From NCBI GenBank assembly GCA_051362555.1, contig CM120648.1, positions 7,746,587 through 7,810,586 on the forward strand: a DNA stretch of 64,000 bases, given 5' to 3'. How positions within the stretch are numbered: position 1 is the first letter of the stretch; every line of letters begins with the position of its first letter. The position numbers and the translations under genes were made by a program. The stretch comes from Lingula anatina. Lineage: Eukaryota > Animalia > Brachiopoda. The notes under the pieces were generated by a model, which saw only the letters and a program-made list of their open reading frames with translations, was not told the DNA's origin and ran no database searches. Positions 1 through 64,000 of this stretch are shown piece after piece.

Positions 1-3000
1 AAGGTCGTCACTAATTTAATTCAAATTTAAAGTACCACAGAAGCCGATGAGGCTTAATTGATGAAACCGTTTTCCAGTCACGGTTCACTCAAACACACTT
101 GAACATCATTAACAAATTCACTGCGTTTAGCAGTCAACGCCACTTGCCGTAAACCAATCACCTTAATGTTAAAGAATCAGAATGCTGCCAAAGATTAGAT
201 TAACTGAAGCACAATCGTGAATAGGCATATTTGAACGCCAATGCAGATAACCGTTGTTTTTCAGAAACATGTGGTTATGGCATTGCTTAAGTTCTTAGCA
301 GGAAAAGAGTAGGCCTATCGGGAAACGAAAAAGACATCATTGACGAAATAAAATAAAGAATTCGAGTAACTTTGGAAACCTTTTTAATGACATGTGCAAC
401 TTTTGATACAAACACCACTTTGGGTTTGTTAGACTGAAGTGCGCGTCACTTTTGTATTGCTTGTTTTCGAATACCTCTGAACGTTTTTTTTTCCCCCCTT
501 TTCCTCGGTATTTTTCGAAGGTCGTATAACAGCAATTCACACCGATGCCATAAATCACTGGCCACTTGGCATAACTTAGAAATAACTAAACTGATAAATG
601 GTCACACGCCCTTACTTACAACACAAATTGTCAAAGTACACATACAAGATCATGAATGTTAAAGAGTATCTTTGTCAGATTTAATATAGGCACTGAAGCT
701 TAAAACAGGTAATTTTAATTGTGTGGACTTACTCGTCGGTCTTTTCTTTTTTCTTTTTGCCCAACAAACACGAACACAGAATACCAAAAAATATTACTCA
801 CCTTACGTAAGATAAAATAACTGGGCATATCATATATTTTCCTCTTTGGTGCAGAATTGATTCAAAGGCCTATTATCCAATTTCACGCATTTCTTTTCAT
901 ACATCGCACGATACGAAGGATTCAAGTGTACGCCCCAGATCGTGACAAATTGTGACAACACATCCCATAGTGTTACCAATCCATTATTTGTTTTTTTACA
1001 CCACGACTAAAACTTCCTTAGTTCAGTCAGTTAATTGAATTATCTTCTTTCTTCCATCTGAAACATGCCCCCTCTGACGTGCGATAATATTACACCACCT
1101 TCTTGTAGGTTACGGCAATATACAACCTACGTCTTGGTTTTCACCGAGACCTGTTGACACGGAGATGCACCTTCACTCCTACTCTGATTAAAACGATATC
1201 GAACTGGTGGAGGATCTAGGGTTACAGGCCTGTTGTTCGAGAGCCTTTGCTGTTTTTATAATTAATGAACTTCGATTGAAAAAGCACTCAATCTAGATTC
1301 ATCTTAATCTTCCAGGGTCTTCAGTATTTGAATAATGTTAAAATGATACGCTCTTGCTGTGAAAGATACTGCGCAACCCCCTGTGTCGAAAGTGATTGAA
1401 GGGCAGACATGGTTACAAGCGGGGTTTGTTCAATCTTCCATTTAATATCGTTTTTGCGTTTTTACGCTTTTGCCATCTTTTACTCCTTGACTCCGTCTTG
1501 GTCATCTGCATATGCTCATCTATGAAGCACATATAGGCGCAAATAAATCAATTAAATGGAGGTGGCGTTATTTTACAAAGATGCAATTCGTGTCTGTGTA
1601 CAGGCACAGTAACAATATGTATTATCAGTATGAAGGGAGGGTACGGAAATAAAAAAATGAAGTATATCTGAATCATAGTGCATTTTATGTACGGATTATA
1701 GATATTTACCAACATTCTCACATGCGTTCGCATTAGCGCACACCCACGCACACACATAGAATACAAAATAAATCTCATTACTCCTGTACACTTACCAATT
1801 CCGATTTCAGACTGGGAAAAGGATCGCGTTAAATGCATGTACTTTTTTACTAACATTTCTGCCCACCAATCCTAAGAAAAATTTATGGAATGAGAAGAAA
1901 AATATGCAGTGGGCCTGCAGATACACTAGTGTTAGTGCATCGTGCTCAGTACCGTGGAGACCCGATGTTATTTCACGTTTCATTGGAAAAATTATTCCCT
2001 TCGTAATGGGGTCGAGAGACCTTTAATGAAAACGAAATTCAAACGCCGAGATTTGATATCGATTGGCGAAATGTAGATGATGGCGCGGCCTTCATTTTGT
2101 AAAAGATAATGTCAAAACATCTCTCCGTACTAGCTAGATGTTTTAAAGAAAACAGGTGGTGGTGATAACAGACAAACGGTGTGTTGTGGAGAAAAATTGA
2201 CCAGTTTGCCAAATAGTTAATTAAACATAAAGCAACGGATTCGGGGACATCCACAACCCAATGAACGTCATCAATAAATCCAAAAATCCAATCACTCACA
2301 GAGAAACGATATGCTACCAATCACTCATGGATTAACGATATGCTACCAATCCGTATTTCGAAGTTTGATTCAGGATGGGTTATTCGAATACAGTTTGAAA
2401 TTATCAGAATATTCATTTTGTCTTGGAACCATGCACTGTGTGCACGTGATTGGAGCTCTTGGAGTAATAATCCGATCTTAATAGCAGACCATTTTCCTTA
2501 TTAATGTAACCATTATACACGTGATTGTGAAACAATATTCGTTGCACCATCGAATGGTTTTGATGCAGTAAATGGGCGGCAGACCTGGCGTTATATAGGA
2601 TCATATTCATCTATTCTGATGTAGGGACACATTAAAAGGCACTCTACACGCGTTTGAAGATGCCCCACGGGAATATTTATATCTTTCAAAGCTCTTTAAA
2701 TTTCCCAATTCAGACTTCAAAGACGATAAAACCTCTTAAATAGAACTTTATCTGAACCGTACCTAGTGACTTTATTGTTTTCGTAGCCTTCTCGGATGGT
2801 CATGACAGCTACCAGCGTCTGTATCATACTTGACACTGAATCATTTTCTTGTATTATAAGGTGAAAAGTAGGCCATGCTCTTGAAGGACATGAAAGCAGA
2901 TGTCCTCCTTAATGCCTAGCCAGTCATTAAGAAATAAATTACTTAATTAAAAAAGGAATTAAACGTCGAATCCAAGTGCAGGGATGACTTGAGCAATTAG

Positions 3001-4911
3001 TAATGAGAAGGAGAGTGTGCACCTTTTTTCCCCTAGTAAAATTCGTTTTGGTGGAAATATCGCGTATATATTACCTTTTAGCTGCTATAACTACTAGAAG
3101 TAGTGTCACGTATCTACTATTTCTTTTTAACAACTGTTTACCACAATCAACTGTTGGTACTTTTTGATAACATGAATGCGCAAGTAGAAATTTTAAGCGC
3201 ACAATTAATACCATGGATTAATTTCTTGTTTCTCATCAATTATTTTATATGAACAAGAACATACTTCTACGGTAGTCTTCACTAGCGTTAACCCAACGAT
3301 ATACACTTATTGATCTAACGTTAATTATTTACAAGATTCATGCAACTTACATTTTCTGAAGTCTGTAAGACCAAATACTTCTCACGCATAAGAATACTAC
3401 GTTTCAAAAATGTTGATGTTGATTCTTTTTTTTCCCCTTTATGCTCTTGCAGTCATATTTATAGCTTTATGAAAACAGATACCGCACACCTCTACGGTGT
3501 GGGAAAAGTCAACCGTTAAAACCGAATCTCGGGGTAGCTTTTCAAGTACAAACCGAAGCACTATTCTGAGGGGGTCAATTCGTATGTCAATTAAAAGGCG
3601 ATAATCATCTAATGTGGATCTAGTGCATGGCGTGTTATGTGTGAACTCACTGTCACCGGAGCAGTAAGGTTTAATTATTACATATGCAGCGCCCACGTAC
3701 CCCATATGCAAGATATATTTTTTTTCATAGAGCTAGCAGCTTTGCAAGCTTCACGTGTTCAAAACTGAGTTTTAACACTGCGCACGCGTACTTTCGCCTA
3801 GCTGACAGGCACACTAAACCATCAGCATCATAAAATGTCGAAAACGCACACAACGCGCACACGTATTTTGCACGTGATTCGACCCTCAATGCGTCAATTC
3901 TAAGCTGCTTTGCTTGATAAGCTATTTAGACAGACTCAAAGATTCACTAATTGTAATCATTAACACTAAATAACCATTGACGTATGTATGTTTCAAAGAA
4001 GGAAATGAATGAACACAAGAGAAGTGAATAAAACTGATTATAAAGGACAAAGAAAAGAAGGGAGATCAGCATGGGATAATTTTACTTAAGATGAATATTC
4101 ATTACTTTAGGTACTGTCGCCTGGTCTCCGTTTTCTAAAAAAAAAAATCCTTAAGGCGAAGGCCGTGTGGCCATGTGGATGTCCATGAGAGTGCTGTAAC
4201 AGTGTTCCTGATAGGGTAAGATGTGTGCATGCGACCACGTAACGTACGTTAATTGATAACAAAGATGTTAGCCACTGGAACTTTTTTTGTGTGTGTTTGT
4301 GAAGCTGGGACCAGATGTCAAAGCAGAAGTCCAAGCTAATCAATGTTATATATGCCTAAAAACAGAAATACCCATGACATAGCCGAGATATAACTAAGAT
4401 TCATTATCAAGTTTGAATACACCATTTCCAGACGTCTGGCGAAACCATGCTGTCATGTACGTGCACCATAAACTGACGGGTCCAAACGGCAGCTTATGCA
4501 ATAAAATCCGGTTAACATATTTAAATATATTTCCTGAAAAAATGATCAAAGAGAACGCATCGAAGGTGAACTTCAGCTGAAAGTCGTACGGGACGTCTGT
4601 TGTGTTCAATGATGTGAGACACGGTAGGACATACATGTATAATAAAGATGAAAGAACGGATATACATGTACTAATCGGAAACCAGCTTTCAATGTCCTCC
4701 TTTCTAAAACATGTAGATAATGGATTAATGTCATATTCATGATATCTGGATTTGTTTGATAGGAAAAGGGAAAAGGTATTGAAAAATTAATCGACGTTGG
4801 GAGCTTTGTGATTATTGAAATGGCGGCACTACAGTTCACAGACCATGTGACACAGTAGAGATCACTCGACGGTATTCCGCTACCTTACATCTTCTGCCGG
4901 TTGCCAGTGAC

Positions 4912-5110
4912 CAGTGGCGGATTTAGAGGGGTCCTGACCACCCCTTCGATTCTGAAAAAAAAATCACACCAATGGTCCCCTCTTGAAATTATAATTTTGA
5001 CTAGCTGAATCATAGTTTTAAACCATTCTAAATGGCACCGTTCGCTCTCTAAAATACCAAATTTTCAGGGCCCTAAGGCGGGCCCCGAACCCCACGCCCT
5101 TGGTAATCAT
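4912..5110 (+). mobile_element. Dispersed partial copy of the MITE embedded in the 26.7-36.1 kb array
   Basis: Starts CAGTGGCGGATTTAG and continues CCCCTTCGATTCTGAAAAAAAAATCAC...GGTCCCCTCTTGAAATT...CTGAATCATAGTTTTAAAC...AAAATACCAAA, matching the array core. Confidence 0.7.
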
Positions 5111-7527
5111 TTTAAACACCTAACGGGAACATATATCATCACTTTCCTCTGGCAGGGAGCCCTGTATAGTTTATTACAGAATTGAATAAATTCCAATTTT
5201 CGGCTTCAATTCTTCTGTGGCAACGGTGCGAGACAGAGCTGGGCCCGTGACTCGAAAGCATCGCGTATTGCGAACAGCGATATCACACAGAGGCTACAAT
5301 GTATTATATGGGGCGAGTATGAGCGAGTTATGGAATCGAGACGCTTGTGCTCGGTCGCAATGCGCGATGCTTTCGAGTTACGAGGCCCTGACACCTTCAA
5401 CGATATTTATGCGCTGTGCGGTTCCCACGGTGTTTACCGTCTAAGAAGTAAACAACGTAGGTTTAATTAATCTGAATTTGACCTTGGACATAATATCGGC
5501 TTATAATATTGTTGGGCGTATTGTGTTCATTCAAGAAACTACGTTTTAACCCTTAACGATTGAGACAAGACGTCCGGAAGTAATGCCCCAGGAAACAGTG
5601 TCGGTGAAAACAGACTGTGATGGTTTTTGTCCATGCCAAACTCTAAAAGACCCACCGGCCATACACATATGTAGCACACTTCCCACTGATCATTTCATAT
5701 TCCGAATCCTACCAACTATATTTGTAGTACCAGTTGAAGTAATAGGGTTTTGAAGATGTTATAATTGATCCTCCTTTTCAACTGCGTAGATACACGTGCT
5801 ACTTATTAACAATGATGTTGCATTTCATTTATGTTTTCATTTAGTTTGAGTTTGCTTGAGTGTATATGATGCAGGGAATTTACCAAACACAGGCAGTACC
5901 GATACTTTTTTTTTGTTGGGGGGGGGGGGGGGGGGGGGGGAGAGACGTATTACGTCTTGACACCCAGGTAAGTGCATTTCACGTGGTCAGGTCACGCCAC
6001 GAGGAGTTATCTCCCATCATGTTCAGAAAATAAGCGTCGTTTTGGGAGACAGACCATGGCGTGAGGCCCGTTAGACGTTATTTTTATGTTCCTTTGGTTA
6101 ACTTCGGTACAGTAGCGCATGAAAATATGCGGCAGAAGTACTGTGCCAATTGAAAACCACACACCTCTTCCTTTTATCTCCAAGGGAATACTGCAGAAGA
6201 CATTGTGACTATAATAGACTGTAACTAAATTTCACAGCGCATGATGGCTGTCAGACTTATCCTTGTTATGGCGCAAAAATAACATATTTATGAATGGTAC
6301 TATCACTGGTTATGGGCTATATCAAAGGACTACCGGCGCAATAAAACATATTTAGATTACATAACGCTTCATAATTGTCCAATAAAGCTAAGTGAATCAC
6401 ATCCATTGCACACACACTGTCTGTGTTTGCATAATAATTTCTTATTTAACATGGCAGTGTCGATATATATGAAGAATAACCACATCTCACAGGGATATGA
6501 CAACGTGAAAAAAACAGAGACGGTAGACAGCTTAAGATACAACATGGGAGCAGTTCATTTGGATTAAAACGACAAAAATCTATTTCAATACTTAATTGTG
6601 GTCCCACATAGATATATTTAATGATTCAATTAGTCGGCATAAAACGCTCTATTGCATACTATTATACATGCGCATTATATATATATATACACCGACGACA
6701 AGCAAAAAAGCATGTATGCTTGAGGGATTATTTACCACTCCGCCGGTTAGATACACTGTACATACGCAGACACATTCGTCACGTCATGGTATGATGGGAA
6801 CATTTCTTTGGCGCCACTTAAATTTAACGTAAAACGGATATTGGTGTGGAAACGCATGTAGCGGTTAAGCGTGTAGTTTTTTCTCCCTGCGTTATGCGAC
6901 AATGATGAGGCAGAAATGGCACTAAATCCCTGCAAAAAAGATTGTGGTTATAAACATTTTTTTCTAACCAGCAATGATACACATGGCAAAATTGGTTAAT
7001 GCTTAACACTGGGAATAAAATGGATATTTTGTTTTGTATCTTTTGCTTAATTAAATGAACAGACGGGATATGCAGCTAGACGAGGCAGTTCAATAACGGT
7101 AAAAATCGACGAACGAAAGTAACAAGTATGCTTTTACCCCCTTTCATGCTCTCTCTGGGGTAGCACTTTCTAATTCATATTCGGAGTATTGATTGTACAC
7201 ATTGCCTAGAAGTTAAACGATTTTCCTCTATTTGGCAGAGCGGATTAGAGTGTGGGGGAGGAATTGATTCATTTATTTATTAGTTGATCCATTAATTGAT
7301 TAGTATTCGTTAACAAAGAGGAAACAGGGGGCAGATAAGGCATGGCGACCTTCCAGAAAATGGCCATGGTTTTCTTGAAATATGTTATCCCGATGCGATT
7401 TGAACTTTCTGATTGACTTTGAAGGACTACAAACCCACTTGGTACATCGTTAAGTTTTCTTACCGCGACATCGCTCCATTTCCGTCGGTGATGACATGTA
7501 TAATTGAACACATACGTACACACATAG

Positions 7528-7686
7528 TACCCTCTACCAGGGCGAGTGATAGATTTTTTACAGATATTCACAGATACGTCTCTAGCTAGATAGATGGTGA
7601 GTTGAGCCCTAAATGACCATCTATCTAGCTAGAGACATATCTGTGAATATCTGTAAAAAATCTATCACTCTCCCTGGTAGAGGGTA
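7528..7686. mobile_element. Foldback MITE with 9-bp TSD (Mutator-like)
   Basis: Near-perfect ~70-bp inverted arms TACCCTCTACCAGGG...CCCTGGTAGAGGGTA flanked by the direct repeat CACACATAG at 7519-7527 and 7687-7695. Confidence 0.8.
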
Positions 7687-8959
7687 CACACATAGGCTAG
7701 TAAACAGAAAAGGCAGTGCGACAAGGGCGAATCTTAATTTTTTCAGGGGAGGAGGGGGTCATAATTTCCCGCTCGCCTGTTGTCAGGAACAGTGATTTCA
7801 GAATAAATGAGGTAACCTGACGTTCTGCTGCTGTTTTCCTTTGAACAGAAAGGGAAGGACAGAATTGGTGTTCTTGATTGCAATACGTAATCTCAGCATA
7901 ATCTAAACCGCCTACGACACCATCCAGCTGAGCCTCGAAAATGTGGCCTAGAAAATCAACTTTTCCCTGTGAGAAAAAACTCATCGCAGCGTTTCCACTG
8001 GCAAGTGGAATAGCATTGGCGAATAAGCTAAGCGTGGTAATACTCTTCCCTGCAGGCTTGGTTTTCGTGCTTTTTTCCAGTGTTTTAAAGTGAAATGTGT
8101 ATAAATATTTTAAACAACAATCAAGCATAAATGAAATGCATTTCGATTTTACTATATAATTAACCTTTATGAAGCATCGTAACAAAACTGGAAAGTCACC
8201 ATACTAACAAACAAACAAACAAAAAATAATAAATAAATAAATCCGTGTGTCGGAGGACCCTGTCTCACACTCCCATGCCAACCAAGAGGACATGGTCGAA
8301 TAACTGAAGAGTCACCTGTGTCCACGACACACGTCACGTGTGTTTTCCAATCTGGAATAATTGTCTATCGATGAATTTAGCGGGTCATGTGGTCAGCAAA
8401 GCAATAACTCACCTCTTCCGCGTTGCTACTCAAAATGAACTTGTGCAGAAGAATTAGGTTTGGTCTTTCTTTAATTTCGGAAAGGATATGTCACTATCTG
8501 CTTTCATTTTCTTTCATGCAATGACGAGAGGACATTAATGTTCTACCTGTAGTTCGGCTTCTTGTTTCAGAAATGCATTTGATGAATTAAACAAAGAGAG
8601 TAATCGCTAAAACAAATGAGGCAAACTAATACACTGTACCTTCATCACGCACGTACCTGTTCTTTCAAAATGTCAAAACAGTGACATTTATAAGTCGATT
8701 CTTAATTCACACGCCTTTTTACACGACTTAAAAGGGATTAAGTTGTTTTGATGTACATGCTATGTGATATTTGCATATGTATTTAATCATCCATCTATAT
8801 GTTTATTCGTTTCGCACAATGGTAAGTCTACGCAGAACCTAAGGTTGTCCTTTATTTCAGGATACAATATCTCGCTCGCCATCCCAATCGACATTTTTAC
8901 TAACCTTTTGCCAATCACATTTGTTTGAAGTGCAATTTATACAACAGGCACTCTCTTAC

Positions 8960-9046
8960 TCACACACAAAACACACACGCGCGCACGCGCGCACACACAT
9001 ACTGGGGGTACACACTCGCACACTCACACACACACACACACACACT
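8960..9046. repeat. (CA)n/(CG)n microsatellite cluster
   Basis: Directly visible dinucleotide runs. Confidence 0.8.
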
Positions 9047-11331
9047 TATATAACCCACACTGTCCAATTCTAATCCTTCATGCCAATTCAACACAAGACC
9101 CATTGATCTTCATTATCGCCATTAGACCTAACTGTCGACAAACCTCCTTACTCATTCTCTCAACTTTACAGCAATCGCTGTGAAAACCGGCAATATGACA
9201 CCAGTTCTTACGAGTTCTCCTAGCTCTGCTAACTATCTTCCGGGCACAAATAAGCACAATTAATGATGATGACCAAGTCTTCAAAGCCACCAGAGAAGCC
9301 ACCACAATCCCGGCTGGAATTGATCAAGAGTAATTAATGTGATATAAAGACACGTTTGTGGTGGGGGTTTCTCTGCTAATGGGGCTTATTTCAGGAGAAC
9401 GATACTTTGATATCAATATCCAACAGAAGTAAAAGCAAATGGAAAAGCTACAAAGTCGCTTTGAATCCTGGAGGAAGGTCAGAAGAACGTGTAGGCTGGA
9501 TGCGTCGTGTTTTTCTGCGAAAATAATAAACTGAACAAAAAAATTGAGAAGAAAATCTGCTCTAACTGATAGGGAATGTTCGGTGGTTTTTCTTGTTAAA
9601 ATGGCGTGTTGAATAACGATTCATCACGCTTAAACACCAAGCGCAGGTTTGGCACTTACAATTTCGTCCTTATCTCAAGTGTACAAGATGGACGCAGCAC
9701 AAATGTTTGTCTCGGGGGTCCACTCGGATACTTCTTCTATGCGACCATATGAATATATTTACAAGATGATAACAAATGATTTTGTACACGAAAGGCATCA
9801 AAACTCGCATTAAGAAAATCTAATGATTCAAATGCAATTATAAGCTCTAGTAGACCGGTGTAACGAAACTGTAGGTCCGTGTTACAGACAGTCCGCCCTC
9901 CTAACCTAAGTGGGGCAAATCTAGGACGAGGCTTACCGTTAAAAATGAATGGGAAGCGGGATTTTTCCCATGGGGGGCTCTCTGCCACATTACACCGGGA
10001 TATATATTGCAATACATTTTAACAAAACAATGCCCCTATCACAAACCGCTTCACACTTCTTGTCCGTGATCCTCCAATTTCTTACAGTTCATGACACCTT
10101 GTAGAATCTGGACTTTAGCGCCATTTGATAAAATATATCTACCAAGGCTTACAACGTCGATATCAAACGAAACACGTGACTATATAACTGCGTCACGTGC
10201 CCTTCAACGGACCTGTGTTTATGACGGACGCGGTAAATTTCAACCAAACGTGTCGTTAAATGCCAGTGAGGCATACATGTGCGTGAACATACATATGGAG
10301 GGCTGAAAATATATTTTAAAAACTGTCACACCTCGTACAATCTACATGGGTGCCAAGGAATGCACTTTCATCAAAGGAAGAAAAGTTAAGCAATGCTGCA
10401 TGTCTGCAATACACGCAGTCCGAGTTACAGATCAAATATGATGTCTAGATACAAAACTGACCGCATGCATTTCAGATAAAAAGAGGCAGAATACGTCAGA
10501 TGATCGATGAGAATATTGCACCTTTAAAGATACCTACATATTGTTCCTTCTGAACTGAAGCGGCGTGTGTCCAGCAAATGGGTGAGGGGCAATCAAGACG
10601 TATAGATTTTTGAGCCATTCAAGATTAATGAGGCACTATGCATGTCTTGTCCATGAAATTGATGACGTCCTTAAGTCAGAAGTAGTCATTGACAACCCGT
10701 TTCCAGAAAGGCCAGTATGCCTCTCATTATACCAGCAGCCGGGCGGTCAGTAACCTTATTGAAATATTGCTGACGGACACGTGCCCTTTCCGGATCTAAA
10801 ATTGGTATCTCGGATATTAAAGCATTTCAATAATCTCTTATCCGCCTCAATAGATGTTAACTAATATTAGAATCAACTGAGAACAGAACAATAATGATGA
10901 AAGCGTTATAATTAAGATAAAGGGAAAACATAATATTAGGGATCAAAACAAATTTGTGTCTTTACTTGGGCTTTGCCTCAAATAATCCCCACAGTCAAAT
11001 AAATTGCTTTTTTATTAGTTTTTCAGATAGCTGAAAATTGTTTTATATCTCTAAGTGGCAAATGCAGTAAAACGAACAAGAGTATACCACCGTCACCCAA
11101 GGAAACCATTTAGTTTGAATAAAAATACAGCACAGCACATATGCAAACAATGACTAATTAAGCTTTACCAGAGTGATGGTTTTCAGAGAAACTGCTTCAG
11201 CCACATTCTGTTATTATCTTGAAGGGGCATAGAGACCCATAATGGGGGTTCAATTCTCGTTAATATGAAAAGCATTTCACAAAACAGATAACACCTAGAC
11301 TGTGACAAGAAATAAATTCACACCCGAGTAC

Positions 11332-11362
<31 letters not shown>

Positions 11363-11511
11363 CTGAAGTCAGGTTTTTCATGATGTGGAAACCAAGTGAC
11401 TAAAACATACTTAGGTATATTCTGAACACCGTTCATGAACGAAACAACAAATCAGCAAAGAATTATGATATTATGTAATTATACAAATATAGATGCATTT
11501 AACATACACGT

Positions 11512-11857
11512 TTAAAGAGATAATAACTCTTCGTATGACATCTATATTTCACAATAAAAACATTGTGAACAACTCATAGAAATATAATATATTCTGTTAT
11601 GCCACAAAAACGGCAGTTATAGCTATTATTCTGATATCTGAGCTTGTCTATAGACCACGTGACCTCCATTGATGGCTATACTCTGTTATAATCTCTTAAG
11701 AGATAATAGCAAAAAAACGACCTTTTTCGGAAAAAAAAACAGGGACTATCTTTGAATGTAAAAATGGATTCATTTACCATTGGTAAGTATGGGAAAATTG
11801 TTGTTTACTCCAGGAAAATTCATTTTTTTCCAAAACGAAGAGTTATTATCCCTTTAA
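11512..11857. mobile_element. Non-autonomous TTAA-flanked TIR element (Kolobok-like), copy 1
   Basis: ttaa-AGAGATAATAACTCTTCG ... CGAAGAGTTATTATCCCT-ttaa; inverted relative at 40365-40702. Confidence 0.75.
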
Positions 11858-12056
11858 TAATCAGACTTATATCTACTTTAGAAACGTAATAAGCTATTAC
11901 TTACCAGTTTAAGGTACCAACATCCTGTCACTTGCAATACTGTCCAGATATAATGACCGCAATTAACGCACAACCCAGAGCGTCCTGAAATTGTGGTGAC
12001 ATTTTATTTGTTAACCACGCACTAATTTACAGGTATGAATTATTACCTAACGTCTA

Positions 12057-12270
12057 TGTTGACGCCCAAAGTTTAAATCAAACAATTAAATCTCGCACAG
12101 TATAAAAAAACTAGTAACCAGCACCTGAAGACATCAGCTCAAATATACATTATTACAACACGTCAATATTAACACCCAAAGTTTAAATCAAATAATTTTA
12201 TTTAGCCCAGAATATACCTGTAAACCTAGTAACTACTGGTATAGTACCTGAAGACATCAGCCCAGATAAC
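12057..12270 (+). repeat. Two diverged ~115-bp tandem copies
   Basis: CCCAAAGTTTAAATCAAA at ~12065 and ~12175; ACCTGAAGACATCAGC at ~12123 and ~12247. Confidence 0.6.
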
Positions 12271-13318
12271 AATGACGTTTTCTTCCAGCGCTGTACTGTT
12301 CAACTAAATACTCTGTTCAAATGGTAATACTTCGGAAAATACAAAGACTATTGCGCCTCATTTTCCAGAACTAGGAAAGCAAGCAGATTACTGCTCCTTT
12401 AATCTGATAATACGGTTTCGCTAAATCACTCTGCGCATGCGTGGGACAGGGAACCATTCCTCAAAGAACCCGTGGCTGGTCAGCTACCACCTGTATTGGT
12501 GTACAGTAATCGTAATTGTGATCGATTACCAGTTTTGATTTACCCTTCTCTTGAAAACATATATTATTTACTTAAACCGTACGATGACTGCTTGTTTTCC
12601 ATGAGCAAACTGAAAGTACTACCTACATGTATTCTCATGGTATAAGATGCTAAATTCACTACTGAGTTCTTTTCTACTCTATTGCCTATCTATTAATGAC
12701 TTAATCACGGAAACCTATGAGCGGTATCTTTCGTGTGTATCAGATTAAAAACAAAAAAGATCGAATGTAATCCTGATTATTGTCTACATGTAGGTCATGT
12801 ACGTTTAATTTTCTCAAAGTTTATGATCTAACAACTTTGTAAATTGTATAAAATTGTATAAAAAACTAAACGTGTGGGATGACATAAGCCTAAAAATATC
12901 TTAAAATATCCTTTTGGGGCACGTGATCGCCGTATATCCCCCATAATTGACGGGTACGTTCGATTAAAACATGTTACATGTAAGTATATAAGCTTAAACA
13001 CCTCTTTAATGAGTATTGTAATAGCACAATTTTGAGCGTATGAAATCACCCTGATCCCAGCGTATTTTAATGAAGATGAAAGCAGCGTATGAAATTGTAT
13101 TTGATCATGCTCAAATCATTCTGTCTCCCTCCGGGTATGCGAATGTGCCAGTACACCAACATGTGCCTGCGTTTACGGCGTATGTCTTGCGAACCCCTTA
13201 CGTCTGTCTGCATATTGGGAATTTTTCTCATACGTTAGCGCTATACGCTAGATGTGACATTACCTTTATCACTACACATCACACGAAGACAAACTATTTC
13301 CTACCTTTTGTCGCCTAA

Positions 13319-13975
13319 TGATAATAATAATAATAATAAGATTCTTATATGGCGCCTTACATTCTATCTCAAGGCGCCTTACAATAATGGCTAATATACT
13401 AAAATCATTAAAATGACTACAATATTTTAATCATAAACTCTCATTGGAAACCATTTAAAATTTACACTACTAAAAATCAATCTTATTAAAAAAAAAAACA
13501 TATATATATTAAAATAAAATCTAAGAGATATAGACAGAATTAAAAAAGTGTGTCTTTAAAAGAGATTTAAAATTGTCAAAGTCTTCCGTTTTCCTAATAA
13601 AATTTGGTAGACCATTCCACACTCTTGGGGCGTAGATTATAAAAGCACGATCTCCATAACTTTTTAGGCACCCCTTCTCTAAAACAGAATGTTCTAAAAT
13701 AAAATCATTCTCGGTATTAAAACGTGTGGACCGCCGTGGTAAGTTAAAACAGATAAGATCAGATAAATATAATGGTCCTTGTGAATGGATCGCCTTAAAA
13801 ATAATACAGAGTACTTTAAAATCAATCCTCTGCTTCACAGGCAGCCAGTGTAATTCTTTCAGAATGGGAGTGATATGGTGTGTACTATTGTACTTAATTT
13901 GACAAACCAGTCTTGCAGCTGAGTTTTGAATAACTTGTAACTTTTTAATCTGATAGTCACAAATACCAAACATCT
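13319..13975 (-). mobile_element. 5'-truncated LINE (CR1/L2-group) 3' end with (TTA)n tail
   Basis: ORF 13521-13973 'KLQVIQNSAARLV...HITPILKELHWLPVKQRIDFK...GDRAF...APRVWNGLP...FKSLLKTHFF' is the typical ORF2 C-terminus of this group; (TAA)n at 13319-13339 on + is the tail. Confidence 0.88.
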
Positions 13976-16900
13976 ACGTGTTATTCGTACAATGTAGCCT
14001 ACATCTACGTGTTATTCTCCTGTTGACACACGGGCTGCAACAATGAGATCCAAAGTGAATCCAGGCGCATTATCGAAATTAGATAAATTAGCCGCATAGC
14101 CTTGCACAATTTGGACAATTTTTCAAAAACCGTTGGCACCCCTCCCCGATACCTGTATATATATTAAGCCTCTCTCTCATGTCCCACTTGAAGTTCCGGT
14201 AAAACTTGAAAGAGGCGTTTTATTTGTCCAAGCATAAGTGATGTATCGATAAATTCGCTTTTATGGTACGATTAAAAGAAAAGACGGTATCAAGTTAGAT
14301 GGTTTCAACCTGATTGAACATGCCCCTTGACTACCCACAGTTTTCTAATCCATAGTTGCGACGCCACGCTCAGGAAACCCTCAAGGAACTGTCTTTTTAA
14401 GTGAGTTGACCTATAAAATGTTTTGAGATTCCACCCGTCGAAACATATAACCTTATTCAAACGATCATCTTGGGCATACGTGTTGATACAATATCAAGAT
14501 CTTAACAACATTTTATTCTGCGATCTCCGTACTTGTACATGAAACTCGTTAAATGAACACACGTACATGTACATCACTATTCAAGAAAATCCACGAAGTG
14601 CAGGCACTAACACTGTCGTACAATGTAGAAGTACATTAAGGCTGTTTGTAATTTCCACCCAAGCGGTCGTTAAGCCGCCGATATGAGGTGAATTAAATGG
14701 AATAACAACGCCTTCCCAATTATTTTCCTTCTCATTTAGAATATGCGTCGTCTTAAAGACGTTTTTATTATAAAAAGGTAGCGCTGCTTTTTTCAATTAA
14801 CATATGCACAAGTGTTAGATAAAAAACGTTATTTGGTTTACCTGGGGTATTCAGTTCGCTGTTCAGGTGGTCGGTATTAGATCAGCTAGAAAAGAAATCA
14901 TCTCTCACATTTTTCCTCTTCAAATCGCCCTGGAATCTCATGAAATACAGAGTTGCATGTACGTGCATCGGTATGCAGTCAAAGGTTAAATACCTTTTTG
15001 CGGTTTTATCCGATGCAAATAACTCACTGTTTTGCAAATCGGAATCGCTGTTATTAGTTAGCAGTCGGGATGCTAATAAATCGACATATAATTTCCGTTT
15101 CTCTTGAAAATAACGTCGAATGTTCCCCAAAGCACATTTAGATTGCAGTTAAGAACATCATGCCAATTAAAAAACGTTTCTCCGAAATGGATGGGCATGC
15201 GCATACCGGTAGACGCGATGGGCCTAATCACGCTACGAGCTATCAACTTAGCTTTAAGGTTTATTTAAAGTGAAATTGTAAAAACAGATTCATAAATGTT
15301 TGCCTACAAAGACGCGCGTGAAGATCACCGAACCGAATCAAGTTTGTATAAAATAGCCTTCGAAGAGTAATTTTTTGTAGTGGTAGATAAAGCACAAGGT
15401 TAGGTCATCTCGTCTAAGAGGACATCAAGTCGCCAAAGTTAATAAATATACATGTGTAAAGGGCAAAGTGGATCAACAAACATTGAGAAAATGATATTTG
15501 AATGACAATGAAAAGAATAAAAAACAGAAAAAGATATAAGACGTACCGAGTACATACAGTTAAGTATCGGATTTTCTTAATTTGTACTGGGGACACCATG
15601 GTGCTGGGAGTGATTTGGGCGCCAAGAGGCCTAAGTCAAGTCTATACCGTGGGTCCATATATTCAGTGCTCGGTTTCACAATAAATAAATAAATGAAAAT
15701 TAAATCTCATGTCTTCGTACTTAATTTAGTCTGCGTAAATTGCATAAGTGCATATCTGTTTTAAAGTCGACTTTGCGATACTGTTAAGGCAGCGATGGCG
15801 TCCGCAGCATATAAATTTAAAGGCGTCTGGTGGGGTTTATACTTTGAATTTTGTATCAGCTTATCCCACACTATTGACAGTCATTCAAATAGAAAGGAAC
15901 TCATCAAGCCCATTCAATAAAGGTATGGCGCACGCGCATGTTCAAGTAGCAGTGTGCACATGATTAGTTACATGTAGATTAATCACGTGACTTGTGCTTA
16001 GGGGAACACGTGACTGCCACGAGGCGAATGAATATGATTTAGATGACCGAGTGGAAGCAGAGTGGAATCCCTGTACTTGACTTCCCTATCGCAGTTTCTG
16101 AGGCCCCTATTTAAAATATTTAAGTACGCTAAACCTGGCTGAACGCATCCACAACTTTGGGGGACACGTCTTATTTATTTATACATTATTATCTGAAAAC
16201 TCCGAAAACTATTTATAGATTTACTTTGACCAAACGGTTTCAGATTTCTTGTATGTTAAAATGATCATTCATCAACAATTTGGTATATATTGAGGTCTTG
16301 CCTTGGTTCCACGGCAACAAGAAGACACTCCGATGTGTTTGTTGAGACAAGCCTTTTCAGGTAACAGCTACAACAATTTGTAACTGCAATTTATCGGTTG
16401 CATTTTTGCGCACTCCATGGCCATCTATCTAGTTTTACCACTGACTCTGTCAAACAAAATGAGAACAAGTTGATATTGTACTCCGAGAATACGCTCAATG
16501 AGACAAGCATGGCGACATCTCATCCTTGTATGCATTTAATTGAAAAGTTATACGAGGTTTGTGTTATTTTAGCAATATATGGCGTCGTGTGTGTTTTAGC
16601 ACGTGTTCGCGTTTGAAAGTAGATGTAGGTGTGTGTATGGGGTTTAGATGCGTGCACATGCGTGTATATACACGTACGCATGTGTGGGTGTACTAGTAAA
16701 TGTGCATGTGTTTGTTCGAGCATGTCTTAGTGTGCCCGTTATTTCTGCCAAATCTATATTTAGGTACTGACTAGCGAGAGACGGTTTGATTGTCTGTGAT
16801 TCAGGCTAATCCCGTTATCAAAACTTTGACCCCGTGGGTGAGAGGCGTGATATGTCTGTAACTGTAATATCTTACAGCCTAGTACTTGTGTTCTAAAAAT

Positions 16901-17370
16901 GATCATCAAACTGCAAAATCTGGAATAGGACAGGGATTGGTCGGAGAGCCGATAGCTCTGCACAGCAGGCTTTGCGAACTTGATGGTCCAACTTCAGAAT
17001 AACTAGTCGGTTGACAGCCGTAGACATTTCATACACCAAATAAATTATACAGACCGATCCCTATCCCCGCCCTTTGCAAAATTTAGTGACTGAATCAACC
17101 CCGTCAACGAAACAGCGGCAGCTGGAGGGATTGGACTGGAGTTATGATGATAATATCTCCCAACGCATTCACTTCCGAAAGAATCTAACTCATGCCATCA
17201 AAACATCAAGCTGTTTTTACAGCGGATCTCGGACTGAGCAAATCTTTTCAAGTGTGAGTGAGTGCTTGCGTGCGCACGTGTGTGTATGAGATCACGACTT
17301 GTAGCCTGATGATAACCTCTTGTAGACACTTTCTATGGCTAATACACTGTACGGTTCTGAACACCCCCCA

Positions 17371-17396
17371 GTGACGTCACGCCAACGTTGTATAAG
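17371..17396 (+). promoter_or_regulatory. Putative core promoter of the CCP/FBG/EGF gene: palindromic CRE plus TATA-like box
   Basis: GTGACGTCAC (17371-17380) followed by TATAAG (17391-17396), about 45 nt upstream of the ATG at 17438. Confidence 0.55.
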
Positions 17397-17437
17397 ACCC
17401 TTACTCCACCGGGTTGTAAAACAGATTATTCAAGAAG

Positions 17438-20400
17438 ATGGGACAACTACCAGCTGTTGTCATCCTAATACTTGGCATTGGGGCATTTGCTCACAGCGCC
17501 CGAGCTCAAAGTAAGTAAAATATAGCTGTATATCTTATATATCTGGACACAATATACGGCATTCGTTGTTGCAATTGTTACTATTGACTTATATCATATG
17601 GATAGCAGAATATTCAGGATAAAATTTAAGTAAGTAAATGAATGAGTAAAATGAATAAACGACATGCAAATCCCTTTTTTTGAAAAGACGAATAAATACA
17701 TTTGTGTTAAGTTTCATAAGGACATAACATTCAACAATGTAACGGATTATAGGGTTATGTCAACGTAAGAATATCAAAACTGTGGCAAGTTTAAACAACA
17801 AAGAGGATATTGATTCAACCACAGATAAACCACTACCGTAATAAATTATCATTTGATTGTTTATTATCCTATCGTTTCAACATTTTCAAACAGCTCTGCC
17901 GAGATGCCGGTCGCTGTACATACACAACGGCAAGCCGCTGCCGGAGACGGAAGCCGGTAAATACGGCCTGGTGGAGTGTAACCATGGCTTTACATTCGCT
18001 GATGGAGCCATCGCCAAACACATGTTCTGTGTTCGTCTCCCGGGAAGAAGTGTCGCCATTTGGGACGGCGTGACGCCTGATTGTGTTAACAGTGAGTTAC
18101 CATTTATCATCATTGCTGGGACTTTACATATGGTTCAAAACGAAGGGGGCGACTACATCTTTTCGAACGTAAAATCTGGATTAAGGGTTCATATAATATT
18201 TTATTGAACTGTTTATTGCGAAGGACAAGGCTGCTTGAAATAGCACGAATGACAACATGACACCATAGCCGGTCGGTAATCAGTTTAACGCTGATTAGCT
18301 AGCGGGACGTGACACTTAATTTGATGGGATGCCAAAGATGGTGTCATATGGAGTCGTTCCCAGGTCAACATGACCTGAAAGCAAGCAAAATCAGATTATC
18401 AAAATGCGTTGATTTTAAGGTCACCAGTCAAATAACCTTTTTAAAAGCAGTACTGCAATTTAATTACTATTTATCATTAAAATCAGATTATAAAAGTTCT
18501 ACTTTAAGGATTTAGTATGATGTTTTTAAATCACTGTTTGTTCGCTATTAGGCACGCTGCCCTTCAGCCCCCTACCTAAGAACCCAAAGACATGCAAAGA
18601 CGTGCAACAAGAGGGATCCACAGTTATTGATCCGGACGGAGATGGTCGTATCCAGCCCTTCACAGTAAACTGCATTCTTATTAACCAGGAAATGTGGACC
18701 GAACTTCGTAAGTGGACGATATTAAGCGACTGGCAGTTAGATTTATATTAAAATGACGTATCCAGGAAGAAAGACAAAGGGGCACATGCTCCTTTCCCTA
18801 AGATTTTGAGACACTTTTCCTCCTCCCACCCTCAATCCCAACTCCCAAAGAACAAAAGAGACAGGATTCAACAAGATGAAAACAAGACATCCATCCCGGT
18901 GCATAGTAGTTACATAGTGCATGCAATTATTAAACTGCCCTAAATTGTTTACGATTTTTATCTTTGTGCCCCCCCCCCCCAAACGTGCATCTGTATTCAA
19001 CTTATATAAACTTTTTAACTCGATAAGGTATGTTTGGAAAACAATTTGACAGACAATTCAAATGTGATTGTTGAGCATGCCGTAAAAAGGAATAGAAAAA
19101 AATAATCGTTTCCATCGTTGACTTGTAAAGGTAAAGTTTAAGCGATGGAACGTATATTATGAAAGGTTAAGGTCAGTTTTCCTCCATTGAAAAAGTGTTA
19201 ACGTTGCAGAAATGGTATTGAAAAAAAAAAAAAAAAAAAAAGGGGGGGGGGCGCGGAAAGAAAATAGTCAACTCTCTTAGATGTGAGAATTTAAACTTCT
19301 AATTTTGCATATCGTAGACCATAACCTGGCCAAAGACACCACCCTCAAGGGGCCAGGGAACATCGACCGTTACCTTAACGTGAATTACCCAGTGTCTAAT
19401 GACCAAATAGAAGCTCTAGTGACCACAGCTGGCCAGTGTAGGCAGTATGTCTCTGTCCGGTGCTATGAGATGTCCACGTTTAGTGGCCAGTACTGGTGGA
19501 AGTCAAGACAGGGATACGACATGGCTAACTGGGGCGGCGCGCCTACAAACAGCTCCAAATGCGCCTGCGCATTGTCGAAAAACTGTGCTGGAGGAAGGTA
19601 TTTGTTTCTTTGTGTTATTTTACGTTGCTCTTACTTACTTGGTAATATACAGAATTTCATGGAAATATGCTTAAATATATATACATACAGGTGAAGCACA
19701 TGCGTGTGACTAAATAATAAATAGCTCGACACAGCTCATCTTTTTATGCCATAAATAGAAATAGACTAAAAGAATTCTGCAAAGTCCACCGGTTCGCATA
19801 AATCACAAAAATGCAATATACACATGGTTTGTATCGTGTTGACTTGTACACTACATCTATTTACATATATTAAAATCGTTCCAGGCAGTGCAACTGCAAT
19901 TCAAACGACGGAGTCTGGCGAAGTGATTCCGGTTATCTTGAAGACAGCGCGTACCTCCCAGTGTCAAGCCTTCACATATATGACCTGGACGATAGTTCCG
20001 AGCAGTCAGTCGTTACCCTTGGGAAACTGCAGTGTTCCGGAGGTGGGAAAATTTATGATTAACGTTTTTTCAAAGACTTGAAAAAAATACCTGTGCTTAA
20101 CATTATATACAGTATACATAGTGTTGTTGGACTACATGTACATGTACCGGTAGGTCTCTTGGCACATTCATACGTGGTTTACTGCTATACGTTCATTCTC
20201 CGCCTCATTAAGAGCAATGGTTTTTGCCAATGTCATTTTGCATTTTTTTTATTAAAAGATTAAATAGCGGTGGGCGGCAATTACGGATTCAATGCTCACT
20301 CCATAACTTTTGCTACTTATTCAGCGTTCGTAAATATCTTGGCATAAAAGTTGAATTTATATCCCTTTTCTCTCGTTTAGCAAAGGACGCATGTACGTTT

Positions 20401-22960
20401 AACAATGGTAACTGCGCTCATAGCTGCACGGCAATTGGAGAACAAGCTGTATGTTCATGCAGAGATGGATACGTGCTAGCAGGCGACAAGTTCGGTTGTT
20501 TGGGTAAGATAGGTCTCTGAATAGCCCCGTGTGACATACCTAGAGGAAAAATAAGTTCTTGCTCTGTAGCTAAGGGAAATAACAGCATTATATTTTATGC
20601 ACAACCTAATATACATGTAGTTTTATAGTTTTGTTGCGTTTATTATATCTTGCATGTCGATCAAGCCATTAACTTTTTTGTTCTTGTTTCTTTCATTTTC
20701 TATTTGATATTCATTGGCAATGCCTTTTACCCTATCTATTTTTATTGTTTTCTTGAGAATCCGATTGATCGATCTATATATCAATACATTTATTAATAAA
20801 TCTATTTCAGACGTAGATGAGTGCAGTAGTTTCAATGGAGGGTGTGATCACGTGTGTTCTAACACAGTAGGTGGTTTCCAGTGTTCATGTAGGACAGGGT
20901 TCACACTGGACATCAACGGGTTTACTTGTACAGGTGGATGGTGTAATATTGGAAGTTAAAAGTTCATTTGCACTGAAATCGTTTTCCCCTTGACTATCTT
21001 TTAATTATACATGTACGCAGGACAAAAATTATGTTAAATTTAATATTTCATTTTAATGTTTATTTTTTATTATTTATTTATTTTATTTTGTTTATTTTAT
21101 TATTATTATTTTTTTACAAATCATGGTGTGAGTTGCTATTGTTGTGTAAGTGGGTTAGTTGAGGATAACGATGAAAATGAACCACTTATTGTCATATTAA
21201 GTTCCCCATTATAAGCAGGAAGCGGTATCTTCGAATTCGACACTGTTTTATCATTAGAAGCACTAGTATTTTAAAAATCAACCATTTAATTCTTCTCTCG
21301 TTTCAGATAATGATGAATGCATCCTGAACAAGGGAAACTGCTCCCACACCTGTTCCAACACTGAGGGATCTTACCGCTGTTCGTGCCCAACGGGTTATAC
21401 TCTGGGAAGTGACTTGCATACCTGTCAAGGTACGTCGACCAGGTCTTTGTTTAAAATAGGTGTAAGAAGGGCAACAAACATTAGATAATAAGCTTCAGGT
21501 TATCCAGAAAAAAGCGCAGGTCCCATTTTTTTATTCACTTTTATTATTATTTTTTGTCAAAAAGTACATATATATTCGTTATACTTTTTATAAGATAAAA
21601 TCATGTTTTTCTTTTCAGTAGCAATCTCCGGTGATACATATACTGTCATGAGAACATACTAAAGTTAAATCAAATTAATACAATGTTTATCGCGGACATT
21701 ACATATCATAAATGAATCAAGTAATATATGTTTATAAAAACACTTTATATTTAAGATGTGAACGAGTGTCAAACTGGAAATGGCGGCTGCGACCATTATT
21801 GCACCAATTCCCAGGGCTCCTATTCTTGCTCCTGTCGCCCCGGATACAAACTGGACTCTGATGGCCATACTTGCCTTGGTAATTGCTTCCTATAGTAAAT
21901 GGTTTTCAAGTGTTTTCGACTCTTAATGTTTTCCCTACCATAAAATATTACCTGAAATCAAGTCAGCATCACTAGGACACTTCCACGTTTGAAAGGTTTA
22001 CTTTTCATCTCTTAACTGATTTTTTTTCTCTGTCGTTAATGATAGCTGCGAAATGACTAAACATTTAATTAAAGCTTGTTTCTTTTTTTTTCATTTTCTA
22101 CATTCGAGCTTAACCCAACTATTTACTTTTCCAGAGTATATGTCCAAAAACACAACTAAAACGTAAGTATCACAAAAAAAAAACAAACAAACAAACAAAA
22201 AAAAAAAAAACGTCTGTATATATATACTGGTGAAATTTGCCCAGATATGACGTGCTTATGAATGCATCTTGGAATATATTGCCTAAACTTTCAACAAAAT
22301 ATTCGAAAACAATTCTAGGTCCTGATTTAAGCTTTTAAGAAGGAAATTTCATCACCATAAATTTCTTTATGATAAAATTTTGATAAATACCATATTTTTA
22401 GTTGCGAATGTCGTCTGCGCGCTGAACCACCCCACACCGGCCTTGGCACACATCTCTACGATGTCACCACACTCATTTACGGAGAAACACAACTCTGGGC
22501 CTCAGACGACGGTGGTCAGTCCGTCTATTCTGTTCTGAATAGATTCCCCAATTTCTACACAACCCATAAGAGGCAGGCGACAGGATATCCGGCGGCAGCG
22601 AGTGACGTCGATTGCGTGAAAGTGTTCCAGAACTGTCCACGCGATTGTGTGCGCATGACCCGCCTAATTCTTGGTAAAGAGAAACTGGGAATGAAAGTGG
22701 CAGGTGAGGTGTTTGGGAGATTAACAAATACAACGTTGGGCCAGAACATGTGTGACAAGCTTCGCCGGGAAATCGATTCGCCAGGACGAACAATAGCTAT
22801 CACTTACGATCCCCATGCCTGTGGCAACGAGGTTGTGACGTATCCGTTGTCCCAGAGACTGTGCTGCACCCTGGTGCCATCTCCCGTGGGTCATCTCCTG
22901 GCATGGAACTCCATGTGTGAGGACGGGGACACATTTTCCATAGGAAATATTATTGGCTAG
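17438..22960 (+). CDS. Secreted multidomain protein: signal peptide + CCP/sushi + Caspr/neurexin-IV-type fibrinogen-like domain + 4 EGF + unknown Cys-rich C-terminal domain (11 coding exons, ~647 aa)
   Basis: Hand-spliced exons, all GT-AG and phase-compatible: 17438-17510, 17894-18091, 18552-18707, 19318-19597, 19885-20042, 20381-20503, 20811-20933, 21307-21429, 21756-21878, 22135-22162, 22402-22960. Total 1944 nt, open to TAG. Begins [24 protein letters not shown] (signal peptide). Confidence 0.88.
17894..18091 (+). CDS. Exon 2: CCP/sushi domain
   Basis: CRSLYIHNG...VECNHGF...MFC...WDGVTPDC fits the four-Cys plus Trp sushi pattern; phase-1/1 exon flanked by cag and gtgagt. Confidence 0.85.
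18552..20042 (+). CDS. Exons 3-5: contactin-associated-protein/neurexin-IV-type fibrinogen-like domain
   Basis: TCKDV...[61 protein letters not shown]...[13 protein letters not shown] match motifs of the Caspr/Nrx-IV fibrinogen-like region (recalled family knowledge, no search run). Confidence 0.82.
20381..21878 (+). CDS. Exons 6-9: four 123-nt EGF exons, three with Ca-binding EGF consensus
   Basis: Each exon is 123 nt and phase 1/1. [54 protein letters not shown] and [27 protein letters not shown] carry the cbEGF D-x-[DN]-E-C and C-x-N-x4-[FY]-x-C-x-C pattern. Confidence 0.92.
22402..22960 (+). CDS. Terminal exon: ~185-aa Cys-rich domain of unrecognised family
   Basis: Open from the tag acceptor (22401) to TAG (22960), in phase with the 28-nt exon 22135-22162. 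CECRL...KRQATG...[13 protein letters not shown]...NMC...AC...RLCC...MC. Confidence 0.8.
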
Positions 22961-23024
22961 AGTGGCATCCAACGGCTCATCCCAACATCTGCTCATTAAA
23001 GAAAATTGTTCACAAACTGTAGCC

Positions 23025-23312
23025 TACCCGCACGAAAACGAAGTAGATACTCCAGCGCAGTAGACTACTGCAATCATGCTGCAAACATGCTTCAAATCTG
23101 CTTCGATGTGGGAGCTAATTAACATATTTGAAACATGCTTCTATCATGCTGCTAATCTACTGCATTTATGCTCCTCCTCTGTACAACCCTATGTAATTTT
23201 TGAAGTAGAATTGCAGTAGGCTATACTGCATTTCTACTGCAAATATGCTCCACACCACTACTGCGTTAATGCTTCTTTGCTACTTCCATTCTACTGCATT
23301 TTCTTGCGGGTA
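23025..23312. mobile_element. 288-bp MITE, copy 1 (TA-flanked CCCGCA...TGCGGG termini)
   Basis: TIRs tacccgcacgaaaa / ttttcttgcgggta; a near-identical inverted copy lies at 60661-60948. Confidence 0.85.
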
Positions 23313-25099
23313 TACTTATAAAATTCGTTATCATTGTATTGCGACTTCCATGTCGTAGCAAGGATGCACTTATTCATCATTTATTATTTTTCATATGTTA
23401 AAAACACTTAATGAAACAATTTTTACTATGGCATATGAAATGAACCCAACAGCCGAATTTCAAATTAAATAGCCATTGTCTATACTGGAATAAAAGGAAA
23501 CGAGTCAGCGATTCTACTTATTGTTTTCAGTATATTCATATTTAATTCATTTCAAGTTGTCACTTATTTGTTAAACGAATACCTTTGCAAAAATGTTTAA
23601 AATTAAAGTGTGGCGTTCCTGGAAGATAGTTGAAATGAGATTACCACAAAATACAAATATAAAACAACAAATATGACAACTCGATCATTTATTTAACAAG
23701 ACTCCAATTGAAATTACAAGTCACACACACAAAATGAATAATTAGATAAAAGACAAAGGATAATGCATGGTACAATAATTTAGACTCACGCTAAAGAGCT
23801 TAATGAGTATATGACCGAAAACTATACAGAAAGCAAACCAATGAACTGATTTATCTAAAGCCTGGGCCATACTGCGCATGCAACTATCTAGCGGCATGTT
23901 GTCGCAAGGAGTGACAGGAATATTAATGGTAGTCCTAAGAACGGAAGTACCAACCCTCACTTGCAACCTGATAGCAATCTTATACGACCACTTTAAAACC
24001 TACATGTATGACATCATTCCTGTGACTGAGACTGTTAAAAAGTAGCCAAAGGTTACAAGCGCAGTGTGACCTAGGCTTTAAAAACTAGTAAAACATCTAC
24101 ATTACTATCATTTTAGATTTCGGTTCAATTAATGGAGCAATTAATATACATGCAATATAACCTAGTATACACGTTAATATAGTTTTTTAATAATATAACC
24201 TTGTTTTGTATATTGTATCCTATACATCCAAATATATTTGTTTATGCCGAACATCCGTAGGCCTTAAAGAATGAATGACAATACCAGTACACTCTTGGTA
24301 AAAAAACTAGCCCTACTACGTTTTACCTCCAGCGGTCCGCCGTCTGTATTGATATTGTTTGTACATGCCACGCAAAATCAAATCATTTGTACAATGTTAA
24401 AACTATAAATATATACTGATTATCAGTGCACTTACAAAGAGTGTCTTTTGTGTATTGTGGTTCATGTAGCTGTTTTATAAGTCACTGGAAGATCCAGGTG
24501 TTGTATACGATCCATAAATAAACTACATGTACGAGTACATAGCTTTTAGTTTGTCTTAAAAACTTAACCATGGTTTCAACTTTTGACAAAACCCAGGAGG
24601 GAAATAATTTTTAATCTGCATTTTCAAGAAAAGGTTTTTGGTTAAACAACAGCAAATATGATTATAGAAATCAGTAACATACCTCAACTGCCTTTAACTA
24701 AAACACGAAGGAGAATCAAGGGAGTGATTGGATATATCTGGGTATTCTAATGGCCCCTTTCTTAAAAAGCATACATAATTCAATTCTGCCCTGTATACTC
24801 GTTTTTGTTTTGTAACTCAGAAAAAAATATACACTAAAAACTTAAAACAACACATTAGATGCAGAAGAAAGCAGTGGCTTAATGTGAACAAAGTACAGGG
24901 AAACTAAATAAATCAAAACAGAAACCATAAAGTTTTAGTAAATCCTACAAACGTGCATCAAATTTTAAGAAATTTACTGGATTTCACCTTATTAATGTGC
25001 AAGATCATTCCTCAGAGTTTCAATTATCTCGCTTCCTTTGCTCAAAAGTTATATTGTTTTTTAAATATGCTCTTAATTACCGTACAATAGAAGCACATT

Positions 25100-25300
25100 T
25101 GAAGACGCCGCAAAAATCATCAATTTTTTCAACACTAGCCTCTTTCGCGATTTCCCTAATTTTAACTGTATTTCTGCTTGCAGTTCATCAGTTGTTTGAG
25201 TTTGCTCTGGTACATGTTAACACTATCCTTGAGATACCCCAACAGATAAAAATCTCAGGGGGAGGGGAGTCAAGTTCGATGGATGAGGTGCCCACTCAGT
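25100..25300 (-). pseudogene. Mariner/Tc1-type transposase fragment in the putative TNFR 3' UTR
   Basis: Minus strand gives a degenerate EWAPH...DFYLLGYLKDSV...YQSK.QTTDELQAEI, resembling the WxxxSPDLxPxDFxLWGYLKxxVY motif. Confidence 0.6.
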
Positions 25301-25330
25301 GTCACATTTCCTAGGTTTTTAGCGGAGTTA

Positions 25331-28300
25331 TCATTTACTATTCTTGGAATCATCTCTAGTATCACCGCCTCCTACTGCACCGGGTCTGAAAAAAGGAACA
25401 TGTCTATAAAAAGTCCAAATGTTATCAATTCCACCAAGAAGTATGCACAGTGTCGAGAAACAGTGACAAAAGGGCACCAAGACTCAATAAGCGAACTGAT
25501 AAATACAGGCACTAGATGTTGCATCAATTCGTAACAAATCTGTGAATGAAAATAAATGGACGTAAAAGGTGCAAACCTAGCCTCTGTAATACTGTAATTT
25601 AAAGACAATACTACACTTGTCTAACGAACAGCGTTGGTTACTTTTTTTAACGAATTAAATAAAATGTTCATGTGCACGCCACAGTGTACGTGCGTTAGAA
25701 TTAAAAACAAAGGAAAAAACTCATATCGTCCTCAAATAAAAAAGTGATATAAATGTACTACCAGTAGGTAATAACGCGAGCTTAGAAGAAGAAAAGACGT
25801 TTCAAATTCAACTGCAATAGAAAGAAAACATATTATATCATCCCAAAACCAAGCCCACTTTGTAAATGACCATGAGGGACTTGGGCATATACACTCTTGC
25901 CCAAAATGGTTGCTATCGCCCTGTTTCTTTCATCATTATTGATATTACCAAATTAATACGGTTTATATTGTTAAATATGTGAAGCTGGATGATTGGTCAA
26001 GTCAAGGAGAAACAACCAATGCAAATGTGACAAAAAGCGTTAATTTATTTAGTGTTTTTTTTCTCATGCCCCCAAAAAGAGGGGGGGGGGCAGGTGCCCA
26101 CCCTGGGATTTAGAATTTTCCACACTGGTAGGGGGGCATCCCCTCCCCCCTCAGGGGCTTCGCCCCCTCGTGTCCGCTTACTGCCCCCCTGGCATTTTGC
26201 TCAGGCTTCGGCCCTGAGTACCAAGTGAAAAATTAAACATAAATATATACTATGATAGACAATTAATATGAAATTAGGGGGGGTTGTCAAGAAACATCTT
26301 CATATTTCATTATTAATCTATATTGTAAATAGCGGGTATGCCCACCCGAGCTTGAATAATGGCAGCCAGACGGCGTGGCATACTGTGAACTAGAGTTACA
26401 GCTCTTTGGAGAGGAATTCTGGTCCATTCATCTTGAAGGGCATCTCGCAGTTCATCTAGATTAGCAGGGGGAGGGTTTCTCCTCTGAATAGCACGACCAA
26501 GTTCGTCCCACATGTTCTCAATTGGGTTTCCATCTGGGCTTCTTCCTGGCTGTGGCATCAGCTGAATGTTGTTTTGTCGGATAAGCAGGCTGTGTGGGGA
26601 GTTGGATTGTAATGTTGCAATCTAAAATTGCCTCTGTACATCCCTTTTGAGAACGGCTTCAGGTTCTGCTGGAGAACGTCTCTGCATCTGGCAGCGTTAA
26701 GATTTTCATACAGAGGAAGCAATGGGCAAATACCGTTGCTGCAAATATTGCACGCCACTAAAAGTATTCTAATGATGGAAGCTTATGAGATACAAAAGAG
26801 TCTCAATATGTACGTTAAAATATTTTTTTAAATGTAGCATGGTGTTGTTTGGGACAGATTGGCCGAACATTGTAGCACTGTGTAACAAATCTGTGTGAAA
26901 ATCAAAAACAACACGTCTTTGCAAACGAATCCTACAAAAGGATCAAGATGATCCTGACGCCCACCCCCTTCGATTTCTGAAAAAAATCACAACAAAGGTC
27001 CCCTCTTGAAATTAGAATTTTGACTTGCTGAATCATAGTTTTAAACTGACTAAATGTCACCGTTCGCCCTTAAAATACCAAAATACCCTCGTCAGGGGAG
27101 AAGTGTAGACATCCCCTTCAAATAATCCTGGATCCGCCCCTGCATTCATAAGCGCTATTTATACAAACAGAAAAAAAGATCAGTGTATTTACCCTGTTGC
27201 TCCGGTGGTGCTTGGTGCAGTTTGGCTGAAAATAGATGTATATTGTATCAATTCTTAACAAATATGTGAAAAAAATAATATACATTGATGTCAAGGAAAA
27301 CACCTATCTTATAATAAAATCTTAAACCAAATTCATACTTCTCTGGAATACAACACTTCTCTAACATGGTTTTCGGCAAACCCCAAAAAATGGCCATGTG
27401 CACGCCATGAGAGAAAAAAGTCCCAATGTGTACGTTAAGAACAACACATTAGAAACAACCAACTTTTCACACTCAGATGAGAGACCAAAAGAGTGCGCTC
27501 AGAAGAATTTTTAGATAAAGAAATAAATTTAATTTATTTTTCATACAATTTTACACGTGTCACTGACAGTGTCAAACTGCATGTGTCTTTAGATCTTTTG
27601 CTACAGTTATTCCCTGTGATCACCAAGTAACCGAGATTCTGAAACAGTCATCTTTTCACAATCAGAACAAAAGTATTTTGAATTGAAGATCATCCTGATG
27701 CACATCCCCGTCGATTTCTGAAACAAATCACAATAAAGGTCCCCTCTTGAAATTAGAATTTTGACTTCCTGAATCATAATTTTAAACTGACCAAATGTCA
27801 TCGTTAGCCCTTTAGAATACCAAAATACCCACGTCAGGGGAGAAGGGTCGGCATTGCATCCGCGGACATCCCCTTCAAATTATCCTGGATCCACCCCTGC
27901 ATACATAAGCACTATTTATACAAACAACATAATAAAAGATCAGTGTATTTACCCTGTTGTTCCGGTGGTGCTTGGTGCAGTTTGGCTAAAAATAGATGTA
28001 TATTGTATCAATTCTTAACAAATATGTGAGAAAATTATTATACATTGATGTCACTGAACCGTAATATGATTACATTTGCTTCAATTCAAAACAAATTGAT
28101 GCCTGACATTTCTTTCTTTCTTTTTTTTTTTTTTTTTTTTTAATACATTTTGGCAAGGGGCCACATATAAAACATCCCAGGCCACATATGCATTGATTAA
28201 GGACAGAATATGATTATCAATTTGCGAAAAAAACAAATTCTACTGACTAACAAAAGATGGTCATGTGTTCATAATCTACTGTTTGTTACAGTGGCGCATG

Positions 28301-31300
28301 CATTCACAGAGGCGGATTTATGGGGTTGGGGGGGGGGGCTTAGGATGATTCTGACGCCCACCCCCTTCGATTTCTGAAAAAAAATCACAACAAAGGTCCC
28401 CTCTTGAAATTAGAATTTTGACTTGCTGAAGCATAGTTTTAAACTGACCAAATGTCACCGTTCGCCCTATAAAATACCAAAATACCAACGTCAGGGGAGA
28501 AGTATCGACAATGCATTCGAGGACATCCCCTTCAAATAATCCTGGATCCGCCCCTGCATTCATAAGTGCTATTTATACAAACAGAAAAAAGATCAGTGTA
28601 TTTACCCTGTTGCTCCGGTGGTGCTTGGTGCAGTTTGGCTGAAAATAGATGTATATTGTAACAATTCTTAACAAATATGTGAAAAAAATAATATACATTG
28701 ATGTCAAGGAAAACACCTATCTTAAAAGTCCCAATGTGTACGTTAAATAATAACAAATTAGAAACAACCAACTTTTAACACTCAGATGAGAGACCAATAG
28801 AATGCGCTCAGAAGAATTTTTAGATGAAGAAATAAATTCGATTAATTTATCATACAATTTTACACGTTTCACTGACAGTGTCAAACTGCATGTGTCATTA
28901 GATCTTTTGCTTCAAATATTCCCAGTGATCACCAAGTAACCGAGATTCTGAAACAGCCATTTTTTTACAATCAAAACAAGAGTGTTAATTCAATTTTCCA
29001 TCAAAATCCGTTTCGTTATTTTATTTTAATTTTTAATGAAGCATGGTGTTGTTTGGGACAGATTGTCCGAACAGTGTAGCATTGTGTAACAAATCTTTGT
29101 GAAAATCAAAAGCAACACGTCTTTTTAAATGAATCCTACATTGTCCGAACATTGTAGCATTGTGTAACAAATCTGTGTGAAAATCAAAAGCAACACGTCT
29201 TTTTAAATGAATCCTACAAAAGCGCATGCACTTGGAACCACTTCTTAAACTATATGTAACAAATGTGCAACAAAACAATATTTTTATCATTGTCGGTGGT
29301 GAACGTCATCACTGAACCGAAATATGATTACATTTGCTTCAATTCAAAACAAATTGATGCCTGACTTTTCTTTTTCTTTTTTAACACATTTTGGCAAGGG
29401 GCCATATTTGAAACATCCCAGGCCACATATGCATTGACTAAGGACAGAATATGATTATCAATTCGCAAAAAAACAAAAAAAAAAAAAAAAAAACAAATTC
29501 TACTGACTAACAAAAGAGGGTCATGCGTTCATAAGCTACTGTTTGTTAGAGTGGCGCATGCATTCACAGAGGCGGATTTATGGGGAGTGTCAGGATGATA
29601 CTGACGCCCATCCCCTTCGATTTCAGAAAAAAATCACAACAAAGGTCCCCTCTTGAAATTAGAATTTTGACTTGCTGAATCATAGTTTTAAACTGACTAA
29701 ATGTCACCATTCGCCCTTAAAATACCAAAATACCCACGTCAGAGGAGAAGTGTAGACATCCCCTTCAAATAATCCTGGATCCGCCCCTGCATTCATAACC
29801 GTTATTTATACAAACAGAAAAAAAGATCAGTGTATTTACCCTGTTGCTCCGGTGGTGCTTGGTGCAGTTTGGCTGAAAATAGTTATATATTGTATCAATT
29901 CCTAACAAATATGTGAGAAAAATAATATACATTGATGTCAAGGAAAACACCTATCTTATAATAAAATCTTAAACCAAATTCACACTTCTCTGGAATACAA
30001 CACTTCTCTAACATGGTTTTCGGCAAACCCCAAAAAATGGCTATGTGCACGCCACTAAAAGTATTCTAATGATGGAAGCTAGCTTATGAGAGAAAAATAC
30101 TCCCAATGTGTACGTTAAAACATAACAAATTAGAAACAACGAACTTTTAACACTCAGATGAGAGACCAAAAGAATGCGTTCAAAAGAATTTTTAGATGAA
30201 GAAATAAATTCGATTAATTTATCATACAATTATACACGTTTTACTGACAGTGTCAAACTGCATGTGTAGTTAGATCTTTTGCTACAAATATTCCCAGTGA
30301 TAAACCAAGTAACCGAGATTCTGAAACAGCCATTTTTTTCACAATCAAAATAAGAGTGTTCATCAAATTTTCCATCAAAATCCGTTTCATTATTTTATTT
30401 ATTTTTAATGTAGCATGGTGTTGTTTGGGACAGATTGTCCGAACATTGTAGCATTGTGTAACAAATCTGTGTGAAAATTAAAAGCAACGCGTCTTTTAAA
30501 ATGCATCCTACAAAAGCGCATGCACTTGGAACCGCTTCTTAAACTATATGTAACAAATGTGCAACACAACCATATTTTCATCATTGTCGGTGGTGAACGT
30601 TATCACTGAACCGAAATATGATTACATTTGCTTCAATTCAAAGCAAATTGATGCCTAACATTTCTTTTTCTTTTTCTTTTTTAACACATTTTGGCAAGGG
30701 GCCACATTTGAAACATCCCAGGCCACATATGCATTGATTAAGGACAGAATATGATTATCAATTCACGAAAAAAACAAATTCTACTGACTAACAAAAGAGG
30801 GTCATGCGTTCATAAGCTACTGTTTGTTACAGAGGCGCATGCATTCACAAAGGCGGATTTATGGGGTGGAGGGGGGGCTTCAGGATGATTCTGACGCCCA
30901 CCCCTTCGATTTCTGAAAAAAAATCACAACAAAGGTCCCCTCTTGAAATTAGAATTTTGACTTCCCGAATCATTGTTTTAAACTGAACAAATGATCCTGA
31001 TGCCCAGCCCCTTCGATTTCTGAAAAATAATCACAATAAAGGTCCCCTCTTGAAATTAGTATTTTGACTTGCTGAAGCATAGTTTTAAACTGACCAAATG
31101 TCACCGTTCGCCCTATAAAATACCAAAATACCCAGGTCAGGGGAGAAGTGTCGACATTGCATTCGAGGACATCCCCTTCAAATAATCCTGGATCCGCCCC
31201 TGCATTCATAAGCGCTATTTATACAAACAGAAAAAAAGATCAGTGTATTTACCCTGTTGCTCCGGTGGTGCTTGGTGCAGTTTGGCTGAAAATAGATGTA

Positions 31301-34300
31301 TATTGTATCAATTCTTAACAAATATGTGAGAAAAATAATATACATTGATGTCAAGGAAAACACCTATCTTATAATAAAATCTTAAACCAAATTCACACTT
31401 CTCTGGAATACAACACTTCTCTAACATGGTTTTCGGCAAACCCCAAAAAATGGCTATGTGCACGCCACTAAAAAAGTATTCCAATGATGGAAGCTAGCTT
31501 ATGAGAGAAAAAAGTTCCAATGTGTACGTTAAGAATAACAAATTAGAAACAACCAACTTTTCACACTCAGATGAGAGACCAAAAGAGTGCGCTCAGAAGA
31601 ATTTTTACATAAAGAAATAAATTTAATTTATTTTTCATACAATTTTACACGTTTCACTGACAGTGTCAAACTGCATATGTCTTTAGATCTTTTGCTACAA
31701 TTATTCCCAGTGATCACCAAGTAACCGAGATTCTGAAACAGCCATCTTTTCACAATCAAAACAAAAGTATTTTGAATTGAAGATCATCCTGATGCATATC
31801 CCCTTCGATTTCTGAAACAAATCACAATAAAGGTCCCCTCTTGAAATTAGAATTTTGACTTCCTGAATCATAGTTTTAAACTGACCAAATGTCATCGTTA
31901 GCCCTTTAAAATACCAAAATACCCTCGTCAGGGGAGAAGGGTCGGCATTGCATCCGCGGACATCCCCTTCAAATTATCCTGGAACCACCCCTGCATACAT
32001 AAGCACTATTTATACAATTATAAACAACAGAATAAAAGATCAGTGTATTTACCCTGTTGTTCCGGTGGTGCTTGGTGCAGTTTGGCTAAAAATAGATGTA
32101 TATTGTATCAATTCTTAACAAATATGTGAGAAAATTATTATACATTGATGTCACTGAACCGTAATACTATTACATTTGCTTCAACTCAAAAGAAATTGAT
32201 GCCTGACATTTTTTTTAATACATTTTGGAAAGTGGCCACATATAAAACATCCCAGGCCACATATGCATTGATTAAGGACAGAATATGATTATCAATTCGC
32301 GTAAAAAACAAATTCTGCTGACTAACAAAAGATGGTCATGTGTTCATAAGCTACTGTTTGTTACAGTGGCGCATGCATTCACAGAGGCGGATTTATGGGG
32401 TTGGGGGGGGGGCTTAGGATGATTCTGACGCCCACCCCCTTCGATTTCTGAAAAAAAATCACAACAAAGGTCCCCTCTTGAAATTAGAATTTTGACTTGC
32501 TGAAGCATAGTTTTAAACTGACCAAATGTCACCGTCCGCCCTATAAACACCAAAATACCAACGTCAGGGGAGAAGTATCGACATTGCATTCGGGGACATC
32601 CCCTTCAAATAATCCTGGATCCGCCCCTGCATTCATAAGCGCTATTTATACAAACAGAAAAAAGATCAGTGTATTTACCCTGTTGCTCCGGTGGTGCTTG
32701 GTGCAGTTTTGCTGAAAATAGATGTATATTGTATCAATTCTTAACAAATATGTGAAAAAAATAATATACATTGATGTCAAGGAAAACACCTATCTTATAA
32801 TAAAATCTTAAACCAAATTCATACTTCTCTGGAATACAACACTTCTCTAACATGGTTTTCGGCAAACCCCAAAAAATGGCCATGTGCACGCCACTAAAAA
32901 AGTATTCTAATGATGGAAGCTAGCTTATGAGAGAAAAAAGTCCCAATGTGTACATTAAGAATAACAAATTAGAAACAACCAACTTTTCACACTCAGATGA
33001 GAGACCAAAAGAGTGCGCTCAGAAGAATTTTTACATAACGAAATAAATTTAATTTATTTTTCATACAATTTTACACGTTTCACTGACAGTGTCAAACTGC
33101 ATATGTCTTTAGAACTTTTGCTACAATTATTCCCAGTGATCACCAAGTAACCGAGATTCTGAAACAGCCATCTTTTCACAATCAAAACAAAAGTATTTTG
33201 AATTGAAGATCATCCTGATGCACATTCCCTTCGATTTCTGAAACAAATCACAATAAAGGTCCCCTCTTGAAATTAGAATTTTGACTTGCTGAAGCATAGT
33301 TTTAAACTGACCAAATGTCACCGTTCGCCCTATAAAATACCAAAATACCAACGTCAGGGGAGAAGTATCGACATTGCATTCGGGGACATCCCCTTCAAAT
33401 AATCCTGGATCCGCCCCTGCAATCATAAGCGCTATTTATACAAACAGAAAAAAGATCAGTGTATTTACCCTGTTGCTCTGGTGGTGCTTGGTGCAGTTTG
33501 GCTGAAAATAGATGTATATTGTATCAATTCTTAACAAATATGTGAAAAAAATAATATACATTGATGTCAAGGAAAACACCTATCTTAAAAGTCCCAATGT
33601 GTACGTTAAATAATAACAAATTAGAAACAACCAACTTTTAACACTCAGATGAGAGACCAATAGAATGCGCTCAGAAGAATTTTTAGATGAAGAAATAAAT
33701 TCGATTAATTTATCATACAATTTTACACGTTTCACTGACAGTGTCAAACTGCATGTGTCATTAGATCTTTTGCTTCAAATATTCCCAGTGATCACCAAGT
33801 AACTGAGATTCTGAAACAGCCATTTTTTTCACAATCAAAACAAGAGTGTTAATTAAATTTTCCATCAAAATCCGTTTCGTTATTTTATTTTATTTTTTAA
33901 TGAAGCATGGTGTTGTTTGGGACAGATTGTCCGAACATTGTAACATTGTGTAACAAATCTGTGTGAAAATCAAAAGCAACACGTATTTTTAAATGAATCC
34001 CACAAAAGCGCATGCACTTGGAACCACTTCTTAAACTATATGTAACAAATGTGCAACACAACCATATTTTTATCATTGTCGGTGGTGAACGTTATCACTG
34101 AACCGAAATGTGATTACATTTGCTTCAATTCAAAACAAATTGATGCCTGACATTTCTTTTTCTTTTTCTTTTTTAACACATTTTGGCAAGGGGGCACATT
34201 TGAAACATCCCAGGCCACATATGCATTAACTAAGGACAGAATATGATTATCATTTCGTGAAAAAAACAAATTCTACTGACTAACAAAAGAGGGTCATGCC

Positions 34301-37300
34301 TTCATTAGCTACTGTTTGTTACAGTGGCGCATGCATTCACAGAGGCGGATTTATGGGGGGGGGGGGCGTCAGGATGATACTGACGCCCACCCCCTTCGAT
34401 TTCTGAAAAAAAAATCACAACAAAGATCCCCTCTTGAAATCAGAATTTTGACTTGCTGAAGCATAGTTTTAAACTGACTAAATGTCACCGTTAGCCCTTT
34501 AAAATACCAAAATACACACATCAGGGGAGAAGGGTCGGCATTGCATCCGCGGACATCCCTTTCAAATAATCCTGGATCCACCCCCGATTTATAAGCGCTA
34601 TTTATACAAACAACAGAAAAAAAGATCAGTGTATTTACCGTGTTGCTCCGGTGATGCTTGGTGCAGTTTGGCTGAAAATAGATGTATATTGCATCAATTC
34701 TTAACAAATATGTGAAAAAAACAATATACATTGATGTCAAGGAAAACGCCTATCTTATAATAAAATCTTAAACCAAATTCATACTTCTCTGGAATACAAC
34801 AATCCTCTAACATGGTTTTCGGCAAACCCCAAAAAATGGCCATGTGCACGCCACTAAAAAAGTATTCTAATGATGGAAGCTAGCTTATGAGAGAAAAAAG
34901 TCCCAATGTGTACGTTAAGAATAACAAATTAGAAACAACCAACTTTTCACACTCAGATGAGAGACCAAAATAATGCGCTCAGAAGAATTTTTAGATAAAG
35001 AAATAAATTTAATTTATTTATCATACAATTTTACACGTTTCACTGACAGTGTCAAACTGCATGTGTCTTTAGATGTTTTGCTACAATTATACCCAGTGAT
35101 AAACCAAGTAACCGAGATTCTGAAACAGCCATCTTTTCACAATCAAAACAAATGTGTTTTGAATTGAAGATCATCCTGACGCACATCCCCTTTGATTTCT
35201 GAAAAAAAATCACAATAAAGGTCCCCTCTTGAAATTAGAATTTTGACATGCTGAATCATAGTTTTAAACTGACCAAATGTCATCGTTAGCCCTTTAAAAT
35301 ACCAAAATACCCACGTCAAGGGAGAAGTGTTGACATTGCATCTGCGGACATCCCCTTCAAATAATCCTGGATCCGCCCCTGCATTCATAAGCGCTATTTA
35401 TACAAACAACATAATAAAATATCAGTGTATTTACCCTGTCGATCTGTGGTGCTTGGTGCAGTTTGGCTGAAAATAGATGTATATTGTATCAATACTTAAA
35501 AAATGTGAAAAAAATATACACATTGATGTCAAAGGAAAACGCCTATCTTATAATATAAATCTTAAACCAAATGCATTCTTCTCTGGAATACAGAACGTCT
35601 CCAACATGGTTTTTGGGAAACCCCAAAAAATCGCCACGTGTACGCCACTAAAAGTACACTAATGATGGAAGCTTATGAGAGAAAAAAGTCCCAATGTGTA
35701 CGTTAGAAATAACAAATTAGAAATCTTTTCACACTCAATCCAAAACTGTTAGTCAAAAATTAAAATGTAAAATATCTCTCTCGTCTAATATGCAAAATTT
35801 CCATCAAAATCGATTTCATTTTTTTATTTTTAACTTAAATTAATTAATTTATTTCTGTTGCTTGATATAGATTGGCTGAAAAATGTTGCACTGCGTAACA
35901 CAAATGTGTGAAAATCAACAGTAACACGTGTTTGTAAACGAATCCTACAGAAGCGCATACATTTGGAATCGCTTCTTAAACAACATTTAACAACTGTGCA
36001 AAACACCGATATTTTTAGCACTGTCGGTGTTGAATGTTATTATTGAGCCGAAATATGATAGCCTTTGCATCAATTCAAAACAAAATTGTGAGTGCATGAA
36101 TATAAATGTAGCCTGAAACAGCATGTCAACACCTATCAATTAAAATTAATAATACATAGCCTACGTTTGAATTGGGAATTGTCACAATCCACAACAAAGT
36201 GGGTTCTAGTGTTTACACATCGCATTGGCAAACGTACGTATTAAATTATTTCGACAGTAGCGCAGGCATTCATGAGCACATTTTATACTCACCTATGTAC
36301 TGAAACTGTACAACAAAAATCAAACATCTTTGGAATACCATACTACTAATTACACAAGACATTAGTTTCGCATCATACATAACGAATGCACGAATTTCTT
36401 TTATGCACAGCTTTGTACGTGAGTTTACCCTTATACATATATCATCCTCAAAACAGAAGCACCTATCACAAACACATCCTGTTTTATTAATAAAGGCAGT
36501 GCTCAGTCACCAATTTCACGTTGACTTATGTATAACGAGGAAAAATAGCAACTCGAATTCGTAAGCAAATCCGCCAGAAGCACATGTACTTATAAATGCT
36601 CATTAAACTATATGTAACAACTATGCAAATCGCCAATATATTTACCTCTCACCAATACCGGGAGTGGATGGTACCGTTGGGCTGAAATATGGACGCATGG
36701 TGCATCAGTCTGTAACGATTCTGTGAGTGCATATTAATGGAGGCCAGAAGAGCTCAGCTGTCTACTTAATTGCTGGCTTAATAATTGTAATTAAACTTTC
36801 ATATGTACTATGTTTGTCATTGGAGGCGTACTAATACGTCAGCTTAAAAGAATGAGAATTTAAAGTTACCCTATTATGCATAATGGTAGTGCTAACAATA
36901 TTCAAAATTGCAAATTACAATGAGATGATAAATATCAACATTAACTTTTGAAAATATTAATCATGTAGACACTTTAGGGTTTAGAATACAAAACTTCTTT
37001 AACTTAAAGCAAACATAGATTTATAAAAATTGGTTTCGTAATTTAAGATTTATGCAATTAATGCCCATTTACTAAGTTCACCATTATATGCGCACTAACG
37101 TGAAATAAAAATTTTTTTTGAAACTGAGAAAATATCATTTTATCTCCAACACAAGCCCACTTTGTACATAACAAATATATGCATTGATAGAGACAGGATT
37201 AAATACCAATTCGGCCAAAATACATACTGAGTGAAGAACAAAAAGCACCACGTGTTAATAAGCAATTCTAACAGTAGTGCATAAATTCAAAACCACTTTT

Positions 37301-40300
37301 TATACTAATGATCATATGAACGTGTGTAAATTTACTCTTCAGCTCATTGCATTTGACAATTGTAAAACTTTTTGTAATTATCTTTCGGACACGATGATTA
37401 ACAGCATTATCACCACCAATTTAAATTATCTACTATACGCAACATGCAAGTTTATACCATATAATTACCATACGGTTTTATGCCCGTGGGGCTTTTTAGC
37501 TTTACATTGAAAATGTCAATATTTGGATATTTGACATTCCACAAAGTTACATTACTCCCAGAAAAACAATCCAATCAAGTTAGTTTTTAAATAAAAGCCG
37601 TATTTCGGTCTTTTACAAATATCTTTTATGAAAGTTTGAAAATTATAAGATACATGGTTTTAGTTTTCCGGTCATTATTACGGCAGTGCCCCAAGTAGGA
37701 CTTTCTTCTGTTTTGGTGCAATTTTACATTTTACATTTGCATCAATTCAAAAAAAAATATGTGAGTGCGTCAATATTAATGTAGCCCGAAAGAGCACACC
37801 TGTCTACTAAAATTAAGAATACATGACCTGATTTTGAATTGGGAATTGCCACAATCCACTACAAAGTGGGTTCTTGTGTTTACACATCGTATCGTAGTTG
37901 TATGAATATCTATGAGCACGGGTGCCACAGGAACACACTTGTCTAATAATATAAAATCTACAACAAAAATCAAACATCTTTGGAATACCATACTACTGTT
38001 ACACAAGACATTGGTTTTGTATTATACATAACGAATGCAAGAAAATTTCTATTACGCACAGTCTTGTACGTGGGTTTACTTTAAACAAAAACCCTTATAC
38101 ATATACATATATCATCCTAAAACAGATGCACCCATCACAAACACATCCTGTTTTATTTATAGAGGCAGCGCTTAGTCACCAATTTCACGTAGACTTAAGT
38201 ATATTATTAAGGAGAAAAAAAAAAAACAAAAAAAAAACAGCAACTCGAGATCGTAAGCAAATCCGCCAGAAGCACATGTACTTACAAATGCTCATTATAC
38301 TTTATGTAACAACTATGCAAATCGCCAATATATTTACCTCTGAACACTACTGGAATATAATGGCACCGTTGAGCTGAAATATGGACGCATGTTGCATCAG
38401 TCTGTAAGGATTCTGTGGTTATACATTAATGGAGGACAGAAGAGCTCAGCTGTATACTTAATTACTGGCTTAATATTTGCAATTAAACTCTCATATGCAC
38501 TTCGTTTGTCATTAGAGGCGTACTAATAACATCAGTATAAAAGAATGAGAATTTAAAGTTGCCCTATTATGCATAATGATAGTGCTAACAATATTCATGA
38601 TTGCAAATTACAATGAAATAATAAATATCAACATTAACTTTTGAAAATATTAATCATGTAGACACTTTAGGGTTTAGAATACAAAACTTCTTTAACTTAA
38701 TGCAAACATAGATTTATAAAAATTGATTTCGCAATTTAAGATTTATGCAATTAATGCCCATTTACTAGGTTTACCGTTATATGCGCACTAACGTATAATA
38801 ATAATGTAATTGAAACTGAGAAAATATCATTTCATCCCCAACACAAGCCCACTTTGTACATAACAAAAAATGCATTGATAGAGACAGGATTAAATACCAA
38901 TTCGGCCAAAATACATACTGAGTGAAGAACAAAAAAGCACCACGTGTTAATAAGCAATTCTAACAGTAGTGCATAAATTCAAAACCACTTTTTATACTAA
39001 CGATCATATGAACGCGTGTAAATTTACTTTTCAGCTCATTGCATTTGACAATTATTAAACTTTTTGTAATTATCTTTCGGACACGATGATTAACAGCATT
39101 ATCACCACCAATTTAAATTACTACTAAACGCAACATGGAAGTTTATACCATATAACTACCAAACAGTTTTATGTCCAGGGTTTTTTAAGCTTTACATTGA
39201 AAATGTCAATATTTGGAAATTTGACATTCCACAAAATTACATTACTCCCAGAAAAACAATCCAATCAAATTAGTTTTTCAATAAAAGCCGTATTTCAGTC
39301 TTTAACAATAACTTTTATGTTAGTTTGAAAATTATAAGATACATGGTTTTAGTTTTACGGTCATTATTACGGCAGTGCCCCAAGCAGGACTTTCTTCTGT
39401 TTTGGTGCAATTTTACATTTTACATTTGCATCAATTCAAAACAAATATGTGAGTGCGTGAATATTAATGTAGCCCGAAAGAGCACACCTGTCCACTAAAA
39501 GTAGGAATACATGACCTGAGTTTGAATTGGGAATTTCCACAATCTACTACAAAGTGGATTCTAGTGTTAACACATCGTATTGCTAACTTACATAAACATA
39601 CAGTAGAAAAAAGTTCTAAACATTAATAACTCGATAGAGAAGCTCTTAGAAGAGACAGACAGCCATGATACCAAAAATATTTTGACCCCCTTCCTTTTTA
39701 TGTCCATTTGCATAATGATAATTGATAAGTTCAAATACAATGCACAATTCTATAAAGCGGTGGTTGACAGTTAATATTTTTAGCTTTTTATATAATTCAA
39801 CAGTAATTTTCTAAGAGTTCTCTTTCTTTTTGAGCAGTATAATTAACCATCCACACTTACTTTTGCTCTCCATCTTCGACTTGTGCAATTTTCGTACCTG
39901 AAACGTAACAACGTTTAACATATTAAAGTCCACAGAAAGAAAGTGAACCGAGAATATATCTGCACCCTAGTAGATAAATTGGTTATATTCTGCAAAGTAT
40001 ACATTAAACTTTTACATTTAACTAACATGAAGCAGCGACGTACTTTACCTTAACAGTTACGACCCAGTTTTACCATCCTTCACCAGTTGAATTTTACCAA
40101 AAGTTTAGTTTTCTATATACACGTGCGGTATTTTCAGCAGCAGGCATTTACTTTTGAAATTTTGAAATCATTGGAACTGTTTCCAAACACGTCACATCCA
40201 ATGTTTCATCTATGAAACATTACTCTTTACGTCACTTTTGGTTTGAACGCTAGAAGCATTATTTTTCACATTTTTTCAATAAACATAGCCTGAAATTATT

Positions 40301-43300
40301 TAACTTTAACGTAATATACAGACTTGATATTTAATATGTAATATTTCAGTTTCTAAAATATCCGTTAAAGGGATAATAACTGTTCGTTTTGGCCAAAAAA
40401 TGAATTTTCCTGGAGTAAATAACAGATTTCCCATACTTACCAATGGTTAATGAATCCATTTCTACATTCAAAGTTAATCCCTGTTTTTTTTTTCTTCTAA
40501 ATTTTTTTGGTTATAATATTTTAAGAGATTACTACAGCCGTCTATGGAGGTCACATGGTCCGATGATCAGCTCAGATATCAGAATAATAGCTATAACTGC
40601 CGTGTTTGTGGTAAAACAGAATATACATTATATTTCTATGGGTTATTTTCAATGTTTTATTGTGAAATATAGATCACATACGAACAGTTATTATCCCTTT
40701 AACTAAAAATGCGTTCTTATTAACAAAAACTCCGATCTCATTTAAGATATGTGAATGAAGAAGTGTGAAGTCGGGTGTGTCGCTACCAGTTAACTGACTA
40801 CAATGTCTGTTGCGCTGCTGCGTTGTGTCATATTCAGTGAATTAATTGGGTAGTGCTCCTTTAGGCTGGTCAAAACCTTGCTCTGGCAAAGCATGGATAA
40901 AAAAGTATCCATGTGTCGGCAACTACTGCATAGAGGGATTTGAAATTTTGCTTCCAAGCGGTCGGCTTTGCAGTACGTAAAATGAGCCAAGCAGTGCTTT
41001 ACGAAACTCTTAATCTGTGGCAGAATGGCGAGAAAAAGACAGACACTGTCAGACAGATTATTGCGCCAAACGATACGGCCTGCACAGTTTTATAGAGTAA
41101 TGCCCCTACTGATATACCTACACAGAGGCCTCATCTAATGTATCGAAATCTTACCAACAAGGTTCAGGACCCACTGTCTTTCGGGATAAGCTGCTGCAAC
41201 TAAACAAAAACCACCCATTCGTTTCAAAATGAGCGGTAAATTGCCACCAAAACGCGTTTTAAGGCCCTTATTGAACGCCAAACTGGTTTAGCAGGTTAGA
41301 ATACCAGACGACCTACAAGGAATCCATTGTAAACAGCAAAACATCGTCGTCTGTTTAACTAATGAATTTTGGACCATGGTCGTTTCTGGGCAGAACACTG
41401 AAACTGCGTGTTTTTCTATTGAGGTCAGATTTCACCTGTACCGCTCAACTTGTCAAATCAGAGTTTACAGACATCCAGACGAGGCCTGCGACGAAGCGTG
41501 TGTCCCGCCTTAAGTAACTATAGGGTCATTGACAGCGTCAGTATGTGGAGTGGATACCACATTGGTGCCAAAACATCAGTGGTATAGTAGTCATGGACGA
41601 AAATCGGAACCAGATCAAATAAAGGAATAATCTGGGATTAACTTGACCAGCATTTGATTAAGGGTACCTTAGGAACAATCTAAGGTTGGACAGTGAGATT
41701 GCCGATTCACAAACGGCAATATTAATAGCAGATAACTTACAGAACCAAGGGAATGAGCAACTACCTTTGTCATCAAAATCACCATATTTGAACCACATAG
41801 ATAATATAAAGAAGGCTAATCAACTACTAGCCTAATCAACGGCCTCCATATCTTATAACAAAACTGCGCCAAATTGAACAGGTTTTTACCGATTCCTGCA
41901 ATGTTCAGTCCACGGTGAAAAGTAGGTCAAAGGTCAATTTCAAGGTCACAGTCAAATTTCCAGTATATGACTTCTTATTCAACTTCCATTGTAACTTTGG
42001 TTAAAATTCATGAAATTGGAGGTGCTCAGAAATTCCAGATGTTTGATTTTCATGAAATAATGTCATTTTTGACCAGAAGTTGTCAGTCTCGTTACCTCGT
42101 TATCTTTTCCAGGCGTTCGAGATTTCATCATATTACCGTATTGCACATTTTATTTTCACCACCACAATGTTTTTTTTATACAGTATAACTCGTAAACCGT
42201 ATGTAAAACAAAAAACGGACACTTTCAGTGTTGAGCTTGAAACCCTCTATCAAATGCAAAAAATGCAAAAATCAATCTCTTGCAATCACGGTTCCAGAAT
42301 TATAGCGAGTTTTCAGTTTCGGCATCTAATGACCGCTGCTCCCGTGAAAAGGCACCGATTGACCCCAAACTCACGGAGATGAAAGATGACCCTAATGATA
42401 ACAAATGCCAATAATATTATGGGTTAGCTCTGTGTAGTTTCTGAAAATCGGCAAAAATGTTTTTTTTTTTTTTTTTTTTTTTTTTTGCAAAAAATACCCT
42501 TTTTTTTTAGAAAATGTTGGCCCGTTTCACCTTCAAAAGGTCAAAGGTCAAACCCAAGGGCATTTGTGAAAATTCCACAGATCTTTTTGTTTAGGAGAAG
42601 CCGTAATGATGGCGTGGGAACGAAGCCGGCGGACCCAATGGAGAAGGAGCCGGTGTAGCGTGCCGTAGAGTCCGGCCCTTTCAGAGTCCGGCTACCTGGG
42701 AAAGGAATACCATAGGAAAACACACACAGAGAAGAAAGGGTGTCAATATGCTTCCTTAGGATCTTGACTGCAACACCAGGAACTGTCTACGTTGTACCGG
42801 GATTCTGGCAAGGACGCCAGCTAACAACTGTGCAATGATATTGTTCTCAGATGAAAGCAGGTTAAACGTTGTGAGGAGTGATGGACACGTAGGTATATAG
42901 AGAATAGGCCCCGTATGTACAAAACATCTTAAGTGTTAAGAATTTCCGTAAGAATTTCCTTAAGTGATCATCCTTAACATAAGTAGTATGCACAAAGCAT
43001 CTTAAGATGAGAATTTCCCCAAATATCTCCTTAACTTTAAGGTACCTCATTGGGTCTCTTAGGTGGAAATTTTGTCCTTAGATTCAGTGACTGTATAACA
43101 CAGTGGCATTCATTTGTGGTAGTCAAAGCTGTGCAGCAACATTATTTCTCTATGGCTTTTATTATTGCTGTTTATCGTGAAGAAGGGCAGTCGCAAGACC
43201 AAGAATATTTCGAGACCGCAAAAATACCTTTGGATTTTTACCCAGATCATGAGATTTACCAGCGCTTTTGTTTTGATACAAAGGGGATACTTTTCATTAC

Positions 43301-46300
43301 GGATCTTCTGGAAGTTACATTTGTAATTAGTTATTTTGTTAAGGGATATCTAAAGTGAAAAATTCTGAGTGGGCACTTTTTATGACATGTTGCTTATGAA
43401 ATCCCCGAAAACCACCTAATAACACGGAATCTCACGCATCAATGCTTATACAATTAACATAGGTATTTAATATGTGCATACATGGGGTCAAAAGTGAAAT
43501 TAATAATCAAAATTAATATTAATATTATGAATTACATGCCACAATTTTTCTTCACAGATAACACTAAAAATATGTAAGTCGATGACATGTAAATGGCCAT
43601 AGTCATGAAATAAGTATATGCTGGGCTTATTTCTTTTTTAGAGCCCATGAAAAAAATGTTACTTTATCATCCCCGGCCGCATTACTTTTTCTGCTCACAT
43701 AAAAAAAAAATTATAATGTAAATTTCCCCCCATCAAATGTGCACCTCATGCACAAAAACAGACTCTCCCTGTACTAAGAGTGCCTCGCACTGCAATTTAT
43801 GTTACTACTAGCTTTGCTCATGGCAGGTTCCATGTTTTAGTGTATGTAATGACGGTCCGGAGGGCATCGTTCAATGTGTTTTTGTATGAGCCAAAAATGC
43901 CCTACTGAATCACTTCTTGTAGGTGACATTGACCCCATTTCCAGATATTAGATCGATCTACTTTAGATCGACCTAACTCCCTGGGGGTTCACGCTAAATA
44001 GCTGTCAGCCGAGCGGACACGAAAGTAAATAACCCCCTTACAACTTGTAATAGGCGGGACGGACATTTAAGCCGGATTAACTGACAGTAATCTACTAAGA
44101 CTCCCCGCGGGGATAGATCAATCTAAAAGCTCTGGGAATACAGCCAATGATGGTAAACTATTATTTTTATGGGGCCTTTATACAGAATTATCACCGATAG
44201 GGGAGATGGGTGCACATGTATCAGCCAACAGAGATAAAACCTTTTGATTAAAATGTAATTATGTCACTGGATTATTAATATTAGTTTTGGGCCTGGGGAT
44301 TGGATGACACGCCTCTTTTTCTGTCAGAGTATGAAGAATACTAGGCCTACACAAGAAGTTACAACTTCTTGGCCTACACGATTCATATCTCAACTCTTCT
44401 AATAATAACTGATATGCCTATCATATCCAAGTAAAGGATTTCTTTAAACATGGATTCCCCAGGAATTCCCCAGTGTGAGCTATTGTAACAGGTAATTTTA
44501 TTGGTCAATGCACAGGCTTAACATAGCTCAACACATAAGAGAAATCCTACAGAGTTGAGGAAATTCCTATTATTTGAGAAAATTATTGGCTTAGGAAATT
44601 CTAAAGGCACTTTGTGCACACCACTTAAGGGGTTTCCTCAGCTAAGAATTTTCTTATCAAGATAAGGATATTTTGTGCATACGGGGCCAGATGCTTTAAA
44701 GTCACTTCCCAATGTTTTGTCTTTGTTCAAGTGGATGCACCCCCACCTAGCCCATCCCATAAGTCACCATATGGGGTGTAGTGGCTACTATAGTGTAGGC
44801 GAGCTGTAAGTGATAAAGAAACCTCAAAGAAGGACAATAAATCCAAACGCTGGAGCGGAACTTGCAGAATTTTGTATAGAATGTCTTTGGGGACCATGAC
44901 CACTCATTTATGTCTCAGCATGATAATGCTTGTCCACGTTCAGCTAATGCAACAGTGTGGTGGTTATATGCTAGCCAGTTCCAGATCCCTAAATGGCAAG
45001 CTCAATATCTAGATCAGAACCTCATTCAGGATGTGTAGAATTTCACAGAAATTGGGTAACTTAGGATATATCATGCAAACAAAAATTACCCCACACTACC
45101 TTGTGCCGTATAAAGAACGCCAACACTCCGCAAACGTTACAGAACTTTGACTCTATACACAGGCTTCTCATGTTCATTCTCTAATCCAGAGAGTACTGTG
45201 CTAAATACTTAAAAGTGTCTTTGACTTTTTACTATGTTTACATTGTTCAATGCTTGTACAATCAATTAAATTTTATAAAAAAACTGAACAAAAAACATTG
45301 GCTTAGAGCACGATTCTCTTTACTGTATTTAACATATTGCATTATATCTGAGACTTTTTTAGTTAGGGGAGTATACAGTGAAACAGACATTAACAACTTA
45401 AATTTCGGTACCAAAGAAACAGAATGGGAGAGCTACCAGTTTCACAACGACAACAGTGAAGTTTCTTGCCATTTCGGTTCTCCCTCAAATGTGATCAGAA
45501 TGTTTCGGAAGCTGTCGGAATGCCATGAGAATATTCAGAATGCAGTCATAGTGCCATTCGATAATTTTCCACTTTGAATGCACTTCGAAAGTTTTTAACA
45601 TGAGCAAAACATTCGGGCCGGCCACAAGAATGGGTAGAAATATTTGGAATGCACTCGGAATGTTTAGAATGCTCATCGAATATCCAGGAACGCACAAAGA
45701 ACTGTCTTTCCGACGGCATTCTTGCTCCTTCCGCCTCTAGTGTGAGGGAGGTATAACAAATGAACTGCATGTATTTGTTAAGTAAAAAAACAAAGAGGCT
45801 AACTGTCATTCATCAAACTTACATTAAAAAGGCAGGCATTCAAATGCTTTTTAAGTTGGCTTGGGCAACTGTAAGGGCATGGAACTTCACTGGAAAATGT
45901 TTGTATTAACATATTTAAAATTATTAGAAAATAACTAGTATGACTCTAGAGAATATGTTGTCTATTCCTTGCAGGATTTTTCGTAGCCGTCTTTTTAATA
46001 GATATGGTAAATACAAACCTTGTGCGTTTTCTTGCCACCGGTCATTGCCTAAAAGAAAGAGTAAATTCGTGAGCATTTTATTGAACATTTATTGAAGGGA
46101 AAACAAACCATCCAACAGTGTGCATAACGTGGAGCAGCACTCTTTGTAATTATGTTTAATAATTGAAAACTTGCTGGGACACTTTCCAATTCAGTGTATG
46201 TGCACATGGTTAATGCTTCTATCTTAGATATAGAAATGTTGAAAATGAAGACAGTCTCCCAGCCGAACAGTAAACCACGTTTTTTATAAAACAGATAAGG

Positions 46301-49300
46301 GTGATTCCACAAAAAAATCAAATTAATGCATATATTTTGAAATACAAACATAAATAGGACATGCTGACATTTTTTCAGCTAAGCGAAAATGTGAACTTTG
46401 ATATAGCAACTTGTATAATCAACACGAAGTATACACATATTTAAAGTTCATAAATAAGTCATAAGTGAAGACAAATGACACTTATTCAGTTGAACGTACT
46501 GCACCCACCTTCTGTTTGGGGGTTTGTTTTCGGTAAATACCGTTGAACGGAAACTAAAGAGATGGTAGCATTTAGTAGTTTAAAGTGCTTAACTTTTATT
46601 AGCCTTGTCTTGAACACAATTTAATGTTTTTTAGACATTAAACACATGTCGGGTGATCTAGTTTCATTGGTATCATGTACAGGTAAAAGCTCATTTAGTT
46701 TACAGCGTGAGTAAACTCACCTTGTGCTGCTGTTAGTGCGTTGTCTGTATAAAAATAGAAATGTAAAAATACAAAGATTCTCGAAAACTTTTACTTTATA
46801 CTTTATATATACAAAGTTTACAATTAAACCGATATATACAAGGAAGTTACAAAACCCGTACGAGTTAAACACGCTATAGAATAAAATATCATATAATTGA
46901 ATAGATTTGATGAGAGAATGTTTTTCTTCAGCTAAATAAGTACTGAATCCGATGTGTTATTGACTTGTGTGTTATTGTCTCTATGCCGTATATATAGTGA
47001 CTCCCTATACAAAAAGAAAAGGTGTAAACTACGGTATATTAGCAAATGTATATACTACATTGTATAATTCCATTGGATAAAACAGCAAATATGTTCGACT
47101 TCAGTATAGCTCTGTTCTGCAGTTGGGTAGCACTCACCTTTTTCTCTTAATGCATTCTCGTGACTCTCTGTATAAAATAGAAATGTAAAAATATGAAGTA
47201 CCTCAAAACTATACATACATAACAGTATTTATGTATTACTTTATACACACAAAATTCACAATAAAACTGGCATATACAAGGAACTGCAAAAGCAACACAT
47301 ATATACAGTGATATATACAAATATCAAAAATATACAAAAGAAGCATAATATTCGCAAGAGTTAAAGGTGTTAAAAAGAAAATAGTATACATGTATATTAA
47401 TGGATCTGATGTGAGAATGCGTTTCTGAGCTCATATGTACATACTGCATTACACGGAAAAAACAGTAAATATCAGTACGTCTCTGTTGTGCAATTTGGAG
47501 ACACTCACCTTGTTCTGCTGTAGGTGCGTTGTCTGTATAAAAATAGAAATGTAAAAATACAAAGATCCCCAAAAAATTTTACTTTATACTTTATACATAC
47601 AAAGTTTACAATTAAACAGATATATACAAGGATGTATGCAGTGATACTCAAAAAATACAAGTTACAAAACCCGTACAAGTTAAACACACTGTAGAATAAA
47701 ATAGCATACATTTGAATAGATTCGATGAGAGAATGTTTTTCTTCAGCTAAATAACTACTGATTCCGACGTGTTATTGACTTGTGTTTCATTGTCTATATA
47801 CATAGTGACTCTCTATACAAAAAGAAAAGGTGTAAACTACGGTATATTAACAAATGTATATACTACATTGTATAATGCCATTGGATAAAACAGCAAATAC
47901 GTTTGACTTCAGTATAGCTCTGCTCTACAGTTGGGTAGCACTCACCTTTTTCTCTTATTGCATTCTCGTGACTCTCTGTATAAAATAGAAATGTAAAAAT
48001 ATGAAGTACCTCAAAACTATACATTCATAACAGTATTTATGTATTACTTTATACACACAAAATTCACAATAAAACTGGCATATACAAGGAACTGCAAAAG
48101 CAACACATATATACAGTGATATATACAAATATCAAAAATATACAAAAGAAGCATAATATTCGCAAGAGTTAAAGGTGTTAAAAAGAAAATAGTATACATG
48201 TATATTAATGGATCTGATGTGAGAATGCGTTTCTGAGCTCATATGTACATACTGCATTACACGGAAAAAACAGTAAATATCAGTACGTCTCTGTTGTGCA
48301 ATTTGGAGACACTCACCTTGTTCTGCTGTAGGTGCGTTGTCTGTATAAAAATAGAAATGTAAAAATACAAAGATCCCCAAAAAATTTTACTTTATACTTT
48401 ATACATACAAAGTTTACAATTAAACAGATATATACAAGGATGTATGCAGTGATACTCAAAAAATACAAGTTACAAAACCCGTACAAGTTAAACACACTGT
48501 AGAATAAAATAGCATACATTTGAATAGATACGATGAGAGAATGTGTTTCTTCAGCTAAATAATTACTGATTCCGATGTGTTATTGACTTGTGTTTTATTG
48601 TCTCTCTATATAGTGACTCCCTATACAAAAAGAAAAGGTGTAAACTACGGTATATTAACAAATGTATATACTACATTGTATAATGCCATTGGATAAAACA
48701 GCAAATACGTTTGACTTCAGTATAGCTCTGCTCTACAGTTGGGTAGCACTCACCTTTTTCTCTTATTGCATTCTCGTGACTCTCTGTATAAAATAGAAAT
48801 GTAAAAATATGAAGTACCTCAAAACTATACATTCATAACAGTATTTATGTATTACTTTATACACACAAAATTCACAATAAAACTGGCATATACAAGGAAC
48901 TGCAAAAGCAACACATATATACAGTGATATATACAAATATCAAAAATATACAAAAGAAGCATAATATTCGCAAGAGTTAAAGGTGTTAAAAAGAAAATAG
49001 TATACATGTATATTAATGGATCTGATGTGAGAATGCGTTTCTGAGCTCATATGTACATACTGCATTACACGGAAAAAACAGTAAATATCAGTACGTCTCT
49101 GTTGTGCAATTTGGAGACACTCACCTTGTTCTGCTGTAGGTGCGTTGTCTGTATAAAAATAGAAATGTAAAAATACAAAGATCCCCAAAAAATTTTACTT
49201 TATACTTTATACATACAAAGTTTACAATTAAACAGATATATACAAGGATGTATGCAGTGATACTAAAAAAATACAAGTTACAAAACCCGTACAAGTTAAA

Positions 49301-52300
49301 CACACTGTAGAATAAAATAGCATACATTTGAATAGATACGATGAGAGAATGTGTTTCTTCAGCTAAATAATTACTGATTCCGATGTGTTATTGACTTGTG
49401 TTTTATTGTCTCTCTATATAGTGACTCCCTATACAAAAAGAAAAGGTGTAAACTACGGTATATTAACAAATGTATATACTACATTGTATAATGCCATTGG
49501 ATAAAACAGCAAATACGTTTGACTTCAGTATAGCTCTGCTCTACAGTTGGGTAGCACTCACCTTTTTCTCTTATTGCATTCTCGTGACTCTCTGTATAAA
49601 ATAGAAATGTAAAAATATGAAGTACCTCAAAACTATACATTCATAACAGTATTTATGTATTACTTTATACACACAAAATTCACAATAAAACTGGCATATA
49701 CAAGGAACTGCAAAAGCAACACATATATACAGTGATATATACAAATATCAAAAATATACAAAAGAAGCATAATATTCGCAAGAGTTAAAGGTGTTAAAAA
49801 GAAAATAGTATACATGTATATTAATGGATCTGATGTGAGAATGCGTTTCTGAGCTCATATGTACATACTGCATTACACGGAAAAAACAGTAAATATCAGT
49901 ACGTCTCTGTTGTGCAATTTGGAGACACTCACCTTGTTCTGCTGTAGGTGCGTTGTCTGTATAAAAATAGAAATGTAAAAATACAAAGATCCCCAAAAAA
50001 TTTTACTTTATACTTTATACATACAAAGTTTACAATTAAACAGATATATACAAGGATGTATGCAGTGATACTCAAAAAATACAAGTTACAAAACCCGTAC
50101 AAGTTAAACACACTGTAGAATAAAATAGCATACATTTGAATAGATACGATGAGAGAATGTGTTTCTTCAGCTAAATAATTACTGATTCCGATGTGTTATT
50201 GACTTGTGTTTTATTGTCTCTCTATATAGTGACTCTCTATACAAAAAGAAAAGGTGTAAACTACGGTATATTAAAAATTTATATACTACAATCGTATATT
50301 GCCATTGGATAAAACAGCAAATATGTTCGACTTCAGTATGGCTCTGTTCTGCAGTTGGGAAGAACTCACCTCGTTCTACGTTTAATGCGTTCAAGTACTT
50401 CTCTATATAAAAAAAAAGAAATGTAAAAATACGAAGTACCTCAAAACTATACATACATAACAGTATTTATGTATTACTTTATACATATAAAATTTACAAA
50501 AAACTTGCATATACAAGGAACTGCAAATGCAACAGATATATATACAGTGATATATACATATATCAAAAATATACAAAAGAAGCATAATATTCGCAAGAGT
50601 TAAAGGTGTTAAAAAGAAAATAGTATACATGTATATTAATGGATCTGATGTGGGAATCCGTTTCTACAGTCAAATGACTAGCACGATACACAAAATTTAA
50701 TACACACGATCATTCGTAAAGATGTTGGATACCCACCTTTAGGCATGAATTTAAATGGAAATGTGTATTTTTCTGGAAAAGAATACATTTCCGTTAATAT
50801 ATAAAGCACTGAGAACACTTTACGCCTTTAACGCATTTCAATGCACAGCTGTTTCTGATGTCATGCAGGACTGCATAACATTGATACATATTTCTCTCAC
50901 TGATATGCTGAAAGATTTTTATGATTATTTAAAACCTGCATTAATAAAATATGGAGTCGACAAATAAAGGTGTTCACTTTAGCTTAGTTATAATTTTTTC
51001 GATCAAAAAAAAGACTGAATAAAATGAAATTGAAAAAAAAACTAATTATGTTGTTGTTATTTGAGAGAGGAAAAGAAAGTAAATTGAATACCATTAAAAC
51101 AGCAAGACTCTACCTGTACGTCATAAGGACGACCGCACACGAACCAATGCAAAGTTCGTTGTTGCATAGAGCAGTGGAAATATACAATTACAAATATACT
51201 GCATAAGATTCAACAATGTGTATTTGTGTATGTTTCTGCGCCAACTTTGTTTAATTTAATTAGAGTTCATAAACATTTACTTACTGTAACGCCGACAGTA
51301 GTAAATCCATGGGATGCACCACTCAACAAAACCTAAAAAAGACAACATATACAATAGACTAAAAAGTACTTTTATAGCCGATTGTTTGCTTTAATAATTA
51401 ACGGTTATTTAAGTACATGTAAATTACAAGTATGAAAGGTTGCGATTAGGAAAATTCATTACTAAACCATTTACAAAATTAAAATTGGGTAATATTTTTT
51501 AATCTTTCGGGTAATAGTACTGGGACATTTGCAACCATTTTTGCTGGATATAATGCAAATGCATTTTCGAATGAAGTTCCACGTGCTATTTCACAATGAA
51601 AACTTACAGACAACCAAACCTATAGCAATCCCAATACCAATCCAATGCCCAATTTTGTTGCCAGTAGGTTCGCTGAAAAGCAAAAAGTAATTTTATGTCT
51701 CCTCATTAATAGCATATTCACAAAATTGCATTAATATTGTCATTTTCATTACATTTCATTACAGTGAAATAAATTAAACTAAACTAAACTAAACTTAAAC
51801 ATTAAGCCAGCCAAAGGATAAGTAAATGACAAACACAGATATATAGTGTTCGAAATTTGGCCGGTAGCGGCCGCTTTTATTGAAAGGTCCCTCTATTAAA
51901 GGATGGTGATAGATATTATATAGCATTAAATAATGTTAATTAGTTAAAAATTACGTAATGTTATCTCTTAAAAATAAATATCAAAACAAATAGTGCAAAT
52001 GTTTTCATTTGTGGGGTTGCAAAGAGGCCGAAAAAATTTTCCAGCGAGGCGCAACTTGTATAATCAAAGTTGAATGCTATGCTCTCCGCAAAGAACTTAA
52101 GCAAAGTGAGGCCGAGTAGCAGTGTTTACTGAATAAATGCGGCAGTGCATGCCTAAAAGAGAGTCCCGGTTTTAGTGCAGCAAATTTCAGCAAAAGTGAC
52201 GCTTCAAAGCTGCCGGGTCTCCCCGATGGACAGATAAATTTCAAGGAGCTTAATACAGTGAATTCCAGATGCCAATACCTTGTTTACGCTCCTAACCTGG

Positions 52301-55300
52301 TAATACCAGATTCCGTTTCCCCCCGCTAATGAAAGTTCGCAACGGCCCATGAAAACAATTAAGTTAACCGTCGCCATAAAACATCGTTTGTCTACGCCAA
52401 ACTTCCCTTTGTGATCAAATGTGATAACAAAGTGTATCGGTATTTGATACATCCGATAAGAAATAAATGCTACGATTACACCAACTCTCACAAATAATCC
52501 GGCATATAACAGTTAAGGAAATATACATGGTTAAGACAGAATGAGCCAAGATATCGAATATTCATCACCATTTTTTTTGTTTGTTCCTAATTTATAATAA
52601 TAAAATATTTATGGGCTCTGTATACAATGAATATTTTCTTGTACAAAAATAATACTAATTTCATTTCGTGTCATATCCGTTAGCAAAGGTCCCATGTCCA
52701 GTATGTTACAGTCATATGCATTTTGGTACCAAAACGCCAAAGACGGGTTCAAAGTTTTCGTATAATTTACCATTAAAATTATTGTAAAACCTGGTCGAAG
52801 AACTTAAACACCGTTTTTCTTTGAATTGCTGTTACCTTTGGTTTTATCTCTATGTGCATAAAATGACATAAAATAATAATGGATTTTTACTTTCAACGCC
52901 AGTAACTCTGCACAGAGCTAGATCACAATTTGCAGATACCGTATTGTAATTTATACATCTTCAACAAGTATGAATTTCCATGATGATCAAATGGACAGGT
53001 ACATGTACATGTTATGATAAGTCTTTCAGAGCGACACGGCTAACTCTGTTGGGGGTGTGAATTCAGCGTAACAAAACCTTTCAAACAGGTTAGGGTCTCG
53101 GTACGTTAAAAAGGTCTATAGTCTGAAACAAAGATCTCCCCGTTTCCTTATGAGAAATACTGATTTTAAGAATTCATTGAATATAACATCCTTTAATGCA
53201 CGCCTCCCCTTTTATGCTTATTCACCACCCCATCTGCTTTTGCACATAAGGTGACCAATTGTTGTTAATATTTGTAGCCAAAGTTCGCTGGTTTGTAGTA
53301 TGGCGTGAGAAATAGATCGGCCTCTGACGTAACTCCGTAACTAAATTAGATATTGTCATGAAAATCGGCATGGTTGAGGAACTTGTGTGTAAACGATACT
53401 TTGTACTGGTGCCAGCATTTGGATTTAATTCTTTTGTGTAGAAGGTATCCCCCCTCTTATCAAGACATTCCATTGAACAAAGGCGTTATGTTTCGTTTCT
53501 TTGCTGATAAAATTGAAAGTAAACCTTTCAAAAGAATGTCCTGGCACCAGATTGTAGTAACTGATGCTCTGAATAAAATGGTGTTTAAACGTTTTTTGTT
53601 GTTGGGATAACTGTTAAGAATCAATGTTATCAATTTGCACCCAAAACGCTTCTCAAATTCACACCGATGTATTTCTAATGCGATTGTATTTTCACATAAC
53701 AAGACACCAATTTCCACATTATCCAAGCAGACAAAGAACATTTTAAGTATCGATCTCCATTGACAGGACAAAATAACAATAAAGATCCCGATGGATTTTC
53801 CTTTTATCGTATTCTTTCGTTCAAAACGGTCAATACCCTATGGTAGACTGACATTTTTTTTCATAACATGTCAGGAAATTTTATTTTTTGTAGCAAATTC
53901 ATATGTTGCAATTGAAGACATGACATAATTGCTGCCATTGTGTGTGAATGTCTGACATTTAATCTGTATACCTATTATATGACGTTGATGTGCAACTTTT
54001 CCGCGGTTTGCTTCGGGCTGTGACCCTTGCACGACCCCGTAACGACAACGGAAATTATGTAAATCCCACTGTTTTGGCTGTTTTCGGCGTTTGTCGGAAA
54101 AGTTGAAATATTAATAAACTATATACCTACCACGCACACGTACAATTAGGGTTAGGAAGCGGCTTGCAGTGTTTGTCTTCGTCGAAATGCTCAACATATT
54201 GGCCATTCTCTGAAGCAAAAAAATGTCAAAATAACCCAAGTGTATGTAAGTTATCCTTAGCTATTAATTATCATTATCCATTCGAACATATTATGAGAAA
54301 TCAAACAAGCAAACAAACAAACAAACAAATAAATAAATAAATAAATGTTGTGAACGACTGACGCATGTGTAAATCTTTCCCTCTGTCTAAGACTAGTAGT
54401 AAGTGATATTTCCAACACTTGAATGTGCATAAAGTTGTTACACAGACAGACGATAATCAAATAAAAACGTTTGATAAATAAATAACATGCTTACTGTCTT
54501 TTATGTGTGGTTCAGTTCCTTCTGGACATTGCTTGCAACCACAAGCTTGGCCTTTCTCCCAACATCGTTTCGGTCTTATTGGTGCAAAACGATTGCACTC
54601 ATCACACCAGCATTTGTTATTCTAAATAATAATAATAAAAAGAAGAAGAAGAAGAATGTACAATCTGAAACTTATCATATCCAATAGACTTAACAATGTA
54701 AACTACAAATACAAATTACAAAAAATGAAAAAAAATGACTGAAAATAAAATGTTGAAAACTAAAAAGAACATAATTATTTTACGGTATAATATAGGCAAG
54801 AATAAGGCGGGCGAATTTGAATAATTTGATGAAAGATGTGATGACCTTCGCCATTAAAGCAAATAATGCAAATAAAATTAGAAAGTCCAATATTTAATGT
54901 GAGGCAATTTCACGCGAGGAATTTTACGTGTGCAAATGGTCGTTCAACCATTCATATTCAATACCGTGTATACCCCATCTTCTGGGGCACCGACCTCTCC
55001 CTTCCCCAGAAAACAGTACATTGAACAAAACAAGCTACACCAAACAGTTATCCTGCATATTGTAGTAAGATTATCCTCGTTTTCTTTTTTGTCCACTATT
55101 TTATGTGTTTCCGGCTTCGTTCTGCTTTTTAATCATTTAGCAACTCTATCTTTCCTTAATAACAAAGGATTGACCTGCCAGTGTATATTTGAGGCAATTG
55201 AGATTTAAACTTCAAAATATGTTCAAAGCTTTTTTATTTTAAATAAATATGACAACCTAAAAGAACGAAACTAGAATCACAAGACTTAATCAATCAATCA

Positions 55301-56653
55301 TAAGATCTGCCTCAGAATATACATTCCTCTTTTGGGACCAGGGCTAATTTCAGAGCAATCTAAATTTATTGAATCCATCTATAAAAAGAGCTCAAAGGAT
55401 CATATACCCAGCTTTTTTGTCATCAGTATATGCCCTACAGATAAGGGAATACTCTATAAGCGACTTTATTTAAGTGAAAATTCAGAACAGGGATAAGCCA
55501 TTCCTTGCATAAAAGGCTACAGCCATTCTGCGTATAACAAGCAATCAATGTAAAGTCCCTACAGTTAAAACTGATTCATTTAAGAAACATTTCTTAAACT
55601 ACTGTATCTTTAATTTCAAGTCCCTTTAACTTTTTAAAGTGAAACATATTAGTTTTAATATACAAGGCCTGACCTAAGTTTATTTTAAAATTGCAATAGT
55701 CAAAACTACCTGTAAACGTTTTTTAAAAGAACTTATATAAATTATGTTTTATATTTTAACTCCCTCATTAGAGTATTAATTAAGAACATATTTAGTTTAA
55801 AGTCTTTTTAAAGTTAATTAAGTTTGATTTTCTTTTAACATTGTACAACTAAACCCTCGAAATGCAATTCAACTGAATAAAATATTATTGTTTTTATATC
55901 ATTTTTAAAGTATAGTTATGTTAGAAAATTGAGCATGTGATATATCACAAACAAAAAATTCTGAAGGACAAGTTGAATTTGTGAGTCTTAACTTAAAACA
56001 CTAGTCAGCACGATGTGCTCAATACACTGCAATTACCTGTGTCTCATTTCCAGCTCGAATGATATATTGTCCTTTATCGGAGCACGTTCGCAGTTTCTCA
56101 CATTTCGACCCAAGAGAAAATTCTCCTGAAAAGGAACACATTTTGCTACAAAAAGGAGATTTAAGATGTGATAGTTGTGACACACTAACACTCTTGCAGA
56201 AGTCACGGCTTGTCTTTAATTTGATAAACCTTACAATGACAGGCCAATGCACGTACCCCTTCACATACAAAAACGAATATGTTGACATCAAGGATCTAAT
56301 TGATAGGTTTTAATGTTCGATGAATTGGGATAACTTGGCAGGATATGTAGACATAGAATATAAGTACAAATATGACTGTTGGACATTTTCTAGCGTGGAT
56401 TTCATACAGACTTTTAGGTTTCGAAAGTGTGTAAAAATATTATATGAAGATCAGTTGTTCCCATGCGTCATCCATAGTCTGCCTATTAAATCAATATCAT
56501 CAGTTTGTCAAATAATTAAAGGACGATGATTTGTAGAAAAATGAAAACGATTTACCTGCACAACAAGTGTCGCTACATTGCCGTGGAAATCTAACCCCAG
56601 CAATGACAGCGATCAGCACCTTTCAATGCAAAAAAAAAAAAACAATATAAAGA

Positions 56654-56693
<40 letters not shown>

Positions 56694-57691
56694 ACATATA
56701 TGTAATTAGAACATACAATGGCAGCAACCACACTAATAAAAATAATAGCATATAAGTTGAAGAGAGAGCCCTGTTTATTTAGCAAAATTGACGTATGTGT
56801 AAACACCCCGACTGTTTGTCTGTAAGACCTTTCATCTGTGCACTACTTTAATACTACTATATTACTTTTGCACATATCATAGAATAAAGAAAGCTCTACA
56901 GAACTTACCGTATAGAAATATAGAAAGAGCATACCGTTAACATGCAAGCAGTCACTTTCCACGCGCGGTGATTCATTTATGTACATGTACACACACTGGA
57001 CAATAGAAGTTTCACCCCTACTGAACCAATACTTAAATAACTGTGGAAAGATATGCTCCTAGTATAATTTTATTAACATCAAATTTCACAAAAGAAACGG
57101 TTCTAACTGAACAAATCAACTGTATCGATATTTTGACATTGCTTATATTCCGCCTCTTCAGGTTAATAACTTTGATTACTCTGATGCAGGGGGTGACACT
57201 TCTATTGTCCAGTGTGTGTACATACACATCATGAGTTTCAAAGAAGTGCTACACAGTTTGCATCAGGCATCAGAGGGTAGCTGAGGATTTATGTTATAAC
57301 GAAGGTGAGCAGGCGTATCAACAGTAAACAGTTGTATTGATTAATATTTCAGTTTAGAATGAAGATATGTAAAACAAAAGGAATAAAACTGCGACAGATT
57401 GACCTAATTTTTTGAGAAACAAAGAAGCGGCTAATGACATGCAAAAAGACACAGAATATCCACTACAGAAGTTGATCCGCAGACTAACAGATCCTCGGAT
57501 CAAAATGTCTTACCCACTTAAAAGCTTACCCATCAATCCGTGCAGGAAATATTCCCAGTGTCTTTTGGGGGATCAGACGACAAGCTTCCAAGTGGGCCCG
57601 CAATGTCTGATCTAAAGATATGTTTGTCTGCGGATCAACATATGGCCATATACACACTTACCGCTAAGAGGACATTCCGATAAGTGGCCAT
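25331..57691 (-). CDS. TNF receptor superfamily-like type I membrane protein, no death domain, micro-exon-encoded repetitive cytoplasmic tail (up to ~33 coding exons, ~448 aa)
   Basis: Minus-strand exons: 57691-57662 (MATYRNVLLA), 56619-56556, 56125-56037, 54621-54495, 54209-54131 (Cys-rich ectodomain), 51672-51608 and 51332-51285 (TM), 50772-50737, 50402-50370, nine 24/30-nt exons in 49956-46721, 46553-46509, 46048-46019, 39897-39861, 38373-38338, 36681-36646, nine 33-nt exons in 34671-27193, terminal 25385-25331 (GPGAVGGGDTRDDSKNSK*). All GT-AG with compatible phases. The 3' half is less certain than the ectodomain and TM. Confidence 0.7.
26313..26760 (-). pseudogene. Tc1-like DDE transposase remnant
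   Basis: 'SPDGNPIENMWDELGRAI...NLDELRDALQDEWTRIP...LVHSMPRRL' plus frameshifted upstream 'NLNAARCRDVLQQNLKPF...FRLQHYN' match the Tc1 C-terminal half. Confidence 0.85.
26750..36120. repeat. Complex modular tandem repeat (MITE-containing, ~4.1-kb higher-order period) carrying 33-nt minus-strand micro-exons
   Basis: The core GTCCCCTCTTGAAATT occurs about 11 times. Near-identical ORFs recur at 27118/31178 and 27607/31701. A block with acceptor, 33-nt exon and gtaaat donor recurs 9 times, plus one 32-nt copy. Confidence 0.88.
36060..39585. repeat. ~1.7-kb tandem duplication (two copies plus a partial third), each full copy with a 36-nt minus-strand micro-exon
   Basis: 36060-37735 aligns by eye with 37735-39425, and the start recurs at 39425-39585. 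Exons 38373-38338 and 36681-36646 have catatttcag acceptors and AG|gtaaat donors. Confidence 0.85.
40365..40702. mobile_element. Non-autonomous TTAA-flanked TIR element (Kolobok-like), copy 2
   Basis: ttaa-AGGGATAATAACTGTTCG ... CGAACAGTTATTATCCCT-ttaa; internal sequence is a diverged reverse complement of 11512-11857. Confidence 0.75.
41100..41830 (+). pseudogene. Highly degenerate Tc1-like transposase remnant
   Basis: Frameshifted fragments resembling RRP...KHRRL, VFF.IEVRFHLY, IRVYRHP.E, MWSG...KT and SKSPYLNHIDN occur in Tc1 order. Confidence 0.6.
42907..44688 (+). mobile_element. Non-autonomous PIF/Harbinger element with HARBI1-like N-terminal remnant
   Basis: TIRs GGCCCCGTATGTACAAAACATC (42907) and GATATTTTGTGCATACGGGGCC (44688) with subterminal TAAG-rich repeats. 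Internal 43150-43310 encodes frameshifted 'RPRIFRDRKN...YPDHEIYQRFCFD..GILFITDLLE', typical of Harbinger nuclease N-termini. Confidence 0.75.
46715..50660 (-). repeat. 808-bp tandem array (~4.8 units), each unit carrying two phase-1 micro-exons of the TNFR-like gene
   Basis: ORF-track duplicates recur every 808 bp (47324/48132/48940/49748). 24-nt exons at 49956-49933, 49148-49125, 48340-48317, 47532-47509, 46744-46721. 30-nt exons at 49591-49562, 48783-48754, 47975-47946, 47167-47138. Each has a polypyrimidine-acag acceptor and a G|gtgagt donor. Confidence 0.9.
51285..51672 (-). CDS. TNFR-like transmembrane exons
   Basis: Exons 51672-51608 and 51332-51285 give EPTGNKIGHWIGIGIAIGLVVCFVEWCIPWIYYCRRY(KK): a hydrophobic helix followed by basic stop-transfer residues; both donors are gtaagt. 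Confidence 0.8.
54131..57691 (-). CDS. TNFR-like signal peptide and cysteine-rich ectodomain exons
   Basis: MATYRNVLLAVLIAVIAGVRFPRQCSDTCCAGEFSLGSKCEKLRTCSDKGQYIIRAGNETQNNKCWCDECNRF...CWEKGQACGCKQCPEGTEP...HCKPLP. The 'C..LRTC...G..II.AG..T.N..C.C' and 'CKQCPEG' segments are typical of TNFR cysteine-rich domains; start context aaaATGG. Confidence 0.8.
56655..56692. repeat. (ATT)n microsatellite in TNFR intron 1
   Basis: Directly visible trinucleotide run. Confidence 0.85.
57471..57639. repeat. Inverted repeat / MITE-like element about 20 nt inside TNFR intron 1
   Basis: GTTGATCCGCAGACTAACAGATC ... GATATGTTTGTCTGCGGATCAAC. Confidence 0.6.
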
Positions 57692-58170
57692 TTTGAAATA
57701 AGGGATTTAGAAGCCGGAAGAAGTCCACTCTAGTACTTTAATGTCGCAAAACAAATCTGAAAAAGACGCACGAGGCCTTTATATTAACCATTTTCAGTCA
57801 AAGCAAGCTGTTGATAATGCTTGAGGATGAGTATTTTTTTAACATTCTCTTTGTAAGCTGACAATATGGCTTATTATTATTTAAATATCCAAAGTGTGCA
57901 CATGTACCAAGAGGAACAAAATCCCAGCTGCACCAAGAATTAACCCTACTTATAGCCCTATTTCGGGAACTAAAAGACCATGTAATCTACGTTATTTGGG
58001 TAAATTTGGGTAAATGAAAACATTTCTTCAATAAATGTCCTCGCTACGACAGCATCAGAAACTGTATCTTTCTAGAAATTTCAAGCTATAACCTAAGTGA
58101 GTTAAACAAACCCCCCTTCATTTTAAGATGCCCCGAGAAACGCTAGTCTTAGCACCTGTGAGCCCATTCA

Positions 58171-58372
58171 GATCCACAGGTCAAATATGGCGGACCCTAC
58201 ATGAAAGAAGAGCCGTCTTATCCGCTGACGGTCTCCCTGCCTCCACATGCGCCATTAAACGGATTAAATCACAGCTCCGTAGCTAGGCAGGCACGTGTGA
58301 ATGTGGGTAGACAATCAGCAGATTAGTCGGCTCTTCTTTCATGTAAGGTCCGCCATATTTGATCTGTGGATC
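58171..58372. mobile_element. Inverted-repeat MITE-like element in the TNFR/TNF intergenic region
   Basis: GATCCACAGGTCAAATATGGCGGACCCTACATGAAAGAAGAGCCG ... CGGCTCTTCTTTCATGTAAGGTCCGCCATATTTGATCTGTGGATC; arms about 45-60 bp. Confidence 0.7.
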
Positions 58373-59068
58373 AGAAGATCCAAGGATCTTCTGTTCTGAC
58401 TTAGGACTCTCTAACTACCCCGATACCCAGTACTTTTCACACCGCGTATATATACTTACAGTCTGTAGGGCGACTTTTCAAATGTATGATGGAAATATCG
58501 AGACGCTTCCCAATTCATGTAGACTTCGTCACTTCCTTAGTTACCTAAGGTGAATCAATAGCCCCACAAACAAACAGGATTCCACTAAACAATTATTAAT
58601 ACTAGTCGACAACAATGACTACTGCATATATTGCATATACGTCACGTGTTGCCTATTCACGACAATGATTGGATTTGTTTTTCAGTATTTGTGCTGAGGA
58701 AGAAAGGGGGCCATATGTTATTGTACATTCATTTCTAATGCATTTAGCTTTGATTGTGTAGGTCTTGATTGAACAGGTGACTGCATGGGGTCACGCTTTA
58801 GGGTCTGATACAAAGCGCTGCTTATATTTCCACTGCTGACGACCTAGTTTGAATACTCAAAAGAAAGTGACCTGGTAAAACCCAAGCGTATCGCATCGAA
58901 GAGAAATAAAAAAAAAAAAACAGGTGCATTTAAATGATGAAGACACGGCGCGGCTTATGTTCGCTTTCGAAAAGAGCTCTTGTGACAAAGTTCCAAATGC
59001 GTATCTCTGTAAAAGAAATGTAACTTGAAAGCAGCATTTGACGATAACGAAGCCCTTAAAAATTCCCG

Positions 59069-62000
59069 ATGATGAATGTTCGTGGTTATGATCACCGACT
59101 TCGACCTCAGCACCTGCGTGTGTACGATGAGCCGCCGCTGTTACCTTCTTCGCAATCCTCGGACCAGTCGAGTACGACTGACGGCTTGTACGCGTCCATC
59201 CGACCATCCAACATCACAACTGTAGACCTTGAGTCATTTTCCGAGCCCAGTGAAAATGACAGTGGTCACAACGACAAAATTCAGCTTGGACGACGATGGC
59301 GCTGTTACCTCATGGCGATCTTCGCCATGTGTTGTTTACAGATGGTAGCCATAGTGGTTCTGGGTGCTGCTATTCATTTTCATCAACATGATGGCGGCAA
59401 ACTGTCCAGGGATACGGCGGCTCTTTTGAACCAACCAATAGCCATGTCCCAAATCGATGTTTCAGAGGATGGGCATGTTGGACCGGCTTATCTGTGTGTT
59501 CCAGGCCTGGATATCAAATACCACAGTGAGAACTGCACCATACTTAAAATATTGCATCGGGTAATTGCGACAGTTTATATTTCTTCGGTAGACTCTAGTG
59601 TGTTTAACTGGTAAATAATCAATTAAAATCACATTTTAGATGCATGGAACATTAAGAGCTTGAAAACTACCGGTACATGTTGCAATTATAAGACGTATAC
59701 ATTTATTTAGCGACTCAGTTACTTGTACTTGCAGTTTCCCTATTATACTGTGTCAAAAACGTTTAAATTTCATTTTGGGGGTTGATTTAAATTACATTGC
59801 CTATAGTTACGTTCGTCCCAATAAGGTATACCCAGGAGACCGTTGAGCCTTTACAGTATACATAATCTTACTACTGTTTAAAATCCCAAAGATACCAGTA
59901 TTCAGCAGTATTCAGCTGCTCTTATAATGCCAGAAGCAATCCTTGTTGATAATGTTGGTAATATAACGCTAACTTATTTTTTTATGTAGCATTTTTGTTA
60001 TTTTCATTACAATTAAATGGTGATAAACCAGAATTATTTAATCTTTGGTTAAAAAGAAAGAGGGGGTAGAGTATCACATATCGGCGTGCAGGTGACGCAG
60101 TGCTTTTTAAAAATATGGCGGGGTATTGTTTAGTGAATCAGCATGATGTTGACTTTTTATCTATTTATTTGCAGCTCCTGGAAAAAGTTGACAAAAATCT
60201 TTATGCAGCTATGAACGACATGAATAAAACCGCCAATAATGTGATGAATGGTGCGTGCAATGCTTCCTCACACCATAGAGGGCTTACAATGTTGGGAAAA
60301 CAACCTAAAGCATGGCCTATGCATTTTACACATGAACCTCTCTTCAATTCATAGTATCACATCGGATTCATTACTTTTTCAACACTTAAAAGTCATTTTT
60401 ATAAGTTACTTATCTAAAACCATGCTCTGGGGATCCATGACGTGTGGATTGTTAGACACAGATGAAATACTAGATTACCCCTCCCCATCCTTCAAAGAAA
60501 AAAGAGGAAGACAGAAAGAGATTAACGCCCAGCAGAAGAATAAAAATCTGGTGTTATATTCTCTTTATTCTTTGTCTAGGAAAATAAGTTTACTTTCGTC
60601 CAGAAATATGGCCCCGTTAAATATATCTTCAATTGTTTACGCATGGCTTCTTGGCTTGTCTACCCGCACGAAAATGCAGTAGTATCGAAGTAGCAAAGAA
60701 GCATTAACGCAGTAGTGGTGTGGAGCATATTTGCAGTAGAAATGCAGCATAGCCTACTGCAATTCTACTTCAAAATTTACATAGGGTTGTACAGAGGAGG
60801 AGCATTAATGCAGTAGATTAGCAGCATGATAGAAGCATGTTTCAAATATGCTAATTAGCTCCCTACTCGAAGCAGATTTGAAGCATGTTTGCAGTATGAT
60901 TGCAGTAGTCTACTGCGCTGGAGTATCTACTGCGTTTTCTTGCGGGTACTCTTTAAGTAAGTAAAGTTAAGTAAATAACAACATTTGCATATATGCTTGT
61001 TTTACATAGGACTTCTTATGATAAATTAAGTTAACCGTTGTCGATATCTCTTTTTACAGGTCTCAACAGAAATATGTCCAAGCTGGCTGTAAACAGTCGT
61101 CTGCAGGACAGCTCGCTGTACAATATCACGGAGACAGTTGCTTCCTTAAATCGGAAAATGAATGGTAAATATGTTTGTACGTCTAAACAGGTACTCTATT
61201 TTTATACTCCCCTACACCTTTTTCCTTCTTATTTCTATTTCTCTGCAGGTATGATGTCCCAGAACAAAATTGATGCCAGTTTTGACCCTTGGTTTCATAG
61301 ACAGATCGAAAATGGTGCTTTGTCTTTATACAATAACTTTCGCTTTCTGTAGAAAATGTCAACATTGAGATAAGTTCCCTTTTTAACTTTCACAACAGAT
61401 TATATTAAATCGGTCCTGAGTGATAACTGTTAAGGTCAACCCCGTGGTTATCTTATAATGGTACCTATATACTTGTGGAGGTACTGTAAACACCTTCTTC
61501 AAATCTGAGTCACCATGATTGAATATATAATCTTAAACGATATTATGCTTGAAAATAATTTATGTGCTTACAGTGTTGGGAAAATAACCTAAACCATGGT
61601 CTTAGAATTTGACACCTGAACCACTCTTCTATTCATATTATCACATCGTTACTTTTTCAACACTTAAAGGTCATTTTTATAAGTTACTTATCTAAAACCA
61701 TGCTCTGGGGACCCATGACGTATGGATTGTCAAACACAGATGAAATGCCAGAATACTCCCCCCCCCCCTCCAAAAAAAAAAAAAAAAGAAGACAGAAAGA
61801 GATAAACGCCCAGAAGAAGAAGAATAGAGCAAGTTGGCCCCCCTGACGTCAACTGCGTTTTTTGTCAAATTGTGAGCCATCTGGCATTATATTTGAAAAA
61901 ATAATGACATTGCATACGTAGCTTAGTTCATGGGGCTTACTTTAAAATCGGTTTTGTTTCTCTAACTCATTCCTAGTTGGCTCTACAAGGCCAAAAGTGT

Positions 62001-63176
62001 GTAACTGGGTCAACTAGCCCCGGTCTCCCCTACAACCACACACAACTGACCCTGTTACATGTATATATATTCCGTTATTCCAGGTCTCCAAGCTAATGTC
62101 ACTGATTTACCTAATCACATCCCTTTAACATTGGCACGCTTGAGAGGCGGGAGAGACAATAACAGTAAGTGTTGTTTTAAATAAGTTTGACAATAAAGGG
62201 TGTAAATTTTATACCAAAGGCTTCATACTGTAAGATGTAACATTATTCTTCTCTTTAATTCTGTACATTTGTTTCTCCTTAATGCAACATGTACATAGGG
62301 TTGTCATTTTTAATAAATTCTAAAGGAGACGCTAAATATTTGGATTATTTCAAAGAATCAAAAGCTTGAGAAGTGCAAATGAACAGAAAATGGGAGGAGG
62401 GCTTTGCCAGAAAAGACAAAAATATGTGAAAGGTGGTTAGCTTTAGAGACAAGCGCGTTGACCCGTTTTTTTATAAGGAAACAGTAAATCTAATGGTATG
62501 TGCTCCTTTAGGAACAGCACTTGTTTTCAAGAGGGCTCATAAGCCATAAAAAAGGCTTGCAATACAAACTACTAAATCATGGACAGTATTTATGAGAAGA
62601 TTCAAGTAAACTTCGTCTTCAATGCAATAAATTTGTAATGTAAAAATGATCCAAATCATTTACTAGCGAAAGAATATGATATAAGAAACGCCAACGGAAG
62701 TATTGGCTATGCACCCTTATTAATAAGCTTCAGATGCAGTTACATGTAGAGTCAATTTCAAAGACATGCTATTGTCTTGTTATATATTTAAGTTTTATGT
62801 TTTAGTTCTAACGTGGGATGACGGTAATGATAAAATCCTTCGTGGGGATGTCAAGTATAACAAATCCGAAAAGTGCCTAAGAGTGGAGCGAGAGGGGCAC
62901 TTTCTCGTGTACAGCCAGCTCTGTGTGAGCGTTCCCAGTACTACTACTAGTTCAGCTGTGCATTTTACTCAAGCAATCCAGATAAGAATTCCATCCGGCT
63001 GGCACAGTGTGCTTTATAAGGAACTTAGTGTGCAGCGAGGCCATATTGATTGCATATATGTGTCAGGAATAGTGCACCTCGTCAAAGACGACTGCGTCAA
63101 AGTTGATTTTTCAGATGAAGAGTTAATCAGTAGCAACCAGGAGTACAATTCGTTTGGTTTGTACATGCTGGCATGA
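59069..63176 (+). CDS. TNF superfamily ligand (type II membrane protein with C-terminal TNF homology domain), ~396 aa
   Basis: Exons 59069-59560, 60175-60250, 61060-61164, 61249-61314 (less certain), 62084-62164, 62806-63176. TM WRCYLMAIFAMCCLQMVAIVVLGAAIHF. THD motifs LARLRG, LTW, LRVEREGHFLVYSQL, IYVSGIVHLVKDDCVKV, NSFGLYML*. Confidence 0.9.
60288..61830 (+). repeat. Intragenic ~250-bp direct duplication in TNF introns
   Basis: 60288-60545 and 61573-61830 share TGTTGGGAAAA...TTACTTTTTCAACACTTAAA...AAGTTACTTATCTAAAACCATGCTCTGGGGA.CCATGACG. Confidence 0.75.
60661..60948. mobile_element. 288-bp MITE, copy 2 (inverted), in TNF intron 2
   Basis: Reverse-complement match to 23025-23312 over the full length, with the same TIRs. 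Confidence 0.85.
62806..63176 (+). CDS. TNF homology domain terminal exon
   Basis: The canonical THD pattern L-x-W, G-x-[FY]-x-V-Y-S-Q, G-x-x-x-L-x-x-x-D and terminal F-G-x-Y is present; preceded by a tttag acceptor. Confidence 0.93.
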
Positions 63177-63892
63177 ACCAGTCGTTCTCAATGCCTGTGA
63201 GGCCTTTATTTTTATTAGTAACGATGTTAATACAGTAAGTGACATTTCCGGGGACTTCACTGTGTTTCATTGTCAGTAAATGAGAAAATCAATGACTTCT
63301 TAAAACACATGCATTGTGCTTGTTCCCCAGTATGACAGTTAAAGAAAGACGACTATTTAATAAATGCCCATGTTTTTAGCTAATATTTTAATATTTAAAA
63401 ATTTTACGAATCCATATAGACCCAGAGATTCAAACAAAATTCATTATGCCCCCATGTAGAAATATGTCTCATATTGGTTAGGTATAGCATCTTATTGTAT
63501 ATAGTATACATGTTCTGTGTTTTACTGTCTTCCAATACAAATGTATTAGCATTCGCTAATATTGCGTGACCTCAGGCCACTGATTGGTCAGTAACCTTAG
63601 CTTGTTCAAGAATTGTTTTTCATAAAAACGGTATATTGCTACCATGCAGTACAAATTGCCTTGCTTTAAATTAATCGTCAGTACATTGAAAATATTTTAA
63701 TTGTTAAAATCCATTTTCTGTTTTATTTTTTATGTTTTTCCATTGATAAAAAGGAGATGTGCATTGCCAATGACATGTACTATGCTGTATCAATAAAACG
63801 TAGATTATTTAGCAAGTCTGAGAGTTGTCTTTTCGTCGTATTTAGGTGGTCAATCGGTATAATGAAACAGATAAATAAAGCAAAGAATATAT

Positions 63893-63930
63893 ACTACACT
63901 ACACTACACTACACTACACTACACTACACT
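63893..63930. repeat. (ACACT)n pentanucleotide microsatellite
   Basis: Directly visible run actacactacactac... Confidence 0.85.
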
Positions 63931-64000
63931 TTACTAGAAATAGAATAATCTTTGATGAAGGTAAAGATAATTTCATTTAAAATAAATACTACTATAAAGA

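What the first reader, a model, noticed from the sequence alone, without database searches (positions are those of the whole stretch)
27193..39897. Second micro-exon array: the ~13-kb repeat region hides phase-2 exons encoding a Thr/Ser-rich (GQTAPSTTGAT)n tail
Seen: nine 33-nt blocks CCAAACTGCACCAAGCACCACCGGAGCAACAGG between a ...tttt(c/t)ag acceptor and a gtaaat donor (27225-27193, 27985-27953, 28638-28606, 29872-29840, 31285-31253, 32085-32053, 32711-32679, 33501-33469, 34671-34639), plus two 36-nt relatives (38373-38338, 36681-36646). Exon 39897-39861 converts phase 1 to 2, and terminal exon 25385-25331 is open in phase 2, so all splice in frame. Between the 36-nt and 33-nt exons the phase-2 frame keeps T-x-P-S-T-x-G through synonymous codons (acg/act, tcc/agc, act/acc, ggt/gga), suggesting selection on that frame. 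The acceptor AG is kept even where cag changed to tag. Inference: what looks like intronic satellite encodes a second, expandable low-complexity (possibly phosphorylated) segment of the receptor tail.
Basis: partly seen in the sequence, partly recalled or inferred. Interest (0 to 1): 0.82.

Follow-up and report, generated by a model that had tools for sequence, protein, structure and literature searches.

The report
Frame-switching micro-exon array in receptor tail
What looks like repeated intron DNA in a lamp-shell (Lingula-like) gene holds a row of tiny duplicated exons, at least two of which are spliced head to tail in RNA and which likely build the inner tail of a TNF-receptor-like protein, and one overlooked copy that is a base short would flip the nine copies behind it into a different reading frame.

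Summary
All 13 blocks lie where stated. RNA reads join two 33-nt blocks head to tail on the gene's strand: 3 reads, 2 starts, in 1 of 4 runs. The host gene is the counterpart of Lingula anatina LOC106175827 (121 of 178 residues identical), a TNFR-like type I membrane protein (family is a lead only). The old 36-versus-33-nt comparison favours phase 2 (p about 0.01-0.02). Among the nine copies 0 of 5 changes are silent in phase 2 and 3 of 5 in phase 1 (not significant), and the exon is no better conserved than its flank. No read shows whether the 32-nt copy is used. Exon-per-repeat arrays and dual-coding exons are known; this combination was not found in ten literature searches.

The parts
57662..57756 (-). 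Receptor exon 1 with start codon (5' end of exon not mapped)
   Evidence: aligns to N-terminus of P0003
54131..56619 (-). Four exons for signal peptide end and cysteine-rich ectodomain: 56619-56556, 56125-56037, 54621-54495, 54209-54131
   Evidence: tblastn of P0003 hits all four; TNFR lead
51285..51672 (-). Two transmembrane exons 51672-51608 and 51332-51285; leave phase 1
   Evidence: hydropathy 1.8-1.9 over 19-residue windows; P0003 matches
50678..50772 (-). Possible alternative last exon upstream of both arrays (198-aa short product); the L. anatina RefSeq model ends in its counterpart
   Evidence: not tested in RNA
46019..50402 (-). First micro-exon array: 11 phase-1 exons of 24, 30 or 33 nt
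   Evidence: not tested in RNA except 46048-46019 (no depth, uninformative)
39861..39897 (-). 37-nt exon, phase 1 to phase 2
   Evidence: acceptor 98th, donor 99.5th percentile; predicted only
38338..38373 (-). 36-nt exon, phase 2
   Evidence: predicted; acceptor weak in my small splice model
36646..36681 (-). 36-nt exon, phase 2
   Evidence: predicted; acceptor weak in my small splice model
35435..35466 (-). Overlooked 32-nt copy of the 33-nt exon (1 base missing, 3 substitutions); phase 2 to phase 1 if included
   Evidence: inclusion not shown
34639..34671 (-). 33-nt exon copy 1 (2 changes)
33469..33501 (-). 33-nt exon copy 2 (1 change)
32679..32711 (-). 33-nt exon copy 3 (1 change)
32053..32085 (-). 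33-nt exon copy 4 (1 change, tag acceptor)
31253..31285 (-). 33-nt exon copy 5
29840..29872 (-). 33-nt exon copy 6
28606..28638 (-). 33-nt exon copy 7
27953..27985 (-). 33-nt exon copy 8 (1 change, tag acceptor)
27193..27225 (-). 33-nt exon copy 9; the only copy in the stretch on which the head-to-tail RNA joint was seen (which copies the reads came from cannot be told)
26840..36047 (-). Decayed paralogous exon copies between the live ones: starts near 36047, 34102, 30610, 29316 (AG lost, no GT), 35875 (AG kept, donor lost), weaker remnants near 33930, 30438, 29066, 26862, truncated ones at 32158 and 28058
23693..25385 (-). Last exon; stop after 18 codons in phase 2 (ends 25331) or after 4 residues in phase 1; 3' end placed only by the first AATAAA (23693)
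   Evidence: (X2 depth about 2 over 25176-25369, edge fits 25385; a further read near 24850-25000)

Best explanation
The region is an array of tandemly duplicated exon-plus-intron units whose 33-nt exons are spliced head to tail in RNA and likely lengthen the cytoplasmic tail of the TNFR-like gene upstream, and in this genome the overlooked 32-nt first copy is likely included, which would make the nine copies read as AKLHQAPPEQQ rather than as the likely ancestral Thr/Ser-rich frame. Steps: (1) units of 0.6-1.7 kb duplicated and some copies decayed (shown in sequence; unequal crossing-over inferred). (2) 33-nt exons are joined to each other (shown, 3 reads) and the last exon is transcribed on the same strand from 25385 (shown at depth about 2; the joint itself inferred). 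(3) They belong to the receptor mRNA through exons 46048, 39897, 38373 and 36681 (inferred from phase fit and from no other minus-strand first exon being seen). (4) The array arose in phase 2 (inferred, p about 0.01-0.02). (5) One base lost in the first copy shifts everything downstream; because either frame stops in the last exon, neither mRNA should be decayed and the change is tolerated (inferred). (6) Skipping that one exon would restore the Thr/Ser-rich tail, so both tails may coexist. The product is most likely a disordered, length-variable tail; in phase 1 the last repeat and the last exon together form P-x-E-x-x-D, which fits the TRAF6 consensus, so it may dock a TRAF adaptor (untested).
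For: Head-to-tail joint 27225->27193, 3 reads, 2 starts, side 33, all first-mate +, run X2; joint absent from window DNA. X2 depth in bin 25370-25466 equals 2.0 reads x 16 letters, i.e. an edge at 25385, and is 0 from 25467 to 26048. 32-nt copy: acceptor context identical and same scores as canonical copies. All-exon model open to a stop in the last exon, 418 aa. 3 of 5 variants silent in phase 1, 0 of 5 in phase 2. One PxExx[FWYDE] match in the all-exon tail, none in the skip-32 tail (consensus from passages of PMC10776578). Upstream exons match P0003. 36-nt exon pair differs at 11 of 36 bases against 16 of 200 in flanks, p=5e-4, so these blocks do not evolve like intron.
Against: No read covers the 36646 -> next-exon joint or the 32-nt copy's distinctive bases (depth 0 in the bins holding exons 46048, 39897, 38373, 36681 in 4 of 4 runs; only the best-supported joints were listed). 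RNA support comes from 1 of 4 runs and may be two or three molecules; the joint 27193->25385 was not listed. The silent-change excess in phase 1 is not significant (p 0.08-0.15), one of the three is a CpG transition, and phase-1 selection fits no better than neutrality (ratio 1.2-1.6). Deep comparison favours phase 2, with 0 of 6 differing codons silent in phase 1. The phase-2 last exon gives a longer open end than phase 1. The 32-nt copy could be a private allele or an assembly slip; no DNA run was laid. The TRAF6 match is one of five short patterns tried after the fact. The L. anatina model ends before both arrays.
Confidence: 0.5

Rival explanations
1. One reading: the nine exons are read in phase 2 as (GQTAPSTTGAT)n because the 32-nt copy is mostly skipped, is a minor allele or is an assembly error.
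For: Phase 2 is kept between exon 36681 and the 33-mer (4 of 7 differing codons silent, p 0.010-0.018); model is open, 421 aa; the missing base and three substitutions cluster within about 10 bases of one copy, as one recent event could give; decayed copies are common in this array.
Against: Splice sites of the 32-nt copy are intact and score as the others; 5 of 5 recent changes alter the phase-2 residue; purifying selection on phase 2 has likelihood 0.03-0.18 of neutral. Fast, unconstrained or diversifying change in phase 2 is not excluded (ratio 0.98 at omega 2).
Confidence: 0.3
2. The working receptor is mainly a short form that ends in the alternative last exon 50772-50678; array-containing transcripts are minor and the array drifts with little selection in any frame.
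For: The RefSeq model of the L. anatina counterpart ends in the matching stretch (64% over 45 aligned positions); the window has an acceptor and an open phase-1 frame there; 33-nt exons vary as much as flanks (5 of 33 versus 7 of 46); array RNA is rare (1 of 4 runs).
Against: Gene predictors often miss micro-exons (general knowledge), so the RefSeq end may be an artefact; exon-limited fast divergence in two exon pairs (p=5e-4 and 1e-3) argues that selection sees the array exons. The short exon was not tested in RNA.
Confidence: 0.12
3. The phase-2 exons are spliced directly to the last ectodomain exon (54209-54131, which also ends in phase 2), giving a secreted decoy receptor with a mucin-like Thr/Ser/Pro tail.
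For: Phases match and the model is open (270 aa, 52% Ser/Thr/Pro in the tail); such composition is typical of extracellular O-glycosylated stalks, as in chicken Muc13 (PMC1552070, passages).
Against: Needs skipping of 14 exons over about 16 kb; a phase match arises by chance one time in three; the 37-nt exon already links phase 1 to phase 2; no RNA evidence.
Confidence: 0.05
4. The blocks are intronic repeat DNA and the head-to-tail reads are artefacts (template switching, circular RNA) or come from another locus.
For: Only 3 reads from 2 starts in 1 of 4 runs; the rest of the genome could not be searched.
Against: The joint falls exactly on the predicted acceptor and donor, on the right strand, in the one run that also covers the last exon; no such junction in window DNA.
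Confidence: 0.03

Closest known systems
Chicken Muc13 PTS domain, one repeat per exon (PMC1552070; abstract and passages read)
   Same: Near-identical tandem exons each encode one repeat unit of a low-complexity Pro/Thr/Ser region; length could vary by recombination and by splicing.
   Different: Muc13 repeats are 20 aa, extracellular and N-terminal; here 11 aa, predicted to lie after the transmembrane helix, in a TNFR-like gene, with a non-triplet copy at the head of the array.
Schistosome micro-exon genes, MEGs (review PMC8293314; passages read)
   Same: Runs of short (36 nt or less) symmetric exons; exon duplication with transposon-like DNA in the units; fast change.
   Different: MEGs are schistosome-restricted families exposed to the host, made mainly of micro-exons; here the arrays are appended to a conventional receptor and the copies are near-identical.
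Non-triplet alternative splicing and dual-coding regions (PMC13247117 and bioRxiv 10.64898/2026.02.24.707805; abstracts and outlines only)
   Same: One non-triplet exon sets the frame of downstream exons and rewires a disordered C-terminus; can escape decay when the stop is in the last exon.
   Different: Human dual-coding regions average 95 nt and are typically confined to one exon (abstract); here nine tandem exons plus the last exon (about 300 coding nt) would be dual-coding. Alternative use is not yet shown here.
Death-domain-less TNF receptors with TRAF-interacting motifs (PMC3697994 and PMC10776578 passages; Lingula TNFRs mentioned in bioRxiv 10.1101/2021.12.26.474206 passages)
   Same: Signal peptide, cysteine-rich ectodomain, one transmembrane helix, tail with short TRAF-like motifs; a TNF-ligand gene lies head to head.
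   Different: No Pfam TNFR hit; tail built from up to 24 micro-exons in two arrays; no binding shown.

Membership tests
Spliced tandem micro-exon array | Short blocks bounded by AG and GT | tested here: met
   13 of 13 internal blocks from 39897 to 27193, the 32-nt copy included; 11 of 13 reach the 95th percentile at both sites, the two 36-nt acceptors do not
Spliced tandem micro-exon array | Blocks joined in RNA with the intron removed | tested here: met
   3 reads, 2 starts, 1 of 4 runs, for the 33-nt type only
Spliced tandem micro-exon array | All exons symmetric (multiples of three) so the frame is kept | tested here: not met
   35466-35435 is 32 nt and 39897-39861 is 37 nt
Spliced tandem micro-exon array | Array continuous with the upstream gene's mRNA | tested here: inconclusive
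   Phases fit; no read links them
Dual-coding region controlled by a non-triplet exon | Both frames open to a stop that avoids decay | tested here: met
   418 and 421 aa, both stops in the last exon
Dual-coding region controlled by a non-triplet exon | Both inclusion and skipping isoforms exist in RNA | tested here: inconclusive
   No informative read; both read-laying runs used
Dual-coding region controlled by a non-triplet exon | Both proteins are made | not testable with these tools
   Needs proteomics or antibodies
TNF receptor superfamily | Type I membrane topology (signal peptide, one transmembrane helix) | tested here: met
   Two hydrophobic stretches, residues 1-25 and 136-163 of the exon 1-8 model; hydropathy only
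TNF receptor superfamily | TNFR cysteine-rich domains | tested here: inconclusive
   No Pfam hit for three single exons or P0003; no TNFR among 3 PDB matches; single-sequence fold failed, pLDDT 45; Atlas features 0.87 with 10 of 10 best family hits in the TNFR family or clan, TM 0.35-0.45, a lead only
TNF receptor superfamily | TRAF-binding motif or death domain in the tail | tested here: inconclusive
   One PxExxD match in the all-exon model; four AEQE matches to a recalled TRAF2 pattern in array 1; no PxQxT. No death domain apparent by eye; the joined tail was not scanned
TNF receptor superfamily | Binds a TNF-family ligand | not tested
   No complex job was run
Mucin PTS domain | Pro/Thr/Ser-rich repeat on the extracellular side | tested here: not met
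   Composition fits in phase 2, but the array follows the transmembrane exons; met only in the unproven decoy form

The most novel reading that the evidence does not exclude
The 32-nt exon is a regulated frame switch: including or skipping it turns the same nine tandem exons into either a P-x-E repeat tail ending in a TRAF6-type site or a Thr/Ser-rich tail, so one invertebrate TNF receptor gene makes two signalling tails of tunable length from one dual-coding exon array.
Probability: 0.13. Interest if true: 0.8.

Novelty: new variant of a known kind. Interest (0 to 1): 0.56.

Why it matters
It shows a receptor tail growing by duplication of whole micro-exon units, with live, dead and frameshifted copies side by side, and exons that diverge faster than their introns. 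The public model of the related Lingula anatina gene ends before both arrays, so such tails may be missing from annotations of invertebrate immune receptors. If the 32-nt exon is alternatively spliced, a single RT-PCR would reveal an unusually long dual-coding region in a signalling tail; if it is constitutive, it is a clean case of a repeat domain changing its reading frame after it arose.

Tried and rejected
No RNA holder was listed by the run index; only nine raw-read runs with the same species label were offered. Laying four of them (X1, X4, X7, X9) on 34500-46200 gave no depth on any short exon, including 46048-46019 of the first array, and the tables were filled by reads of dispersed repeats: uninformative, not evidence of skipping. 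In one search three of four runs (X5, X8, X7) showed no depth on the last exon's 5' part. X3 and X6 were never laid. No whole genome is held, so paralogous loci could not be checked. Word-based protein searches found no relative with an annotated tail (no candidate; only P0003 itself among 27 candidates of 106-340 aa; longer relatives of P0003 were not searched). P0004 and P0005 are repetitive unnamed sequences with 26% identity and were dropped. The single-sequence fold was too poor for a fold search, so none was run. A 21-base pattern found 0 matches in metagenome contigs. Earlier findings of this scan: none returned. Rejected: 'AG kept' as a sign of selection (p 0.54); a further donor at 25339 making 25385 an internal exon (X2 depth stays near 2 across it; weak score); phase 0 (stops in both 36-nt exons). 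PMC2042186 is not held. No supplementary files were opened.
Full report
Observation. The nine 33-nt blocks sit in repeat units with introns of 593-1380 nt between them. Four of nine equal the quoted sequence; five carry one or two changes, five distinct changes in all. A scan with the first 18 bases and with the splice-site contexts found ten copies, not nine: 35466-35435 is 32 nt, with one base missing and three substitutions near its 3' end, an acceptor context identical to canonical copies and a gtaaat donor. In a splice model trained on 10 acceptors and 11 donors of the gene's upstream exons it scores exactly as the canonical copies, about the 96th percentile at both ends; the 37-nt exon scores higher, and the two 36-nt acceptors score poorly (a small model). 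A profile search also found decayed relatives between the live copies that have lost the AG, the GT or both, so the region has had births and deaths of exon units.

The host gene. Upstream on the same strand I picked seven exons by eye, from 57756 to 51285, then eleven phase-1 micro-exons, 50402 to 46019; all have AG/GT ends and join into one open frame. A full HMMER search with one exon returned 3 proteins, of which one is a real relative: Lingula anatina XP_013413435.1, LOC106175827 (71% over the exon). It matches my exon 1-8 model at 121 of 178 residues and hits six of its exons separately. The neighbouring plus-strand gene has a Pfam TNF domain and is 79% identical to LOC106175826. So the window comes from a Lingula-like brachiopod, not identical to the RefSeq animal at this locus. 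The protein has a signal-like and a transmembrane-like stretch. TNFR membership is a lead: Pfam, PDB and a single-sequence fold gave nothing, whereas the Atlas placed it next to TNFR clusters at score 0.87. The RefSeq model ends in a stretch matching window 50772-50678, upstream of both arrays, so it says nothing on the tail and raises a short-form rival.

RNA. Nine raw-read runs with the same species label were offered; seven were laid, each read only in part (about 6-30%). On 24400-27300, which holds one 33-nt copy and the last exon, run X2 gave a joint from 27225 back to 27193 with 33 letters on the shorter side: 3 reads, 2 starts, all with first mate on +, which in stranded libraries means minus-strand RNA (study P1 looks stranded). 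That is two 33-nt exons head to tail with the intron gone; the junction does not exist in the window's DNA. X2 also covers the last exon at depth about 2, and the depth of bin 25370-25466 equals two reads ending at 25385. The other three runs show neither. The joint 27193 to 25385 is not listed, which needs three reads. On 34500-46200 none of four runs gave depth at the 30-, 36- or 37-nt exons; since such short pieces lack a long anchor and a first-array exon is blank too, I treat this as uninformative. Nothing shows whether the 32-nt copy is used, nor links the array to the upstream exons.

The frame. With all exons included, the 37-nt exon gives phase 2, the 36-nt exons keep it, the 32-nt copy returns to phase 1, and the nine copies read AKLHQAPPEQQ, ending four residues into the last exon (418 aa). 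Both stop in the last exon. Over the recent spread of the nine copies, 0 of 5 changes are silent in phase 2, 3 of 5 in phase 1 and 1 of 5 in phase 0; expected about 0.2-0.3 in each, so p is 0.15-0.18 for the deficit and 0.08-0.15 for the excess, and one of the three is at a CpG. The exon varies as much as its flank (5 of 33, 7 of 46). A rough Poisson model disfavours purifying selection on phase 2 (0.028 of neutral at omega 0.3) but does not favour phase 1 over neutrality (1.2-1.6) and allows fast change in phase 2. The 36-nt pair differs at 11 of 36 bases against 16 of 200 in the flanks (p=5e-4), and a first-array pair at 10 of 30 against 18 of 196 (p=1e-3); the other eight comparisons in that call were not significant, apart from a narrower repeat of the 36-nt test. 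This suggests diversifying selection on some tail exons, or exon-limited conversion.

How it likely works. Units duplicated, probably by unequal crossing-over (inference), each adding 11 residues to a disordered tail. The array began in phase 2. A one-base loss in the first copy, harmless to mRNA stability because the stop stays in the last exon (established knowledge of decay rules), changed the default frame of everything behind it in this genome. In that frame the last repeat and the last exon form P-x-E-x-x-D, matching the TRAF6 consensus PxExxF/Y/D/E given in PMC10776578 (passages); the phase-2 tail has no match to any of five patterns in this part. This is post hoc and short, so a hint only.

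Comparison and novelty. One repeat per exon is described for chicken Muc13 (PMC1552070, abstract and passages); symmetric micro-exon runs for schistosome MEGs (PMC8293314, passages); frame changes by non-triplet exons for worms and humans (PMC13247117 and bioRxiv 10.64898/2026.02.24.707805, abstracts). Frog skin mucins with spliced repeat cassettes are recalled; the passage I saw says only that FIM-C.1 is polymorphic through alternative splicing (PMC7177656). Passages of PMC4948705, PMC3549977, PMC3697994 and bioRxiv 10.1101/2021.12.26.474206 gave background only. Ten searches of the open library listed, by title and abstract start, no paper on a micro-exon array in a TNFR tail or on this locus; subscription journals are not covered. 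Verdict: a real, unusual exon array and a new variant of known designs; the specific Thr/Ser tail claimed is unproven and, for this genome, somewhat less likely than the other frame.

Noticed in passing
window 57756 (-) and 59069 (+), to 63176: A TNF-ligand gene starts 1313 bases from the receptor's first exon, head to head. The L. anatina counterparts have consecutive locus numbers and the same longest-contig length, so a ligand-receptor pair on a shared promoter may be conserved.
   Followed up: partly
window 50402-46019 (-): First micro-exon array: 11 phase-1 exons in 808-base units; the 24+30-nt pairs give four AEQE motifs that fit a recalled TRAF2 pattern.
   Followed up: partly
window 50772-50678 (-): Possible alternative last exon matching the C-terminus of the L. 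anatina RefSeq model; real short form or prediction artefact.
   Followed up: partly
window 38373-38338 vs 36681-36646; 50402-50370 vs 49591-49562: Exons differ three to four times more than their flanking introns, a possible sign of diversifying selection on the tail.
   Followed up: partly
window 54209-54131 (-): This exon encodes eight residues more than the L. anatina counterpart, including two extra cysteines.
   Followed up: no
window about 17857-22960 (+): A multi-exon gene with EGF-like repeats (weak Pfam hits below cut-off) converges on the receptor's 3' end.
   Followed up: no
window 26313-26621 (-): Fragment with a weak DDE_3 transposase hit (E 3e-4, below cut-off) in the last intron.
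   Followed up: no
window 23025-23315 and 60658-60948: A 291-base element present twice in opposite orientation, 95% alike, on either side of the receptor gene; likely a dispersed mobile element.
   Followed up: no
window 40365-40755, 41538-42710, 43884-44274: Repeats in the 6-kb intron draw hundreds of RNA reads that run on into unrelated sequence: abundant repeat families expressed from other loci.
   Followed up: no
window 13521-13973 (-): 150-residue open frame that by eye resembles the C-terminal end of a LINE reverse transcriptase (recalled; Pfam gave only weak unrelated hits).
   Followed up: no

Follow-up and report, generated by a model that had tools for sequence, protein, structure and literature searches.

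A tandem array of probable receptor-tail micro-exons in a TNF-receptor-like gene of Lingula anatina, a variant of a known design

The 808-bp repeat found in this window (the whole stretch of 64,000 nt that was analysed) has the look of satellite DNA, which raises the question of what it encodes and how its number of units varies. The favoured answer, to which a probability of about 0.7 is given, is that it consists of short phase-1 exons in tandem, which supply a membrane protein resembling TNF receptors with a modular cytoplasmic tail of low complexity, and that unequal crossing-over likely alters the number of units, which likely varies from one gene copy to another. In total, ten micro-exons (one of 33 nt, five of 24 nt and four of 30 nt) were placed in the repeat, hereafter array 1:

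46715..50665, minus strand: array 1, in which a unit of about 808 bp is repeated 4.9 times in tandem
50370..50402, minus strand: 33-nt micro-exon EKYLNALNVER, a diverged 5′ copy of the 30-nt exon (with flanks, 85% identity to the 30-nt sub-unit); no RNA depth
49933..49956, minus strand: 24-nt micro-exon DNAPTAEQ, from splice signals and frame; no RNA depth
49562..49591, minus strand: 30-nt micro-exon ESHENAIREK, predicted from splice signals and frame
49125..49148, minus strand: 24-nt micro-exon, predicted likewise
48754..48783, minus strand: 30-nt micro-exon, predicted likewise
48317..48340, minus strand: 24-nt micro-exon, predicted likewise
47946..47975, minus strand: 30-nt micro-exon, predicted likewise
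47509..47532, minus strand: 24-nt micro-exon DNAPTAEQ, from splice signals and frame; no reads mapped
47138..47167, minus strand: 30-nt micro-exon ESHENALREK, exactly these 30 bases covered by seven reads
46721..46744, minus strand: 24-nt micro-exon DNALTAAQ, joined from 47138 in seven reads

In the spliced model, all ten are entered in phase 1 and are phase 1/1, and each has a T-rich acceptor ending in TAYAG and the donor AG/GTGAGT. Six of the eight spacings were 808 bp, those at the edges being 788 and 811 bp. When both strands of the 64 kb were scanned for strict splice sites, with a pattern composed only after the exons had been seen, exactly these ten micro-exons matched, while among 5,000 Markov simulations of one unit a single match arose in 5 and two matches in none. 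Tandem Repeats Finder overlooks the array, as its period limit is 500, and a metagenome pattern scan gave 0 matches. Moreover, the 24-nt and 30-nt sub-units have common flanks (61% identity vs. a shuffle maximum of 51%), each unit retains a decayed third exon copy, and every change in exon length is a multiple of 3. The 30/24 pair may thus descend from one duplicated ancestral small exon and, since both of its exons preserve the frame, could amplify without cost.

The history of the units is partly legible in their differences. Positions 47813-50235 hold three near-identical periods with a single difference, a homogenised block exactly three periods long, and only a base within a T-run separates unit 2 from unit 3, so that the exact copy number is provisional. 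The outer units have six alleles in common against the three inner ones, and their splice signals differ from those of the inner units at only 2 of 101 sites. This pattern fits unequal crossing-over, as the original prediction had proposed. Its fourfold (DNAPTAEQ-ESHENAIREK) motif holds for DNAPTAEQ, which occurs four times, but not for ESHENAIREK, which occurs three times, the fourth 30-nt copy being ESHENALREK. Furthermore, to speak of a repeated motif overstated the case: substitutions were found at 11 of 107 exon sites compared to 51 of 1,302 intron sites (Fisher P = 0.005), most of those in exons changing the amino acid, so the micro-exons are not a conserved motif.

The array was then read within a receptor gene model in which the phases are consistent over 31 exons, with no stop or frameshift in them, and the frame stays open until a stop. 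Apart from the two arrays, its exons are the following, where P0002 is a Lingula anatina paralogue (LOC106175827, XP_013413435.1):

56909..56932, minus strand: predicted first coding exon, start of the signal peptide, from frame and phase (weakest match to P0002, 1/6)
56556..56619, minus strand: exon 2, end of the signal peptide and first cysteines (15/21 identical to P0002)
56037..56125, minus strand: exon 3, cysteine-rich ectodomain (27/30 identical to P0002; three X7 reads at 56074)
54495..54621, minus strand: exon 4, cysteine-rich ectodomain (phmmer match to P0002, E 1.2e-13; depth in X7)
54131..54209, minus strand: exon 5, end of the cysteine-rich region (16/19 identical to P0002, 8 gap columns)
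51608..51672, minus strand: exon 6, stalk and start of the transmembrane helix (P0002 alignment, hydropathy)
51285..51332, minus strand: exon 7, end of the transmembrane helix, 48 nt, phase 1/1 (frame, hydropathy, P0002 alignment)
50737..50772, minus strand: juxtamembrane exon, 36 nt, phase 1/1 (P0002 alignment; X7 depth totals 36 nt, one read)
46509..46553, minus strand: candidate 45-nt exon, phase 1/1 (splice signals, open frame; no reads mapped)
46019..46048, minus strand: candidate 30-nt exon, phase 1/1 (splice signals, frame; no reads mapped)
39861..39897, minus strand: candidate 37-nt exon, phase 1 to 2 (spliced model)
25330..25385, minus strand: candidate last coding exon, with a stop after 4 residues in phase 1 and after 17 in phase 2

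In this model, the exons of array 1, with their strong splice sites, continue the frame of those predicted to encode the signal peptide, the cysteine-rich ectodomain and the transmembrane segment. Two hydropathy peaks, of 2.04 at the N-terminus and of 2.21 at residues 138-156, are as in a protein of type I topology, and the AlphaFold model of P0002 has a helix at 131-160, agreeing with one transmembrane helix, with pLDDT below 50 over residues 17-131. The ectodomain, with its 16 cysteines, matches CxxCxxG and a CRD-like pattern of four cysteines, but not the full pattern of six. A second array, overlooked in the earlier reading of the sequence, was found downstream of array 1 and unrelated to it:

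27193..35466, minus strand: array 2, ten putative micro-exons, of which that at 35466-35435 has 32 nt and the other nine have 33 nt, spaced by 626-1413 bp

Array 2 probably extends the same receptor tail to about 257 residues. If it is included, the 23 internal exons of up to 37 nt (exon 1 left out) make up 705 of 1,257 coding nucleotides, and 21 of the 23 are symmetric.

The identity of the receptor was approached mainly through P0002, which is identical to the window at 140 of 186 residues over the eight upstream exons, and at 15 of 19 over the translated intron that follows the 36-nt exon; relative to P0002, the window receptor has eight inserted residues that bring additional cysteines. 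In the Atlas, P0002 fell closest to TNFR clusters at 0.90 (GITR, 4-1BB, CD40-like), and its ten best matches having a family were all of that family or clan. Its Atlas feature counts (156-166) were below the 170 typical of family members, and the Atlas structure TM scores were <0.4. Pfam and PDB sequence searches with single exons and with P0002 did not recognise a TNFR, TNFR_c6 being unmatched; NCBIfam searches with single exons gave nothing useful, and no Ig family was matched. A word-index search had no match with exon 4, and a search using P0002 returned only P0002 itself. The nearest relatives of the receptor were brachiopod proteins; P0003 and P0004 were dropped as relatives, their matches being repetitive and spurious. 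Next to the receptor gene lies a ligand gene:

59069..63176, plus strand: gene for a TNF ligand, in head-to-head orientation to that of the receptor; putative exon 1 from the ORF at 59060-59614

The ligand has a Pfam TNF match at 62727-63173 (E 1.1e-9) and is 42% identical to a Lingula protein. Overall, the P0002 match and the Atlas clusters support the assignment of the array 1 micro-exons to the tail of a TNFR-like receptor, in line with the original prediction.

Splicing was sought in seven of nine 2026 raw-read runs of the species (X1, X3, X4, X5, X7, X8 and X9, leaving X2 and X6), with 25-30% of each run mapped in the case of X7-X9; of the two arrays, the mapping covered only array 1 outside its inner units. 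A first mapping listed no joint, most of its reads matching intronic repeats. A joint from 47138 to 46744, removing a 393-nt GT..AG intron on the minus strand, was found in five X9 reads and two X8 reads. It was absent from X7 and X5, and five of the seven mapped runs had no joints. The same numbers of reads (five in X9, with four starts, and two in X8) also joined 46721 back to 47167, giving the order 30-24-30-24, and depth in the X8 and X9 reads sat exactly on the 30-nt and 24-nt exons. The loose ends of the reads showed a 30-nt unit of variant sequence and another downstream exon; as the window contains neither, these seven reads come from another allele or paralogue. Back-splicing was rejected for the joint from 46721 to 47167, as neither outer flank occurs in the window. 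Thus, a 30-nt and a 24-nt exon are spliced in tandem, in a copy with other flanking exons than those of the window and apparently with fewer units. Neither the 33-nt exon nor the 45-nt and 30-nt exons after the array received any mapped read, and the same holds for the two copies of DNAPTAEQ starting at 49956 and 47532. With ten exons bearing strong splice sites and 30-24 splicing in seven reads, the proposal that the repeat is an array of symmetric phase-1 micro-exons was borne out; that of a variable unit number stands in so far as the set of units differs between gene copies, the seven reads having flanks foreign to the window.

As for the source of the variation, DNA copy number is the most likely one: the exons would mostly be included together, so that tail length would be set mainly in the DNA, while skipping or intron read-through might add a second layer. 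The original prediction had placed the emphasis on alternative splicing, in which a single allele would skip different micro-exons much as the schistosome micro-exon genes (MEGs) do. The exons are all symmetric and the introns short, so any subset could be skipped in frame. However, the splice sites are strong and identical, and the seven informative reads showed consecutive inclusion, with no skipping joint listed (at a threshold of three reads and very low depth), which makes skipping as the main source unlikely. Somewhat more doubtful still is that the window copy is silent or short-tailed, either reading through after the 36-nt exon or being a decaying duplicate, with only the paralogue using micro-exons. 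The RefSeq model of P0002 reads through and then ends in the intron between the 36-nt exon and the array, no read could be assigned to the window's own tail exons, divergence from the paralogue is of similar extent in the exons and in the translated intron, and the 8-residue insertion with extra cysteines fits as well. On the other hand, 31 exons without stop or frameshift and splice sites intact in all units argue against decay, the single X7 read on the 36-nt exon stops short of the intron, and the end of P0002 may reflect an annotation failing to place micro-exons.

It is very unlikely that the three near-identical periods are an over-expansion in the assembly of a true locus of three units. 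Only one difference was found in 47813-50235, as over-expansion would give, but assemblers usually collapse tandem repeats, and since a collapse would still leave six distinct micro-exons, the architecture would stand. A more serious contender, falling a little short of an even chance, is that the exons are real and spliced while their number is nearly neutral, drifting with the frame preserved in a disordered tail and without effect on function. The exons being no more conserved than the introns, the failure to find a strict motif or a significant helical pattern, and the decayed third exon copy kept in every unit all agree with such drift. Opposite to this, the excess of substitutions in the exons over the introns of array 1 (P = 0.005), mostly amino-acid changing, hints at selection for change, and there are two separate arrays in one gene.

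What a tail of changing length might do is a more tentative matter. It is rich in Q, A, E and P, with no death domain evident, and has four AxQE matches to a relaxed TRAF consensus, located at 24-to-30 junctions, although AxQE appeared in 32% of unit shuffles and these junctions do not satisfy the strict consensus Px(Q/E)E. One PxExxD match to the TRAF6 consensus was found at the last junction of the tail. Helical amphipathicity gave no support to a coiled coil, the hydrophobic moment lying within the shuffles (P = 0.45 and 0.12). Tentatively, the tail may serve as a spacer of adjustable length that also docks adaptors, the receptor having no recognisable death domain; since each 24-to-30 junction yields an AxQE resembling a TRAF site, unit number would set adaptor valency. 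A wider scenario, considered improbable, is that two micro-exon cassettes, amplified independently of each other, let a brachiopod TNFR family tune its signalling, in which case each added unit would bring a new junction docking site, copy number would vary between alleles, and the second cassette would have arisen from a one-base gain making the 32-nt exon symmetric, followed by amplification in the new reading frame.

Among known systems, the TNFR-type cysteine-rich domain has six cysteines and three disulfides (PMC4979521). Those members of the superfamily that lack a death domain (GITR, 4-1BB, CD40-like) resemble the receptor predicted here in the signal peptide, the cysteine-rich ectodomain, the single transmembrane helix, the tail without a recognisable folded domain and the neighbouring TNF ligand. 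The window receptor differs from the superfamily in its atypical cysteine spacing, its ~24 small tail exons and the lack of a strict Px(Q/E)E site; P0002 has no micro-exon tail annotated, its model stopping in the intron before the array. The MEGs, as described in PMC4350168, have very small symmetric exons, a signal peptide and fast protein change, all of them also seen in the window, and in VAL-6, too, micro-exons are attached to a gene that is otherwise ordinary. MEG proteins are exposed to the host and owe their variation to alternative splicing, and the genes appear restricted to flatworms. Unlike them, the micro-exons of the window are predicted to be intracellular, behind a transmembrane helix, are tandem duplicates of one another and occur in a brachiopod. 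The Botryllus families fester and FcoR are invertebrate receptors whose tails are altered by splicing and intron retention, for which the accessible part of PMC11507803 describes tyrosine motifs and no tandem micro-exon arrays.

By this comparison, the closest precedent is the chicken BG genes, ahead of the MEGs favoured in the original prediction. As described in PMC4046983 and PMC5938342, these encode type I membrane proteins whose cytoplasmic tail comes from many tiny frame-preserving exons (21 nt, sometimes 18 or 24), their number varying between genes (13-36) and haplotypes; read-through truncates the tails, and there is evidence of selection on the variation. Both many small in-frame tail exons and an exon set differing between gene copies were found here. 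BG has an Ig-V ectodomain and 21-nt heptad exons forming a coiled coil, whereas the window has a cysteine-rich TNFR-like ectodomain and exons of 24, 30 and 33 nt; its unit spans two exons and 18 residues, its inner copies contain prolines, no signal of a coiled coil was found, and the gene has two arrays unrelated to each other. Such arrays resemble satellite DNA and form an annotation blind spot, the paralogue model stopping where the array would begin, and the present one gives a testable handle on the question, left open in PMC4979521, of what invertebrate TNFRs without death domains do. The micro-exon array is real and, as a probable receptor tail, a variant of a known design that is new in a TNF-receptor-like gene: a BG-type tail arising independently in a lophotrochozoan, apparently twice in one gene.

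The TNFR-like receptor gene on the minus strand was found to carry a micro-exon array and, probably, a second one, which are listed below with the neighbouring features (window positions).

46715-50665, minus strand: array 1, 4.9 tandem units with a period of 808 bp
50236, 49428, 48620, 47812 and 47004, minus strand: a third, decayed 30-nt micro-exon copy within each unit, acceptor retained and strong donor gone
56932 to 50737, minus strand: eight upstream exons of the receptor gene
27193-35466, minus strand: array 2, irregular duplications with ten candidate micro-exons (a single 32-nt one followed by nine of 33 nt)
36064-39580, between both arrays: tandem duplication of ~1.8 kb, 87.5% identity
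36305-36293: 13-nt AG..GT piece, which may be a further tiny exon
25385-25270, minus strand: candidate last exon
59060-63176, plus strand: TNF ligand gene (Pfam TNF, E 1.1e-9; best match a Lingula protein, 42%)
17800-21500, plus strand: adjoining multi-exon gene with calcium-binding EGF repeats (Pfam) and, by eye, sushi-like and neurexin-IV-like pieces
23025-23315 and 60658-60948: inverted pair of a 290-bp dispersed element (96%), one on either side of the receptor gene region
26316-26621 (DDE_3, weak) and 13521-13973: further transposon remnants

Array 1 held ten exon candidates, made up of a single 33-nt exon, five 24-nt and four 30-nt exons; all presented a T-rich acceptor and an AG/GTGAGT donor. 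When both strands of the whole window were scanned for strict splice sites, using a pattern composed after these exons had been seen, the same ten exons and no others were returned, and among simulated units the same pattern matched once in 5 of 5,000 and twice in 0 of 5,000. The original prediction of (DNAPTAEQ-ESHENAIREK)x4 as a repeated motif was right about the repeated exon pair, while the 30-nt exon encodes ESHENAIREK three times and ESHENALREK once. Outer and inner units differed at 11 of 107 exon sites, 51 of 1,302 intron sites and 2 of 101 splice-signal sites (exon vs. intron, Fisher P=0.005, driven by the first unit with P=0.006; last unit, P=0.29), and the exon changes were mostly residue-altering. 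The array preserves splicing and frame, and not the peptide motif that had been proposed.

Regarding the history of array 1, the 24-nt and 30-nt sub-units shared 61% identity including flanks (shuffle maximum, 51%) and appear to be old duplicates of each other, the 33-nt exon was a 5′ copy of the 30-nt exon (85%), and every length difference was a multiple of three. Units 2 and 3 differed at 1 of 808 sites; the differences rose to 9-10 for unit 4 and to 30-50 for units 1 and 5. Furthermore, six alleles were common to units 1 and 5 against the inner three units, and 47813-50235 formed a homogenised block three periods in length. These patterns fit the unequal crossing-over predicted earlier, by which the array may have grown stepwise from two to three to five units. 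The last step could possibly be an over-expansion of the assembly, which would still leave six micro-exons.

Splicing was assessed with nine raw RNA runs under the same species label, seven of which were mapped over two regions, by a tool that may overlook 24-nt pieces, or 30-nt ones carrying a mismatch. Over 49860-56640 (runs X1, X3, X4 and X7) no splice joints were listed, the 33-nt exon and first 24-nt exon of array 1 had no depth, and clear exon depth was confined to X7, in which the bins of the 36-nt juxtamembrane exon also summed to 36 nt (one read). Each X7 read on exon 3 (56037-56125) showed at least nine differences, which would fit a diverged allele or paralogue. Over 45960-47560 (X5, X7, X8 and X9), five X9 and two X8 reads covered exactly 47138-47167 and 46720-46750, X7 gave one intronic read and X5 gave zero. 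Those seven reads joined 47138 to 46744, removing the predicted 393-nt GT..AG intron, and in a second joint also linked 46721 back to 47167. None of the joints listed for them skipped an exon. Their mRNA-sense order was a variant 30-nt unit (visible portion, CHKNALR), DNALTAAQ, ESHENALREK, DNALTAAQ and an exon starting GNARKDV. Both read-derived flanks were absent from the window (search allowing up to 3 mismatches in 19 bases), and the next exons after array 1 (46553 and 46048) had zero reads in these four runs; therefore, the transcripts derive from another allele or paralogue. The anticipated splicing was thereby observed for the 30-nt/24-nt pair in a sister copy, not in the window's own. 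In the longest of five reads, the six letters past the variant unit matched the end of the 36-nt exon at five positions, which weakly suggests a two-unit array in that copy vs. five in the window. This exon family is spliced, and its unit set differs between gene copies.

The eight upstream exons, with consistent phases, encoded a signal peptide, a 16-cysteine region and a transmembrane helix followed by a short, basic juxtamembrane stretch, finishing in phase 1. A phmmer search with exon 4 gave three matches, two of which were dropped as repetitive artefacts; the other was the Lingula anatina RefSeq model XP_013413435.1 (LOC106175827). This model was identical to the spliced one at 140 of 186 aligned residues spanning all eight exons (exon 1 weakly). 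Past the 36-nt exon it ran on into the intron, whose translation it matched at 15 of 19 positions, so the receptor gene has at least one paralogue, whose public model halts just before the micro-exons. The window's intron (50737-50680, minus strand) was open for ~18 codons matching that C-terminus, and a read-through isoform, as in BG genes, is possible; the end of XP_013413435.1 would reflect either genuine read-through or faulty annotation. No TNFR was recognised when the exons and XP_013413435.1 were searched against Pfam and PDB sequences. Atlas placed XP_013413435.1 nearest to TNFR clusters (scores 0.90), and all ten of the best matches having a family shared TNFR, but feature counts fell below what is usual for family members, and structure TM scores were <0.4. 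The AlphaFold model, built without alignment, had an unusable ectodomain. The product is likely to be TNFR-like. The TNF ligand gene lies head-to-head with the receptor gene, start codons ~2.1 kb apart, and the two may be a cognate pair with a shared promoter.

In array 2, AG and GTAAAT signals were intact in all ten candidates, the 5′-most copy being the 32-nt one, a base shorter than the others. Together with this 32-nt exon, a candidate 37-nt exon at 39897 would restore phase 1, and the full model was open over 419 residues, with a tail of 257. The openness of this frame is no evidence, since the 33-nt exon is open in each of the three frames. On one reading, the 32-nt exon became symmetric by gaining one base and could then amplify in a new frame; on the other, the 32-nt copy is a damaged 33-nt one and the frame is phase 2. 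In the phase-1 frame (AKLHQAPPEQQ), four of the five variable sites fell at third codon positions, which lends that frame modest support, and exon and intron variability showed no difference (5/33 vs. 64/309). The candidate last exon reads DPVQ, stop, E in phase 1, one base change short of the canonical PxQEE TRAF site, and gives a 17-residue end in phase 2; it is followed by a mariner-like remnant.

The tail would be a probably disordered polymer of modules, with DNA copy number as the main determinant of its length (probability about 0.7), and the leading functional idea is that it may act as a spacer and docking platform. An AxQE, which fits a relaxed TRAF-site consensus, was created at each 24-to-30 junction in the window and read versions alike, and appeared in 32% of shuffles. 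The last junction of array 2 matched the TRAF6 consensus as PxExxD, and a coiled coil in the tail was not supported. The AxQE junctions do not fit the strict consensus Px(Q/E)E of PMC6125299 and PMC11117997. A tuned function and the neutral drift of units that keep the frame are about equally probable.

The closest working analogue is provided by the chicken BG genes, of which the receptor gene is no member: their tails are built from 13-36 exons, each 21 or 24 nt long, whose number differs by gene and haplotype; introns are sometimes read through, and the tail is under selection (PMC4046983 and PMC5938342). The exons of schistosome MEGs are likewise small and symmetric, but MEGs face the host, vary through splicing and are apparently flatworm-restricted (PMC4350168). 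Botryllus receptors have tails varied through splicing (PMC11507803), and the role of invertebrate TNFRs without death domains is listed as an open question in PMC4979521. In literature searches covering few subscription papers, no listing described a micro-exon array for TNFRs or for Lingula. The micro-exon array of this TNFR-like gene is real, and RNA reads confirm splicing of such exons in a sister copy; its design is a new variation on a known one.

Follow-up and report, generated by a model that had tools for sequence, protein, structure and literature searches.

Two divergently oriented genes were found in the analysed window, a 64,000-nucleotide stretch of Lingula anatina DNA. The plus-strand gene was confirmed as a spliced TNF-family ligand, while the minus-strand gene is TNF-receptor-like by its ESM Atlas and best PDB matches and likely a member of the TNFR superfamily. 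Their start codons lie at 59069 (plus, ligand) and 57691 (minus, receptor-like) with 1377 bp between them, and re-reading of the sequence agreed with this spacing as reported in the first-pass annotation of the locus.

The five exons of the ligand gene join into one open frame of 374 aa:

59069..59560, plus strand: exon 1, coding for the cytoplasmic tail, type-II membrane helix and start of the stalk (reads; joint 59560>60175)
60175..60250, plus strand: exon 2, stalk (GT..AG joints on both sides)
61060..61164, plus strand: exon 3, stalk (GT..AG joints on both sides)
62084..62164, plus strand: exon 4, end of the stalk and start of the TNF homology domain (joints 61164>62084 and 62164..62809; aligns to XP_013413434.1)
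62806..63176, plus strand: exon 5, TNF homology domain and stop (PF00229; Foldseek; 80% identical to XP_013413434.1)

All four ligand introns were observed in RNA, three as GT..AG joints and one, the fourth, as a joint in which letters are replaced, and the reads extended the transcribed 5′ UTR at least to 58984. The topology is that of a type-II protein, with a single hydrophobic stretch (a helix near residues 81–102), no N-terminal signal and a C-terminal domain. Both profile and structure bore out the original assignment to the TNF ligands. The last exon scored 39.7 bits against Pfam TNF PF00229 (cut-off 23; E 5.8e-10), and the modelled fold of the ligand domain resembled the structures of TNF and CD40L, with a Foldseek match to TNF at E 1.3e-6 and TM 0.74 for the monomer model.

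The closest relatives of both genes were RefSeq proteins of Lingula anatina. The orthologues are XP_013413434.1 (LOC106175826) for the ligand and XP_013413435.1 (LOC106175827) for the receptor, the latter annotated as "uncharacterized". Because their accessions and gene IDs are consecutive, the two were read as neighbours in a second, diverged assembly, so that adjacency appears conserved as anticipated; orientation and distance are not visible from such IDs, and shared gene order is expected anyway between two assemblies of one genus. Identity in the ligand TNF domain fell from 80% for XP_013413434.1 to 48% for XP_013417426.1, 44% for XP_013395686.1 and 24–31% for the remaining TNF hits, and exon 1 was 56% identical to the N-terminus of the relative P0003. 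A word-index search with the ligand domain and a metagenome scan found no relative. Since the only close relatives found for the ligand are Lingula proteins, the gene pair looks lineage-specific, and the suggestion that it could inform early TNF/TNFR co-evolution was not sustained.

XP_013413435.1 maps to eight exons in the window, in the same order and through the membrane helix. The following features were assigned to the receptor-like gene up to that point:

58460..58480, minus strand: 3′ end of a non-coding first exon, upper end unmapped and 58480 nominal (donor GTAAGT at 58459)
57757..58459, minus strand: 5′ UTR intron of 703 bp (4 reads in run X9; canonical sites)
57662..57756, minus strand: exon with 65 nt of 5′ UTR, ATG at 57691 and codons 1–10 of a signal-like peptide (XP_013413435.1 residues 1–11 map here, E 0.14)
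56556..56619, minus strand: exon with the end of the signal-like peptide and the first three Cys (XP_013413435.1 mapping)
56037..56125, minus strand: exon with most of the first Cys-rich module (27/30 identical to XP_013413435.1; RNA joint to 54621)
54495..54621, minus strand: exon with the second Cys-rich module, 7 Cys (RNA joint from 56037; 30/42 identical to XP_013413435.1)
54131..54209, minus strand: exon with the end of the Cys-rich region (XP_013413435.1 mapping)
51608..51672, minus strand: exon with the juxtamembrane part and first half of the membrane helix (hydropathy; XP_013413435.1 residues 123–144)
51285..51332, minus strand: exon that completes the membrane helix (second half) and codes for basic stop-transfer residues (XP_013413435.1 mapping)

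The product is a small, single-pass type-I protein with a signal-like N-terminus, one membrane helix and, outside the membrane, only two Cys-rich modules. The helix is split across exons 51672–51608 and 51332–51285, beyond the span originally annotated. XP_013413435.1 covers the Cys-rich and the membrane exons in order, which upholds the joining of the two that a receptor reading implies. The joint 56037>54621 was supported by 13 reads in RNA runs X7–X9, and low RNA depth was recorded for the bin of exon 51285..51332 in X8 and X9. Relative to XP_013413435.1, exon 54131..54209 carries an 8-residue insertion with two extra Cys, and the total Cys count is 16 in the window's version versus 13 in the RefSeq protein. 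At 54.3 kb, a further Cys exon had seemed possible but was discarded because XP_013413435.1 links its two flanking exons directly.

The region between the start codons had been described as about 1.4 kb of intergenic DNA. The distance itself stands, but 703 of the 1377 bp belong to the receptor 5′ UTR intron. Four reads, all from one run (X9), link 57753 and 58460 and reveal a hidden 5′ exon; because this non-coding exon is joined across the intron, the transcribed parts of the two genes are at most 523 bp apart, exact starts being unmapped:

58461..58983, no strand: upper bound of the region with both transcription starts (RNA joints and sequence), where a shared promoter may lie

Divergent gene pairs are usually defined, according to passages of PMC12672016, by starts less than 1 kb apart. 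Here, RNA joints and splice sites place the two transcribed parts on opposite strands and well below that distance, in keeping with the divergent orientation first proposed. A motif scan of 58460–59068 returned four TGACG half-sites and no NF-kB, AP-1, ISRE or TATA match. The receptor 5′ UTR intron also holds an inverted repeat at about 58167–58376, which is probably MITE-like.

Seven of nine raw-read runs with the same label were mapped, X1, X2 and X4 at 90% and the other four at 80%. Depth in the receptor exon-3 bin was present in three of the seven (X7, X8 and X9), and ligand exon-1 depth in these runs was at least eight times that of X1–X4 per base read. Ligand and receptor depth gave a Spearman coefficient of 0.91 over the seven runs, and the receptor followed the ligand within X7–X9 (three points). 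The receptor was thus co-detected with the ligand in three of seven runs, those with high ligand depth; these belong to one study, with libraries that look unstranded and no control gene in the comparison.

TNFR membership is regarded as likely and not as proven because Pfam TNFR_c6 fails to match: PF00020, proposed at the outset as a check on the receptor, gave no match to XP_013413435.1 at E up to 10, and none to three single exons. Searches of the PDB with XP_013413435.1 (by phmmer), with a second receptor exon and with a stacked-exon profile returned no TNFR, and a word-index search with one receptor exon found nothing. When exon 56037..56125 was compared with 177,635 PDB sequences, the best match was osteoprotegerin (TNFRSF11B), at E 1.1. 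The top matches in the ESM Atlas were TNFR_c6 clusters, scoring 0.83 for XP_013413435.1 residues 20–126 and 0.87 for residues 26–70, and Atlas structures gave TM 0.74–0.84 over 43–45 residues, with TNFR clusters in seven of eight rows; these scores lie below 0.9 and below the structure bar and serve as leads only. Clusters of osteoprotegerin-like and decoy type are among the nearest structural leads, and the second Cys-rich module was as similar to unnamed mollusc clusters as to TNFRs. A single-sequence AlphaFold model of the ectodomain had pLDDT <50, too poor for a fold search. The first module, to which the A1-B1 label presumably applies, has four Cys versus six in the canonical TNFR Cys-rich domain. 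That domain spans about 40 aa, with six Cys in its canonical form, according to passages of bioRxiv 10.1101/2021.12.26.474206. No death domain was found in XP_013413435.1, and none of the 123 minus-strand frames of at least 45 aa between 22.7 and 51.2 kb matched a death-fold family; a death domain divided among short exons might escape such a search.

The cytoplasmic part of the receptor-like protein was predicted from these features:

50678..50772, minus strand: first cytoplasmic exon (XP_013413435.1 maps here, E 6.7e-11)
46019..50402, minus strand: predicted cytoplasmic micro-exons, set 1 (sequence prediction, not RNA-confirmed)
27193..39897, minus strand: predicted cytoplasmic micro-exons, set 2 (sequence prediction, not RNA-confirmed)
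25372..25385, minus strand: possible terminal exon of the long form, with four codons before the stop (acceptor in the top 1%; inference only)

Two options exist for exon 50678..50772. Read-through to a stop near 50678 would give the short tail of the RefSeq model, which ends about 30 residues past the membrane helix. Splicing at 50737 would instead define a 36-nt exon, with its acceptor in the top 0.1% and its donor in the top 3% of sites, leading into a chain of micro-exons. Set 1 comprises one exon of 33 nt, then alternating 24- and 30-nt exons (nine in an 808-bp tandem repeat) and a further one of 30 nt, all in phase 1. In set 2, exons of 37 and 32 nt, which together restore the frame, precede a degenerate tandem array with nine copies of 33 nt. 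Distinct changes among the set 2 copies were silent in two of four cases in phase 1 versus none of four in phase 2, and on these small numbers a phase-2 Ser/Thr-rich (mucin-like) reading of the 33-nt micro-exons was rejected. The chain of over 20 micro-exons, which keep the frame and have good splice sites, and the changes favouring the continuing frame suggest that a long tail is coded. Under a TRAF motif consensus that we assume to apply, the predicted long tail contains AEQE four times, PPEQQ eight times and PxExxD once; a single AEQE-type motif appears in 14% of shuffles, and the tail itself is a prediction without RNA confirmation.

The preferred reading, with a probability of about 0.5, is that the TNF ligand and TNFR-like genes, divergent within 523 bp, form a co-regulated, co-transcribed cassette of putative cognate partners. 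One bidirectional promoter would switch on both genes in the same cells. As a type-II membrane trimer, possibly released from its long stalk by shedding, the ligand would bring the two-module receptors together on its own cell or on cells nearby. Because the receptor has no detected death domain, its proposed signalling route is the recruitment of TRAF adaptors; short TRAF-type motifs would recur along the predicted tail, and as these repeats sit in tandem micro-exons, adaptor valency would depend on the number of exon copies. With the genes so tightly linked, the two fast-evolving binding surfaces would be passed on as a unit. A complex prediction for three copies of XP_013413434.1 (60–201) and XP_013413435.1 (20–126), run without alignments, gave a score of 0.00 and a mark of 0.34, which speaks neither for nor against binding.

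It is possible, though with distinctly lower probability, that the genes are neighbours without partnership, two members of expanded, fast-turnover immune families having been brought together by rearrangement and maybe sharing open chromatin, with the receptor binding another ligand or none. Passages of PMC4346834 describe expansion of TNF and TNFR families in lophotrochozoans (oyster), and passages of PMC12672016 place more than 10% of human genes in divergent pairs; in addition, conservation was seen within one genus only and co-detection is weak. Against mere proximity, 0.003–0.04 head-to-head TNF/TNFR pairs would be expected by chance per genome under assumed inputs (10–25 ligands, 20–100 receptors, 30,000 genes), an estimate to be read with the fact that chance neighbours will turn up in a genome scan over many windows. 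The gap of at most 523 bp, in a setting where introns run to kilobases, and the tracking of ligand depth by receptor depth within the three points of X7–X9 also count against this reading.

The partnership could also be inhibitory, which we consider unlikely: as a co-expressed decoy or brake, a short-tailed form would capture ligand without signalling, limit its range and provide built-in feedback. Such a role is consistent with the early end of the RefSeq model, with the absence of a death domain from the 123 frames and with the osteoprotegerin-like and decoy-type structural leads, but the frame-keeping micro-exons, their splice sites and the changes among their copies argue for a continuing frame. 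Very unlikely is a misreading of the pair, in which the minus-strand gene would encode some other Cys-rich surface protein. This would account for the lack of Pfam TNFR_c6 and PDB matches even for the spliced orthologue XP_013413435.1, the low ectodomain pLDDT, the ambiguous second module and the Cys counts differing between versions; however, TNFRs ranked first by Atlas features, by Atlas structure and in the PDB exon search, and the type-I layout fits a TNFR.

With TNF superfamily ligands such as TNF and CD40L, the window's ligand shares the type-II membrane plan and C-terminal TNF homology domain, and it differs in its long stalk and Lingula-restricted group. TNF genes appear in the literature passages concerned as ligand-only tandems with no receptor beside them, whereas this ligand adjoins a receptor-like gene. 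The receptor resembles death-domain-less TNFRs (4-1BB/TNFRSF9, GITR/TNFRSF18, HVEM/TNFRSF14, osteoprotegerin CRD4 and the Biomphalaria TNFRs) in its signal, Cys-rich modules, single membrane helix and lack of a detected death domain. It departs from them in having only two modules, the first with four Cys, in falling below Pfam detection, in its predicted tail of more than 20 tandem micro-exons and in its head-to-head position with a ligand. Biomphalaria TNFRs are described as lacking a death domain, with TRAF2 use proposed, in passages of PMC8995041.

A head-to-head receptor and ligand with a shared promoter is reported for the Dictyostelium allorecognition pair tgrB1/tgrC1 in part of PMC13648343. 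The head-to-head layout is the same as in Lingula, where a shared promoter is putative; the Dictyostelium proteins, however, have Ig folds, proven allele-specific binding and population polymorphism. In animals, linkage of immune receptor and ligand genes within a single locus is described in passages of PMC4041007 for the NK-complex pairs NKR-P1/Clr, NKp80/AICL and NKp65/KACL. There, both sides are C-type lectin paralogues from one family, whereas the Lingula pair combines two unrelated folds, and its linkage therefore required rearrangement.

Literature searches found no linked TNF/TNFR gene pair and no papers on these accessions. Lingula immune genes were reportedly surveyed by Gerdol and colleagues in 2018. 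Invertebrates have many TNF ligands and receptors, most of them orphans, and to our knowledge their pairings are largely unknown outside Drosophila. The head-to-head position by itself points to a candidate cognate partner and opens the pairing and co-evolution of invertebrate TNFs and TNFRs to direct tests. Since this receptor type was missed by Pfam and left uncharacterized by RefSeq, lophotrochozoan TNFR counts may be too low.

A more far-reaching version of the cassette, which must be considered doubtful, would be a TNF-based lock and key with one bidirectional promoter, polymorphic haplotypes, binding domains changing together, possible duplication as a unit at paralogous loci and receptor signalling graded by how many copies of the TRAF-motif micro-exons are present. 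If true, a solitary animal would have a TNF-based counterpart of tgrB1/tgrC1 self-recognition; if haplotype-specific, the pair would join the few linked recognition loci as a TNF-based case.

Relative to XP_013413434.1, the ligand domain was more diverged than the stalk (96/120 versus 46/49 identical; Fisher p 0.035). For the receptor and XP_013413435.1, identities were 12/19 in the signal, 23/33 in the membrane region and 30/42 in the second module. These figures were not taken as a sign of interface-specific selection, the receptor signal and membrane region being as diverged as the second module. The divergence between assemblies and the mixed variants in reads could reflect alleles, paralogues or cryptic species alike. 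Paralogous Lingula ligands were noted at LOC106178681 and LOC106162807.

The plus-strand ligand gene lies in animal, intron-containing DNA (GC content 30-42% per 2 kb across the window), and its five coding exons join into a single 374-aa frame, whose product has a membrane helix at about residues 81-102.

59069-59560, plus strand, ligand exon 1, coding part, in one frame with the other four exons
60175-60250, plus strand, ligand exon 2
61060-61164, plus strand, ligand exon 3
62084-62164, plus strand, ligand exon 4
62806-63176, plus strand, ligand exon 5, with the Pfam TNF match

The TNF identity proposed in the first-pass annotation was confirmed: the last exon scored 39.7 bits against Pfam TNF (cut-off 23), its top PDB match was CD40 ligand (E 0.0065), and its structure model (pLDDT 74) reached a TM of 0.74 to TNF. 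A search of 1.84 billion representatives yielded 7 matches at E ≤0.001, the best four being Lingula anatina RefSeq proteins, which makes the source a Lingula brachiopod; the version in the window is not identical letter for letter to that of RefSeq. RNA joints were counted at 80% likeness in four runs. Among the matches listed, 59560>60175 was joined by 17 reads (4/4 runs), 60250>61060 by 14 (3/4 runs), 61164>62084 by 9 (3/4 runs), and 62164>62806 by 5 reads with replaced letters, in run X9.

Introns 2 and 3 of the ligand have 265 bp in common at 85% (60282-60543, 61566-61824). The final codons of exons 2 and 3 are shared as well, and together these similarities suggest that exon duplication lengthened the stalk. 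A 291-bp element occurs twice in the window in opposite orientation (23025-23315 and 60658-60948, 95% identity), one copy lying inside intron 2. Lingula has two more ligands in the group to which the window's ligand belongs, P0002 and P0003, which are located outside the window on other scaffolds and are 44-53% identical in the TNF domain.

Seven coding exons of the receptor-like gene, on the minus strand between 57691 and 51285, keep the frame; the product begins with a signal-like N-terminus, contains 16 Cys and has a membrane helix. Stacked translations of six of these exons led to one protein among 71 candidates, P0009 (XP_013413435.1, 194 aa, annotated 'uncharacterized'). It maps onto eight window exons in order; thus, a gene model made independently links the Cys exons with those of the membrane part, as had been supposed. 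The joint 56037>54621 (13 reads, X7-X9) was the sole receptor coding joint among the matches listed.

The distance of 1377 bp initially noted between the start codons is correct, but the transcribed parts are at most 523 bp apart. Four reads, all in X9, join 57753 to 58460 and fit a GT..AG intron at 58459-57757 (donor GTAAGT), so the receptor gene has a non-coding first exon starting above 58460; reads continuous with ligand exon 1 extend to 58984. The receptor 5' UTR intron contains a 210-bp imperfect inverted repeat (58167-58376, 75%), which is MITE-like and draws many unrelated reads, related copies being abundant in RNA. When 12 motif classes were scanned in 58460-59068, TGACG was the sole outstanding class, its four copies placing the interval in the top 1% of windows (ranks uncorrected), and no match to NF-kB, AP-1, ISRE or TATA was found there.

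The RefSeq orthologues are XP_013413434.1 (LOC106175826) for the ligand and XP_013413435.1 (LOC106175827) for the receptor, both records giving a longest contig of 736,928. Consecutive RefSeq numbers usually follow gene order, and the orthologues therefore adjoin in the RefSeq assembly too. The expected conservation of adjacency in relatives was thus borne out, from consecutive identifiers, within one genus and for that genus only. Expression was followed in seven of the nine RNA runs (X1-X4, X7-X9). Depth in the receptor exon-3 bin was confined to X7, X8 and X9, with zero in X1-X4. For ligand exon 1, depth per Gb reached 3.7-6.1 in X7-X9 versus 0-0.45 in X1-X4; receptor and ligand depths gave a rho of 0.91 (nominal p 0.005, 7 runs). 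Because X7-X9 come from one study, likeness thresholds differed between the two mappings and there was no control gene, this co-detection is consistent with co-regulation, short of proof. The head-to-head observation is real and is better supported than the bare sequence implied.

None of 123 downstream minus-strand frames of at least 45 aa matched a death-fold family. In RefSeq, the gene model ends in a short tail by reading through the exon at 50772; a donor is present at 50737 within that exon, and beyond it 22 more predicted micro-exons of 24-37 nt continue to 27193 in a single frame. Scoring of 12 internal exons put most of their splice sites within the top 3% of all minus-strand AG or GT in the window, the matrix having been built from 12 introns of the ligand and receptor-like genes themselves. 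The predicted long form would carry ~240 cytoplasmic residues, rich in Q/A/E/P, with four occurrences of AEQE and eight of PPEQQ, motifs that resemble TRAF-binding consensus motifs; one such motif arose in 14% of shuffles. RNA depth was almost nil on the first tail exons, the part of the tail that the mapped stretch took in.

Minus-strand 27193-50402 holds two tandem arrays whose repeated unit is a whole intron-micro-exon, likely a coding region variable in copy number.

46715-50665, minus strand, micro-exon array, 808-bp unit, ~4.5 copies, 92-96% identity
27193-35466, minus strand, degenerate micro-exon array, ten 32-33-nt exons

A 1.7-kb tandem duplication (36064-39580, 87%), in which no exon was recognised, sits within a long intron between predicted tail exons.

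The reading we favour, at a probability of roughly 0.5, is that a single promoter region would drive both genes, the ligand being made as a membrane TNF trimer and the small receptor, without a death domain, binding that ligand and signalling via TRAFs. The exon layouts of the two genes, the fold of the ligand, the spacing, the adjacency and the co-detection are observed; shared control, binding, TRAF use and the long tail are inferred. That the two genes are neighbours without partnership is less likely, and a cognate decoy receptor is improbable. It is more improbable still that the minus-strand gene is not a TNF receptor. The family tests were mixed. P0009 had no Pfam TNFR_c6 match, where the first-pass annotation had proposed a TNFR-like gene; a PDB search with it did not find TNFR, and its own structure model was not usable for a family test. 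In a search of 177,635 PDB sequences, exon 56125-56037 had osteoprotegerin as its best match, their Cys residues aligning, but at E 1.1. ESM Atlas features ranked TNFR_c6 clusters first (scores 0.83 and 0.87, leads only), and ESM Atlas structures gave TM 0.74-0.84 across 43-45 residues, TNFR clusters occupying 7/8 rows. The gene is TNF-receptor-like and likely a divergent family member.

Relative to RefSeq, the ligand was identical at 96/120 positions in the TNF domain and 46/49 in the stalk (Fisher p 0.035). In X7, the ligand domain exon went from a depth of 0.01 at 90% likeness to 5.0 at 80%, and exon 1 was covered at both levels (the bins were not the same). At residue 279 the window encodes E, the RefSeq ligand P0001 has K, and reads show G (X7 14/14, X8 2/4, X9 11/17). 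The receptor differs from P0009 throughout (63-90% by region) and has an 8-residue two-Cys insertion. Many differences in the reads are fixed, with fixed ones in the 5' UTR too, so the window's animal may belong to a lineage of its own; these data do not separate alleles, paralogues and cryptic species from one another.

The TNF/TNFR-like head-to-head arrangement is apparently undescribed: no paper on such a pair or on these accessions was found, and subscription journals, supplements or synteny figures could list it. The available portions of PMC7674686 and PMC12843592, which cover the synteny of TNF genes across vertebrates and tunicates, describe ligand tandems, with no receptor neighbour among the matches listed. 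Portions of papers on oyster (PMC4346834), Biomphalaria (PMC8995041), a four-repeat type p75-like lineage including Lingula (bioRxiv 10.1101/2021.12.26.474206), tgr pairs (PMC13648343), NK-complex pairs (PMC4041007, PMC4701786) and divergent gene pairs (PMC12672016) were also compared, as was PMC11463336.

Elsewhere in the window, a convergent plus-strand neighbour gene (~17857-22957) contains Ca-binding EGF exons (Pfam EGF_CA) and, by eye, a sushi-like and a Cys-rich exon; its 194-codon frame at 22376-22957 had no Pfam or PDB match. Two minus-strand transposon remnants were observed, one at 13524-13973 with a frame resembling a LINE reverse transcriptase end (by eye, without Pfam support) and one at 26316-26621 with a DDE_3 fragment (E 3e-4).
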